From contig NC_087245.1 in NCBI RefSeq assembly GCF_037042905.1, positions 26,724,001 to 26,788,000 on the forward strand: a stretch of 64,000 bases of DNA, in the 5' to 3' direction. The translations under genes were made by a program, and so were the position numbers. Positions 1 to 64,000 of the stretch are shown here, one piece after another (positions within the stretch are counted from its first letter, which is position 1; each line of letters begins with the position of its first letter). Under the pieces are notes generated by a model. That model was given only the letters and a program-made list of their open reading frames with translations, made no database searches and was not told the origin of the DNA. This DNA is from Lytechinus pictus. Lineage: Eukaryota.

Positions 1-120
1 ATCTTTATCAATGCATTTCCTTTTCATCTTCTCCCTTAAAAAAATAATGTCATGGCGGACTTCTTCTTTACAGAATTACTCCAATTTGCCAACATTTCTT
101 GTTCTCAGTCTAGTAATAAA

Positions 121-696
121 AGGGTAACACAGGCTGAAAATAATATGATTTGAGAAGATTAAGTAAAATCAGAAAAACAAAACACTGAAAATTTCATCAA
201 AATCGGAAAATAGGTGTAACAAATTTATGACTTTTGAAATGTTCGCATCATTTCGGTGAAAGAGTTTTATCCATCAAAGTGTCTTCATGAATATGCAATG
301 AGCAGGTTGGTGATGTCATCATTTTTTTTCAAATTCTGTCCACCAAGAATGAAAAATATTGGTTTGACATCCGACTTAATGCGTAAGTTAACCATTTCCG
401 GCAACTCATTTTGTTACAATGAAAAGTTATCAAGCACATATGTATGCAGATATGAAATAATTATGATTTATTGCAATAACATAAGAAAAAAGAAAGTGGG
501 GATACGACGACATCCTCTACTTATTGAATATTCATGACGGCGTGCATATAATTGTTTCACTTAATATTACTAAACTTTAAAATTCAATGACTCCATTATT
601 TGTTATCAGATTTTGATGGAATTTTCAGCGTTTTGCTTCGTGATTATTTCTATATTCATCTAGCTATACATATTTTAAGCCCAGAGTACTTCTTTA
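121..696. mobile_element. Kolobok-like non-autonomous element; related copy at ~22190-22807
   Basis: AGGGTA...TACTTCTTTAA-type ends and shared interior (ctgaaaatttcatcaaaa, gatgtca, tttcag). Confidence 0.5.
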
Positions 697-1662
697 AGGT
701 CATCAAAGGTAATTTTTTAAACTAAGAAATTGTGCATATAATCTGAAAAAAAATTTCATTGTATGTTTTCAATTGCTGTTATCTCCCAGAATATTCGTTA
801 AAAAAGAGAAATATGGTATGACTGTTTTCGGTTGTTTTACAATCAGGGTAACCCAACTGTATCCTTTGACTAAAAAAGGTTTTGTTTTCCCTAAATGTTT
901 GTGTTGGAAACAAGTGAATTGATCATATTACAAAAATGTGAGGGATACACCTTACAGCCATCCACTAATCTTTCTTTTTTTTAATTATTATTATTTGGGT
1001 TTAATCTTTAACTTAATATTCTGTCAATTGCTAAATATTTTGGAGAGGACACTTCTGACAGACTTGGATTTGACAACATTGAAACGAGTACTGTCTGAAA
1101 CAAAAAATGAGTGGATGTAGGCATAGCAAACCTAACTCTATTAAAGATATAGAAGTGTTCATGCATATATTCTTTAAAATATTATTAGTCCAGTAATGTC
1201 TAATTACGCATAAAATATCAAATTCGGAGAGGGCAATTTTGGAGAGAACTATAGCACCCACTTTGGGGTAACAGTCACAAAATCAAAAAGTAGCTTTTTG
1301 GAAACTCAGTTGTTAAACAATGGTATTTCAAGAACCAATTCTAATTGGTCAAACAATCTCACTGTTTGCTAATAACAGAAATGTGCGGGCTCGATATCAG
1401 AGAAAGACAGAGACAGTAATTTTGACTCTAAAATGCCAGATCATTTGGTCAATTTTGAGAAGTAAACGCGTATTTCAATATTTTTTCTGTTGCAGGCTGC
1501 TCTAATAGTCACGATATATTCTGAATTTCAATACACATTTTGGATTGTACCCTGATTGAAAAACAACAGGCTTTTCTGAAGTGCATTTTGTAAATCCGGA
1601 ATACAAGCTCCTGTAGAAGTGAAATGTAGGCTAACTGCATTAAGAATTTGTTATTTTGTCTG

Positions 1663-2007
1663 GGGTCTTTTCATAAAGCTGTTCATAAGTTACGCATGAC
1701 TTTACGAACGAGTGTTGTGATAAATGATAGTCATATGCAACCCGCTTTTAATAGCACCATGGCCAGTAACAACATGTTTCAGTCGTGCGTAAAGTTGAGC
1801 GTAACTTCATGAACAGTTTTATGAAACACCACCCTGGTGGGTGTTTCATAAAACTGTTCGTAAGTTAAGAGCGACTTTAAGAACGACTGGTGAACCTTTC
1901 TTACGCGCGTAACCATCGCCAATGAATATACCATTTACCACAATAAAGGATCACCAGTCGTTCTTAAAGTCGCTCTTAACTTACGAACAGCTTTATGAAA
2001 CGGCCTC
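1663..2007. mobile_element. Two adjacent hairpin MITEs (Harbinger-like); related copy at 16111-16282
   Basis: Long inverted arms tttcataaa.ctgttc.taagtta; CTG/CCG flanks. Confidence 0.7.
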
Positions 2008-5000
2008 CCGGACCATTAAATGATCGTGTTACACCTCACTTTGGCTACTTGTATTTATTTTGTACCATTTCATCCGACCGTCTCTCATCTTCCCTTTCTC
2101 ACCCCCCTCCATTTCTATCTCTCTCTCTTCAAATGTGTTATTTTCATTGCTAAACTATGTAATTCATCATTTTCTTTTATCCTTAATCGTTTTCCTAATG
2201 TTCTCTAATTCTCCCTGCTTGTCTCTGTTAATTTCTTTTCATACTTTCAATAATTTTCTTCCTTAAATCTTCCCACTTCCTTTCCTGAAAGAATTTTTAA
2301 AGCCCCTTTAACACATCTTCTATACTCTCTTTCCACACAGCCCTGAGAAAATAGAGTGAACTTCATGAAATGTATGTATATATTAATAACACTGGTCCAA
2401 CAATCGTTTCAGCAAAAGATTTGCGCCATCTTCCGATTATCCCGAACCAAAACTTCTAATGAAAGATGCATGAAATATAAACTTTATCCATTTTCCTATT
2501 TGAAGTAATATTTATTCTTGCTTAGTAAATTCCATATATTTTCAATGAATTACACCTCTTTTAATGAACTGATGGTTATCATTCAAGAATACAAATAAAA
2601 TGTGTAAAAAAATATACCGCGCATTGTCAGAAATTATTCTTTAAACCTACAATATGTTATCAAATTAAAAATCTTGTAAAAAAAAATCATTATCGTTCTG
2701 TAAAGTTCACTCTATTAAAATAAACTAGGTGAAATATTTTTCAGTGTATTTTCCCCTGAATTGCTGCAAAGTGAATTGTTATTGAGGTATTCAATGCCTA
2801 AACATTTTACTCTTAATTTTTCTTTTGGATTATCATGGAAAAAAAACTTAGGGGCTTACTGATCAAGCTTACTTTCATTTGGGTAGATATCAAAATAACA
2901 GGAAAATGCTTATGTCGGCCACTGTGGTATTATGAACTAGCACTTTTTGAATGGTCATTATATTAAGAAAAATTTGCCATCAATTTCAATCCATTTTGCA
3001 TCAATACCAGGTAAAAAATTTGAATGGGAAGTGGTGGTGGCGGGGATAAGAATGGCTAATTGAGGATTGCACATTTACATTTTCAACATGTATTCATGAA
3101 TTACACTGATTTGTAAAAGAAATGACATTTATGATAAATTTGAAACAGTGTTATGTTGAAAATGAAATTAGGTAATTCTCAGAACAAAAAACCCTGACTT
3201 GATAGAAATAACATTTCATTCAAAAGAATACCCAATGTGATTAATGTGAATGTGCAATGCTCAAAGGGAGATTAAACCTGACAAATTGCAAGCCAAAATA
3301 TGACATTCTTGAATTAAAAGCACTCTATAAGCTAAAATTATCAAGGTTTGAATTCCACTCATTTTTAAAGTAAATTAACTACAAGATTGACACTACTTTG
3401 AAAATACTTTCATGCTTAAATACTTGGCTTATAGAGTGCAAATAGGTAATCCAAATCATGAAGTTTGAAAAAAAATGTGTTACAGTCTGTTTCACATTCA
3501 GTGACAAATATAGAAATTACACAATGATAAATTTCAGCCTTCTACATTTGGATTACCTTCGACACATCAGGGGCCGCAGAATGGATTTGAAGGGGGGGGG
3601 GGGTTGACCTGAAAGTTGGGGTCTGACCATGCCAACAACAAAAGGCAAGGGGGAGAAGTAGCCCCCCCCCCCCATTCCGCGGCCTGCACATGAGGTGTCT
3701 AATGTCATTTTTGGCTTGCAAGTAAGGTTCCGTTACATGTGTTTAGAGCAACAGTGGTGGAGCACATGTTGCTCTTGGGGGGGGGGGGGGATGTGGGTTG
3801 GAGATCATAATGGTAAAAAAAAGAGGGGGCAAGGCAAGGCAAGTCACAAATGAAAATAGGCAAAAGGAGAAATGTCACTTCTAATCCAATCAATTTATTA
3901 AAAAAAAAAGTAAAAAAAAATTGACCGGCTGCCCAGATTATTCATTAAAGTATTCAGGTTACCATAGCAACAGACCTCTTGATTAAATGGAGCAGACCCC
4001 CAAACCTCACAAAATGACCAACAGCCCGATCTGAGCCAGGGGTCTTCTTGACAAATTCACACAATACATGACATCACTACAAAGAGTCTACTTTTCAAGT
4101 GTGCAGAGCAGGGCACTGGACACTGCCAAACATGATATATACATCTTCAATGCAGGTGCTTTATTTTCAATTTCAACAATACTTTGTTTAGCCAAGAGTA
4201 GGCAAGACTGATTGGGTTCCCCCCCCCCCCCTGACATAAAAAGCTCTTCCTCTTCCCCCCATTGCCATGGCAACCAATGATTCAGTCTGTTATCCCCTAT
4301 GAGGTCTTTCTATTCATCCTTGAACAAAGCCATCACCAATTTCCTTTAATCTGACCCCTCCCTCATAACCACCTCCCCTTTTCTCCCCCTTTCTACAAGA
4401 TTACCAATTAATCCACTAATTGTGATCTCTTCCCAAACCTCCCTGTACTGTCAACATCTGCCAATCTTCCATCATTCCACATATTTACAACATTTACTTT
4501 CCATGACTGATAAGCTTTAAACCTATCAAATATATGTTTATAGTATTAGTTATTTTAGCTACAATTTTTGTCACTTTTTTTTTTTTGGGGGGGGGGGCTA
4601 GTTTGGCTTATCACTATTTTTTCATAAATCATTTAATCCATATAAATTATGTTATCTTTTAATTAATTGTTTAATCTATTCTATTATTATTTTCTTTTAC
4701 CTTAAAATGTATTTGATTTTTTTTTTTTTGGGGGGGGTGTTGGCTGATTTGGTTTATTATTACTATTTTTTATAAATCATTTATTTATTCTATATATCTT
4801 ATCTTTAAAATATTTTATCAATTTTTTTAAATTTACTTATTTACTATTTACTTATTCATTTTCATTTTTTATATATTTATTCATTAATTTATTCATTTTT
4901 ATTCATTTATTATCATTTTTTTTTTTTTGGGGGGGGGGCTTTTTCTCTTCAAATGAGCAATTGGGATACCGGTATATATCAATTTTGCAAATAAATACAC

Positions 5001-5379
5001 CCTTTTCTGTACATAATGCAAACTTTGTGTTTCAATGAACACTACATTTTGTCAACAGTGAAAACAATAATTTGTAGTATTGTTCCCCCTTGTTTTTTTT
5101 TATCTTTCTTTTTTTCCCCATGCATTCATTCACCACCATACAGATATCAAGTGTTTGTGATTGCTACTTCTCCATCACTCCACCATGAACTCTGAGAGAA
5201 AGGTACACAGCATTAAAATGATATGTGAATCTAGATAAGATTGGGACCTCAACATAGGCTTGTCCTGAGAAAGTCCACTTTATATCCCACAATATTTTAT
5301 AATCCCTGTCAACCATAACAATACAATGCATGTATCCTAGTCAAGAAACGCAATGTCAAATTCAGAAACTGCATCCAAT

Positions 5380-6190
5380 AAAAACTCATTCCAAACTGGA
5401 AGAAGGAAACCATTCCTTTAGAAAAATCTGAGACGGCACTTACTAAAGTTTCGAAAGCTCATTCAAGACTGGAAGTAGGAAAACATTTCTTTAACCAAGG
5501 GGTTACTGTGAGTTGGAAAAATCTACCATAGCTCTATGTCAAATTTCAGGGACAGCATCCAACAAAATGTCTTAAACTCATTCCAGACTGGATGTAGGAA
5601 ACCATTTCTTTAGCCAAAGGGACTGCGAGTTGGAACAACCTACTAGTGAAGCAACGCTGAATGTCAGTGACCAAACCGAATAAGATTACCAAAACTTAGT
5701 CCAGACCATGGCCCTGGGAAGAAGAGGTTTTGAAGCACCCCCAAGATTTTCCTTGGGTGTCTGTAGTATTATTCTCCATAGGCAGCACCCCCTGGCCCTG
5801 TCCACGGAGGATTATTCTATTGTTACTGGGGGTGCTGAGCATTGTCACAGCACCCCAAGTAACAATAAATAATCCTCCGTGGCCAGGTCCATGCCCCCTG
5901 GAATTCTGGTAGGTGTGAAAATTTTATTTTTATTTTTTTGCTTGTCAAATTTCTTTGGATCAAAACAATCCTTATTTTTTAGTGAAACCCCCTTTTTTTT
6001 TTGCTTGTCAAATTTACATCAGCACCCCCAGTAAAAAAGAAATTGTTCCCAGGGCCTTGGTCCAGACTGGATGTAGGAAGCTATACCTTTAGCTCAGAGG
6101 TCATTAATAGTTGGAACAATCTACCAGAAAAAGTCATCAAATTTCACTATCTTCAATCAGAAACTTTTTAAATAGTTTACTTATAGGCTA
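5380..6190 (+). mobile_element. CR1-type LINE ORF2 3'-end fragments, locally reiterated
   Basis: About 4 copies encoding RLDVGNHFFSQR..WNNLP-like motifs typical of the CR1 ORF2 C-terminus. Confidence 0.6.
5707..6059. mobile_element. MITE with 8-bp TSD (hAT/P-like)
   Basis: TIR ca(t/a)ggccctgggaa; GTCCAGAC at 5699-5706 and 6060-6067. Confidence 0.85.
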
Positions 6191-6744
6191 GATTTCCCTT
6201 TATTCCTTGCCACATGTGAGGATGCTGCCGAGGCTATTCAAGGTATGACACGCTAGCTTCATGATCACCATGGTCAAGTCTCCTATAGTTGTTCTGCTCT
6301 GACTCCTTGTGGGTGAAGGAATTAAAAGCCTCTTGCATAAATCATCACGGTCAGGACTCGCAAGTCTTGAAGAGACATCCCACTGTGGATCCTCGTAGGC
6401 CACATCACAATCCTTTATGACCAAATGGGTGAATCCCCGAGTAGAACCAAATCAGGTATGCCAATTTCCATCAGACATACATGTATCAACCCTTTTCACA
6501 CAATACCAGCTAAGGGAATGAATGCAATTTTTGATCACACAGGATATGACTTCCAATGTTTCCCGAGGAAGACTTCCAGACGTTGTCCAGACCATCCGTA
6601 TGCCACCATACATGAGTAAAACGGGGTCATAGATGCCTCATACTGCAATTTATCAGTATTTGAATGTCCAATTGATGTGCCACTTTCAAGATATCACTTG
6701 TATGCTGAAAAGAATACAATACCTCTTGGTCAGACAGTACTAAA

Positions 6745-7460
6745 CCCTAACTTACACCTGGGCTATTATGTGAGCTTAAATTCCTGTGGGGCCCGATAAT
6801 GCCCCCCAAAGATCTCGGCCATGGTTCGCGACGCAAATTTGCATGAAGGTAGAGAATGAAGTGTTCTACACAATAAATGGCACTAAATTCATCTATTTCA
6901 TTTTATACTAATCATTCATGCTAATTTATCAATAATATCATACTTTTTGCTCCAATTCAATATAGAAAGGTCCTAGAAGGTTATATTTTTGGTGAAAATA
7001 ATCTTTATATTAATCATAACAATGGTAAACAGAAAAAATCTGGTGCCAAGCTTGATTTTGTTATGTATTTTATTGTTTTTGAAATTTCTTATGAATTTTG
7101 TTGTTTTTTGTTCATTAGACAGAATTTGTCTGTGACATTTTGGCCATAAACAGCATCAAATTGAATGGCTGCTGTCAATGAAAGTAAAAATAATCACCCA
7201 TTTATAAATTTTAGCTGAAAACACATTAGGTACTGAATTTGTACATGAAATTATGTTTTAAGCAATCTTTGGTCAGACGTAATGTTGCATAATTTCTAAA
7301 CTGTGAACCCAGGTGTCACAAATTTGGTCGAAAAGTGCCACAAGACTTGAAAGTAAAGTAAGCAAACAGCGCAGTGTGGTGGATTTATCACAAAAAAAAG
7401 TTGAGGTGGTGGGGGGGGGGGGGGAAAGACCCCCCCCCCCCCCTCCCAGGTAAGTTAGGG
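6745..7460. mobile_element. piggyBac-like MITE, related to 29506-30265 in the opposite orientation
   Basis: ccctaactta..cctggg / cccaggtaagttaggg; TAAA/TTAA flanks. Confidence 0.72.
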
Positions 7461-10400
7461 TTAAGGTTATTTCCAAACACCAAATACAAGGATGTCTCAT
7501 TTACATGCAAAGGAAACAATTTCCGGAAGTTAGCAGCTCTCTTATCAAACATAGGCAACCAGTTCCTCTCTTTTGCAGACACAAATGGTTACATGGGTCA
7601 AATTTGAGAGAAAACTGTTTCTTGATCCATGCCACCAGGCCCCAAAGCCGTCTTGGCTGAAAAGCTCCATCCATGAAATTTGACAGCCGTGCAAAAGTCC
7701 CAAGAATAAATATCCACAGAAGGGTCAACTTGAAACACAACAATGCTCTTGTATAAAGGCATGCAACGTAAATGACAACTGCCGGCAAGATAGAAAATTT
7801 GACATTGCACTTCTGAAACTAAATTCCAGACTAACATGTATTGTTGTGGTTGAAGGATCATTTTGTTTAAGAATTGTGGAAAAACCATTAAAGAACACAA
7901 TCCTCATAAAAATAGGTTAAAATTTTATATCTGAATTTTAAGTAGGTACAATACTTTTTGGCAGACAAACCCATATTGAGAATCTACCTACAATCACACG
8001 ATCCTTAAAATGCAGGCCGCTAAATCTCTGCGCATTTCTGTAATTTCATGATGGATACACACCTAGCAAACGTCACAAACATGAATTTTGTGGTGAATGG
8101 GGAATAACTCAAATTAGTACGCCCAAATAGTGACATGTACAGAAAAAGGGAATAAATTCACTGCAAAATTATTCATACGGCCCTATCCCATTTCTGAAAT
8201 CAATAAGAAAGTAATGAGATTGAAATTTCTTTACGTCTTCTTAGCACACTATTGTATCAGTCATGGCAAATATCATGTTGCAACAGAGTGAAAGAAAAGA
8301 TGAATTTTACAGACCAACAGGTCTAGAGTATATAGCACAGGGAGGTTTATCAGTCCCAAAATATTTATCAAAATATCCTTCAGGAAGATTATTATCGTAG
8401 ATTTTTGAACCCTCGAGAGTAATAATATCTGGAAACCCTATTGCATTGTCTTGCATACTCTAGGCTACACAGAATATCATTAATATTACCAATAAAGCAC
8501 TTACATTAGGGATGTTGTATACCATGCACAGCAGTGTCCAGTGCCCTTCTCTGCACACTGAAAAATAGATCTCTTGGTAGTGATGTCACCTATTGTGTGA
8601 TTCTGGCAGGAAAATCCCAGCTCAAACCAGACAGCAAGCCATGTTTGTGAGGTCTAGGGCCTACCCCAGCAATCAAGAAGGTCAGCTGCTATGGTCCTCC
8701 AACTTGAATGAATTTTCTGGACTGCCGGTCTTACATTTGTTTTCAAGAAAAAAACAAAAACAAATCATTAATACAAAGCAAGTATACTGTATAGTAAAGA
8801 CAATCATACTCTATAGGGCAGGTCCAAGCTATCTGACATACAAGTACATCTAACATAAGATACGAATCAGAGGGGTGTTTCACCAATTCAAATTTTTAAG
8901 TGTGAACAACACTTACCAAAAGTTTCCCAGTTATATTAGGAAAATAACGGATCACTGTATTCAATGGATCACGCTCATAGGATGTGCTCTACTGTGAAAA
9001 AAATCAATGAGACTTTGGATCATATATCGTGTGTGCATTACCAGTAACACTTAAGCATGACATTTAGTCATTTATGTGAAACACTCCCTAGAATCGTTAT
9101 AATATGAAAGGTCATAAACTTTTCATGATTTAAAATAATCTGATAACAAAAATGCACTTTTCAAATACCAAATAATGTCAGAGTTTTTTCCTTAATTAAA
9201 AACAAACACATGACTGACATCATATATTAATGGAACTATGGATAAAACTGATGAAATCTTGATCGCAAACAATCAAAAGTTATGTATGCCACTGCTATTG
9301 CCAGATCTAGAATATACTTCATACCAAACTTCTAAAAAAAAATTTAAATAAAGACCTCTGTGACCTTGATCCTAAAATCTAATCAGATCATCCTCTATCA
9401 AATGTACATTCATAAACCAAGACTGAAGATGGTCTCTCATATAGTTAAATTATTTGAATTAGATTGTAATTAACTTTGGTGCTGACAGGCCAAAACAAAT
9501 ACCAAATACATGGTATTATGTGCATTCAAAATATCGATTTTTTTTATATTTTAAACTTTTTGAGTAGTAATTGACAAGATTTGACAAAAAATATTACTAA
9601 TATTTAAAGAAAAATAGGAATCGTACAGATGTAGGTACCATGCACAAAATACGGGGGGGGGGGGGGGGGGGGGGGGGTGTTGAAAAATTCTACGACAAGT
9701 AGATCCAGGGTAAAAAACCAGAGATAAAACTCAAGTAGGAAAAACTCTGGAAAACCTTTGGGTCCACTTTTGCAGAATAATCAACACAAAATAAGGCCTA
9801 ATAAAAAAAGTTATGTTGCCGCCCTCATCCGACCGACATTAAAAAAAAAAAAAAAAAAAAACAGGGTCGCTATTCTTTTTTTAAATTGGACCAAAATTAA
9901 ATTGAAAAGCAAAGATTTTTGTGAGAAATTGTCAGATTTGGGTGAAGGATTTTCGCAAATTTGAATTCAATGTTTGACTACATAAATAATTCAAGATTGT
10001 TTTTTTATACAGCGCAGCAGTGAAGGTACTTTAAAAGGAAAGAAAACCGACCGACGAATCCAGCTTTTGGATTTAGGGCTTATGAAGGCAACATAACAAT
10101 TTTTTCGGCCTAAACACAGAGTCATAATTCATCAAGATAAAGTTAAAAACTTAGTTAATTCTACAAATATCTCCAAGGCCTAGTCACCAAACCATCTCAA
10201 TTCTAATGAAGCATGAGCCTCACAATACTTACAAATTATTTCCAAACGTAACCCTACATAGCCTGGGCTATTTCCACATTGCATGGGGGTGGGTACTGAG
10301 ATTTGGCGATCAAGTAAAAAAGTTAAAATAGTTAATTGTACCAAAATTTCAATTAATTGATAAAAGCAGAATTTATAAATAAAGCTAAACAACTACTACA

Positions 10401-10797
10401 TTTTGGTCTGGAAACACCTTTCAGGATTGTTATCAAATGTACATTAAAAAATGGCAGTTCAAAATAAAATATGCATTTAATGTTTTTCAAAATTTCTAAT
10501 GGATTTCTTTGTCTTTGAATTTATGGCTATATAGGGTTAAGAAAAAAAGTTATACATTGTAGCTTGGACCTGCCCCTTGGGGCTATAAAAAATTATTATA
10601 AAATACATAACTAAATGGGTTCATGAGTGAATGCACAGATATGCAAGTCACATATTTGATATAAAAAATGTTTTAAATAAATTGACATGAAGTTTGAAGA
10701 GACATTTGTCTCACTCAGTGTGATTTACATGACAAATTCTCCCAAATTAAAAAGAACACCTAAAACCTAGAAAATGGACCTTGTTGGTGGATTGATA

Positions 10798-10898
10798 ATA
10801 TAAAAAAACTATTCTGATTGGGTCCCGGTAAAATATAAAAAAACTATTCTGATTGGGTCCCGGTAAAATATAAAACAACTATTCTGATTGGGTTCCGG
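10798..10898. repeat. 35-bp tandem repeat x3
   Basis: tattctgattggg at 10810, 10845, 10880. Confidence 0.9.
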
Positions 10899-11233
10899 TG
10901 CATGCAAGAATGATCTTGATTTGAATTATCAAATGATTGCAAAAATTAGTACCACAGAGAACTTACATTTAACAGAAATATTGGGGTATTTACAGGAAGT
11001 ATTAACTTTGTCCAGGATTCAAAATCAATAACTCTGCTGGTAATTCAATTATAATTGTAATCTTTAAGATTATTTAGGAATGTCTTTATAAGTGGTCAAT
11101 TAGTCATCAAATTATCTCTAATCTTGTGATAATGGTACAGGGAAGATTATGGACACAAGATGAAGAGTATGGTGCCAAATGTATCCTTTTTCTTTTATCA
11201 TACTTCACTAAAAATAACCATACACCAAACATT

Positions 11234-12837
11234 CTGTGTAGATGAAGATTCAAGAATGGTGCCATGTCCTCGTCTCTGTTATACTGTCACTCATTTAAAC
11301 TTGGTAGATGGTTAACATCAGACACTGTGCGTAGATGAAGATTCAAGAATGGTGTCATTTCCTCGTCTCTGTTATACTGTCACTCTCATTTAAACTTGGT
11401 AGATGGTTAACATCAGACACTGTGTGTAGATGAAGATCAAAGAATGGTGTCATGTCCTCGTCTCTGTTATACTGTCACTCTCATTTAAACTTGGTAGATG
11501 GTTAACATCAGACACTGTGTGTAGATGAAGATTCAAGAATGGTGCCATGTCCTCGTCTCTGTTATACTGTCACTCTCATTTAAACTTGGTAGATGGTTAA
11601 CATCAGACACTGTGCGTAGAAGAAGATTCAAGAATGGTGCCATGTCCTCGTCTCTGTTATACTGTCACTCTCATTTAAACTTGGTAGATGGTTAACATCA
11701 GACACTGTGTGTAGATGAAGATCAAAGAATGGTGTCATGTCCTTGTCTCTGGTAGACCGTCACTCTCATTTAAACTTGGTAGATGGTTAACATCAGACAC
11801 TGTGCGTAGATGAAGATTAAAGAATGGTGCCATGTCCTTTTCTCTGGTAGACCATCACTCTCATTTAAACTTGGTAGATGGTTAACATCAGACACTGTGC
11901 GTAGATGAAGATTAAAGAATGGTGCCATGTCCTCGTCTCTGGTAGACCGTCACTCTCATTTAAACTTGGTAGATGGTTAACATCAGACACTGTGCGTAGA
12001 TGAAGATTAAAGAACGGTGCCATGTCCTTGTCTCTGGTAGACCGTCACTCTCATTTAAACTTAGTAGATGGTTAACATCAGACACTGTGCGTAGAAGAAG
12101 ATTCAAGAATGGTGCCATGTCCTTGTCTCTGTTATACTGTCACTCTCATTTAAACTTGGTAGATGGTTAACATCAGACACTGTGTGTAGATGAAGATCAA
12201 AGAATGGTGTCATGTCCTTGTCTCTGGTAGACCGTCACTCTCATTTAAACTTGGTAGATGGTTAACATCAGACACTGTGCGTAGATGAAGATTAAAGAAT
12301 GGTGCCATGTCCTTGTATCTGGTAGACCATCACTCTCATTTAAACTTGGTAGATGGTTAACATCAGACACTGTGTGTAGATGAAGATTAAAGAATGGTGC
12401 CATGTCCTCGTCTCTGGTAGACCGTCACTCTCATTTAAACTTGGTAGATGGTTAACATCAGACACTGTGCGTAGATGAAGATTAAAGAACGGTGCCATGT
12501 CCTTGTCTCTGGTAGACCGTCACTCTCATTTAAACTTAGTAGATGGTTAACATCAGACACTGTGCGTAGAAGAAGATTCAAGAATGGTGCCATGTCCTCG
12601 TCTCTGTTATACTGTCAGTCTCATTTAAACTTGGTAGATTGTTAACATCAGACACTGTGCGTAGAAGAAGATTCAAGAACGGTGCCATGTCCTCGTCTCT
12701 GTTATACTGTCACTCTCATTTAAACTTGGTAGATGGTTAACATCAGACACTGTGCGTAGAAGAAGATTCAAGAACGGTGCCATGTCCTCGTCTCTGGTAG
12801 ACCGTCACTCTCATTTAAACTTGGTAGATGGTTAACA
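11234..12837. repeat. 95-bp minisatellite, ~17 copies
   Basis: gtagatgaag recurs at 11331, 11426, 11521 and onward. Confidence 0.97.
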
Positions 12838-15800
12838 CTAATTACGGGTGCATCCAAGTTGTACACTAGGTGACATTACTGCAAGTGAAAAGTGAAATAA
12901 CAAAATATCATTCTAAAACATTTCCTGTTCAAAACATTAATTGTGCTGTGACCAGGGTACATAGGAAATAAATTAAAGTTTGCATTATCGGCAATTTCTT
13001 CCCTTCCCTTTTCAGTTTGTTGTATATACATTGTTAAGCAAACGCAGACTTGACAAGTGTCAGAAAACTCTTTCCAGATATGTCATTGTTCTGCTCCCAC
13101 ATCAGGGGCCCCGTTTCATAAAGGTCTTGCAACTGTTGTAACTTTGCCAACTACCATTGTTACACGGCTCAGCAGTCAATCATAATCAAGGTTTCCATAG
13201 TAGTTGCAATGTAAAATGGTAAAGTTACAACAGTTGCAAGTCCATTATGAAATGGGCCCAGATTGGAAGTGGATATGATTTCTGTTATCCATAATAGGAG
13301 TGGTTAACAGTGATGTGAATTGGCAATGCTTCACAAATGACCCTTCTTCTGTACACAAAGAAATATTTGCTACAAATGTTTAATACCCGAGTTAGATGCA
13401 ATGACAATGTTATGTCCAGAAAATTAATTGCAAAGGAAAAAATTAATATTTTCCCAAAATTCTCCCAACAAGTTGTGTGATATCACATTTCAGCTTTGCA
13501 TTTGAATTTACAGCCAAAATTTTCCAAAGCACAGTGTCATATAAAAAACTCATGAATCTGAAATATTACAGACATCAAAGAGTTTTAAACTGCTCCATTT
13601 TTTAAAAGGCTTCCCTCCAAAAATCCTGTAGGATGTTGTAAGAATAGGGTATCAGCTTTATCATGAAATAAAAATGATTACAGAAAATCAATGTATGGCG
13701 ACAATATTTACTTATATACAAATTTTGTGATTCATGCTGGGTAATCAAGCCTGTTTGCTTTATTGTGGGTAGCATGGATTGTCACCAGATTAAAGATACA
13801 TGCTCTTGACTTACATTCAACCAGTGCCTTCACGGCCTTCACCATCGTGTAGCCTCCGTTGAACAGTCGACAGGTCATTAATGTTCCAACAAGATTACAG
13901 GAAAGTCGAACTCTGTTTGTCCCTCTTCTAGCATTCTCTCCCTTGATATAATGGCTGAAGATAAAAAGGCACAAAAATCAAGAGTGTTTAGTGCTATCAT
14001 CAATGATAATATGCTAATTCTACATAGTAATGTGGAGTAATAAATGACCATTATTCATATTCCGCACACGAAGAATCTTGCTATAGGACTGGTCAGAAGT
14101 CAGTCACTTGATAAAGGGTAGATTAGCCATCAATCATCACTTGCAGTGATGGAACTTTTGCGTTGCGCTGATCACTTCATTCCATACAGTAATAACGCGT
14201 TATAATGACACTATATGCGCAAAATAATGAGGTCATTGCCACTTGATTTTTTTGGGTTCCATCATTCTCCATCACATGCAGTGACGATTTTACTCAAAAT
14301 AAAAGCGCATTGCCCCTCAATTGTTTTGTTGTGACAATAAAATTCCTTTGCGAGGTCACAATTTTTTAAATTGAGCAGGATCTAGACGCTCGCGCCCAGT
14401 TTACATATGCGCTAGCATTAAAACAAGCAGTGATTTTTTTCCCCAAAAAGAAAACCTTGTTTATTATTTAATTGAATCAAACTTCTTGTAAAGATGTATG
14501 AATATCGGCTTCTATTAGTGGTTCCAGATGTGAAATATAAGCATATAATCACCTCTTGATTTTAGGTGACGAGGCAAACTATCACTTCGCTTCAGAAAGA
14601 TAGCTACATCTAGCTTGCCTCAAAAGTGACCTCAACCATCGATAATTATCTGCTTACTATCTAAAATCATAACTCACCATCAAATTTCAGATTCTGATAA
14701 TGGCTGGAGCCAAGAAGTCCTTTCACTGCTTGTTCTTCCTCCTCATACTCCTATTTCTTCTGGAGCATATCACGATACATTTCATTAGGTTAAGATCTGG
14801 CACATTTCTCTTCTTTTCACCTTCTTTCTTCTCTTGGTCACTAGTGAGATGATCATAGATACAAAGAACATGGTTAGATTCGGTGTTGTTGCAATGGTGG
14901 TTAGTGTCACTTGAAACATTCCACCACTAAATATTTCTGATTGGCATCCGATGCCATATCACACCTGGGGCCCGTTGCAAAAGAGTTGCATTTAAACGCA
15001 ATTATATTCCACATACTAAGAATCTTGCTACAGGATTGGTCAGAAGTCGGTCACGTGATCCAGGGTAGTTTCCCCATCAATCATCACTCGCAATGATGGA
15101 ACTTTTTTGTTTCACTGATCTTTTTCAGCCCATAAGGTCAAAACGCATTATGAATTAGTTTAAGTTTCTTGGTCCATTTTTTTTTTTTATCACCTGCAGT
15201 GACGATTGCGCAAGATCTACATGGGGCATGAAGTGTACATATACACTAGCAGTAAAACTTTGCGCAAAAAAGTGCATTGCCCCTGGATTGTTTTGTTGTT
15301 ACGGTAAAGTTCCTTGGTGAGGTCACAATAAATCTTGCTGGAGCAAGATATCTGATGCCTTCACACAGTTTACATATGCGCTAGCATCAAAACAAGCATA
15401 CATGTAATCGTCTCAATGGATTTTTTTTCAAAGAAAACCTTGATAAAAAAAAAATCTTATAGATTCGTATTGATATTGTTCTCTTCGTTTATAGCAGTTC
15501 TCAATGCGGAATATAAAGCATTTGCTTCGGAAAGATAGCTACATCCAGCTTGCCTCGTAAGTGATAGTTTGCCCATTACCTTCACAAACAGTGATTATTT
15601 GCTTACTATCTAAAATCATAACTCACCATCAAATTTCAGATTTCTGATAATGGGTGGAGCCATGCATTACTTCCGCTGCTTGTTCTTCCTCCTCGTCCTC
15701 CTATTTCTTCTGGAGCATTTCACGATACATTTCATTAGATTCAGATCTGGCACATCTCTCTTCTTTTCACCTTCATTCTTCTCTTGTTCCCTAGTGAGAT

Positions 15801-18243
15801 GATCATAGATACAAAGCAAACGGTTAGATTTGATGTTGTCGCAATGGTGGTTAGTGCTGCTTGGAACTTTCTATCACTCAAAATGTCTGATCGACACTTG
15901 ATTGTTGAAAGAGTTGTGTTTAAATGCGACTAAACAAAAAACAAGTGCAAGTTCCTAATAGGAAAATCACATCATTTACCCTATGACAAAGAAGAAAAAT
16001 CATATGAAAAACTACTAGGCAAATAAGGAGGATAAAAAACAAATGCCTCAAATGTCATGACTGGAAATAATCTGTAAAAAGGGCTTAATTAGAAACAGTT
16101 CAGAGGCCCAGTGGGTGTTTCATAAACCTGATCGTAAGTTAAGAGTGACTTTAAGAACGACTGGTGATCCCTTTTTGCGGTAAGTGGTATATTGAATTGG
16201 CGATGGTTTAGCGCGTAAGAAAGGATCACCAGTCGTTCTTAAAGTCGCTCTTAACTTACAAACGGCTTGATGAAACGGCCCCCAGGTATCAAATTTTATT
16301 CCTAATTTCCAGAGCATCAAATCTGCAAGAGTCGATTTAGACTTTGTTTTCATTTTAATTTCAATCCAGAATGAAATAAATGCATATTGAATTGAAAAAA
16401 ATATATGGTAGTAGATTGAGAGTGACATCAGTTATTGTGGATAAGTTCCAAATTATTGGCCATGTAATATTATAAAAATTACTATTATTGCATAATTAAG
16501 AGTTTCTATAAGTCTATGGCAAACCATAAACAAATATATTTACAACCAAATGTAAGTATTGATATCATTTCTTAAACTTACAATAGAATTCAGGATTGAG
16601 TCTCTTATCCATAGAAGCAATATTAGGAAGGTCCTTTCTCATGTAGCAAAATGAGGAGTGATAGTCCAAGTGTGTCCGTGTAATCCAATCTGAGAACAAT
16701 TCCAAAAAAGCAGGGATATTTTATAGGTTTTTTTTTAATCATGGAAAAAATATCAACATAAAAAGAGCTAAATTCTTGCCATTAAATTCACTTCGAAACA
16801 ATTCCATATTAATCAAACATTTTTCATCCTTGAGCTGGGCCTTGTTGTGTAGCATTAAACTTACCATTATGGTAACTTTGCCATCCAATGGTAACTTGCA
16901 TGGAATCCTTGATTCTGATTGGCTGTTGATCATCGTTAACATGGTAGATACCACTGGATGGCAAAGTTACCATAATAGTAATATATGCAACAGGTCCCTA
17001 GTCTGCTGGCACAGACCCTGAAATTTAGATGAACAAGTGGGTCTTCGGCTCTTGGCATAAGACTAGCTCAAATAACACTTGCTTTTTCTGTGCACAAGTC
17101 ATAGGCAGGGACTTTTATAGTCTGCATATTCATACCACTTTCGAAGAGTGAAGGATATGTAAAGCGAACTACATTAGACTCTCACTCTTCTCCATTCTTG
17201 AACAATAGATTTGTTGCTCCAATATACACCCATTTCAACTTACCCCACGTTCCAACTAACCCCGATCTCCCCTACTTAAGTTATTTACCTTGCATTATCA
17301 AGTTCATCTCTGTCTAGATCCTTCTCAGCTCTGTTTCACTCCAACATTCCTGTTCCAGCTGGATGACTTCTAGTATGGATTTAAAAAAGATGATGAAGAT
17401 GAGGATGATGTTGATGATATGCTGGGCCAGATTTTGTCCAACCACCATTAAAATCAGCCAGACTATTATGTTCAATCAAGTTTCTTACTTTTTTATTGTC
17501 AAAATTCTTCATTGTCAGGTCCACTCTGTTATCAAATCATAAATGGCAGTTAGCCGTTAACAGCAGGATTGGAACCTATGCCATTGCGTCAGTACAGCAA
17601 AAGCTCTGACCCAACACTCTTACCACTAGACCACAACTCTGTAGATGTTCTATACCTCCGGATTGCTCAATATTTTTTTCAATATCCTAAGGATTATTGC
17701 CAATATGACGATGAGGCATATTAGCTATTATAAGACACCTGGATAGATCCTTGTGATTTGATTGGTTGTTTGATATCGTTCATTCAGCCCATTTTGCAAT
17801 GACGTCATCAACCGTGCAATTTTGGATCCATACGATTTTGTCCATTGCACTCAAGCACCGAGACTGCAGCTGCAGGCACCAGCAGTGCGCATGTTGTAAT
17901 GACGTAACAATCAACAGACCAAACTCCATAGATATAATTATATACTAATAACGCAAACTAGTAATATATCTCTATGCCGAACTCGCACTGCATGAGCATG
18001 TTTTGCATCGAAATTCATGAATTTCATATGAAAAAAAAATATATTTTTAGGTGTCATATAAACCAAATAATGAATGTTTTTTCATTCGTGCAATGGACAG
18101 AATACTTTATTCGGTGAAAGATGAAATAATGATCCATTCAACTCGGCTACGCCTCGTTGAATGGATCATTTCATCTTTCACCTCATGAAGTATTCTGTCC
18201 ATTGCACTCATAAACATTCATTATTTGTATACTATACTATAGT

Positions 18244-18346
18244 AATGATGGTGAATGATAATGGTGATGATAATGACAAAGATGATGATGACAAAGATGA
18301 TGATGATAGTGATGTTGATGATAATGGTGATAATGGTGATGATGAC
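18244..18346. repeat. (GAT)n microsatellite
   Basis: Direct inspection. Confidence 0.9.
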
Positions 18347-18737
18347 TAACATTACCAATAAACAAACTGTAATGATTAAGGCCTAATTTTAACTAAAAGT
18401 TTTAATTTATCCTTGGAAAGGAAACAAAATAAAACTCACCATTCAGTTGAAACTAGGGCTGAGTTTATCTGACTGGTCCATAGATGACCGACCAATGCTT
18501 CCAGTCAGTGATGCAATTTCTTACAGACCGGTGGACTACGTGAAATAAATAAATACAATCGAAATTCACAGAGTCAAGAAGTTTGACAATTAAGCAGTTG
18601 AAGGCCAAAATTTCTTCAAAGTTCCATCTGATATTATCATTTCATATGATATTATCAATTAAGTATGAATATGGAATATCATTACGAAGCAAGATTTCTA
18701 AACTTCATTGCTTGAATTTACCAGCCAATGAAAATGT

Positions 18738-19020
18738 GGGTATGTTGTGGTCTAGTAGTTGACTTTTGCCTTTGAAACAGAGGGTCATGGGTTTGAATCC
18801 TAGCCATGGCATGTTTTCTTCAGCAAGAAATTTATCCACACTGTGCTGCACTCGACCCAGGTGAGGTGAATGGGTACCCGGCAGGAGTAATTCCTTGCAT
18901 GCACTGAGCGCCGGTGATGGTAGCTCGAGCTAAAGCCGGGTAATAACAACAGCGCTTTGTATCCTCAGGCAAAAAGCGCTTAATAAATCCAGATATTATT
19001 ATCATTATTAATGACATTAT
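18738..19020 (+). mobile_element. tRNA-derived SINE
   Basis: Box A tggtctagtag, box B ggtttgaatcc, core cgacccaggtg..aatgggtacc, (ATT)n tail. Confidence 0.8.
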
Positions 19021-19597
19021 AATCATGTTGCCTGGGGCAACCAATTTGTTTTGCCTGTTTGCAACTCTTAGTTACTCTGCTGCAGAACTACAGCTGAGTA
19101 GCTAAGAGTTACAAACAGACAGAACATAACGGTCACACTCAATTGGATTAAGAAATTACAGGCCGATATAATTCAAGCAATAAAATTAAGAAATCCTGCT
19201 TGGTAATCTGATTTCTATTTTTCTACTTGATTGATTTAAGGTTTGAATTATAGTATCATGAGAAAATTTTAAATGTAAAGGAAATGTGGGGCTCAAAATG
19301 TTTGACAGTTTTTTGTGACACTGAATTTCCTTTATTTCACAAGTCCACCGGTCTCTGCTGAAATATCAATAGCGCTCATCAGTCCAAAAAAATTAAAACT
19401 TTCACTGCTGACACTCTTCATCTGATCCTTCATAGAGACATCCTGTAAAAAACAAAAACATAAAACATAACTAAGCCTTAATTACAGAAATAAGACTACA
19501 TGTAGACTATATTTGCAAGACTATTATTTTTAAAAGCCAACCCAGGATGAACACCCTCTGAATCAGAAACAAATGCTGTATCACTATTAAGTTCTTT

Positions 19598-20407
19598 GAA
19601 AATGTTGTAACTGCACAATACTATGAAAATGTTGTAACTGCACAATACTATGAAAATGTTGTAACTGCACAATACTATGAAAATGTAAAAATTGCAAACT
19701 ATTATGAAAATGGGGGTAACTGCATAAGGGCAATTCCATAGGTTGGTGGACATGAGCTCAATGTGTCTTTGTACATATAGCCCATCTAAACCGTAACGTG
19801 AGTAACCACTTTATCTGCACCCCTTGTAAAAACCATGTGTTCTTTATTTTTTTAATTATATACAAATTTGTCTCCCTAATATACTTCTTTGAAATGGATA
19901 TAATCAACGTTCATAAAAGCCTTGCATGAGGACACTTTTCACTTAAGTCCACTTTTCATTTTATGCATGTCCAAATCATGTAACGTGAGTAACCAACACA
20001 TTTCAAAGATTTGCCAGGAGCATAATGAAATTTCCCAAGTTTTGTTTTTATACAAAGGATAGTCAAACTGCGTACTATGTTGTGATAAAGAAATGTTTAG
20101 TTCCTATCAATAATAATGGAGTTACAGCTCCAAGTATGAGTCAAGGTGTCTCCAAATGTAACGTGAGTAACCGTGGAATAGCCCATAATACTAAAATGTT
20201 GTAAATGCGCAATACTATGAAAATGGTTTAATGGCACAATACTATGTAAATGTGGAAATTGCAAACTACAGTACATATGTAAATGTGGAAATTGCAAACT
20301 ACAGTACATGTACTATGGAAATGTGGAAATTGCAAACTACTATGAAAACGGGGTAACTGCACAATCCTATGTAAATGTGGTGACTGCAAAATACTATGAA
20401 AATGTGG
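19598..20407. repeat. 27-bp degenerate minisatellite split by a MITE
   Basis: gaaaatgttgtaactgcacaatactat units on both sides of 19728-20184. Confidence 0.85.
19728..20184. mobile_element. MITE with 4-bp TSD (Sola2-like) inserted in a 27-bp minisatellite
   Basis: TIR gggc(a/t)attcca; ATAA on both sides; gtaacgtgagtaacc three times inside. Confidence 0.68.
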
Positions 20408-21157
20408 TACCCGGTAGTTGCAAAGAATTCCTTCATTTACATGTAGGGGAGAGTGGGGTAAATAAGGCTGCAGAAAAAATGACACTGACAATTATTCAGT
20501 GCTCAAATGGATGGATATCTGCAGCTCTAGACTAGGATTCTTGTAATGCTCTTGTTTAACTCTTATTTGGCATAAATTGCTGTCAGGAAAAAAACTGCTA
20601 CAGAAAATCTAAATGCAGACAGGTGGAAAGCTTTGCCAAATAAGCTGGAAATAAAACGTGGAAAAAATCCAAAGCTGTAGGTTTCATCGATTTTGTATGA
20701 AGGAAAAACTAAGTGATAAAGTGAAGAAAATCAAATGCGTAATATGAAAAATCACCCAGTTTTTCTGTGTAAAAACTTATGGAAACACAACAATTCTAAA
20801 ACTTAGAATGCTTTCATGGTCTTGTGGCCAGTGAAAAACAAACACAACAAAGCATATTTCAAAGCTAAATAATTGGAGCTATTCCTAAGGAAAACACTCA
20901 GCTGGCAAGCAGCGAAAATTACGCATTTACATGTAAACCTTGGATTGCTATGTTTTGTAGTTTATAAGCTTTCAATCGGTATATCATTTTTCAATACCAG
21001 TTTCCGGTTCGGTCTAAAAATTTTTAAGGAAAAATGAAACAGAGAAATGAATAATTTTGCCAATTTTAAGTATAAAAAAATATCAAATAGGACTTCAAAT
21101 AATCATGTGTAAAAAACAGGAGAGGGGGAATTGATGACTTACCACTCTCTAAAGCTA

Positions 21158-21722
21158 ACCCGCCAATGATCATCCTCTTCACAAAGATCTCATGCTCATT
21201 CTCTGCAACATCCTCGCTGTTACCCACCAAGGATCACTGTCTTGACAAAGATCCCAAAGTCACTCTCTGCAACCTCCTAGCTGTTACCCGCCAATGATCA
21301 TCCTCTTTATAAAGATAACAACATCATTCTCTGCAACATCCTCGCTGTTACCCGCCAAGGGTCACCATCTTTAGAAAGATCTGAGGTCATTCTCTGCAAC
21401 ATCCTTGCTGTTGCCTGCCAATGATCATCCTCTTCACAAAGATTCCAACATCATTCTCTGCAACATCCTCGCTGTTACCCGCCAGGCATCATCCTCTTCA
21501 CAAAGATTCCGAGGTCACTCTCTGCAACATCCTCGCCGTTACCCGCCAGGCATCACCCAAGGTCATTCTCTGTAACATCCTCGCTGTTACCCGCCAAGGA
21601 TCACCGTCTTAAAAAAGATCCTGAGGTCATTATCTGCAACATCTTCGCTGCTACCCGCTAGGGATAACCATCTTCACAAAGACCCGAAGGTCATTCTCTC
21701 CAACATCCTCATTGTTACCACC
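21158..21722. repeat. 64-bp minisatellite with alternating subtypes
   Basis: ctctgcaac at 21201, 21265, 21329, 21392, 21456, 21520. Confidence 0.92.
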
Positions 21723-23792
21723 AACAATTTTGATCCCTGACAAATGATGAAAAGAATTTTATAATCATTACTATTATCCATTATTCTGTAAAATAACAGA
21801 AGTTAAAAGGAAATCCAACCCAAAAGGGCAAAAAGTTTCAAAATAGAAAAGAAAAATCAAAGAAGCAGATAGATGTACCTGTAGATGAAAGATTGAACAA
21901 ATTTGGAAAAAGAATAAGAAAATCATGAATTTTTGGAAGTATGCGCCACGATTGCACTAAGATGGTGTGCCATTGAGATGCAGCGCATTGCAGAGCTGTT
22001 GCAGTGTGTGCGCTGGCCTGCGATGCCATTGCATAGAGATGCGATTGGCAATATGTTCCAATCAGATGTCAATCAAGTGGTGTGTTTTCAGATAAATGAA
22101 AATACAGTCTATGTAATGCTTCAGTCTCTGTACAATTGGTTGTTCTGCTGAACTACGTCGGCTTTCCACAACTGGGTACTACTTAATTACAGGGGTATTT
22201 CGGGATAAAAATAATTTATCTACATAAATTAAAATTCACTGAGTAAAATGCTGAAAATTTCATCAAAACCTGATAATAACAAATTATAAAATGTTAATGT
22301 TTAGCAATATTTTGTGAAAACAGTTATGATGCACATCATCATGACTATTAATAAGGTCAGCTGATGATGTCACATCCCTATGTTCTGTGTTTCTGTTTAT
22401 GGTAACTCCCATATGAACTCTGTAGGACAGCCAAGCTGGTATATAACCAATTACCTAGGAAACATTTTACATCTTGTGTGTGATATGTCTCCCCAATAAT
22501 AAAATAAGTTGCAGCAATGATGCATTAAAACAGTTGTCAATACATTTTTTAGCTGTTGGAGGACAAAATTTGTATGAGCATAATATCATGTACTTAAATA
22601 CAAGCAAGTGGGATATGCATCATTAGTTTGCTCATTGAATATTTGAAGACTGCTAAAAGTGCTTCACTGAAATAATGTAAATCTTTAATGTCATAACTTT
22701 GTTATTCATTGTCCTATTCTGATAAAATTTTCAGTGTTTTTTTTTTTTTGGTCTGATGTTTCTTCATCTGTTCAAATCATGCTATTTTCAGCCTCGCGTA
22801 CCCCTTGAAAATGGGATTGGTAAACTCACCTTGCTGCAGAAATATGACATCTCAGAAAGGTTCTGTTCCCGTGGCATTCCGTACGTGCACGTCAGTTCTT
22901 AGCAAGATCTCAGCATCAAATCCACATAGGTATAGTATGGTCAGATAACACCACAATCCATCCGGAGTAGAATAACAAGAAAGCACCCTGCTATAATAGA
23001 CTCCTTTTGGGCGATATGTGTATCCAATAGCGCTTGCACTATTAACGGGGTACCGTCTGTGGACTGTGGGACGATAGAAAAATGCCAGATATTGTTAAAC
23101 AAATCCCCAGAAAAGACGGTTATTCCTGTCTATTGTTTAGGATACATTATACAATTCCCAAGAATGTTCTGTAATCTGATTGGTCCAAATCGGATCACAT
23201 GATATTCAGCGAATTGCACTATTGCATCCAAAATGCACTATCCTGCACTCTGACGTCATACCAAATGTACTATCCTGCACTCTGACGTAAGAGTGCAGGA
23301 TAGTGCGAGGTCTGGAATTATCTAGAATTTAGATCAAAATATAGCATTCAGGGCGACTCAGTAACATGGGGGAGGGGGGGGGGGGTTGTATAAAACAAAC
23401 AATGCATGCATTCTTGTGCATTGATATGCATTAATATTGAAATTTAGATAACATTGTTAATATTTTGGAGCTCTGAAAGATCTGATGTTTTAAATTTTAA
23501 TCAAGGCGAAAGCAGTGGCCTTAATATTTAAATGCATGTTAGATTACTGTTTTGTTTGACTATTTGTAACATTTCAATTTATTTAATAAAGATTTTAGTC
23601 ATCCTGCGACTTATCAATTTGATAGCTCTGAAAATGGAAAGAATGTAAATTTGCAAACTTTTGATCGTGTGCCTTATGGGAGAAAAGCTCACATTTTTTA
23701 GACAAAAAAATTTAGGTTGCTTAGAAAAAAATACATAAAAATATCCCTCCAATGTAATAGAAGCATTAAAAGGGCATTTTATTTTTATTTAC

Positions 23793-24600
23793 CTTCTGCG
23801 TTCCATTGAAGAATAGTGTCTCTCTGTCTGCCAGGAGATTCCTCAATAGCTTGATATTGTGACATATATCGGGAAAGAAAATGATGGTGTCACCATTGGC
23901 AGGATTTCCGAATCTGCCGTCAATGTTGTGTGGTACATTGAGCTTGGCACCATCATTGTTGGTGTGGATTTTTTTGTTGATGCACCATCACATACAATGG
24001 CTGATATTCTAAAGCCTTGGTCATTCAACAGATGCAGGCATTCTTTGAGGAGGGCACATCGAAAGGTAGAAATGAGTCGTTTGAGTGGAAAATGCCCTTA
24101 CGTCAACTTAACCCTCTTGTTCATTGCAACACACACTTGCTAAGGGCCTGTGTTGCCGGCTCCTTATCTCCTTGTGACTGGGCTTTACCTTTCCCAACAT
24201 CTGTGAACCCAACTTTTTTATCCTTTGGCTTGTTGTAGCTTATTTGTGATCTTATGCTTATCGCGGCAAAAATTAAGGTCCAATAGATTGGAGTACTGCT
24301 CTTGGCTTGAATTACTGTCATAGCTTTGATTGATTCTGTGGTGAAGCCAGGTTCCTCATTTATGGTACTTAAAAGTTTCCTTATCGTGCATTGCGAGGGT
24401 AGTGACAAAATTGTTCTTAAATGTTGGTATTATCGTGGGGACAGATAGTGGATGGAGCATGCGAGTATATCTTCTCCCGCTGCATTTTTTGGTTATGTAG
24501 TGCTTCGTTGTTTAGGATTTCATGAGCATCCCCATGTACTGAAAGTTTCACTTATTTGTGTGTCTGTCATGCCGTTCGATTTCATCGTTTCTCCCAGCTC
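23793..24600 (-). pseudogene. P-element/THAP9-like transposase relic
   Basis: YQHLRTILSLPSQCTIRKLL..EPGF, TLIFAAISI, VGFTDVG, ATQAL, AIVCDGAS; stops and frameshifts; splice acceptor at 24601. Confidence 0.78.
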
Positions 24601-25329
24601 CTGTTAAAAACAAAATCATAATTGGTTGAATTTACTTAATAAAACTTTTTATGAATAATTTTTATTCAATTTTTCATTACTAGTAGTATCTCTATTTTGT
24701 CCTTTCTTTTTCAACGTCTCCTTCCCAGGAAAGGGGGGGGGACATTTAACTATATTGCTGTACTCAGGGGCGACCAAAAATTGTAAAAAGGGTAAATTTT
24801 GCTGATCGTGCTAATTATTAAGGTGTCAAAAAGGCAAAAATAAAACAAAATAGGGTAAAATTGTGGGGTAAAACAAATATAAATTTAGGGTATCTTTTTC
24901 TCCAAGATTGTTTTACAGACTTGCTGCTGTTTAAATGCCGGGGTTGTGTTTTAACTTCTTGTTTCCATTATTTCCATTATTTGTAGAGGTTTCAATGAGA
25001 GGAATTCTCATAAACATTGTTGTGTAAACATTGGGTATGTTTTAGGGACTATTCCTTTTAAGTGGTATGTTTTAGAGGTTATACATGAACCTTTTTAGGG
25101 GGCAAAATTGTTAAAAAAGCACCTGGAAATACTTGGAATAGGGTATGAATTTGACCAATTGATGAAATTGTTAATGGTGGGATTTGTTAAACCAATGGTC
25201 GCATTTGTGCACAGTAATATAAATAAGCCCCCCCCCCCTCCCTTGGCCTCGTTTCATGTATCTCTATTTTTGTACACAGTAATGAGACTATTGAAACCAT
25301 GATGTAATTTCATATCTTTTTGTTTTTCA

Positions 25330-26135
25330 GCATTCTGGTATCTTTCGATTGGAAAAAAGCTCCATTATGGCCAAAGTTCGTTGACCCTAAATTACCTTTG
25401 ACCTTGGTCATGTGACCTGAGACTTGCACAGGATGTTTGCTAATACTTGATTGCTCTTATATCCATGTTCCATTAACTAGATCTATAAATTTTCAAATTT
25501 ATGATGGCAATTCAACTAATTCCCCCTCATAATCTAAGTTCAATGACCCTAAATGTCCTTTGATCTTGGTCATGTGACCTGAAACTCACAAAGGATGTTC
25601 AGTGATACTTGATTACTCTTGTGTACAATTTTTATGAACCATATTCATAAACTTTAAAAGTTATGATGAAAATCAACAAACATCCCCCAACATGGTCAAA
25701 GTTCATTGACCCTAAATGACTTTTGACCTTGGTCATGTTACCTGAAACACAGGCAGGTTGCTCAGTAATACTCGATCACCCTTATGTCAAGTTTCATGAA
25801 CTAGGCCTATAAGCTTTTTAAGTTATGATGACATTTCAAAAACTTAACCTTTGGTTAGGATTTTGATGTTGATACCCCCAAAATGGTCAAGTTCATTGAC
25901 CCTAAATGACCTTTGACTTTGGTCATGTGACATCAGACTCTGGCAAAAAGATGGTCAGTAATACTTGATAATCATTATGTCAAAGTTTCATGAACTAGGC
26001 CCATATACTTTCTAAGTTATGATGGCATTTAAAAAACTTAACCTTCGGTTAAGATTTGATGGTGACGATGCCCCCGCCGCCACCGTTGGAAAAGCGGCGC
26101 CTATAGTCTTGTTCTGCTATGCAGGCGAGACAAAA
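25330..26135 (+). mobile_element. HINE-like element (5'-eroded), same family as 59692-61257
   Basis: Shared tgacctttgaccttggtcatgtgacctga units and near-identical 3' end ctgctatgcaggcgagacaaaaa. Confidence 0.7.
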
Positions 26136-27031
26136 ATCAATATTCTAACTATGGCAGAATAATGATATATGCTTTTCCTGCATCATTACTTGTTACCTCT
26201 AAAAAGTAGCCCTATCATGAAAGAAATAGCTCCCCCCAAAAAAATAATTCTGCAATCGCCCCAATGTGGAAAAAAAGAAAGCCCCTTTAAAAAAAATATT
26301 TTCCTTCCCTGAATTGAAATTCACAATGGTTATGTGCTTGATCAGAGAACAAGATGCGACACTTGTCATAACATCAAATATTTTCATGGTCAACTTTTAC
26401 AAAGGATTCATTATTTGCAATATTGTCTCAATGGGTTTCTGTGAAGACTCGCATGCCTATTGAATCTTACGTTTGTGAGCCTTTGCATATGAAAACTATT
26501 TCTTTACTCTCCTTTTTAGTGTCATTTCACTTGAATTCAGTTATTCAAAAATATTTTCCTTATTACATTGTACAATTTGTATATTTTTATGGGCAAATGA
26601 ATAATCATAAATATATAATATTGGATGGCTCAAAATGGAATATTAGAGATATTCATAGAGTAATAGGGGTAATATTGGTCCAAACAAGTGAAATATTTGT
26701 AGTATTCCATGAAATATAGCCATCTTTTATTACTATCTAGTCCCCCTCTTAAAGAAAAGCTAGATTTGACAAACAAATATAAATGAAGCAGAAGTCATTG
26801 GATTATGGAGGAAGTAATTGTCTTTGCTGATCAATATTTCAACATAAAAATGACATTGAACAAAATTTGTTTTACAAGCAATGAAACAGAGAATATAGAA
26901 CTAACAAACTCTGGTCCTGTTCCATTCAATATTCACAATACTAATGGCTACTTGATAGGAATGGGTACCCCGGTAATCATGATGGCAGAGTAAATGCAAT
27001 CATAACACAAACTATCAACAAAAAAACTTAC

Positions 27032-27197
27032 ATTTAATCTTGGATCTGCTGTCCCCTTGAGTTTCCCTCTGAAAGTGATCAATTTCTGTTTTCCAAAATG
27101 TTCTTGAAATGTAATGAACATCTACTTCTTATTGAATTTGTCTTCCATCGAAAGTTGCTTTAACCATTCCTTTTTCAACGATGGTCTTGCAGGGAAT
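27032..27197 (-). pseudogene. Degenerate THAP-domain exon
   Basis: (R)FPARPSLKKEWL...SRCSLHF...LKGTADP across frameshifts, bounded by TAG| and |GTAAGT. Confidence 0.68.
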
Positions 27198-27515
27198 CTA
27201 GACAATTTTAATTAAAAAAATTGTAATGGTTGTTATTACTGTATGACGTATTGTGTATGTTATGCACTACAAGACCACCAATATTCCAAGAAATCAGTGT
27301 GTTGATGAAATTCACTTGATATTCTCAGTTTACCAACAATGCACATGTGTTCTTTCAATTAGATACCATTTATAAGACAATTTTAAGCTTTTATTGACAG
27401 ATGATTAGACTCATAATCATGTTTAAGGGTCAGGGTTTTCAACCATTTTGTGCTCATTATATTTCTAGTTTGAGGCAGCAAGTGGTGCCAGAAGTCTATC
27501 ATCATATGGTTAAGT

Positions 27516-29226
27516 CCCGGGGAGGGCAACTTACATTGACAAGTGGATACCATGCGCGACCAAAAAAACACATAAAAAGGATGTCTTTTTCAAGATAGGG
27601 CACGTTACGTACGTAACGTGATAAGGGTGTCAAAAACACAAAAATAATGAAAAAAGGGTATCTATTTTGCTAGGAAAGCTACGTGTTTAGGGTCAAATTT
27701 GTGGGGATGATAAAACACAAGGCAAAAGCAATTTTGTGTCTCGCCCACTTATTAAAATAACCAGAAATATCGTAATTTGCGAGGGCACGCAAAAGAATTA
27801 TATCGAAACTTCATTGTGAAATGACTGGGATGGAATAACACTTGTCATAAGAGCCTTGCACGTAAACTTTAATGTTGACCTGAAAAGACCTTTGACCTTA
27901 CCATGTGACCTCCGACTGCAGCATAACATGCAGGTCGCCTAAGTACATCTACCATCCAAGTTTTGTTGAAAAGTAACTTACGGTTGCGGCGTTAGGTGTC
28001 ATAAGAGAGTCTTGCATGTAAACTTAAACGTTGACCTCAAAATGACCTTTGACCTAACCATGTGACCTCCAACTGCAGCATAACATGCACGTCCCCCAAG
28101 TCTATCTAATATCCAAGTTTAGTTGAAAAGTGACTAACGGTTGCGGAGTTAGGTGTCATAAGAGAGTCTTGCATGTAAACTTTAACGTTGACCTGAAAAC
28201 GACCTTTGACCTTACCATGTGACCTCCGACTGCAGCATAACATGCAGGTCCCCCAAGTCCATCTACCATCCAATTTTGGTGGAAATGCGACTTATGGTTG
28301 CGGAGTTAGGTGTCATAAGAGAGTCTTGCATGTAAACTTTAACGTTGACCTGAAAATGACCTTTGAACTTATCATGTGACCTCAGACTGCAGCATAACAT
28401 GCAGGTCCCCCACGTCCATCTACCATCCAAGTTTGGTGGAAATGCGACTTACGGTTGCGGAGTTATGTGTCATAAGAGAGTCTTGCATGTAAACTTTACC
28501 GTTGACCTGAAAACGACCTTTGACCTTATCATGTGACCTCCAACTGCAGTATAACATGCAGGTCCCCCAAGTCCATCTACCATCCAAGTTTGGTTGAAAA
28601 GCGACATACGGTTGCGGAGTTAGGTGTCATAAGAGAGTCTTGCATGTAAACTTTAACATTGACCTGAAAATGACCTTTGACCTTACCATATGACCTCAGA
28701 CTGCAGCATAACATGCAGGTCTCCCACGTCCATCTACCATCCAAGTTTGGTTGAAAAGCGACTTACGGCTGTGGAGTTATGTGTCATTACAGGTTTGTGA
28801 CGGACGGACGACGGACGACATTTGGATCCCTAAGTCTCGCCTTCACCTCTGGTGGGCGAGACAAAAATTAAAATGTTTTAGGATGTCCTTTTGCCCCAAC
28901 ATTACGTGTTTAGAGTCCGATTTGCGAGGTGTGGAAGGTGGGGCCGTATACTAAACCAAAATTATGTGTAAAGGGAAAACCGACGGCCGACGGACCCGTA
29001 CGTGACGTTTAAGAATAAAATAAGGCTATACTTGTTTAGGGGTTCATTTCAGGGAATACTTGCCAAGACTATCGTTTTGTTTCCAATACTTGTTGAGGGT
29101 AGGGTTTCACACGCCAATACTTGTTAAGGGGTGCATTTTTAGAATATGGAAAAGACGTGTTTAGGGTGCTTTTCGAGACCGCATGGTATCCACTCGTCAA
29201 TGGAAGTGGCCCCCCCCCCCCCCGGG
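27516..29226. mobile_element. Non-autonomous TIR element with CCCGGG termini and 8-bp TSD
   Basis: ~40-bp imperfect TIR; GGTTAAGT duplicated at 27508-27515 and 29227-29234. Confidence 0.85.
27717..28867 (+). mobile_element. HINE/DINE-like element with ~6 x 157-bp central repeats, nested in the TIR element
   Basis: ACAAG start, tgtctcgcccac / gtgggcgagaca, GGAC microsatellite, 3' hairpin and A tail. Confidence 0.8.
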
Positions 29227-29322
29227 GGTTAAGTAGCTGATAATACCATCTGTAATATTTCCTTTGCAATTTGGTGCATGAATCAAAATTATCTGATATA
29301 TGCTCCATGAATACTCACTTAC

Positions 29323-30321
29323 CTTTTCAACCATCTGTGAACCCAATGTTTCTATCTTTTGTTTTAACTTGTTGTAGTTTATCTGACATTGTGCGCTCAA
29401 ACCATAAAAAAAAATCAATGTCCAATGGATTGGAATATCACTCGTCTTGAATTACCTTCATTGCTTTGATTGATTCTGTTGTGTAGCCAGGCTTATGGTA
29501 CTTAACCCTAAAAGGCCCGGAGGTGCGGATTCCGCCCCCTCTACATTTTTCACAATAAATCCGCCCCGCGAAATTTTTCAACCGCGCCGCTCGCTGACTT
29601 TTTACTTTCAAATCTGTCACAAATTTGCAATGCCTTTGTACGTGGTTACGAAATTACGCAACATTATGTAAGTGCACGTCAGACCCAAAGCTGCTCAAAA
29701 ACGTGAATTCATGTACAAATCCAATGCAAATTGTGTATTTAGCCAAAATTCATAAATGTATCATTATTTCTACTTTTACTGATTAAACTTAATTAATTTT
29801 TTGTCTTGTTTATGATCAGCATAAAGTCTGCAACAATTTCCATTGAAAAAACAATAAAAAAACAAAAAGAGTCGAAAAACAAAGAAATACATACCGTAAG
29901 AAATTCAAAAAACCAATAAACTTCATAAGAAAAAAATTGCGATACCAAATTTTTTTGAAGTACATTTGATTGGGATCCTACAAACAGTCTGTGAATTAAA
30001 ATTAGCAGTTTTGAGGCATTATGATAGTTGATTAGAGCAAATGTTTCATTTCATGAATAAATTAGCATAATTAATTCATTAAAATGAAAAATCTTCTTAT
30101 TTCAAAAAAATTAACCACACAGCCTTGTAGATCATATCGCACACTATCACTGTGCAAATTTTCGCGGCGCTCACGCGATCGAAGGCCGAGATCTCAGGGG
30201 GCAGACGGAATCCGCCCCTCCCCTGCGGCTGTGAGATGGGTCCAAATAGCCCTGCTCTTTTAGGGATAAAGGTATCCTTATTATGGTAGTGAAAAAATTG
30301 TTCTTAAATGTTGATAGCATC
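29323..30321 (-). pseudogene. Second P-transposase fragment, paralogous to ~24187-24433 and interrupted by a MITE
   Basis: KPGYTTESIKAMKVIQ vs EPGFTTESIKAMTVIQ; homology resumes after 30269. Confidence 0.7.
29506..30265. mobile_element. piggyBac-like MITE
   Basis: CCCTAAAAG...CTTTTAGGG termini flanked by TTAA/ATAA. Confidence 0.72.
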
Positions 30322-31859
30322 AGGGGGGAGGGGGGAAGATACAGTAAACAAATATATCAGGCTTTGAGAAAGTATAGTGGAATTATTTATCCGAGGTTGG
30401 TCTGGCAATTACTATTTTTCCCGAGGGGAAGCCCGGAGGGGAATATAGTAGTTTTGCCAGTCCAACCGAGGATTGATAATTTCCACTATGCTTTCGAATG
30501 AAACGCCTGATATATTTGTTTTATATCCTACTTTTAATAATTTATAACCAAAATCTATGCGCTGAGCTTGGAAAGTCTGGTTACTTGCGTTGAATTACCT
30601 ACTTTTCATCGAGCCACCACGCTCAGCGGAATGCAGATGAGTGCCTGTGCCGACGCATCACAAGACTTGCCCGGGAGAGAGAGAGAGCTGGCCGGTGCGC
30701 CCGAGAGTTTAGCTAAATATCCAGTTTTCTGAAATAGTGACGTCAGAATATTGGTATAGCGAAAAATATATCGAGGTCTGACGTCACGCAACATCATAGT
30801 TGAAATATATTTGGTCACATGATGCTAGTTGAACCAATCACTATGCAGGATTCAATCTATGTAGGATATAATAGTGAATGGAGTATGCAAGTATTAAAAG
30901 TTCCCTTGTATATCTGCACCCACTGGATTTGGTGTTATTTTGTGCTCCATGAAATTCATAAATACTAACAGATTTCTGACTCTATAAATGAGAGTGGATG
31001 CAGATTTAATGCACAAATCGTTTCTGACATGCATCTGTATCCATTTTTTTACTCTGCAATGTGTTAGCAATTCTGTGAGTCTTTGTGCTCAAATCAAAGA
31101 AGAGATTTAATTCTTATTAGTGTTAAATTTATCACCTAAACATATTCAGTTATAGTAATATCTAGTTTTAAAGAATATTTACACCAAATTTAGCATTCTA
31201 AGAGCACTTTATAGTGAATTAGAGCAAAAAGTATGATTTCCACATAAATTAGCATACATGTAATTAATTAATATGAAGAAAAAAAATCTGGTTTCGAGAA
31301 AAATTAATCATACAGTCTTGTAGATTATTACTAAGCCTGAGTCATATCGATTATTTTGAAAACTGGTGTTCGACAGCTTTAATTCGATCGAACATCGATG
31401 CATTGAATTTTGAAGGCGGGGAAAATCGAGTCAATTTTTTTGGCTGTATCAACGATTTTGCAAAATCTGCACCGGCGCTCGATGACATCGATCGAACACC
31501 GATTTTAAAATCGATTCGACTCAGGCTTAATTATTACATCACTCTTTTCATGGGGTTCGCATGATCGGTGGACAAGATCTCAAGAGGGAATTGATTAAAA
31601 CTCCCCCCCCCCATCGTCAGCTAACACCCAAACAAGCCCGGTCTGGTAATATGGTTAAAGACTTGGGCCAAAGTGATTCTGTTGCAGACTTGTAGACAAT
31701 ATATATGTTGTTCTCCTCAAGCCCAGTCAATATTATGTAAGTACATGTTAAGTACAATAATTACAGTAAAATATTACTGATCTCTTACAAATTTTTGCCT
31801 ATGCCCCTTCATTTTGTGCATCACATAACCCGTTTTTAACTTGAATACCGTATTCTTAT

Positions 31860-32310
31860 TTATAATTTAATTTGCCTAATCAGCCTACCCGGACGTTCCA
31901 CACACGTGTGAGCACTGCAGTGCATGGGCGGAAGTGGTGACTATTGTCATTCATGCTAATCCTAGCGGGAATAATAACTGACAGCATTTCCGTTCGTCGC
32001 TGGTTTTGCGCGCCCAATTTGTGTGTTGTCACCCACGTCCGCATATGTGGATGTCATGTGACCTATCTAGCCAATCAGAGACATGTACCCTGCGAGATAC
32101 CGTGCATACGGCACTTCGACAGAGTATATACAGTAAGGCCTGCTTTTACAAACTTTGCTTATTCTCCTGAGGACGACAAGAACACACTTGTCGAAACGTG
32201 GGTGGTCCTTTTCAGGACCAACATCTGCCCAAGAAAGATACATGTACATGGTGTACCGTGAAACCTACTACACTATTCTTCTTCGCCATGGAAACCTTCA
32301 GAAGTTATAT
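31860..32310 (+). mobile_element. Penelope-like terminal repeat fragment with a hammerhead-like core
   Basis: CTGAGGA-C-GACAAG/CTTGTC stem-GAAAC at 32167-32197. Confidence 0.45.
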
Positions 32311-35300
32311 AATTTAATTGCTATTCAATGTGTACATGTAGTTGGGTACTTCTCTCATTCTGTTAATCTTTGTAAGCATCAAGTATTACACAATTTCTGC
32401 AAACAAATTTGTGATGCCCAGGTATGCAGATATGAAAGTATGAAGCATATAATATAATAATATAGATCAATAAATGAATGCATTTGAATGTCTAGTAATG
32501 ACAATGCTGTATCAATCCTCATTTTATTTTCTCGCCTGCATAGCAGAGCGAGACTATAGGCATGTCTTTTCCGACAGTGGCGTCAACACTGAAATCTTAA
32601 CCAAAGGTTAAGTTTTTTAGATTAATATCAATAATTTAGAAAGTATATAGACCTAGTTCATGAAATATGGCCATAAGGGAAATCAAGTATTTCTGAACAT
32701 CCTGCATGAGTTTCACGTCACATGACCAAAATCAAAAGTCATTTAGGGTCAATGAACTTTAGCCATTAAAGTTGAGAAGAAAAAAAAATACTTACAAAAT
32801 TTTAATAATTAGGACAAAAAGACCTGTTTTAGTGACAAACGTTTTTAGTTTTTTTGACATGTCAAATTTTATGCGGGACAAATGACCTTCATTTTTAGTG
32901 ACAACTTTTGGCCAACTTCGCTATTGTGCCCCGGCGCCATTAAATCTGCCAAGCCGACCAAAAATTAATCGCCGTATGCGTGCGAGCGCAAGAGCTCACT
33001 GAGACGGGTCACGCTTGACCGCACATCCACAATAGGTTGCGATTTGTGTGGAGCCGTTCCGGGACGGTACGTTTCGCAATGCATTCTCCGAGCTTCGAGC
33101 TGAGCATGCAAGCTAGAGTAGCCTCGAAAGGACGTTGATGGAGCTCTTTCTCAAAAGTACAGCGCAGGTATAGACTCGACTAGGTCTATAGAGGGCTTTC
33201 TTTTGGAAAATATCGCTTCCATACCAACGTTCAATTTTGACTTGCTAGCTCGCAGCAATTATCGAAATACAAAATGAACAACACACTTTTTATTGGCAAA
33301 TAAAAAAAAAGTTACATTCGATTATACAACGTGGCATACAACGTTAGGACTATTTTCTTTTCTTTTTTTTAACTTATTTTTATAATATCATGGGTGATAT
33401 ATGTGAAACTTAAACAGTAACAATTCAATGATTGCCACCGTAGTAAACAGATTCTCGAGCGCAATCGACGATCTTGTGCAAGTTTTGTTTGTTCAACGTT
33501 AGACAAAGCTAGCTAGCTAGGATCGATCTATGCGCAATTAAGGGCTTTATGACACATGGTTTTTAATTTTGAACTGCGACTCAAGTGGCACATTATTTAA
33601 TACAGATTTAAGAATACAAATCTAATAATCACCCATAACCACCGGGCATAGTACCATTATAAATTCATGACGAAAATATTGTATAATCGCATGAACAAAG
33701 ATGGATTTCAGGTGATAAAAATATAATCACCTCAAAATGCATTAATTGTTTAGCAATAGTTTTCCAATTATCGTACAATTTATGAGTATTGCATTGGTGA
33801 CGATGAACCGTGCACGACGAAACGTTCCCACATGCAACCCATAGAGCTAGCTAGCAAGTAGTAGCTCCAGTGCAGCCCCAGCGAGCTCCACATGTACAAC
33901 CTGCAGATGCACGTGCATGGAGGGAAAGACGCTTAGCCGTCTGCGGACCGTGAGAAACGATATTGGAATGTCATTTAGGCCTTGGTTCCTAATGTACACT
34001 TTTTCTAGATTCTTCGGCTCATTCTGCACAACATAGTAAGCTTCCATATTTTTGCATTGATAAATTTCGCTTACCTTTAGTTGGGAAATCATGATCCTAA
34101 CTCAACTGGTTATGGAAGAGCTATGTGCATCAGTTGATCGACGTGACTGACAGTCTTCACTTGGTTCAGTGTGAGGTAGTTACCGGGTCGGGCCGGAGCA
34201 ATAGAACAATCATATCCGGTGGCGGTGCAGTTTCAAATCTGCTGGCTGAATTAAAAATGAATTGATAAACTGATTATGTCTCATGGCCTGGCCTCCATAT
34301 TCACTCGGCATTCACTCTTGCCTATATTCACTCACTTGTCTTATTTCTATTCTACTTCAATATGATTTGTGTAATAATTTATTGATTTATGTATGATATG
34401 CATAATTTGATCCAAACTAAGCAAAGATAAAGAAATAGAAAACTCATTTTGCGACCCAAAGTATGCTTATGTTTTCCTCATCTCCGTATTCACCAAACAT
34501 AGAGAGTGCATATAAAAATCAGTTTGTTCTCTTTTGGGGGAAATATTTTTTTTAAATATCCTTACGGATAGCAAGGGATCTCTACCTTGATGCAGGTGAA
34601 GTTGAGCTATGAGGCTGAGCTGATGATTGTCAGGCCTATCGATGTCACAATCACGGAGGCCGGGAGGCGAGGTAGGTTGTAGTGAGACTACAGGGTATAA
34701 GGCGAGGTTAATCAGTCTATTTGGATAAGGGAAATAAAAGATGAAATGGATTATGAAATAGATGATGCAAGCTTTATTATAATATGACGACATAAAAATA
34801 TGATTGTTGTGCAAGTAGTCCAATACAAGGATTTTCTCATAGAGTATATACCAAAACAGTTTAAAGCGATGTATAAAAGTAAAATCTAAATTAATTTTTT
34901 GAATTTTCTAGGTGCTAAATTTCCAGAATTACGGATTAAACCAGGAAAATAACATTGGTTTGAAACATTGACATAACGTAGTATTTTCAACTGGATTCAT
35001 ATCTATTCATTATGCTTACCTGTTTGTTGTCAGATTGAAGTACCTATATGGGCAGAGGTTCCCGAAATCGGGTATGGTCCAAAATCTGTATCAATGAAAT
35101 AACCAAATAAAAGTATGATAATATCTATACAATATCGATGAAATATTGTTATTTTTTTCATTATCTACTCTGCACATATATGTCAATTTCGTTGCTGCTA
35201 TACATTGATTTGAGCATCATTGCACAGTATCGCTAAACCCGTTTCATTTTTATTTGCAGAAATAAAAAACTATTATGAAAAATACATATGTAAAGTACTA

Positions 35301-35566
35301 TACAAAATAAGCTTTTTGACTTACCTTATTTTCTTAGTCCTGGCTTCTGTGAAGTGTGTCTGTTATATGTCCCACTCGATCATTAAGTAACTAAATATGT
35401 TTCTGTTCATCAACGTTTAATAGTTTATGTACAATGTTATATATTGGCCTTAATTTTGAATGATTGGCGGCCAAACATGCAGCACCTGACGGTCTACTTG
35501 AAGTCCGAATCGCTGGGAGTCCATTCCAAAGTTTTTTTACAGACAGGCAATTTTTTTGCAGATTTT

Positions 35567-36986
35567 TTAAGGAGAGATTTCCCTTTCTTTTTTATGTGCA
35601 GGCGGTCCACAGTCATCTTCGGATTCAACTTCTTCAAACCCGTCTGGCATACAAACATGTCTCATCGATGTAGTATCGGCCCTTGCCTTACTAGTACTGG
35701 GTTTACCTGCTGAATCAATAGAAGGGAACGAGGATTGTTCATCAGGGGCATCCTTTCGGGCATACGTGTGGTCGGTGTGGATCGTCTGTACCCCCTTGTC
35801 TACGTCTGAAGGGGCATGACGCACATCATATATCCTATGGATGCTGATTTCATCCACTCCGGGGCCCAATTTGAACGTATCAAAGAGCGGTTTGGGAGCT
35901 GTTAGCCTCGGAAGTTCAATCCCAGAATAGACTTGGGCCAGCAGGGAGAAGAACTCTCTGTAGTCTGTAGATGTTTGATAGTCTGGGGCCTTTATAAAAG
36001 TTTCTCCACATAATTTCTGAAAGATGGGCCTCGAAGTTCTCTGTAGTAGTTCCATGAATATGATGGAAATGTTCCTTGGCGTGGGCCCAACTGCCCTCAA
36101 TGAAGTTGGTATCCACTTCAATTAATTCGTTGGTCTCGACGTTTCTGTATTTCTTTTTGAAACTTTCTGTATGTATATTCTGAGAAGTGTTGGTATCCTT
36201 CTTCATTTAGCTTCCTGTAGCCTACCCATCCGTCGGTATATATCGTGCTCCCTGGAGCTACGTGACGCCAGATGATCTTCATGAGTGTTTCAGAACACCG
36301 GTTCTGTACGGGATACAATATGCATTTCCCGGAATTCCTTTCCACCAGTCCAACGACCCACATTCTCTCTTGGCCTCTAGGGTTCCCACGATGATACTTT
36401 ATCTCTCTTCCAAATAGACTTTCATCTTTTTCTACGATGCCATGAAATTGGTATCCTCCCATCACTACTTCGTCCCATGTCCATTGAACGAATAAATCTT
36501 GCGAGTACTGCGCCCAAGTGCAAGCTGTTGAATACGCAATACCACCTTTCTGGGCACATACTTTTAGGAAATGTCTATCAAGGAAATTGACAATAAACAT
36601 CATGACATCCGGAATAGTTTGATGCATCTTACTGAAAAAGATGATATCCTGACTGATGTCTCATGGTTGCTGTTTCTCGTACATCGCCTGGTCAGACCAT
36701 CCAGTCGCTTTCTGGGTCTCAGTTCACATTTTTGCTTGCATAATGTGGCATTTCCTGCTGCAACACTCCCAGAAATCACATTTTGGCATGGTAGCCCTCC
36801 TCGTCCATGAAGGATTCCTTGGTGGATGAGCCATGGAATCCATACTGAACTGTCTTTCCTAAAAAAAGTCGGCCATGGGTTTTGGAAATCCTCCCAGTTT
36901 AGAGTATCAGTTGGCGGGGTCTGCTGGCGATACCATCCGCCTTGCTTCCTTGAAGTTGAAGATGTTGGCTGCTGATCAGGATCCAT
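35567..36986 (-). pseudogene. Merlin (IS1595/ISXO2-like) DDE transposase, about 3 frameshifts
   Basis: VEKDESLFG, KYHRG, WVVGLVER, GSTIYTDGWVGY, TNFIEGSW, HLSEIMWR. Confidence 0.9.
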
Positions 36987-39254
36987 ATTTGGCCGCCGCT
37001 CTCTCAAAATAATTAAAGGCCTCATTCAGTTAAAGCCAAATGATTGGTACAGAAACTCACATGCAGTTAACGGCCCCACCCACCTGCCCTGGATCGGTGC
37101 CACCTACCTCTGGTTTGGTGGTTGTAGATGCTAAATTACCTGAAATGGTTTAATTATTCCAAGTATTTATCGATAATGGGCTATATAAGAATCTTTGAAC
37201 TTGACAAATGCCTATCAATTTAAACCAACAAAGGCATAATTATACATTGTCTCCGGTTGAAAATAGGGAATGTCTAACTTAGTTGACATACGTCAGAATA
37301 TCGGGCCCACATCCGAAAGAGAAACGCCTGCCTTTCTTTGAAGTCATGAGAAAAAGAATGAATGTTGAATCCACAAAAAGAAACAAACCTCGCCTTTCAG
37401 AATCTCCTTTTGAGTTAAGTGGCCAATTAAGTTATAATACAAATGCCAAAGCCTCTGTATGCAAGTAGGCCTATACATTCTCTTGAAATCTTTTATTTTT
37501 CTGAGCAGTTGCTGATTTGTAATAGGTCCATGCTTATATTACAGGAGCTCCGTTTACTCAGAACACAGTACATGTAATGCCGTCCTGAACTACATAGCGT
37601 GACTAATGAATTCATACATTCCACAAGTGGAAACTTTTCTACTACCCCATACCTCAGTCACATATCTATTAAGGCGGTCGTACGACAAGTCCAAACCAGC
37701 CGTTTGAAGGTGTTTTTTTTCTGTATCAGCTACATATAATAAAACGGCTGTTTTTTACTTGTCATGCGGCTGCTGTAAGAGAAATGTGACTGAGGTACCA
37801 TTCTACGGTATAAAAATTTCTGATTACTCTGCATTGTGTACGTTTAATTAGGGCCAACTCTACGCGCTTGAACTCGCTCATTGTAAATATATGTATCATT
37901 TATAGTTTTTGTGAAGCACAGAAGTAACGACATGTTGTATTCCAGCATTTCAAAGCTTCGTGTATTTTAAAATGAACAGTGTTACGTACAGTGTTGTGAC
38001 TTAGGTTTACTTGAAATTTAGATATTCACCTTAACGGCGTCTACTACGATGAGTATATATCCGGACTCTTCCATCTAGATATTCATAACGTCTATTGGAA
38101 ACATTCCATGCATATAAATTATAATTTCTACCACCTTCAAACAAACGAAATAAAGCTCTTATGTGATTAATTGATGAACGACTCCTGCACATGCCAATTA
38201 ATATTGCCCATTCATAAATAATTTCTGGATTGGGTCCGTTGACGAAACAAAATGTACAAACTAATATTCTATCCCAATGTCGTAAATCCTTCTTCCAAAA
38301 TAATCTCCTAATGAGATGAGGCCACTATGATGCAGATCCGATAATATCTTGAATATCAGTCCAAATTTTGAAATATTTTTCGATTTCTCTCAGCAGAATC
38401 TCTATCCATCTTCACCCCATAAAAGCAAACCGAATATAGGCCTACATGTAAGTGTGTCTACGTCAAGCAAATAGGGTACATAACAGGGGTCGCGGAAGCG
38501 GGGGGGGGGGGGGGGTGGGGGCTGAGGGGCTTCAGCCCCCCTTTTTTTCCTACACCGTGTACAAAAATGGTAAAATAACCATATCATTTTGATTTTTTGC
38601 AAGGTCAGCCCCCTCCCCTACTTTCCAAACCGTGCACGGCCCTGTATGAAGATGTTCTGCTCTGTAAGTTTTGTTTTATAATGAATGTATTTCGTTCATT
38701 GGAGATTTTTATATCACCTGGAAAATAACGAAGCAAATGTTTTTCTTACATTGAAAAACATTCACTTAACGTGTCTTAGAACACGCATCAACCATCACTA
38801 TTACATAAGCATCAGTTTTAAGTTGAAATGTAGGGGTATGTATAGGCCTACTCCAGCTTAAAAACAATTATGACTATACGTGAATAACTTTGTATTGCTC
38901 GCTTGCTTTGTGTGCTCGCTCAGATAGCTTGAAAGGAATGTGACATGGAATGAGGAACACCTGCACAAATGTAGGCCGACTTGTATTCAAGTAACCAAGC
39001 TACAATCCTTGTTATTAGCTCTAGGAAACACGGTTTTTTCATCTCTTTTCCGTAACATATTCCTAATATAAGGTCCCGACGTTTTGCAATTTTCACTCTA
39101 AAATGGCACGTTAGATGCCCAGCAAAATTTCTGACTGCTTGTAACTTATTGGTTTATTCCGTAGTTATTGCAGTTTGTCACTAGCACCTTAATATTCTGA
39201 GCTAAATTCAGAATCACTTTCCTAATGTTTATTTCGCTTTATTTCATATATTAT

Positions 39255-40330
39255 CGGGGTATATAAGCAGTGGACAGGGGGTTTGAAATGTCTGAGGGGG
39301 GATAGAGCGAAAAGAGAAATTTTAAAGATCTTTTTGGGCATATTAAGGTGCTAGTATAGAGTGATGAACAAGTCAAGATACTATTAAGCGAAAAGGAATA
39401 GGAAAAGCTTCATAAAAAAATAAATCTATTTGGGCATATTAAGGTGCTAGTTTAGAGTGACAAACTTCATGAAAATACGGAATAAAGCAATATACAAAAG
39501 TAGTTGGGCATATTAAGGTGCTAGTATAGAGTGATGAACAAGCCAAGATCCTAATAATTCGTGTTGGCCCGGAGGGCGGGAAAAGGGGTATTCTTAGCGG
39601 TTAGGGGGTTTGAAATGTCTGAGGGGGAATAGAACGAAAAGAGAAAAGTAGGAAAGGCAAAATGTAAAAATATTTTTGGGCATATTAAGGTGCTAGTATA
39701 GAGTGACAAATTTCATGAAAATACGGAATAAAGCAATATTCAAAAGTAGTTGGGCATATTAAGGTGCTAGTATAGAGTGATGAACAAGCCAAGATCCTCA
39801 TAATTCGTGTTGGCCCGGAGGGCGGGAAAAGGGGTATTCTTTTGGTGGTATATAAGCAGCGGACAGGGGGTTTGAAATGTCTGAGGGGGGATAGAGCGAA
39901 AAGAAAAAAATAGGAAAAGCAAAATTAAAAAATATTTTTGGGCATATTAAGGTGCTAGTATAGAGTAATGAACAAGTCAAGATACTATTAAGCGAAAAGA
40001 AATAGGAAAAGCTTCATAAAAAATAAATCTTTTTGGGCATATTAAGGTGCTAGTATAGAGTGACAAACTTCTTGAAAATATGGAATAAAGCAATATACAA
40101 AAGTAGTTGGGCATATTAAGGTGCTAGTATAGAGTGATGAACAAGCCAAGATCCTCATAATTTGTGTTGGCCCAGAGGGCGGGAAAAGGGGTATTCTTTT
40201 GGGGGTATATAAGCAGCGGACAAGGGGTTTGAAATGTCTGAGGGGGGATAGAGCGAAAAGAGAAAAGTAGAAAAAACAAAATTTAAAAAATCTTTTTGGG
40301 CATATTAAGGTGCTTGTATAGTCACAAATT
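39255..40330. repeat. Complex tandem array built on a conserved 29-nt motif
   Basis: gggcatattaaggtgctagtatagagtga (or close variant) at 39336, 39432, 39506, 39678, 39752, 39940, 40035, 40109, 40298. Confidence 0.92.
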
Positions 40331-40674
40331 TCATGACATACGCAATAAAAACGAATGACGACCTTTACTGTGCTATTATATATAGTCTAACCGAAACACT
40401 TCACACCCCTGTTCCCCCCCCCCCCAAAAAAAAAAAAAAAAAAGGAAGCTGCTGAAGGATCGATCCGTGAACGCTAGTTAGTACTTTCTATCTGCTAAAG
40501 CACTGCGCTACGCTCCCTCACTCGATCGTTATGATGAAATTAAGAATCTTATGTACCGCGCAAAGCTTTACGATTCGCTAAGCACTGTGTGTGTTCATAT
40601 GCGTGCGTTTTGCGCCCGTCCCAGATTTTTTTACTTAGATGAGCGCTATTAATGGCGCCTGGGCATATTAGCTA

Positions 40675-40790
40675 TATTGCGAGGGGCCGATAACATAAAC
40701 AGTCATACACTCACATACACTATACACCGGGAAAAGGTCCTACCTTATAACTTGTTAAGCACAGCTCACTCGTATATTATAGGTCTGCTA
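40675..40790 (-). repeat. 3' LTR, distal part
   Basis: tattgcgaggggccgat...ggtctgcta matches 62581-62689 apart from a 7-bp indel. Confidence 0.93.
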
Positions 40791-41689
40791 CAGTATTGCT
40801 CGGAATAAAGTTGACACCCTTCCGAAGGGTCACGCATCTACCGCGAGACAGGCGTGACCCAAAAAATTACCACCAGCCGATTTCGCGCGTGAAATTCACG
40901 CGTCAATTTCACGCATGCAGCTGGCAGAAGAGAGGCCCAATGCTCACGTAAAACACGAGATTTTTTTCAGATTTGATCTCTATTTGTTCATGTAGTTTGC
41001 GCCTCAACTCTAGGCACTTTTTTGTCAAAACACGACGCAATCCCGATGCAATCCCGTCGGTTTACTGATGGATGGTCTATTATCACTTGGTCTAATCATC
41101 AGATGGGCTAACAACATTCGGGCTAAACCCACTTAGTCCAATTCTCTTTTAATTCACCATCCCGTCATTTGCACTTCAAGATATTCAACCCGATAGACAG
41201 CGGGTTGAAAATCCTAAATTCCCAATAGCTAGACAGCGGGTTGAAAAACTGCCTCAAGCGCGCGCATCAGACGAGTCCCCGCTAGAAATCCATGTGCCCA
41301 GCTCCTGACCGAGTGACCCAGTTATAGTTACATCTTTGGCTTAAAGGACGAGTAGATTATCTTTCCACTGTTTATTTGTGGAGCTAGATCCATGGTTTAT
41401 TTTTCAGTGTTTATGTTATCAAAGACGTCTTCCGTTTAAAGGACAAGTCTTGCTTTTTATGCAGGTTCCCTCATATTTCACTCTTTTAAATTGTCTTTAA
41501 TTCCAAATCGCTATTTTCTTTAATTTGAATTAATTGTTGTCTGATTTGTATTCTCATAAGTTTTCTGATATTATTTTCATAATTTTGTTTGTACTTGTGA
41601 AATATGTAAAATAAAGTCAAATCAAGTAGATAATCTTTTTCTATCTTTTATTTTTTATCTTTTGTTCTTCAATTCTGTAATTTTAATCA

Positions 41690-42905
41690 GGTACGTATTT
41701 CATTCAAAAGAACGAGTATTTTCATCATTTTTCTATTCATCATTCAAAGAAGAAGATTCGCTTTCCATCATTTTCTGTTCATTGTTTTTTTGTTTTTTTT
41801 AATCAGTAATACATCGTTCATTTAAAGGACGAGTTGATTTGCTAACCATCATTTTCTGTTTATCAATTCTGTTTTTTCTTCAATTTCCTCACTTACGTCT
41901 TTTAATCAAAGATTCGCTTTCCATCATTTTTCTGTTCATAAATTCTGCATTTTTATTTTATCAGTTACGTCGTTCATTCAAAGGACGAGTAGATTTGCTT
42001 ACCATCATTTTTCTGTTCATTGATTGACCCTTTTTTCATTTAATCAGTTACGACGTTAATTCAAAGGACGAGTATAATTCAGATTTGAGTTTTATTATGA
42101 AGTTATGAAACAGAGATTTAGAATCAAGTTAGAATTAATCATAGTTATAGAACATTAAAAAAAAAAACACAACCAATGAGATGTGAAATCCATTAAGAAT
42201 GGAACAGATATTACTAGATTTGCTAACCATCATTTTCTGTTCATCAATATTCTGTGTTTTTTTTCATCACTGACGACTTTTATTCAAAGATTCGCTTTCC
42301 ATCATTTTCTGTTCATTAATTCTGTATTTTTATTTTATCAGTTACGTCGTTCATTCAAAGGAAAGTAGATTCGTTTTTCCCAATTTCTGTTCATCATTAT
42401 TCAGTTTTTTTTAAATAATTTAATCATTTACGTCTTTTATTCAAAGAAGATTCGCTTTCAATCATTTTTCTGTTCAATTCTGTATATTTTATCAGTTACA
42501 TCGTTCATGGCAAGAACGAGTTGATTCCTTTTCCATCATTTTTTGAGTTCCATCAATTCTGTGTTTTGTTTTCATTGTTCATCAGTTACGTCTTTTATCT
42601 AAAGAAGAAACGCTGTCCATCATTTTTCTGTTCAACAATTCTGTATTTTTATTTTATCAGTTACATCGTTCATTCCAAGAACGAGTAGATTCACTTTCCA
42701 TCATTATGACGTTCAGAGCACGAGTAGATTTGCTTTCCATTTTCCTGTTCATCAATTCTGTGTTTTAATTTAATCAGTTTCGTCTGTTTATTCAAAGAAC
42801 GAGTAGATTTGCTTTCCATCATTTTGTGTTTATCAATTCTGTGTGTTTATTTTATCGGTTACGTCTTTTATTCAAAGATGATTCGCTTCCCATCATTTTT
42901 CATTT
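41690..42905. repeat. Degenerate ~70-80-bp tandem repeat inside the 8-kb TIR element
   Basis: Recurring ttcaaag(g/a)acgagtagatt.gctttccatcatttt.ctgttcat. Confidence 0.8.
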
Positions 42906-45364
42906 TTTCGCTATCAATAACAGTTGATTTTATACCCAAAGATATTAATTAACAATATCATCATCATCATTTGTATATTTATTCTCCTCATTCAATTCTT
43001 CTTATGTCTTTCACTTCTTTTTGTTCCTGTTCTTCTTTCTTTACCTTTATCTTTACCATGTTCATTCGTTCATCCATCATATCATCTGTTGCTTCTCTCT
43101 TATCCTTATCTTCTTTATCCTTTATTTCTTTCTCTTAGCCGTCGTCTTCTTCCTCCTACTTCGCCCACTTTCCTCTTCGATCGGCTATCTTGAACCCCCC
43201 CCCCCTTCCCGGAAAAAGAATACCCGCAAGTGGCCCTGCTTTAAATGCCTAGCATCAGCACTTTCTGAAAAATCTTATTCAGCCCCCCCCCCCCTGTATC
43301 TTCCTTAAATATTTTTTTTGCATGTTGTGTTACTGTTCCCTTTCTCTCCGTCCATCATTCCAGCAACAGCCTCCCCCTACAAGTAATATATCGTCTTTTT
43401 ACGCCCGCCCGTATAAGACGAGACGTAACTTGGTATCACGCTCGGTATCCGTCTGTCCCTCCATTCGTTAACATTTCCTTATAAACATGATAACTCCAGT
43501 TTAACTTAACCCGAGGCTTATATTATTTGGTGTGTATATGATACAAGCGTCAAAAGGTCAAGTCACCACCTTCCACTTTTTTTGCTTGACCAATATACTC
43601 CATTTTCCGTGTAACCCGAGCGAACACAAAAAACATTGACAAAATATCAAAAAAAATGTTTGGTAAAACATGAAAATGTTGAACGGAAATGTTAAAATCA
43701 TATAAAATGTATGGTTTTCTCAATGCTATAATACATTTTCCTAACGTTTAGCATTTAAAACGTATTTCCCTAATGTATTTTAGTAATATTAATAAAATGT
43801 TGCAATGATATATTTTTACGAATTGACTCGTTTTAATCCATGTGCATATTATCTCTTGCTAATTTGTTTATTTATATTCATTTTATGTTGCCCTGTGTAC
43901 TGTTCGTCTATATAGAACAGACAACCTGGACTTATTGTAATTGTTTCTCTTTTTATCAAGAACAGGTGATTTTATACAAAAAATATAATTGATTTTCAAT
44001 ATCAACATCTTCCTCCTTATCATTTTTCTCATGGCCATCATCGTCACTCTCATCACCACTCCGGGCCCCCAAATGCCGACTATATTGGACAATTTGGGGG
44101 TGGGCATTGATCATAGACTGGCTTAATCACTGATCAGTGGGCCGGCTTAATACATGTTCTATTCAAACAGTTACACAAAAGATCATTGTGTAACTTACAG
44201 TCTTCTCATTGTTAGCTGTTCTATAATCTTCACACCTCTATTCATTGTCCACAAAACGCGCCAGACGGTGTAATTAATTGACCCCAGTCAAGTCCACATA
44301 TAGCTAGGGTTGTTCAATTCAACCACGTTTCAAGAGTAATTAATATACGAGTAGATTCCTGATCTTATCTAATATCTGTATAAAATAATGTACACATTAG
44401 ATAGGGAAGATTGATACTGAAGAAATAAAACAATGTAAGAGTCTTGTACCGTCATATTATACATGTATGACTGATGGAACGATTGAAGTTAAAGAGAAAT
44501 GCGAGAGAAGAAAGGAAAGAATGATCTGAAGAAATAAAATAATTAAATGTATATAGACTTAAAAGAGATCGAACAAGAACGGTAGAAGAATAAAAGATAA
44601 GACAATAACAATTGATAGTGAATAAAATAAAGGGATAGACGTAGAAGATATTCAACAAAAAATTAAGAGCGATAGAAGAAAAGAGGACCGGAACTATTGA
44701 TATTGAATAATAAAATAAAGGGATTGACTTAATAGAGATTAAGAGAAATTAAGATATATATATATATATAGCAGGCGTATGTGTACGTGTAGAACAAGAG
44801 AGGTTGATACTGACTAAATGAAAGCAAATGATGGATAAATTGGAACGACTGATAAGAAAAGAAATACATGTAACCCATGCACCCCCTCACCCATGCTGAT
44901 GCCAGGCCGTCCTCGACTATACCCGATGTTCAAACTATAACTATGTTGTGCATTAAATGAATAAGGTAAGTTTGTCTTTCCACATTTCTAGCTGATTGTT
45001 TTACTTTAATCATTTTTCATACACATTCATGAAAAACGTACTGCGCAATTTAATGTCATTTAATTGGATATATTTCTTTTTTTGATTTAAGTATACTGCC
45101 ACTTCCGGACATAATTGTTTCCATTATTGTTATATTGCTTGGTTTTCCCTCATTCGCTCCCTTAATAATTTTAATCACATCATATCACTACTGAAGTTTA
45201 GGGGTGGATCCAGCTTTTTCAACGGGGCCCGGGGGTTGTATGCTTATTCAGTAAAATCTTACAAGTTGATAAAAAATGAGTTTCACTCCCAAATAAAGGT
45301 AATATATTCCACGAAAAATCTGAACATAAAAGCAAAAAGAAACCTAAACGAAAAAAAGTCAGTT

Positions 45365-45599
45365 CATGGCCGTATGCAGCGGGGGGGGGGGGGGGGGATA
45401 TTGAAAACTTAATGTTTTTTTTTTTTTACAAAATTAATTAAAGGCATGCACGAAATGCTTCAATTGCCCTTTACAGAATGGAAAGACGCAATGACAAGCT
45501 CGGTCACTTTTCTCACTTCCTTTCAATTTTTTATATTTTATGCATCTTGCCCACCCCCCCCCCCCCCCTACCCGCGAAAAATTTCTGCATACGGCCATG
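45365..45599. mobile_element. MITE with 8-bp TSD
   Basis: TIR catggccgtatgcag; (a/g)gtcagtt flanks. Confidence 0.75.
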
Positions 45600-47120
45600 G
45601 GTCAGTTCACTATGTCCGATATTTACCACAACAAATATTTTAATGACTCTCGATTGAAAGGGGGAGGGTGCTTATGCCCCCCCCCCCCCAATCCTCTACG
45701 GCTCAAATTCACATTTTTTTTTAATTTCAAAATTTGCTTGTTTCGATTTCAAATGGGATTTTCAATTTCAGAAAAATTTTCCTTAGTACTTGTTCCCATT
45801 CTTTATAAAGTTCTCGCTATGCCTCTTAGAACTTGTTTTTTGTAGTATTTCTCGTTGATATTAGGCATAATCTATTCATTTTATTTTACTCCTAAATCAT
45901 ACTATAATTAAAAGAAAAAATCCATCTCGTGCGATTACTCGTTTATGCTTTTGCAGATACCGTACCAGAAATGCACGAGCTCGAAAGAAAATCAGATTGC
46001 TTGAACTAAGTTACAACAAAATCACCAAATAGAAAGTATTTCGTGCTTTTTGTGCTATCCCGGTGATTGTTACTGAATCTAAACTCATTCTCTTCGGTAA
46101 AATGATACAGGTATTGTATTTTTTTAATGATGGACGTCCATTTTAGAGACAAAATCGGAAGTATATGCACTGTCACTGTCCTCTCTGCCTCTGGTCACAT
46201 GTACCGCCTACTACTGGTACCGTCGTGTACCGTACGATGACTACCTAGCTTAGCTACCGTATACTATTCTCGTACTAGTGACCGTGTGATGGTAGCTAGC
46301 TAGCTAGTACTTACTACTTAGTAGTACAATTCTTCAAGACTTAGTTAAGCCCAGGCCTAGCGTTGATCGTATACCCATATATGCTTACTTTGTCTTTGTG
46401 GCAATGCAGATATCGACGAGTGAGGGATATGTTAAGCACATTACAATTACAAGCCTTCACAAGGCACAAGCAATTTTAATAATGTTGATTCTACTCGATT
46501 ATCATAATGTGAATGTCCAGTCTGATCCTTTTTATGCCCAGTCGCCATATTATTACCAAGTTAGTAAAGATCTAGTACCACTAAAGATCTATTTGAGAAT
46601 ATCGACTAGGAGTAGGATTGTAGATCTAGTCTAACCCATGCTCATGATTATGACAGTGCAGAGCTCCGATTTATCTCTATTCTGGATATGCTATCATAAA
46701 GAAATACGAAACCTGCATCATTGGACTGAAGAAGAGTAAGTCTACAACATGCACGTACTAACGTTAGGTCTACATTTTTTAAAATACAGACAGCAAATTA
46801 ACAATGTAAATGTTAATTTGCTGTCTGTATTTTAAAAAGATGTAGACCTGACGTTAGTACGTGCACATGGGCGAATTTGTAAGCAAACATAACCGAAGAT
46901 ATAATACTAATTACTTACAGTTAATTGACCTGATGTTAATCAGGCCAATGTGATCCATTGTCTGACTTCAGTGGTTCATCTTCGTGCCTGGCTTCAGGCT
47001 AATCCACCGTTGGGTCTTAGTTAAGACCAAATCTTTACTTATATTGACAAATATACATCTATATATCAAATCAAATGCATGTTTCTAAGGAATGATAAGG
47101 GGAAAAATGAGTCGAGCAAG

Positions 47121-47469
47121 CATTAGCGTACCTACGGGGGGGGGGGGGGGGGGGGCAGAGGGTACAGACTGCCCCCCCCCTGATGAGTCACGACCCATGC
47201 AAGAGACGTATCCCTGCCCCCCCTAACGAGCGAGCGAGATACAGAGATGGCCCGCTCCTTTGAACTTGAAGACCTTTTTTTTTGTCAATTTTTTTTCTGA
47301 TATGAAATCCATAATTTGTGGTTGAAGCCCTTTATTTTTATTTTTCTTGTCAAAATTTTTCCTGGTATAATATCTTTTATTTCTGGTCGAAGACCTTTTT
47401 TTTTTGCTTGTCAATTTTTTTGACGAATTTGCCCCCCCCCCCCTTTGGAAAATCCTAGGTACGCCACTG
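47121..47469. mobile_element. MITE with 8-bp TSD
   Basis: Imperfect TIR ca(tta/gtg)gcgtaccta; CGAGCAAG duplicated. Confidence 0.78.
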
Positions 47470-48804
47470 CGAGCAAGAGATGACAGCAGAGGTGACGTGA
47501 TTCAGTGAGAGGAGAGAATATAAAAACAATTCTGAAAACTACCATTCGAACAATGAAGATTAATAAAAATTGATAAAGATATATGGTTATGACAATCGGG
47601 TGACAATAAATTGACACTTAATTTTTTTTTCTTTGTTAATTCATAAACACCAGATTGAGCGTCGCATAACAACAAAAAAAGGGATTCAAAAGGATTGAGA
47701 AGAGTGGAGTAGAAAAAAAGGGTAGGGATCGAGGGAGAAGTGAGCTGAGATAGCGATAGAGTAGAAATTCAAGAGTGAGACATGGGTAAAATGGAAATAT
47801 ATCAACATCAAAAACGATAAAAAATAAAATATGAGGAAACAAGGGAAAAGAACACTGATTGTAATTAAGCATGAGTCAAGGACATTCGTGTTGCAATCAA
47901 ATTAAGCCCTGTACGTCCTGTGTTTGTGTGACTGGATCGAGTGGTGGGAGAAAAAAGGGAGTTTATCATTCCTTATATCATAATGGCGGAAGAATGTTTG
48001 GCAATAATGCACTGAAAATATGATGAAATTAAATCATTCTGGTTGCAAACAAAGTAAGAGAATGACGATAAAGGAATGTAAGGAAATAAACAATAGGTCT
48101 GTTTTTTCCAGCCTCGCGGCGTCTCTTGCTTAATCTAGCCACCCCGCCCCCCTTTCTCTCCATTTTCTTTTGCTCTCTCTCTCTTGATCATTTCCCCCTC
48201 CATCTGTCTCTCGTATCTTTCGCTCTCTCCTTCTCTTGCTCGACTCTGTCCATTCTTATCTTGGATGCTCCATTTTCTTATAACTATTAACTACTTATCC
48301 CAGAAAGTACGTGATCTCATCTCGACCCGACTTTCATTCAACGAAGTTCAGAAAGATGTAAATTTGAGGGCGATGACACGAGCGTGCATTAAAATTGTGC
48401 ACTCGCGCCAAGCTCAACAGCTCTATGATCTTTTTTTGTTTGGGTTTCGAGGAGACGGCATCTTACGGCAATAAGTTGTTGCTGTACATCGTAATTTCGA
48501 GAGAGACATCGCGGCAAGTCAGGAGGGCTAATTCGAGCCATGTGAGTTGTCCAAATGGTGACATTTTATTAATTATCAAATCAATATCTCTTCGACAGAA
48601 GATCGTCCCTCCTTCTGCGGTATTATCGCGGTAATACACGAGATTTTCAATTAAAAATCTCGTGGTACATTACCGTGGTAATTTCTCTCAGAGTGCGACT
48701 CCCGCCGATGAAAATTTGCTGGTGGTAATCGCGCGCGACCCGATTTCACATCGACTTACGCGGTACAGCGCGGTAAAGCGTCAACTTTATTCCGAGCAAT
48801 ACTG

Positions 48805-48997
48805 TACGTCCGGGGGCTGAGTATGGAATGGTGTTTCTGTGATTCCATGTGCAGTACCGGTGTGTGTATATGGTTGGTTTGTGTGTTGTGCGCAAGTTTT
48901 CCCGCCCGTGGGTCAGGTGACGTGATGTGTATAAACTGTCGTCTGCTAGCGATGTCTTCTGCTTAAATACTACAATGATTCAACCCCCCTAACACTA
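48805..48997 (-). repeat. 3' LTR, proximal part (starts with the duplicated TA)
   Basis: tacgtccggggg...aacacta matches 62688-62864; abuts the PPT. Confidence 0.93.
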
Positions 48998-48999
48998 TA

Positions 49000-49013
49000 C
49001 TTCCCCCCACCCT
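49000..49013 (-). promoter_or_regulatory. Polypurine tract
   Basis: Minus strand AGGGTGGGGGGAAG lies 2 nt before the 3' LTR. Confidence 0.85.
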
Positions 49014-49726
49014 AAAAAAAAATTTGGTGACTTTATAACTTAACATAAGGTAGACACTCAACATAAAATATACATCAACATACTTTGTTTGTTTTTCCTC
49101 TTCTTTTTTGTTTTGTTGATCATATCTTTTTCTTTTCTTTTCTTTTATTTTCATTTTTTTTTATTCTTTGATCTTTTTCTTTTCTTCTTTTGTGATCTCT
49201 TTCTTTTCTTTATCTGTGATCTTTTTTCTTTTTTCTTCTTCTGTGATCTTTTTCTTTTCTTCTTTTGTGATCATTTCCTTTTCTTTGTCTGTGATCCTTT
49301 TTTTTTTCTTTTCTTACTCTTCTCTGTTCATAAACACAAATATAACATAAATACATGAATATGTACATCATTATCAATCATATAATATATTTTTACCTTG
49401 TCTCTGCCTTGATATAAATTAAATAAGCTCACTGCACTTATTTATGTATCTAAATGAAATTAAAAAACAAATATTTAAATCGATGAAAACATACATATAT
49501 ATATAAAATATTACTTATCTAATCTAATTTTCCAATTTCAACAAAAAGCATAACTAATATATATACAATAAGAATTGTAACTCATAGGCGTCCATTTTCT
49601 GTATTACATATATAAAGCATAATAAGGCCTATCATCTAACACAAATACAAATTTTGTATATAAAATAAATAGCCTTACAATTAAGGTAAAAGGCAGAGAC
49701 AGGTGCGAGGGAGTAGCATTGCCCCT

Positions 49727-51019
49727 TTACTTGAGGCAATACAGCTCCCTGGCGTTAATCGTCGTCTGATCGAGTAACTCTGGTAGAGGAACCCCTCGGA
49801 TAGACGCCACCACCTGCCCGACATCGCCGATAAAGGATTCTGTTTGCCAGCTGTGGCGAGGGCGGACGGGCAGGAGACTATTTCTCAGAATGGACCAAAT
49901 GCCAAGCCTCTTGAGCTTGGCATTCGCTCCATTGTAGTATGAGGCGCGTGACACCAAAGAACGCATACGGGAATGCTGACGTCCATTTGTCGACGATGTC
50001 CGGCGAACCCATGAAACAGTGCAAATGGATGCGCTGAGCGGCCGGACACCGTCGGCGAATAGCGTCGCGCGCCAGCTGGTGTATAGCGCGCGGGATAGGC
50101 TCATTGCCGGGACGAGAGCCATTGGCCCCCGGAGGTGGAGTACCAGGACTCTTCCGGTGGAGAGCCCCAGGAGCTGCTCAAAAAGCTGCTCCTGTGCCCC
50201 CCACTCGGAGTCGTCCGTGGACCAATCAAGGCCCAACTCCGACAGGCCTCTGACTCTCGGGTCAGCGAGAGCCGATCGCAACGCCTCAATGCTGTAGCGT
50301 TTAAGGCCAAAGGCCTGCTTTGGGTGGATGCCCACCGCCACTGCGTAGCCTTCAGGGAGTTCCTCGAAAACCCTGTCGAGGAAGCCGGGGGCGGAGTATC
50401 TCACTGGATCGCAAAAGTTCCATACTCCTCCGACTTCCTCGACCGGGTGTTGAGGCCGTCCCTGAAGTTCCGTTTTTCCTTTCTTTATTTTTATTCGATC
50501 CGGATGGAAGTGTGAATCGAATGCTTGCAGTGGCCGTGGGCTCTCCCCCAAAGCTTCCTCTAACATTTTTGGGGTTATTCCCCGCCCTCTCCCAATGGAG
50601 GGACACTCCACTGGATGGGGTGGTCTAGGCCAAGTGGGCAGTAGTCCACGGCCACGACCAACCCCAACCGTAAGGCCTCCACTGGTCGAGGGACCGGCTT
50701 TTGATCCAGGAAGCGGGCCTTGCGCCAACTTTTTAGCCTTCTTGGCACGCTTGGCCCGCTCTTTTCTGCGCCTGTTTAGCTCATGCTTTTTTTTAGCAAG
50801 CTCGGCCTCGTAGAGCTCCTTCTTCCGAGCATCCGCCCCTGCTGGTGCAAGAGGCGGACCCTCAGAACGGGTCTCTGAGGCCTGCTGCCTATTTTCAATT
50901 TTTGTTGGTTCGACTTCAGAGGGGGGCTCAGTGAGGGCTTCCTCTGGGGCCGAACCAACGTCTACCTCAATGTCATTGAACTCCACCCCCGGGGGTAGCA
51001 GGACTTCCTCTCCCTCCAT
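49727..51019 (-). pseudogene. ORF3: acidic/basic low-complexity N-terminus plus TatD-family metallo-nuclease domain (frameshifted)
   Basis: DSHFHPD, GIHP, SELGLD, QEQLFEQLL, VLHLRG, then IHLHCFMGS in another frame, and C-terminal TTINARELY. Confidence 0.88.
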
Positions 51020-51150
51020 TTTCTCTCTGTATGGGAAGAGAAGAATGATGCACAAATGGGGGGGGGGGGAGAATTTGGGGAAAAAAAGAAATATAAACAT
51101 GATTATTAGACGACTCATCATAATAGATGACGCATTTGTTTAGAAATATT

Positions 51151-52550
51151 TTACCTCCTCTTAGTACAGGGGGGGCAAAACCATTTCAAGTTCTCTAATC
51201 CTTCCGTCTCTGTGATACCAACGCACACTCCGTGGTACCATTCATTGCATTCTTCGCAACATATCATCAGAGAGCCATCATCAGGCTTCCGGCAGAAACA
51301 ATAGAGTTTGTCTCTGCCGGGAGTCTCAATAACCGCCCTACTCTGATCCGTACACTTTTTCAAGCGGTCATGATTATAAGTGGCTACTGTTTTTCTGAAG
51401 GCCACCCTGTAAAGATATGGGGACCTCTTCTCTACAATGATCGCCGGCCCTTTCCAAGGGATTTCCCCTTGGCACAGGCCGTGTCTCTAATGTAGACACG
51501 ATCATTCACCTCAAATTCCCGAGTGTATTGTTTGATATCGTAGTCTCGTTTCATCTTGCGCTGAGCAGATTTGATTGCAGCCTTAGCTGAAATGTGAGCA
51601 TTACGCATTGCACAAGTCAACTCGGCCACATATTCTTCTTTGTCTGCTCTTGAGCGGGTTGAGGAACAGAGAATACGAGATCAGAGGGTAGATTAACCTC
51701 CCGACCCAGCATTAGCTTGTTAGGGGTAAATCCAGTTGTACGATTTACAGAGGAGCGGATAGCACCTGCGATCTGCTGGAGATGCCTATCCCAGTCCCTT
51801 TGAGATGTAGCATCGCACTGCATCCATCACGGTCCTATTCGCTCTCTCCACTTGAGAATTTGCTTGGGGGCGGAATGCGGTCGTTTTTGACTTGTGAATG
51901 TCAAGGACACGGCACATGTCCTTGAAAAGTGTACTCTAAAAATTTCTGCCCTGATCCGTGAAGATTTTAAATGGATATCCGAACCGGCAGAAAAAACTGC
52001 TCACTGCAGCATGAGCCGTCATCTCTGCAGTTTGGGAAGGCAAAGGTACGCATTCCACCCATTTGGTAAATTGATCTACCATAACCAAGATGTTTTCATT
52101 ACCATGTGTTGTCTTTGGTAGTGGGCCCATGAAGTCAAGATGGACACGTGCCATGGGGGCGCTCGCATGAAAACTTTTCATAGGATGCCTCCCAGGGCGG
52201 GTCGCTTTCTTGTTCTGATTGCAAGTGGCACACCTGGCTATGTAAATGCGAATATCTTCTGACATGCGATACCAACAATACTTGGACTTTAGCTTAGCCC
52301 GAGTACGATTGATCCCAGCATGCCCTGCTGAAGGAGGATCATGATTTAGCCAAATGATGTCATGCCGTAGTGATTCTGGAATCACTATAACATCACCTAC
52401 ATCCTTCTTCATCCAGATAACCCCTTCTTTGAGGTAGAAGAGTTCTCTGTTCGTCCACAAGAACTTTCCCTCTGGCGGGAGGAGAAACAGAGTCCCTTCA
52501 TCCAGTACTTTCTTGTTGGTTAACCACTCACGGAGGGGCGCGAGGACCTG
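51151..52550 (-). pseudogene. pol: pol: integrase (H2C2 + DDE core + tail) ending in a PHD finger; frameshifted
   Basis: HDPPSAGH...CATC, DFMGP, VDQFTKW, TDQGRNF, VERANRT, NHDRLK followed in frame by a C4HC3 PHD. Confidence 0.92.
51166..51303 (-). other. PHD finger (CFP1/Spp1-like) at the integrase C-terminus
   Basis: YCFCRKPDDGSLMICCEECNEWYHGVCVG...WFCPPC; all 8 zinc ligands present. Confidence 0.93.
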
Positions 52551-54546
52551 GGGTGGTATTCTGAAAACGTTCTTATCTTTGTTCTTATCTTTTATCTTAT
52601 CTCACTGAGATAAGAAGACGCTAAAATCATTGCAAATCGGTATTCTGAAAATCTTCTTAACGCGTTCTTATCTCTGTAAGGACTGCCTCCTTCTTATCTT
52701 CAACACGCCCATTTTTAGGATATTACCAATCAAAATGCGCTTTATATTGGCAGTTTAACCAATAGAAGCGTTCCTTATGTGAAGAGAATATCATGGGCAC
52801 TGCGCGTACACTGTTTCTGGCGCATTGCGCGAAATAGGCATTTTGTACGCAATGACTGATTTTATTATTTCGAGACGTCCACGTGCACAAAATAAAGACA
52901 GAAAAGTAAATAAAGCAGGTACGAATAAGGAATAAAATATGAAGAAAGAAAGTAAGTAGGTATTGAAGTAAGAAGACAGAAAAGGGTCAGAATGAAGCAG
53001 AAAAAAAGATGAAAGGAACAAAGCAGAAAAATGAAAAAAAATAGAATAAACAAAAGAAAGCAAGCAAAATAACTCAAAAAGAAAAAAGAAAAAAAGAATG
53101 AATAAAAGAAGGAAAAAGAAGAAAGAAATAGAACAATTATCAATGATAAAGTGAAGGGAAAAAAATATAAAAAAAATAAAGAAAAGAACGAATCTATAAA
53201 AGGAACAAAAAAAGAAAAAGATCAGACTAAAAATAAAAAATAAAGTAACAAGGAACCGAAAAGGAAAAAAGGTTTGAAAAAAAACGAATGAAAGAAAGTT
53301 AGAAAGATAAAAAAGAAAGAAAGAGAGAAAAAGGGAATAAAAATTTAAAAAGTGAAGGAAGAAAAAAAGGAAAATGAAACATGAGAGAGAAATAATGAAA
53401 GGAAAATTAACGCAAACATGAAGACTACAAAAAGCTAAAGGAAAGAAAGCTAAATTCAAAGAAAGAAAGAAAGAAAGAACAAAAAACGAAAAGGGAAAAT
53501 AAAAAGTTAGGAAAAGAAAACGAAAAATAACATCAATGGAAAGAATAAAGAAAAAGTTAATAAAAGAAAGACAGAGAGAAGAAAGAAAGTAAAGACAAAT
53601 AGTAAATGAAGAACGAACAAAAAATGAGCGAAATAAAGAAAAAAAAGAAAGAAAGTAAAAAAAGACACAAAAAGTGTCAGAAAGCAGAAATAAAAAAAAT
53701 TAAGAAAGAAAAATTAAGAATTAAGGGAAGGAAGAAAAAGAAAAAGGGAGAAAAATAAAATCAATGATTAAAAAAAATGAAAAGCATATATAAAACGAAA
53801 GAATTTAAGAAAAAATAAGGAAGAAAAAAAAAAGATTACAAATAAATGAAGGAAGAAAGAAAGAAAAGGAAAGGAAGAGAAAAGGGGGAAAGCAGTAATA
53901 AAGACTCAGTAAAGAAAAAAAGAAAGAGATAAAACGAAAAGGGAAAATAAAAAGGAAGAAAGATGAAGTATAAATGAAACAAAGCAAAAGAAAAAAAAAT
54001 GAAAGATTCAAACAGAAGAAAACAAAAGATATAATTGAAGAATGAAAGAAAAGAAGAAAGACAGACAGATAGAAAGGAAGAAAAATAGAAAATAAATAAA
54101 AGAAAAGAAAGAAGGGATAGAAAAGAAGAGACGGTCAAAATAAAGGGTGAATTAAAGAAAGGGTGGGAGGAATACTTGTGCATTGGTATTTGTTACTACT
54201 AGTGGCCATCGATTTTGAGCAAGAAAGAACGCGTACATCGTGAGATGTGATTACCCTCTAGCTATCTTAAATATTATCTTAAATATCGTGAAAGATAAGA
54301 AAGAAAAAAGATAAGAACGTTTTCAGAATACCACTTATCTTCATTTTGTTCTTATCTTTTTAGCGCGCTTTTGTATTATATGCGCGAGTAGTAAATTTAC
54401 GCGCTCAGCATAGGATGGAAAGCAAGATAAGAAAAAGATAAGAACAAAAGATAAGAAAAAGATAAGAACGTTTTCAGAATACCAATTTGAGATCATGACG
54501 TAGATAAGAACAAAATTAAGATAAGAACGTTTTCAGAATACCGCCC
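52551..54546. mobile_element. PIF/Harbinger-type non-autonomous element inserted in pol
   Basis: 29-bp TIR ggg(t/c)ggtattctgaaaacgttcttatctt; CTG TSD; removing it restores the in-frame QEKDQVLAPLREWL; ~1.3-kb A/G-rich interior. Confidence 0.9.
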
Positions 54547-54549
54547 CTG

Positions 54550-55317
54550 GTCTTTTTCTTGCTCTTGCTTGACTAAATTGTCAGAAGGCGGTTCCTCTGC
54601 CACCTCAGCTGGGTCAACTGAGATACTTCAGATCTCAAATGAGTTGGCCTTGTTGAACAATATTTCCATGTGCGTGACAGGGAAAGTTTCTTCAACAGCC
54701 ACATTCGAGACCCTTTGGCTTTGACTTAATGGCACAACATCATCGACACAGTCGACAAAGTGCGCCCATTCTTTGTGTCTTTTGGTACAATATGAACACC
54801 CACCACACGGCAAGTCCTGTAGTCGCACACCATGCTCGTACCCTTCACACACTGATTCTGTATCAGGTATGTGCAAAAGAGAATCCGCATTAGAGTGGCG
54901 CCTACCGGGCCGGTGTTCGATTTGCATATTGTACTGCCCTAACTCCTCCAGCCAGCGAGACAGCTGTCCCGTCGGCGTTTTGAAGTTGAGCAGCCATGTG
55001 AGACTACCATGATCCGTTCTGACAGTAAAAAATGGCCTTCCTAAAAGGTAATGCCTATACTGTCTGCAGAATAACACCAACGCTAAGAGCTCGCGGCGAG
55101 TGACACAATAGTTCCTTTGTTGAGGAAAGAGAGACAAGCTGCCATAAGCTATGACCTTCTCCTCACCATTCTGAACTTGTAGCAGCTCTGCTCACATCGC
55201 TGTGCTAGAAGCATCCGTATCTAGGATGAACGGGTCATGTGCGTTTGGGAGTGTGAGCACAGGGGCTGAGGTTAAGAGAACTTTGATTTGTTCAAATGCC
55301 TTCTGATGAAACTCTGT
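54550..55317 (-). pseudogene. pol: pol: RNase H (frameshifted)
   Basis: APVLTLP..DPFILDTDAS, RNYCVTRRELLALV, TDHGSLTWL, NADSL. Confidence 0.9.
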
Positions 55318-56502
55318 TTAACTAAAAGCATTGTTGCCTGTGAGCTCATACAATGGCCCAGCCACCCGTGCATAGTCTTTCATAAACACCCTGTGATAGT
55401 TGGCCAACCCTAGGAAATGTTCTACTTCTTTAGTGGAAGCAGGGGTAGGCCAATCCACTACCCTTCGGATGTTTTCTTCTGGTAGATGCAAGCCTGTAGC
55501 ATCCACTTCCCTACCCAAGAACTCCACCTTTCGTTGAAACAAGGCACACTTCTTGGGTTTCAATTTGAGTTTGTAGTCCTTGAAACGCCTCAGGACTGCC
55601 CCTAATACCAGGATATCATCCAAGAATGCAATGAGCCACGTCCCATGTGAGACCTCTCAGGACTAAGTTCATCACACGTTGGAAGGTGGCCGGCGCATTG
55701 CACAGGCCAAATCCCATGCGGACGAACTCATACAGCCCATGTTTTGTAACGAAGGCCGTTTTGTCCCTATCTGCTTCGGTTACCTTGATTTGCCAATAAG
55801 CTGCAACGCATCAAGTTTGGAAAACCACTTGTTGCCCGCTAAAGTATCAAGGCATTCTTCGATACATGGTAAGGGGTAGACATCCTTTTTGGTGACATTG
55901 TTTAACTTGCGGTAATCAATGCACCATCGAACTCCTCCATCTTTTTTCCTCACTAACACAGGGGGCGATGCTCATTCAGACATAGACGGCTGGATAACTC
56001 CAGCGGCAAGCATCTTGTCGAGATGTGCCTGCTCCTCCTGAATGAAATTCAGGGGGGTCCGCCTCATCTTTTGTTTTATGGGCCTTGCATCACCCGTGTC
56101 TATGCTATGAGTTACCTCATTGAAACCACCAAGGTCAAACTCATCTTTTGCGAACACTGATTGATATTTTAGTAGCAGCCCTCTCAACTCCTCCTGTTCC
56201 TCTGGGGCCAGCCCCTCAATAGAGCGGCCCCAAAGGTCCAGAAGGTGAGGAGGTATGTCTGAGTCCGAAGCTTCTACAGTGTTGATACTCCTAACTGTGA
56301 CACCCTCTGAGGGTTCTATCACTGAGACTTGGTAAGCTTTCCCAATCATATCACCCCTTCGTAACTTGTAGGTCATGTCAGAGGGATTTATCAGGAAAAC
56401 TTCTGTATCTTTCTTACTTTCATGAAGGCTCCGGGGTATAAGAACGGGTATGGGCAGGAAAGGCAAAGGTTCCACCAAGAATGGGCTAGAATTAAGTGCC
56501 AC
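55318..56502 (-). pseudogene. pol: pol: reverse transcriptase (frameshifted)
   Basis: HSIDTGDARPIKQ, PVLVRKKDGGVRWCIDYRKLN, DVYPLP, FLDDILV, LKPKKCALF, FLGLANYHR. Confidence 0.93.
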
Positions 56503-56523
56503 CGAACACTTAACCCTTCGAAA

Positions 56524-57117
56524 CTAACATGGAGGAACACAAACGCCCTTATCTACACACACCTTTGCCGTACTCCCCGAATCTTCGCGTTGGATTATTG
56601 GTAGGTTTTCACCGTTCAGAGTTAGGATAGCATTTGGAATGCTAATATTGGCGTTGTGTTTTCTTAATAGATCAACGCCAAACAACATCTCATCTGCTAT
56701 CGGAGCTACGTGAATCTCCTCGTTGAGTATTTGGTTACCCAGCTGGAGCTTGATAGGTCCTATCACAATGCCATCCATTGTCATGTCTCGGCCAGCCCCC
56801 TTAAGAACTACACGCTTAAGGATTGGCAGCCGAGGCTGGAGGCGATGGAAAAGCCTATCAGATATAATGGTGACAGCTGCCGCAGTGTCCAAAACGGATG
56901 TAATGGGCTCCTTGCCAACTGTCAACTCAACACTCAATGTTGAAGTAGACACAATTCTACAAATGACTTCTTCAACCTCTTGATCTTTAACATCACCAGA
57001 AATGTCTGGTGGCCATGGCGGATTCCTCCAAGGGTGCTCAGTTACCTTAGAGAATTTCGGGCTCCCTGGGCTTGCTTGTGAGTCCGGTGCCTGTTGGTTC
57101 CCATGGTCTTGTGGCAT
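56524..57117 (-). pseudogene. pol: pol: aspartic protease
   Basis: VLDTAAAVTII (DTG-like active site) and MLFGVDLL. Confidence 0.88.
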
Positions 57118-57128
57118 AAGGCTGCCCT

Positions 57129-59513
57129 TTAATGGAATGGGGATGGCGGGGGAGGGGATCTCTGATCGGATCGGGGACTCCCCATCTCCGCCGATCCCTG
57201 TCCATTTCCCTCCTCCTCGAAGGTTACAGCCCTTACTTGTCTACTGTTCACAGGCGATCTTCCCATGGGGCAGGCCCTGCTGAAATGGCCTTCTTCCCTG
57301 AAACAGCCTGTGAAGTTTCGCTGACGATCAGTTGTAGTTGGCGGAGGGCCAGAAAATGGCCTTCGGCCTCCTACTGACCGATCTGGTGTCAAATTTGAGT
57401 TAAACCTCGGCCTGTCTGGCGTACCTGGAGCCCGACCAGAGGTATACTTTGGTCTGTCCGGGGTACCAGGAACTCGGCCGGAGGTGTATTTCTGCCTGTC
57501 AGGTGTAACAGGGGCACGGCCTGAGGGGTACCTCGACCGGCCTACCGACACCGACAAGAGTTCCTTTGTGCTTCGAGATAGATCCGTGATCGCAGCGACC
57601 ATCGAATCCATCTTGGATGCCCATACTGCATTTTGGCCTGCCAGAGCACTTATTCTAGCCTCAAGGCTAGAATTTCCCTTCTTGGCAGCCTCTTGGGGAG
57701 ACATCTTTTGCACCCTTAGGTCATTATCATCATTTCCCATCGAGAGCTGCCTTACCTCTTTTCTCGACCTAGGGCCATGCGTATGCATGGTCTTCTGGGT
57801 AAACTGAAACCATGTGTACTTAGTCATGTCTTCATCTAATGTCCCAGGACGAGAAGTCAGGACATGATGCCCTGCATCTTTGTCTTGGGCACCTTTGCAG
57901 AACCTTGCCACTACAAGTTCTTGGACGAACTTGTCTGGAAGGCCTACAAAGGCCTGACCTGCAAGTGTCATAAGCCTATCTGCCCATTTGATTATGTCTT
58001 CATCCGAGCGTTGGAAAGCCGATTGAAATTGCATCCGAGTAACTTCCGGCTCATCCTGGAGAGCAAACCGCTTCTCCAACTTGGTAACCAAGTGAGAGAA
58101 GGAGATATTTGGGTTGCTCTCCTGGATGAGAGCCATGAACTTACTAGCTTCAGCCTCCAACGCCAGACACAGCTGATATTTCTTGTCTGCATCAGACATG
58201 CTGTGTCTTTCGGTGTATAGTTGGAACTTTGAATAGAAGGCCGCCCAACTTCCTTTGCCGTCGAACGAAATAGTCTTCGGCAAAGGGGTTGGTCTAGAAG
58301 GGGGCCTTCTGTCGTCATACACAGCACCACAGGTCTTGAGGCCGAAGTCTGGTGACGCGGGGCGGTTGATTTCTTGTTGGCAGCCCCAAGTATCCAGGAC
58401 TTACTGATGGCCTTGTGGTGTTTCTGTGTTCATTGTATACTGGGTCTCCTTGTCCATCTCCTTGGGGTCCAGTGCCTTGATACACAGGGTTGCTACCCCC
58501 ATATTGCAAGTCACATGGTCCTTGGGGAGAGGTTTGCGGGGCCACAGTGTTAGGATATTGTGGCGGATATCTGCCTCCAACCCATGGTGGGCAATATCCA
58601 CCATAGGCGGCAACAGGGTTGCCGTATGGAGGAGCTGGTTGTCCAATTCCTCCAAATGGCATCATTTGCATCATCCTAAACATCACGCCATACATTTCCT
58701 CATACTGTGCTTGTGTAAAGTGTGGAACGGCCTGTGGATAGCTATGTGGAGGTGTCTGGGTAGTTTGATTGAACATTGCTGGTCGGCCACCCTGAGCTCT
58801 GGGAGCCTGACCATGCAAATCTACCTGGGCATGAGGACCAAATTGGAACTGGGGTCCTGGTGGGGAAGCTACCTGGGCACGAGGACCAAATTGGAACTGG
58901 GGTCCTGGTAGGGAAGCTACCTGGGCACGAGGACCAAATTGGAACTGGGGTCCTGGTGGGGTAACTTGGTGGGGACCCTGTGGTGGGAACAGGCCATCGT
59001 TCCATCCTGAAAATCCAAATTGATTTGCCCAGAGGGACTTAGCCCTATCTTCTGGAGAGGCCGAAGGCTGCTGAGTAGAAGCGCCACCTGGCCTCCCCCC
59101 TGTGAAAAATGAGGGGGCCTCCCCGGCCTGTGTCTGAGAAGACTGGCCTACGGCACCCTGTGCGCTATGTGCACGGGTGTGCTGTGGCCAAGCCTCAAAC
59201 GCCTGGCTCACGGGGGGCTCCTTTGATTGAATAAGTGAACGCTCGTAGAAGGCTCGTCTCCTTTGGAACGCACTTCTCTGCGGTCAACATTACGAGCCGT
59301 TGTTGTTGGCTCATAATCAAAGGCGTAAACTAACAGTCCCGCCTTCGGTACGTGAGGTATTGACAAGAATATATCCGGAGTAAGGTCGGCCGCCTCGGCC
59401 GCCTCCCTCGCGTGTAGAATGCGGTTGGCGGTGGCCATACCCACTCTGGGCAGACTCATCAATTCCTCAGACGAACAAAAATTGATTTTAATTCTTGGAA
59501 TGTTGCTTGCCAT
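57129..59513 (-). pseudogene. gag: gag: N-terminal HhH, Pro/Gln/Gly-rich spacer, capsid-like domain, degenerate zinc knuckle; two frame breaks (~59210, ~58320)
   Basis: ATG at 59513 in aagATGG context (MASNIPRIKINFCSSEELMSLPRVGMATANRI); ISFDGKGSWAAFYSKF capsid-type motif; CFREEGHFSRAC knuckle remnant. Confidence 0.82.
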
Positions 59514-59691
59514 CTTGATGTAGGGAATAAAATTAATCAGTAACCAAAAAAGACTCACAATAGTCAATTGAAAATAAATTTGGGACAAATTAAATTCCAA
59601 AATTGAACTGTAATTAACCAAAAATTATCCTGCAGACTACTTTGTCTTGCGGATAAAATCAAAATAAATCTGGGACAAAATCAACTTTTAA

Positions 59692-61257
59692 ACAAGTGGA
59701 ACGCCTCTGGCAGTCTCGCCTGCATTACGCGATTTTAATATCGCAGCAGTGCTAACTTTGAAAACTACTATAAAATAATCATTCACAAAAACACCATTCA
59801 TATAATGACATAATACCACGTTCATTGACCATAAATGACATTTGAACGGTGACTTAAGACTTGTCAACTACACCCATGTCCACATTTCATTCACTCTATC
59901 TATAAACTTTCAAAGTTATGATGGCAATTCAACAATTACCCTTACATGGCCTAAGTTTATTGACCTTAACTGACCTTTGACCTTGGTTTTGTGACCTGAA
60001 ACTCACAGGGGATGTTCAGTGATACTTGATTACTCTTATATCCCAAGTTTTATGAACTAGATCCATAAACTTTCAGAGTTACAATGGTAATTCGACAAAT
60101 ACCCCCAACATGGCCAAAGTTCATTGACCTTTAATGACCTTTGACCATGGTCATGTGACCTGAAACTCGTACAGGATGTTCAGTGATACTTGATTACTCT
60201 TATGTCCAAGTTTTATGAACTAGATCAAAGTACAAACGTACAATAAATGCTGCACTTTATTCAAAATCCATGTCATTTTCACCAAAATTTGCAGAGTTGT
60301 AGAGGAAGGTATACCTAAGAGGTACAAACATTAAAAAATAGGGGTTCATGTGCTTGTTTTTAAACTATCAGCATTTTTATTAGAGCAAATGTGCTTTTTA
60401 AAACACCAAAAATGGGCCGAATGCTTAGTATCTATGTGAAGAAAATATCAAAACCACTCTACCATTCATTCAAACTCGGGGTAATATATGTGATTCTTGG
60501 CAGCACTGCAGAGTAAAGTATTTTGAAATTGTAGAGAATATTTTTTTGAATGGTCTATGAAATAATTCAATTTTTTAGCTTCATGAAATAACGCATCGGA
60601 TCTGCAGTTAAAGTGCAGAAGATGAGAAAAATCAGCTCATACCCGCAGCTAATTAATCACCTGTTCATCCATTGTGACGTCAGCGCGCAGAGTCTAAACT
60701 ATGCGCAGATCATAATGCGCACAAATTTAAATGTTGAACTTCCTTAACCTAATGTCCAAGTTTCATGAACTAGATCTATAAATTTTCAAAGTTATGATGG
60801 TAATTCAACAAATACCCCCAACTTGGCCAAAGTTCATTGACCCTAAATGACCTTTGACCTGGGTCATGTGACCTGAAACTCAGGCAGGATGTTCACTAAT
60901 ACTTGATTAACCTTATGTCCAAGTTTCATGAACTAGGTCCATATACTTTCTAAGTTATGATGTCATTTCTAAAACTTAACCTTCGGTTAAGATTTTGAAA
61001 ATAATTCTCCCAACATGGTCAAAGTTCATTGACCCTAAATGACCTTTGACCTTGGTCATGTGACCTGAAACTCAGGCAGGATGTTCAGTAATACTTGATT
61101 AACTTTATGTCCACGTTTCATGAACTAGGTCCATAGACTTTCTAAGTTATGATGTCATTTCAAAAACTTAACCTTAGGTTAAGATTTGATGTTGACGCCG
61201 CCGCCGTCGGAAAAGCGGCGCCTATAGTCTTGCTCTGCTATGCAGGCGAGACAAAAA
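59692..61257 (+). mobile_element. Helentron-associated non-autonomous element (HINE/DINE-like) in the Gypsy leader
   Basis: ACAAG start, sub-terminal gtctcgcctgca / tgcaggcgagac pair, internal tgacctttgacc tandem units, 3' hairpin and A tail; related copies at ~25330-26135 and ~32527-32765. Confidence 0.72.
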
Positions 61258-62566
61258 TGAAAGAGAAATTAACAGAACTAACCTCAAAATATCCTGAGAA
61301 TGTTATTAAATTAAAATCCAGAGGCTACCTTGCCTAAAAAATAAAATTCCTGTATGATTTAATTCTTAGGAGAGAAAAGAAAAAAATGCAAACAATCGAA
61401 CGCTCACTTGTTCAAAGAAAGATGTGAAATATATAGAAATAAAGTTTTTTTATTGTTTTTTTTAACAAAAGTTAATATTTACAAGTACAATATTTGTTTT
61501 CAATACAATTCAAACAAATGGAATAATGAATAGATCTTTATACAATTTATTTAGATATATACAGAATTTATTTAGTTGTAGAATTTCTAATTTATTAATT
61601 TGAATGTGGATTGATATAAAGATCAGCAGCACAGCTCACAGCATTCACTCAACAGCAGCAGCAGCAACAATATAACAGCACAGCAACAGCAGCAAAATAT
61701 ATAATACAGCAGCAGCAGCAACAAAATAATTACACAACGGCAGCAACAATTAATTAACAACAACAAAATATTCAAAACAACAGCAGCAGCAACAACAAAA
61801 TTATTAATACAAGACTGAATTTCCTGATTTCCTGAGACGTATAACCAAAAAAATAATAGATTCCTAACAATTTAACAACAGCAGCAGCAGCAAATTTCTG
61901 GTGTTTTCTCCAAAAACACCCAGAAATATAATTACAAAAAAAATAATACCAACTACAGCAGCAGCAGCGCGGCGGTCAAAGGAGAAAAGCAAATTCAGGC
62001 TTGTAATAAAATAATCAACTCACAACATCAATAATGTTCAGCAATACATTCACACACACCACATCAGTAAACACAGTCAAACGCAATAAAAAAATCATCA
62101 CAGTAAATCACACTTGGTGGCCCGGAAAAAAATAATTATCCAACGAGGGAAGATTTAAATATTATTACTCAAACAAGATATGTGGATATTTACCCTAAAT
62201 AATAGAACGGATATTGCTTGTCCCAATTGCAAATCCGATTAGCTCCTTCAGAGCTAGCCACTGAATTGCATTCAGGGCTTGCAGCAGTGCCGATCGGTAA
62301 AAAGTAAAGTAAATTCACGGAACTAAATGTCAGAGAAAATTCACCAAAAAATAAAATCTCAAACTAAAATAATATGTTATTTGATATTTAATTTAAGATT
62401 TTGAAAGAAACAGAGTCAAACAGCTCAAATTAATATAAAGAAACTAAAATTTTCAAGATGGCGGCGGCTTTTTATATTCTGCCACGGCCAACGCAGATTC
62501 TGCAATCGGCGTTGCTATGGCGAAGTACAGAAAATGTTTTGCCGAAAAAAAATAAAAATCACTTTA

Positions 62567-62579
62567 ATCTTCGTCGCCA
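62567..62579 (-). promoter_or_regulatory. Primer-binding site, probably tRNA-Ser(GCU)
   Basis: Minus strand TGGCGACGAAGAT lies 1 nt inside the 5' LTR; near-complementary to the 3' end ...AUC(C/U)UCGUCGCCA of eukaryotic tRNA-Ser(GCU), from recall. Confidence 0.75.
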
Positions 62580-62580
62580 G

Positions 62581-62864
62581 TATTGCGAGGGGCCGATAAC
62601 ATAAACAGTCATACACTCACATACACCGGGAAAAGGTCCTACCTTATAACTTGTTAAGCACAGCTCACTCGTATATTATAGGTCTGCTACGTCCGGGGGC
62701 TGAGTATGGAATGGCGTTTCTGTGATTCCGTGTGCAGTACCGGTGTGTGTATATGGTTGGTTTGTGTGTTGTGCGCAAGTTTTCCCGCCCGTGGGTCAGG
62801 TGACATGATGTGTATAAACTGTCTTCTGCTTAAATACTACAATGATTCAACCCCCCTATCACTA
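62581..62864 (-). repeat. 5' LTR (~284 bp)
   Basis: Matches the split copy with 4 substitutions and 2 indels (7 and 16 bp) by eye; directly adjacent to the PBS. Confidence 0.93.
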
Positions 62865-63822
62865 TAGCTAATATGGCCCAACTTTTTTGCTTGTCAAATT
62901 TTACACACGAAAATGTGCCCTCCCCTTTAAAAAATCCTGGATCCATTCCTGATGTAATCTTATAATAACCTGGGAAATGAAGGTTTATTTAAAATGTTTA
63001 TGTAAATCTTTAAAAAAAAAAAAAAATTTATTGAGATCATTAGTTGGTTGATTTCGATACTATATGATTAATTTTTATTCATGGCTATGAAGGAACCCTG
63101 TAATGTTAATTTCATATTCTGATTATATCTCTTGTTGTATAAATAAAAAATCAGACTAAAACTTTTGAAAAAAAATTAATTCATTTTGTCTACTATTCAT
63201 GGAAAAATTTCTATTCAGTGGGTGTGGATGCAAGAGATGTGTGCGTATATATTAGGGACGCATCATGCATCATTAGATATGGGGGGGGGGGCTAGAAGTT
63301 TTTCCAAAAAAAAATTGACTTGCTATATGTCATATGAGCAAAAAAGAAAAAACTTGACTCAGCATCAGAGTAAAAAAAACTTGGTCCACTGAAAAATCAT
63401 CTGAAACTTAACATTTAACAAAGGTGAAAAAAAAACTTTTCTCAATGAAGGAAAAAAACTAACTAAAGACTTTGTCAAAGAAAGGGAAAAAATTGCATCA
63501 ACCCAAACTTCCAGCCCCCCCCCCCCTGGGTATCTAATGGTGCATCCCTTAGTGATGCTCAGATTGGATTTCAAGATGAGTTGGATGTGGGTGGCTGGGT
63601 ACTGGTTAACCCAGGGAACTCCCGCCCGCACGGCGGGCGGGAGCCCAGGGGCTTACCGTGTATTTGACCATACTCACGGGACTAGCGTGATTTATGGTCT
63701 AAATATTTCTCCAAATGAATTGTGAAAACAGAAATTATTCACTTACCACGATTATATGGATGAAGGTCTAACGAGTGGCAGTTTCCTGACATCGAGGCAC
63801 AGACTGGAACTTCAAAAAAACG

Positions 63823-64000
63823 AAAAGTTCTCTCCTTCTACCCCAGTCTCGATCGGCCATTTTGTTACGATTCATAACAAAAATGGCCGATCGAGACTGG
63901 GTCTGGGGTAGAAGGAAAAGTTCTCTCCTTCTACCCCAGTCTCGATCGGCCATTTTGTTACGATTCATAACAAAAATGGCCGATCGAGACTGGGTCTGGG
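63823..64000. repeat. 93-bp tandem repeat of a hairpin unit (runs off the window)
   Basis: cccagtctcgatcggccattttgtta-loop-taacaaaaatggccgatcgagactggg, twice. Confidence 0.9.

Follow-up and report, generated by a model that had tools for sequence, protein, structure and literature searches.

The window, a 64,000-nucleotide stretch of the Lytechinus pictus genome (contig NC_087245.1, positions 26,724,001 to 26,788,000), contains a Ty3/Gypsy copy on the minus strand that spans positions 40675-62866 of the window and has a split 3' LTR (Table 1). The LTR boundaries were set from the target site duplication (TSD) and from sister copies. The 5' LTR differs from the two 3' LTR pieces by 4 substitutions in 289 aligned columns. 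The primer binding site (PBS), which we take to be tRNA-Ser(GCU)-like, was located in the window's family; none was located in the other TatD-bearing families. A preliminary description of this DNA had assigned matching LTRs, a PBS and a polypurine tract (PPT) to an element at 49727..59513. All of these are real, but they lie outside that range, and the 110 bp between its LTR match and the PBS, which it took for an insertion, are part of the LTR. We find three nested insertions (Table 1). We assume that the 8.0-kb insert has Tc1/mariner-like ends and that the element inside the integrase is Harbinger-like. The insertion in the leader has subrepeats in common with 25355-26140 and 32519-32766.

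Table 1. Features of the Ty3/Gypsy copy and of the insertions within it (window coordinates).
Feature	Position	Strand	Remarks
5' LTR	62581..62866	-	286 bp; ends TATAG...AATA, not TG...CA
3' LTR, piece 1	48805..48999	-	matches 5' LTR
3' LTR, piece 2	40675..40791	-	followed by the TSD copy 40671-40674
TSD (GCTA, 4 bp)	40671-40674 and 62867-62870		flanks the whole element
PBS	62569..62579	-	1 nt inward of the LTR end; three sister copies have it at the same site
PPT	49000..49013	-	adjoins 3' LTR
Splice donor in LTR (AAG/GT)	62638..62647	-	exon end 62643; motif in every family LTR examined
gag	57129..59513 (ATG 59513)	-	ComEA-like HhH, Pro/Gln-rich linker, capsid (PNMA/Retrotrans_gag), zinc knuckle
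pol	51151..57240	-	protease, RT, RNase H, integrase, C-terminal PHD finger
PHD finger (C4HC3)	51151..51300	-	ends integrase; DIDO1/PPS/CFP1/TAF3/BPTF type
Splice acceptor	51017..51045	-	pyrimidine tract, CAG ending 51027; 7 nt before ORF3 ATG (51019-51017)
ORF3	49727..51019	-	basic, RG-rich disordered N-terminal part and class II (HxH) TatD domain
Insert splitting 3' LTR	40791..48804		8.0 kb; 25-bp perfect terminal inverted repeats, TA duplication
Nested non-coding element inside integrase	52551..54546		2 kb; terminal inverted repeats, 3-bp CTG duplication
Nested repeat-derived insertion, 5' leader	~59690..61252		gap in the alignment to a sister copy

Pfam searches recovered, all on the minus strand, the three accessory modules that the preliminary description had named: an HhH at the start of Gag (HHH_3, E 4.5e-6), a PHD finger ending Pol (E 1.7e-11, Pol end 51151-51486) and a separate TatD ORF (TatD_DNase, E 9.1e-12, in a 470-codon frame at 49727-51139). 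Between the HhH and the PHD the matches follow the Gypsy order, namely PNMA/gag, aspartyl protease, an RT fragment, RNase H, integrase H2C2 and rve. Assignment to Ty3/Gypsy is supported by the Gag capsid and knuckle, by the Pol order PR-RT-RH-IN, and by LTRs, TSD, PBS and PPT in the window and in three sister copies with 4-bp TSDs. Among solved structures, the RT-RNase H is nearest to that of Ty3 (E 1e-78, the next being 1e-51 and retroviral enzymes 1e-30). TG...CA ends are typical of Ty3/Gypsy LTRs without strictly defining them. In four copies of the window's family, the only family in which LTR ends were determined, the TSDs fix the ends as TA...TA and not TG...CA; for the five-copy C6/C4/C1/C2/C11 family the LTRs fall outside the sequence covered.

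The window copy is a dead element. Relative to a sister copy, its Gag has 3 frame-changing indels, its Pol has 5 frame-changing indels and 6 true nonsense codons in addition to one insert, and its ORF3 has 2 frameshifts (~50130 and ~49947) and a 24-nt deletion (~49874) that takes out the catalytic E-T-D motif. The TatD frame looks open in the window because the two frameshifts offset each other; judged by its sequence, the window's own TatD cannot be an active nuclease. A single-sequence search with this frameshifted TatD returned 4 proteins, and profiles were required to find more.

The lineage that the preliminary description envisaged, one stably carrying HhH, PHD and TatD, does exist. In this genome a TatD lies downstream of 27 of the 34 RTs in one discrete Gypsy clade, versus 0 of the 116 other Gypsy RTs (Fisher p 1e-23, with near-copies among the RTs not independent), and in three sister copies it sits between LTRs that are 97-100% identical and flanked by 4-bp TSDs. 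The HhH profile, built from 7 of the 18 loci concerned, matches all 18 TatD-retrieved loci in which the Gag start is covered, and the Pol-tail/PHD profile matches all 34 TatD-retrieved loci with an integrase match. Together with purifying selection on the TatD (below), these counts rule out a one-off capture, the outcome that the preliminary description had named as fatal to its proposal. What the comparison shows is a co-occurrence of three modules, and joint working is not implied. Close matches to the HhH-Gag were without an RT nearby in 24 of 28 cases, and ORF3 is therefore not needed in cis.

The same gene order is present in metagenome contigs of other organisms (L049, L050, L066, L091), and the relatives that could be named belong to echinoderms, a hemichordate and molluscs; the TatD families are 31-45% identical to each other. 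The Acanthaster gene model P0248 fuses IN-PHD-TatD and may join two ORFs; no TatD-Pol fusion was found among the 153 homologous proteins examined. In contigs from Sedimenticola bins, too, TatD follows RT, integrase and PHD. We considered a prokaryotic home for the element and rejected it, inferring that these contigs are host DNA inside the bins. A search of viral contigs (IMG/VR) gave 35 pattern matches, none of them related. The element is almost certainly a dead copy of an old, still mobile three-gene Ty3/Gypsy lineage of marine invertebrates.

To place the TatD domain we used a tree with 9 bacterial TatDs and, as the sole eukaryotic cellular TatD, one TATDN2-like host sequence. The retro-TatDs form one clade (support 100/97) that groups with an intron-containing TATDN2-like gene of the host as opposed to the bacterial sequences (99/96). 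What is more, an insert of the form G-x-x-x-x-F-C-x-P is common to the retro-TatDs and the host gene and is absent from 5 bacterial rows. TatD profile scores are close together (host gene 111 bits, bacterial up to 101). From the tree and the insert, a derivation from animal TATDN2 appears partly established. The H-x-H ligands are kept in 126/126 and 123/126 sequences of the lineage alignment, as are the further metal ligands E (147/153), H (147/153), H (149/153), E (147/150) and D (142/150), a set (HxH plus E, H, H and E-x-D) that assigns the lineage TatD to class II. The structure model (pLDDT 90.1; Foldseek against S. aureus TatD, E 3e-17, TM 0.74) predicts a TIM-barrel TatD fold. In five independent pairs with dS of 0.2-0.7, dN/dS was 0.07, 0.11, 0.14, 0.20 and 0.35, indicating that the domain is under purifying selection; this estimate leaves out 5 pairs with dS <0.14 (dN/dS 0.42-0.57, three of them with a decayed copy) and 3 near-saturated pairs. 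Integrase and TatD distances are correlated (Mantel r 0.62, with 0 of 5000 permutations as high), and the two trees have 11 of 20 splits in common and one strong conflict; L066 and L074 were too short for this comparison. ORF3 is confined to one RT clade, has a single origin, has been inherited largely with the integrase and has kept its catalytic residues.

Pfam scans detected no chromo family at the integrase C-terminus, where the PHD finger lies instead. Its best matches in the PDB are PPS (E 1e-15) and DIDO1 (2e-14), relatives that we take to be H3K4me3 readers, and the cage residues Y/F, M and W are kept in 109 of the 120 Pol homologues with the C4HC3 pattern. Pattern and cage residues together suggest a finger of the H3K4me3-reading type.

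ORF3 is quite probably translated from an env-like subgenomic RNA, spliced from the LTR donor to the acceptor before its ATG. At the loose end L021:1829, run X1 joins an LTR exon to the ORF3 acceptor with GT-AG boundaries, and the depth of X1 is ~100 over ORF3 versus ~12 over most of pol; X1 was guessed to be RNA, none of the runs with matches being recorded as such. The junction was read from the loose end in 2 contigs, and the LTR exon is unlike every LTR examined, that of L107 being closest. Of 17 elements, 8 have an acceptor followed within 9 nt by an in-frame ATG, versus 4 of 44 control sites in pol; in the other 9 elements none was found. In three certain RNA runs the splice joint was not found among 48, 11 and 78 reads, and their few ORF3 reads mostly run in the direction that antisense RNA would have. 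Loose ends at L021:1820-1855 in RNA runs were rejected as splice evidence, the match being a 35-nt chance one. If made from a spliced subgenomic RNA, ORF3 is not part of the Gag-Pol polyprotein.

No envelope glycoprotein is recognizable in ORF3: TatD is its sole Pfam match, and the best 19-residue hydropathy is <1.6 in 10 of 14 ORF3s. The N-terminal parts turn over fast, and in most families ORF3 adds an unclassified C2H2-helical domain. For this domain no Pfam family was found in 10 of 10 members, PDB C2H2 matches were weak (E 0.007), and no Foldseek match reached E 0.001 (best VIA-align Z 4.3), which does not by itself prove a new fold. A zf-MYND assignment (Atlas 0.86) was rejected, as its score does not reach the trust line and its ligand pattern is a different one. 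Atlas searches with whole ORF3 gave low scores throughout.

Human TATDN2 degrades the RNA of R-loops, requires residues matching E91/E201/D203, and needs its disordered N-terminal part for binding (as outlined in PMC10711561). By analogy, ORF3 would act in trans in the nucleus as a Mg-dependent 3' nuclease whose substrates are structured RNA or R-loops, with its basic/RG tail, and in most families the C2H2-helical domain, binding nucleic acid. By removing R-loops or stalled RNA, either along the 11-12 kb over which the element is transcribed or where it integrates, it could sustain the element's transcription and help its insertions to be tolerated. The PHD would hold the integration complex at open chromatin with H3K4 methylation, a part that chromodomains play for other marks; the HhH would let Gag bind DNA non-specifically. 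The preliminary description had thought of cDNA maturation, repair of integration gaps or removal of cDNA; the evidence for a separate spliced RNA and for a derivation from TATDN2 makes it likelier that ORF3 works in the nucleus and in trans, and possibly on RNA. For the RNA or R-loop role itself we see slightly less than an even chance; the GC skew of the transcribed strand, 0.00 to 0.05, is not one that favors R-loops.

Within the same lineage ORF3 might act on DNA instead, trimming or proofreading cDNA ends, removing abasic or uracil-derived lesions or processing integration gaps, and the TA...TA ends in four TSD-fixed copies might even depend on it. TATDN1, TATDN3 and all three E. coli paralogues are 3' exonucleases and AP-endonucleases on DNA (as reviewed in PMC10085689), and the HhH and the C2H2-type finger suggest DNA binding. 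We nevertheless consider this unlikely: the nearest cellular relative, TATDN2, had no activity on D-loops or DNA bubbles in the account of PMC10711561, it is not obvious how a separately spliced product would enter the particle, and the TA...TA ends were determined for one family only. The chances are slimmer still that ORF3 is a counter-defense nuclease, destroying silencing triggers or signals such as antisense RNA, small-RNA precursors or cytosolic cDNA. The TatD tree exceeds the integrase tree ~2.6-fold in length (mean distances of 2.67 and 1.02), which together with the turnover of the N-terminal parts resembles proteins in conflict with the host, and the subgenomic RNA appears abundant. 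A silencing-related role has been entertained for rotifer DEDDy ORF3s (PMC5408684, in part), and parasite TatDs degrade host extracellular traps (as reviewed in PMC10085689). Against this, positive selection was not seen in the TatD domain, and TatD has no known specificity for such substrates.

Could ORF3 take part in reverse transcription inside the particle as a second RNase H-like enzyme? Extra RNase H domains do occur in retroviruses and plant Tat elements. TATDN2 is an RNase on hybrid-containing structures, but it was minimally active on plain RNA:DNA duplexes (both as given in PMC10711561), sister copies possess an intact RNase H domain of their own, and ORF3 is unfused to Pol in all families examined, making this role very improbable. 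The idea that the TatD plays no part for the element, whether as passive cargo or as a one-off capture of a host gene, is hardly credible and already largely refuted. The window's TatD is broken and the domain has been lost from most close copies; yet it has one origin, has been kept across such divergent families with intact active sites, and shows dN/dS well below 1.

Returning to the RNA-directed reading, we tentatively propose, as a whole somewhat more likely to need revision than to stand, an undescribed ancient "complex" Gypsy lineage of deuterostome and lophotrochozoan marine invertebrates, organized like a complex retrovirus. A captured TATDN2-type nuclease, which in most families also has a zinc-finger domain without Pfam or PDB match, would occupy the place of env, be expressed by env-style splicing and manage R-loops or host silencing for the element; the PHD would aim integration at active H3K4me3 chromatin, and the LTR ends would be non-canonical. 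If true, this would explain many multicopy "TATDN2-like" gene models of urchins and bivalves and "TatD hydrolases" of symbiont bins. Apparent TATDN2/TatD family expansions in urchins and clams, such as the 13 near-identical genes of Mya arenaria, are probably the TatD-bearing retroelement, and so probably are retroelement genes filed under Sedimenticola or Thiodiazotropha bins. Few LTR retrotransposons have an enzymatic third gene, and the examples described from rotifers are patchily distributed, their benefit to the element being unproven. The present lineage has retained a captured nuclease in three phyla or more, under purifying selection and apparently with a spliced message of its own, and so allows one to test which functions a retroelement requires besides those of Gag and Pol. 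The integrase PHD is likewise a natural test case for H3K4me3-directed integration, the counterpart of chromodomain targeting.

In publications covered mostly by titles and abstract openings, we found no description of a TatD, a PHD-integrase or an HhH-Gag in a Gypsy element, nor of a spliced TatD third gene combined with a histone-reader finger and a DNA-binding motif. New here are the LTR-to-ORF3 splice junction, the C2H2-helical domain in most families and the TA...TA LTR ends. Chromoviruses are Ty3/Gypsy elements with a chromodomain at the integrase C-terminus; like them, the present lineage fuses a histone-reader module to the integrase tail, but a PHD finger of the H3K4me3-reader type replaces the chromodomain. 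With env-bearing errantiviruses and simple retroviruses it shares a third gene in the env position and, as predicted here, a spliced RNA; unlike env, ORF3 has neither an env match nor a consistent membrane segment.

The MolGy, CsRN1 and Mag clades of mollusc and annelid Gypsy elements occur in the same hosts, are defined on RT/RNase H alone and were compared by description only; the TatD lineage may well be one of them. The terms "PHD" and "ORF" are absent from the main texts of both reports, and "TatD" from that of the annelid paper (PMC6238403, PMC8556966). CERV of C. elegans Cer1 is a nuclear, non-env accessory protein, likewise a third gene from a spliced RNA, but it is no nuclease and shares exons with gag (as described in PMC10309623). 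ORF3 resembles human TATDN2 and other class II TatDs in its HxH site and conserved E/H/H/E/D ligands, and TATDN2 in having a C-terminal TatD domain behind a long disordered N-terminal part (parts of PMC10711561 and PMC10085689); it also has the F-C-x-P insert in common with the host's TATDN2 orthologue-like gene. It differs in being intronless, multicopy and inside LTRs, with unrelated N-terminal parts that often carry the C2H2-helical domain. Closest of all known systems, as far as the available parts of the report go, are the Juno/Vesta LTR retrotransposons of bdelloid rotifers, whose ORF3 is a DEDDy exonuclease or a GDSL esterase (Rodriguez et al. 2017, PMC5408684). The fold differs, RNase D-like in the DEDDy ORF3s and a predicted TIM barrel here, as do the LTR ends, TG...CA in Juno/Vesta and TA...TA in the window's family. 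Whereas the Juno/Vesta ORF3s are family-specific, were acquired at least twice and show, in that account, no clear departure from neutrality, the TatD lineage has one origin, appears to be under purifying selection, extends over three phyla and carries a PHD and an HhH as well.

The sequence corresponds here to a minus-strand Ty3/Gypsy element. Pfam places HHH_3 at the start of Gag (E 4.5e-6) and a PHD finger at the end of Pol (E 1.7e-11), with PNMA/gag, aspartyl protease, an RT fragment, RNase H, integrase H2C2 and rve between them, and TatD_DNase in its own frame downstream of Pol (E 9.1e-12). All three accessory modules of the preliminary description were thus recovered. The span that it gave, 49727..59513, holds the gene content, but the full element is larger and its LTRs lie beyond those limits.

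Features of the element and of the surrounding window
Feature	Position	Strand	Basis or remark
5' LTR	62581-62866	-	LTR comparison
3' LTR, two pieces	48805-48999 + 40675-40791	-	LTR comparison
8.0-kb insert between the 3' LTR pieces			perfect 25-bp inverted ends, TA duplication
TSD GCTA, 4 bp	both flanks of whole element		
PBS and PPT	adjoin the LTRs		
Insert in integrase	52551-54546		
Insert in leader	about 59690-61252		
Broken IS1595/Merlin-like DDE transposase	35570-37025	-	DDE_Tnp_IS1595, E 1e-16
Tandem arrays of 95, 157 and about 64 bp; dispersed 43-bp repeat cluster	11195-12919, 27883-28810, 21132-21733, 39317-40321		43-bp cluster adjoins the element's 3' end, on its left

The LTR pair differs by 4 substitutions over 289 columns (about 1.4%). 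Relative to a sister copy of the same family, gag carries 3 frameshifts, pol 5 frameshifts and 6 nonsense codons, and ORF3, the third gene, encoding TatD, 2 frameshifts and a 24-nt deletion removing the catalytic E-T-D motif. Because of these lesions the window copy is dead, a broken representative of its lineage. LTRs of the window copy and its sister copies start with TATAG and end with TTA or ATA, and the TSDs are 4 bp; LTR finders requiring TG...CA would miss such TA...TA elements.

TatD-bearing Gypsy elements form a real lineage. Querying the 812-Mb urchin genome with TatD returned 73 matches, many in long frames without introns, and in 10-kb stretches around 20 of these, integrase lay upstream of TatD at 16, with nine distinct families represented. 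The integrase-PHD region of one sister copy is 100% identical to a named Lytechinus pictus protein, which identifies the host as this urchin or a close relative. An RT search, with 150 scored matches of 1183 candidates, split at a gap in identity (34 at ≥70%, 116 at ≤54%); 27 of the 34 clade RTs have a TatD in the next 10 kb downstream, versus none of the 116 others. TatD is therefore kept in other family members, and the one-off capture considered in the preliminary description does not apply. The ORF3 zinc-finger domain is still downstream in two of the seven clade RTs that lack TatD. In three sister copies TatD lies between LTRs of 97-100% identity (TSDs GCGA, AAAT, TGGA), so the three-gene form moved recently.

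One copy (G000:C6:5563414-5580600; LTRs 99% identical, TSD TGGA) is apparently nested in a copy of its own family, whose gag and RT are just upstream. At four of the 20 loci TatD stands alone in an open ORF3 (L030, 763 codons; L031, 775; L025, 363; L039, 1180), and the upstream sequence examined shows neither gag nor pol; L039 has two TatD ORF3s in tandem. Such loci might have arisen through deletion or through retroposition of spliced RNAs, or might be domesticated genes. Among the RT matches examined, 24 of 28 close HhH-Gag matches had no RT within 12 kb, and many HhH-Gag matches remain open over about 785 codons, for example L106 (C7:48979600-48985600) and L107 (C16:7021300-7027300). The latter is an internal-deletion derivative in which gag is open, RT is gone and ORF3 is nearly all gone. 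Full copies seem to be outnumbered by Gag-only non-autonomous copies.

Outside this genome, TatD retrieval yielded 39 metagenome loci, three of them ordinary bacterial TatDs. The full order HhH-Gag, PR-RT-RH-IN-PHD, TatD is present at L049, L050 and L066, and nine further loci have integrase and PHD upstream. Family profiles, each built from seven of the TatD-chosen loci, matched all 18 such loci with a Gag start (HhH) and all 34 in which an integrase is present (Pol tail/PHD); at L038 Pfam called neither HhH nor PHD. Named relatives of the TatD belong to Lytechinus, Strongylocentrotus, Diadema, Ptychodera and Mya. The integrase-PHD has named relatives in Acanthaster and in the molluscs Ostrea, Pinctada, Nucella, Haliotis and Gigantopelta, the matches in these five molluscs being to this part of the element. 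A profile search yielded 567 cluster representatives reaching E 1e-30 or better, and the best 150 of them were examined.

L055, a contig with terminally repeated ends, lacks an RT/integrase core but encodes Gag, protease and PHD along with a TatD ORF3 that is open for 755 codons. Many copies and proteins sit in GTDB/NCBI bins assigned to Sedimenticola or Ca. Thiodiazotropha (L088-L100; P0158, P0190, P0213, P0243, P0278); these animal retrotransposon copies are most likely host contamination. The precomputed domains of P0280, a Pol relative, include RNA 2'-phosphotransferase (PF01885); this may be a further captured enzyme or the product of a chimeric gene call.

The TatD of the lineage is class II (HxH), has a single origin and is under selection, with its active site intact. 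Metal ligands are retained in 95-100% of covering rows (155 aligned segments, 153 proteins), and the modelled sister-copy domain (pLDDT 90) has solved TatDs as its best structural match (TM 0.74). In a tree of 49 rows, the 39 TatDs of element type fall into a single clade (100/97), which groups with the one host sequence, an intron-containing TATDN2-like gene, versus nine bacterial TatDs (99/96). An F/Y-C-x-P insert is common to six element rows and the host gene and missing from five bacterial rows. With one host row in the tree, sequence comparison points to, without proving, capture from an animal TATDN2. Among 55 TatD sequences, 15 pairs had usable dS, and dN/dS was 0.07-0.35 in the five independent pairs at dS 0.2-0.7; in one pair the TatD value (0.11) is near that of integrase (0.07). 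Across 23 elements, distances between integrases are correlated with those between TatDs (r 0.62; 0 of 5000 permutations), and the two trees have 11 of 20 splits in common, with one strong conflict. Judged from these sequences, inheritance of the two is mostly vertical, perhaps with some exchange.

The PHD has PPS, DIDO1, CFP1, TAF3 and BPTF as its nearest relatives, and the 109 homologues, of 120, that show the full pattern retain the cage residues. As these relatives read H3K4me3, the PHD may direct integration to chromatin with that mark. The Gag HhH is ComEA-like, with a weak match to solved structures (E 0.007).

ORF3 is likely expressed separately, via a spliced RNA. Four runs were mapped onto a sister copy. 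In one of them, X1, which consists of contigs and whose RNA status is a guess, depth is about 100 across ORF3 versus about 12 over most of pol, and a loose end directly 5' of the ORF3 ATG reads LTR sequence. The LTR has a donor, AAG|GTAAG, and a pyrimidine tract with CAG lies 7 nt 5' of the ATG; an X1 contig joins the two sites exactly, and both are found in the window copy. As a limit on this evidence, the junction was seen in just 2 contigs, its exon being an LTR variant outside the LTRs examined. Even if X1 were DNA, the exact GT-AG join would imply a spliced RNA that was copied back. A post-pol acceptor with an in-frame ATG at most 9 nt on was present in 8 of 17 elements versus 4 of 44 acceptor-like control sites in pol. 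Against splicing, no LTR-ORF3 joint occurred among the 48, 11 and 78 reads of the three certain RNA runs, and the ORF3 reads were mostly antisense-oriented.

Ahead of TatD, the N-part of ORF3 is variable, with a length of 157-970 residues; in the window's group it is basic and rich in RG. Most other families have within it a conserved domain of about 150 aa, a C2H2-type finger (C-P-x-x-x-C...H-x3-H-x-P) followed by helices ending N-S-P-A-x-L-x-H-W-R. The domain, modelled at pLDDT 90.4, had no family or fold match. It is present in 65 of 69 long relatives and, overall, in 89 of 150. It occurs in ORF3 of L032-L040, L049-L051 and L088-L100 (for example L050:7587-8069) and was not found in the window's family or its nearest families. 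It is a fourth module of the lineage, lost by the window's family.

Because ORF3 lies outside Gag-Pol, has basic and zinc-finger parts and shows no consistent membrane segment, its product would be a nuclear factor working in trans; the many Gag-only derivatives are consistent with this. Among its possible substrates we tentatively favour RNA or R-loops, since the RNA of R-loops, like hairpin RNA, is degraded by human TATDN2, whose binding requires its disordered N-part (PMC10711561). The transcribed strand has no GC skew and so lends no support to R-loop proneness.

The activities of TATDN1/3 (PMC10085689) argue for processing of DNA ends or gaps, which we consider unlikely though the nearest competitor. 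TATDN2 itself is barely active on plain hybrids and inactive on D-loops (PMC10711561). That ORF3 serves as a counter-defence nuclease is more doubtful, a second RNase H appears improbable, and TatD as passive cargo, set beside its dN/dS values, is scarcely credible. An RNA or R-loop role thus stays our provisional choice over these four.

The lineage is part of Ty3/Gypsy, as its LTRs, TSD, domain order and an RT nearest Ty3 show, with atypical TA...TA LTR ends; it belongs neither to the chromoviruses nor to the env-bearing elements. Surveys of mollusc and annelid Gypsy elements delimit their clades solely on RT, and neither a PHD nor extra ORFs are mentioned in the main texts (PMC6238403, PMC8556966); one of the MolGy clades may correspond to the TatD lineage. 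We found no description of TatD with PHD-integrase and HhH-Gag in open-licence PMC/bioRxiv full text, and it is rather unlikely that the TatD ORF is already noted in a database entry or closed paper. The feature is real: this widespread Gypsy lineage combines an HhH-Gag and a PHD-tailed integrase with a captured TatD gene that is under selection and apparently spliced. Rotifer Juno and Vesta similarly carry exonuclease ORF3s, but their enzyme is unrelated to TatD, and the TatD of the present lineage is stably inherited (PMC5408684, PMC5718144). A parallel in expression is offered by Cer1, whose accessory protein CERV is spliced and nuclear (PMC10309623).

Follow-up and report, generated by a model that had tools for sequence, protein, structure and literature searches.

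A family of Ty3/gypsy LTR retrotransposons in the sea urchin Lytechinus pictus encodes an integrase that ends in a PHD finger, and the same arrangement occurs in relatives from other echinoderms and from molluscs. Judged by sequence and predicted fold, the finger belongs with readers of H3K4me2/3. We therefore predict, with a probability of roughly 60%, that this integrase-fused finger binds the methylated H3 tail and tethers integration to active chromatin.

PHD finger in frame with the integrase tail

The window (the whole 64,000-nucleotide stretch of L. pictus DNA analysed) contains a stop-to-stop frame of 111 aa on the minus strand (51486..51151) that reads ...WKGPAIIVEKRSPYLYRVAFRKTVATYNHDRLKKCTDQSRAVIETPGRDKLYCFCRKPDDGSLMICCEECNEWYHGVCVGITETEGLENLKWFCPPCTKRR*, the exact string quoted in an earlier sequence-only reading. 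That reading had placed the NHDRLK motif of an integrase tail in frame with a PHD finger, and the fusion is confirmed, on the minus strand. PF00628 (PHD) covers residues 63-107 of the frame with its profile complete (positions 1-47; E = 1.7e-11; 44.4 bits, cut-off 24 bits). The tail (WKGP...NHDRLKKC) and the complete finger share this single frame with no stops between them, and the pol stop follows 4 residues past the last zinc ligand. The frame is made up as follows.

51352..51456, minus strand: integrase C-terminal beta module, WKGP...NHDRLKKC, a GPY/F-type tail (conservation, AF2 model)
51304..51351, minus strand: flexible linker from integrase tail to PHD (pLDDT 56 over residues 41-50)
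51166..51303, minus strand: PHD finger, Y52 to C97 of the 101-aa tail (PF00628, solved-structure matches, column conservation)
51151-51153, minus strand: pol stop codon (window frame)

In the beta module, W1, G3 and P4 never vary among 57 sequences, and conservation is at least 90% at H29, D30 and R31; the AF2 model folds it as three strands with pLDDT 91-94. The linker differs in both length and sequence between family members. A frameshifting indel at about 51460-51480, where the frames 51680..51432 and 51486..51151 overlap, cuts tail and finger off from the remaining integrase of this copy. Thus the statement that the integrase ends in a PHD finger is true of the family, and of the window copy only as a relic.

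Structure and decay of the window element

The window copy is a dead Ty3/gypsy LTR retrotransposon, as is evident from its frameshifts, a 2-kb insertion of simple sequence and a split 3' LTR. From 5' to 3' of the element, the parts outside the tail frame are the following.

62581..62866, minus strand: 5' LTR, about 286 bp (blastn of the window on itself; repeat families D8 and D11)
59208..59624, minus strand: start of gag (MASNIPRIK...), with a helix-hairpin-helix-like N-terminus (ORF list)
57129..59283, minus strand: remaining gag, frameshifted into two overlapping frames, 58315..59283 and 57129..58400 (ORF list)
56524..57240, minus strand: N-terminus of pol with aspartic protease (ORF list)
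55318..56523, minus strand: reverse transcriptase in two pieces, 55972..56523 and 55318..55656 (domain and ORF calls)
54628..55191, minus strand: RNase H (PF17917, E = 1.3e-22)
52602..54627, no strand: about 2 kb of purine-rich simple sequence splitting pol between RNase H and integrase (GC 0.24, AT skew 0.72, repeat family D1)
51936..52601, minus strand: integrase zinc-binding domain (PF17921, E = 2.1e-18) and first three quarters of the catalytic core (PF00665, E = 1.4e-8)
51432..51935, minus strand: remaining integrase, broken (ORF list compared with intact pol)
49727..51139, minus strand: ORF3, a degraded gene for a TatD-family nuclease (PF01026, E = 9.1e-12)
48805..48999, minus strand: 3' LTR, inner part (blastn of the window on itself)
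40792..48804, no strand: about 8 kb of DNA inside the 3' LTR, presumably foreign given the split LTR match
40675..40791, minus strand: 3' LTR, outer part (blastn of the window on itself; repeat family D11)

The two parts of the 3' LTR were recognized when the window was aligned with itself by blastn: 62688-62866 matches 48805-48999 at 89.7%, and 62581-62690 matches 40675-40791 at 94.0%. Frames of 80 aa or more are absent between the reverse transcriptase pieces and from 51681-51935, about 27 residues of intact pol are missing at the simple-sequence insertion, and the separate frame 51680..51432 runs into a stop codon where it overlaps the tail frame. In ORF3, only positions 1-131 of the TatD profile are in frame.

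Intact copies in the same genome

An intact pol (P0001) of 1385 aa is a single uninterrupted frame with the same junction between tail and finger. Its Pfam domains are protease (105-193), reverse transcriptase (434-592), RNase H (656-784), integrase zinc domain (968-1026), rve (1041-1138) and PHD (1337-1381), so that an integrase-PHD fusion exists in an undamaged protein, with the finger at its very end. The sequence-only reading had named a conserved stop between integrase and finger as fatal to its proposal; in intact copies the junction is open. The gag of an intact copy has matches to the HHH profiles PF12836 and PF00633, a PNMA-like capsid region and a CCHC zinc knuckle, and ORF3 is intact in other copies (PF01026, profile positions 1-252 of 253).

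The genome contains 51 matches, 19 of them within open frames of at least 1000 aa. At least eight subfamilies show 44-94% identity to the tail and finger of the window. LTR pairs were found for 23 of the 30 copies examined; identity between the two LTRs was at least 99.6% in 15 pairs and 100% in five. Target-site duplications are 4 bp. An intact copy has a purine tract ahead of its 3' LTR and a primer-binding-like site (TGG...) 1 nt past its 5' LTR. The element thus shows the features of Ty3/gypsy (Metaviridae-type) elements: LTRs, a CCHC gag, domains in the order PR-RT-RNaseH-IN, a short target-site duplication and sites resembling a PBS and PPT. The PHD-bearing family is young and widespread. 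In three raw RNA runs, about 6 in 100 of each of which was read, only 9, 4 and 15 reads matched, most of them partially and to a 36-bp piece.

Conservation of the fusion

PF00628 stands at the end of pol in 63 of 84 related proteins, from sea urchins, a starfish and molluscs; the named sources are L. pictus, Diadema setosum, Acanthaster planci and Nucella lapillus. Atlas clusters combining rve with PHD are most frequent in Mollusca.

The window copy has all eight C4HC3 zinc ligands, and each is retained in 56-57 of 57 family sequences. The earlier claim that the tyrosine, methionine and tryptophan of the H3K4me3 cage are retained holds well beyond the window. An aromatic residue precedes the first cysteine in every sequence (Y in 50, F in five, W in two; Y52 in the window), Met64 is kept in 56 (one has Tyr) and Trp73, two residues before the His ligand, in all 57; the window has both. 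Position 68 is acidic in 53 of 57 sequences and position 72 in 55, being E68 and E72 in the window; as a general rule, the acidic residue or residues of a PHD finger receive Arg2 of H3, according to the text consulted (PMC8166343).

Among eight subfamilies the non-synonymous p-distance of the finger is 0.12-0.33, similar to the dN of the integrase's own tail, and in 27 of the 28 subfamily pairs synonymous sites have reached saturation. These comparisons show, at the level of sequence, that purifying selection has conserved the integrase-PHD fusion across echinoderm and mollusc lineages.

Sister clades without a PHD finger exist, with a basic tail of the type RRGR...P..L.D[FY], so the finger is dispensable for an integrase of this kind. 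On an integrase tree confined to the relatives found with this protein (including one chromodomain-like outgroup row, P0086), and with seven truncated rows left out, the finger requires two state changes, which fits one gain and one loss or two gains.

The finger resembles readers of H3K4me2/3

The closest solved relatives by sequence are PPS, DIDO1, CFP1, TAF3, BPTF, PHF2/8 and Spp1. Drosophila PPS (1.4e-15) and DIDO1 (2.3e-14) score above CFP1 (6.9e-13), which TAF3, BPTF and PHF2/8 about equal. The AF2 model (pLDDT 86.5) retrieved the same proteins with Foldseek, many of them solved with an H3K4me3 peptide, 20 at E ≤ 1e-3. PPS and DIDO1 structures occupied ranks 1-4 and CFP1 came at rank 24; 5wlf/5wle, 4l7x and 2f6j were within ranks 1-10 (5wle at rank 2, 4l7x at rank 4), with TM (target) up to 0.81 and rmsd 1.0-2.9. 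The methionine of the finger aligns with the cage methionine of DIDO1 and TAF3, mutation of which is stated to lower binding 15-fold to more than 100-fold in the part of PMC8246079 consulted.

Sequence and predicted fold together support assignment of the finger to the H3K4me2/3-reader class. The label 'CFP1-like', given by the sequence-only reading, is right as to class but loose, as PPS and DIDO1 score higher. A specific relationship to CFP1/Spp1 was rejected for the same reason, and only PR, RT, RNase H and IN accompany the finger. With the host readers PPS/DIDO1, CFP1/Spp1, TAF3 and BPTF it has in common the C4HC3 fold, the aromatic-Met-Trp cage and 40-55% identity over the finger. In contrast, their other domains (SPOC, TFIIS-like, CXXC, bromodomain) are absent here and the finger is fused to integrase instead.

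A complex of the finger with unmethylated H3 (residues 2-41) from the same genome was predicted with a score of 0.43, against 0.02 for the best of three controls. This counts as 'weak support': of 78 solved complexes 51 came up to the mark, as did 2 of 108 mismatched pairs, but at scores of 0.60 or less it was reached by only five of the 78 solved complexes and by all four mismatches that passed. At least 88% of contacts agreed between runs, and the pLDDT of the partner was 54 or more. The pass may reflect memory of similar solved PHD-H3 complexes.

Insertion sites

Insertion sites were compared in an exploratory way, using flanks of ±500 bp at 22 PHD-bearing insertions, 26 other young LTR elements (hand-picked) and 60 random windows. 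All PHD subfamilies were pooled, because the LTR of the window subfamily finds few copies. As the copies are young (LTRs up to 100% identical), their sites should be little filtered by selection.

Median flank GC was 0.389 at PHD-bearing insertions, compared with 0.358 at other LTR elements (P = 0.007) and 0.356 in random windows (P = 0.002), a shift of about three points and one among six comparisons. The CpG observed/expected ratio of the flanks was above that of random DNA (P = 0.026) and no different from that at other LTR elements (0.86 versus 0.75, P = 0.23); it was given no weight.

Host exons lay within 2.5 kb of four of the 22 PHD-bearing insertions, two or three of them encoding a protein N-terminus (BLTP1_N, Anamorsin_N and perhaps ArfGap). 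They were also near four of the 26 PHD-less elements, again with two or three N-terminal (Mesd, split between exons 1 and 2; 7tm_1, positions 1-126; Xpo1). Closeness to 5' exons is equally frequent in elements that lack the finger and is hence not PHD-specific, so it was discarded as a sign of promoter targeting. On the earlier suggestion that the element may target active promoters, these 22 exploratory sites show a modest GC shift relative to other LTR elements and no excess of neighbouring 5' exons over PHD-less elements.

What the finger may do

In the proposed mechanism, the protease would leave the finger on mature integrase, joined to its C-terminus by the flexible linker. The finger would bind H3K4me3 or H3K4me2 and thereby hold the integration complex on nucleosomes in active chromatin. 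Binding may then bias insertion to the 5' ends of active genes, the opposite of the heterochromatin targeting guided by chromodomains. A stronger version, to which we give somewhat less than even odds, is that an active echinoderm/mollusc LTR clade has swapped the chromodomain logic for an H3K4me3 reader borne by the integrase and truly aims at active-gene 5' ends, the GC shift being a first trace of this.

Alternatively, the finger could be a general chromatin anchor that keeps the pre-integration complex on nucleosomes by way of the H3 tail but has no marked preference for H3K4me3 promoters; it might serve, for instance, to retain the complex in the nucleus or to give it access to chromatin of any kind. 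The small GC shift and the lack of a PHD-specific excess of 5' exons would fit this, as would the weak pass of the complex prediction with unmethylated H3; the basic tail of the PHD-less sisters could presumably anchor nucleosomes as well. However, a full methyl-lysine cage in 56-57 of 57 sequences would be unexpected were methylation irrelevant, and the nearest solved fingers are all readers of methylated K4, none of H3K4me0. We regard a general anchor as unlikely on balance.

Less likely again is that the finger serves a step other than target choice, either by binding a protein other than a histone whose N-terminus resembles that of H3 or by aiding expression or escape from silencing after integration. 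Readers of the same class also bind non-histone N-termini that mimic H3, as described in the part of PMC8166343 consulted, the authors of a survey of reader fusions suggest in the consulted text that reader capture may help transposable elements to evade suppression (bioRxiv 10.1101/2021.11.30.470311), and the family has another unusual gene in its TatD ORF3. Against this, the finger occupies the extreme C-terminal position in integrase, an enzyme active solely at integration, behind the same GPY/F-type tail where chromoviruses have their targeting chromodomain (PMC6673714, PMC3605345, parts consulted), and no partner of this kind is known.

That the finger has no function, being a host exon picked up by accident or a read-through artefact limited to one decayed copy, might be suggested by the dead window copy with its frameshift between integrase core and tail, but is refuted, to a very small residual probability, by junctions open in the 19 long frames of this genome and in the 63 relatives from several phyla, and by a protein conserved column by column despite saturated synonymous sites.

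Comparison with known systems

The tethering reading has a close precedent in the chromoviruses (MAGGY, Tf1), likewise LTR retrotransposons with a reader of histone marks behind the C-terminal tail of integrase. Their chromodomain is thought to steer integration, and for MAGGY this was shown (Gao et al. 2008, as reported in the consulted parts of PMC6673714 and bioRxiv 10.1101/2021.11.30.470311). Here, in contrast, the reader is a PHD finger, Pfam finding no chromo domain in the window tail or the intact pol, and the mark predicted for it belongs to active promoters, whereas theirs is the H3K9me of heterochromatin.

A fusion of PHD finger and retrotransposon is, as such, already known. The portions consulted of three sources (PMC6673714, PMC8557442, bioRxiv 10.1101/2021.11.30.470311) describe retrotransposon proteins that likewise have a PHD finger in REM1 of Chlamydomonas, CR1-like non-LTR elements, Chlamys Penelope-like elements and cnidarian elements with a PYGO-like PHD, a type that recognizes H3K4me according to the authors. 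In a survey of 172 genomes covered there, PHD and Chromo were the readers most frequently fused to reverse transcriptase or integrase domains. The literature consulted, in the portions available and with Repbase and Dfam outside its scope, yielded no description of an echinoderm/mollusc Ty3/gypsy clade with a PPS/DIDO/CFP1-like finger in terminal integrase position and paired with a TatD ORF3; the supplements of bioRxiv 10.1101/2021.11.30.470311 may list such fusions. Ginger1-9_HM of Hydra also has a Gypsy-type integrase/transposase with a PHD among its extra C-terminal domains, but, from the part of PMC2836005 consulted, it moves by cut and paste as a DNA transposon with TIRs, its PHD lies beside a Ulp1 protease domain, and it has neither RT nor LTRs.

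Docking on active chromatin through a C-terminal appendage, as proposed here, has parallels among retroviruses, set out in the consulted part of a review (PMC8149907). The gammaretroviral integrase tail binds BET proteins, and this docking on active chromatin draws integration to transcription start sites (TSSs). Fusion of the H3K4me3-binding PHD of ING2 to the integrase-binding domain of LEDGF shifted HIV-1 integration toward TSSs. These systems need a host adaptor or are man-made, whereas here the reader is natural and belongs to the integrase protein.

To the known captures of reader domains by transposons, these results add a lineage that is well documented. If the finger guides integration, the family would offer a natural test of mark-directed integration into active rather than silent animal chromatin, in a host whose embryos are amenable to ChIP, ATAC and injection. 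It would also amount to a self-encoded equivalent, found in nature, of the MLV-BET and engineered LEDGF-PHD tethers, and could provide a compact and self-contained targeting module of potential interest for vector design. For the element itself, it would show that a mobile element can trade the safety of heterochromatin for a landing site permissive for expression.

The PHD finger at the end of pol

A 111-residue stop-to-stop frame on the minus strand of the window (51486..51151) carries a conserved integrase tail (WKGPAIIVEKRSPYLYRV...YNHDRLKKC), followed by a 16-residue linker, LYCFCRKPDDGSLMICCEECNEWYHGVCVGITETEGLENLKWFCPPC and, four codons on, a stop. Pfam matches the full length of its PHD-finger profile here (E 1.7e-11; 44.4 bits, cut-off 24). 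When the frame was re-read, the motif string, reading frame and coordinates from which the sequence-only reading had deduced an integrase ending in a PHD finger all proved correct, and the observation is confirmed. The frame is the pol end of a minus-strand Ty3/gypsy element, laid out as follows.

Parts of the window element, in the element's own order
62581-62866, minus strand: 5' LTR (repeat search and window self-comparison)
59624..57129, minus strand: gag, in three overlapping frames
Between the LTRs, after gag, minus strand: protease, then reverse transcriptase in pieces (frames in the window)
Between reverse transcriptase and simple sequence, minus strand: RNase H (PF17917)
52602-54627: purine-rich simple sequence of about 2 kb, between RNase H and the integrase zinc domain
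After the simple sequence, minus strand: integrase zinc domain and core (PF17921, PF00665)
After the integrase core, minus strand: a broken stretch, then the tail and PHD frame
49727-51139, minus strand, after the tail and PHD frame: degraded third gene of the TatD family
48805-48999 and 40675-40791, minus strand: 3' LTR, split by about 8 kb of other DNA

The two LTRs of the window copy are 90-94% alike, and an indel near 51460-51480 puts the tail and finger out of frame with the remaining integrase; this copy is both old and dead. The intact cage residues of this copy reflect descent, not selection at the locus.

The interval between the 5' LTR and gag contains repeats of 74-185 nt (families D4, D5 and D7; 59862-61187). 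As this leader exceeds that of the intact copy by about 1.7 kb, another insertion is probable here. The gag N-terminus is a helix-hairpin-helix (HhH) motif (PF12836/PF00633; window 59208-59624 and L032:2-1051 in a fetched copy, both minus strand), an unusual start for a Gypsy gag. Elsewhere in the window, a 180-residue open frame (36118-36660, minus strand) looks by eye like an IS1595/ISXO2-like DDE transposase fragment of another mobile element, and 93-nt units with an internal inverted repeat form a tandem pair at 63801-63986 (D10).

Intact and recent copies

A conserved stop between integrase and finger is absent from the family, because intact copies read through into the finger. Searching the genome with the 111-residue frame gave 51 matches, 19 of them in open frames of at least 1000 residues that run into the finger. 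The intact copy on contig G000:C8 is 10,455 bp long, with LTRs of 271 bp (99.6% alike), an AAAT target-site duplication, a purine tract before the 3' LTR and a TGG... site 1 nt after the 5' LTR. Its gag combines the HhH motif with a PNMA-like capsid and a CCHC knuckle. Its pol, 1385 residues without a stop, comprises protease (105-193), reverse transcriptase (434-592), RNase H (656-784), integrase zinc domain (968-1026), integrase core (rve, 1041-1138) and PHD finger (1337-1381), and its third open reading frame (ORF3) matches the whole TatD profile.

The PHD-bearing family is, or very recently was, active. At least eight subfamilies coexist in the genome (tail and PHD identity 44-94%). Among 30 copies, each fetched with 10 kb per side, 23 have an LTR pair; identity is at least 99.6% in 15 of these pairs and 100% in five. 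The flanking target duplications are of four bases with no fixed sequence. Subfamilies F and G have a Cys-rich extension beyond the finger (tails of L016, L025 and L018, for example ...CYLKWKCQECK and ...HVCF...KCIFC), which may form an extra zinc site.

Class of the finger

The closest solved structures by sequence are Drosophila PPS (5wlf, E 1.4e-15), DIDO1 (4l7x, E 2.3e-14), CFP1 (9c0o, E 6.9e-13), TAF3 (5c13, E 9.6e-13), BPTF (2fui, E 1.9e-11), PHF2 (3kqi, E 3.9e-10) and Spp1 (6j2p, E 4.9e-9), with PHF8 a further match. All eight are readers of H3K4me2/3 according to Foldseek entry titles and the literature.

A 101-residue tail and PHD segment was modelled with AlphaFold2 from a 57-row alignment (mean pLDDT 86.5). 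Residues 6-28 form a three-stranded beta module (pLDDT 91-94), in keeping with the SH3-like C-terminal domain of such integrases; a floppy linker (residues 41-50, pLDDT 56) leads to the finger (pLDDT 83-92). Foldseek returned 20 PDB hits at E ≤ 1e-3 for this model, ranks 1-4 being PPS (apo and with H3K4me3) and DIDO (with H3K4me3), followed by BPTF, KDM7A, PHF13 and PHF2/8, and lower down by DmCfp1 (24), Spp1 (25) and TAF3 (28). Since PPS and DIDO rank ahead of CFP1, as they also do by sequence, the earlier label 'CFP1-like' is acceptable for the class of H3K4me2/3 readers only and does not name the nearest relative.

The Y, M and W cage positions said to be kept are indeed retained across the alignment. 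The residue before Cys1 is aromatic in 57/57 sequences (Y 50, F 5, W 2), Met is present in 56/57 (one Tyr) and Trp in 57/57. Each zinc ligand occurs in 56-57 of the 57, and an acidic residue is found at position 68 in 53 and at position 72 in 55. The column that supplies a fourth cage wall in BPTF, position 59, has Asp in 41 sequences, Trp in seven and Tyr in three. In the alignment the finger's Met falls on the only Met that the DIDO1 finger has; according to PMC8246079, changing the cage Met to Cys in DIDO1 weakens H3K4me3 binding about 15-fold, and changing it to Ala in TAF3 weakens binding more than 100-fold.

In 27 of 28 pairs among the eight subfamilies of this genome, the finger's synonymous sites have reached saturation (pS 0.59-1.17), while its non-synonymous p-distance is 0.12-0.33, about equal to that of the integrase's own tail. 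This indicates purifying selection on the finger since the subfamily lineages diverged. There is good support in both the sequence and the predicted fold for regarding the finger as a putative H3K4me2/3 reader.

Relatives in other genomes

The last 236 residues of the intact pol matched 84 proteins, 63 of which have PF00628 at the pol end. Named PHD-bearing sources are the sea urchins Lytechinus pictus (100% identical) and Diadema setosum, the starfish Acanthaster planci and the gastropod Nucella lapillus; further matches, from bins labelled bivalve symbionts, are probably host DNA. In the protein atlas, rve+PHD clusters are commonest in Mollusca.

An integrase-core tree with PHD columns excluded (86 rows, 348 columns, IQ-TREE quick search) places PHD-bearing rows in two clades, of 64 rows (eight of them truncated or degenerate records) and eight rows; together with a PHD-less clade of eight rows, these two make up a trichotomy. 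With seven truncated rows set aside (65 rows with, 14 without), PHD presence needs two state changes; one old gain plus one loss would fit, and so would two gains.

One related protein (P0051) has a Tpt1/KptA RNA 2'-phosphotransferase domain (PF01885) between integrase tail and finger. PHD-less sister lineages (P0071, P0073-P0077, P0079, P0080, P0084 and P0085) have an acidic/serine-rich stretch and then, at the extreme C-terminus, a conserved basic motif (~RRGR..P..L.D[FY]), which may be another type of chromatin tether.

The TatD gene

Two subfamilies match the TatD profile in full (1-252 of 253; among the ORF3 loci, L031:3177-4679, L033:2312-4654 and L034:3430-5250, all minus strand); the G copy and the window copy each have a truncated gene. 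The best solved relatives of ORF3 are bacterial-type YcfH/TatD DNases (2gzx, E 1.3e-17). A starfish gene model (P0057) is an rve+PHD+TatD fusion. A literature search for TatD together with retrotransposons found nothing on topic. Just 3' of the pol stop in the intact copy (L031:4494-4532), contig depth in sequencing run X1, possibly DNA, is about 11-15 across pol and jumps to about 100-147 across ORF3. A contig break in this run lies at 4494-4496, at a pyrimidine tract and CAG that are followed by ORF3's first good ATG.

Possible targeting and insertion sites

The integrase of this family inserts with a 4-bp stagger, and a variable, flexible linker connects its last domain covalently to a reader of the methyl-K4 class. 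Most likely the finger would stay on the mature integrase and bind H3 tails bearing K4me3 or K4me2, which would anchor the intasome to nucleosomes at active-gene 5' ends. A precedent for the principle of PHD-guided integration is an engineered tether: joining the PHD of ING2 to the integrase-binding domain of LEDGF shifted HIV-1 integration toward transcription start sites (review PMC8149907).

The finger was also modelled with two zinc ions and residues 2-41 of the genome's own H3, unmethylated. The complex scored 0.43 (best of three controls 0.02; tool verdict 'weak support'), with at least 88% of contacts common to runs and partner pLDDT at least 54. The tool's mark is reached by 51/78 solved complexes and 2/108 mismatches, and at scores ≤ 0.60 by only 5/78 solved complexes and by all four passing mismatches. 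Because PHD-H3 complexes are already solved, the prediction speaks of likeness, not of binding.

Flanks of 22 PHD-bearing insertions (the 23 with LTR pairs, less one tandem copy flanked by another copy) were compared with those of 26 young PHD-less LTR elements and with 60 random 2-kb windows. The PHD-less elements were picked by hand among rve search hits, with each apparent family limited to three (30 fetched, 29 with LTR pairs, three dropped for too little flank). Within ±500 bp, median GC was 0.389 for PHD-bearing, 0.358 for other LTR and 0.356 for random sites (PHD vs other P = 0.007, PHD vs random P = 0.002, other vs random P = 0.80). CpG observed/expected was 0.86, 0.75 and 0.60, respectively (P = 0.23, 0.026 and 0.26 in the same order). 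The GC difference had the same direction at ±250 bp (P = 0.02) and ±1000 bp (P = 0.037).

Host exons were sought with Pfam in flanking frames of at least 80 residues (249/319 for PHD-bearing, 181/181 for PHD-less elements). Exons lay within 2.5 kb of 4/22 PHD-bearing insertions (BLTP1_N 28-74, Anamorsin_N 1-47, ArfGap and a weak V-ATPase match; one LINE was also found). An anamorsin-like gene has a copy with 100% identical LTRs (L149, G000:C2 near 50.07 Mb) about 0.9 kb upstream of its first coding exon, and a BLTP1-like gene has an older one (L131, G000:C5 near 41.56 Mb) about 1.3 kb downstream of its own. Exons were also found near 4/26 PHD-less elements (TRAPP14_C, Xpo1 2-50, 7tm_1 1-126, and Mesd exons 1 and 2, which flank one element). 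Two of the young PHD-less elements lie within host genes, one between exons with Mesd positions 1-21 and 22-100 (L233/L234, G000:C3 near 13.897 Mb), the other next to a rhodopsin-type GPCR frame that breaks off at profile position 126 (L264, G000:C2 near 30.206 Mb). Random windows held host exons in 5/60, N-terminal in none. Proximity to 5' exons is thus not special to PHD families and is rejected as a specific sign of promoter targeting. What is left is a modest difference in GC; the sample behind it is small, assembled by hand and free of gene annotation, and the difference agrees with the targeting hypothesis but is no test of it. Promoter targeting by the PHD-bearing family, as proposed in the sequence-only reading, is what we infer it may do.

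Comparison with known systems

PHD fingers are known in other transposons, including CR1-like elements, REM1 of Chlamydomonas, Rehavkus and Chlamys elements (PMC6673714 and PMC8557442) and one Ginger1 transposase (PMC2836005). A survey of 172 eukaryotic genomes (bioRxiv 10.1101/2021.11.30.470311) found PHD and Chromo to be the readers most often fused to reverse transcriptase and integrase domains; among its cases are cnidarian retrotransposons whose PYGO-like PHD is described as 'known to recognize specifically H3K4me'. In the literature text available to the search, with Repbase and Dfam outside its scope, no description was found of the PHD-bearing clade, its PPS/DIDO/CFP1-type finger or its TatD pairing; the survey's supplements may list echinoderm or mollusc cases. 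The PHD-bearing clade is another case of the known reader-domain fusions to retrotransposon integrases. Its integrase-PHD fusion is a conserved, selected trait of a young, widespread retrotransposon lineage, and the value of the system lies mainly in its youth and experimental accessibility.
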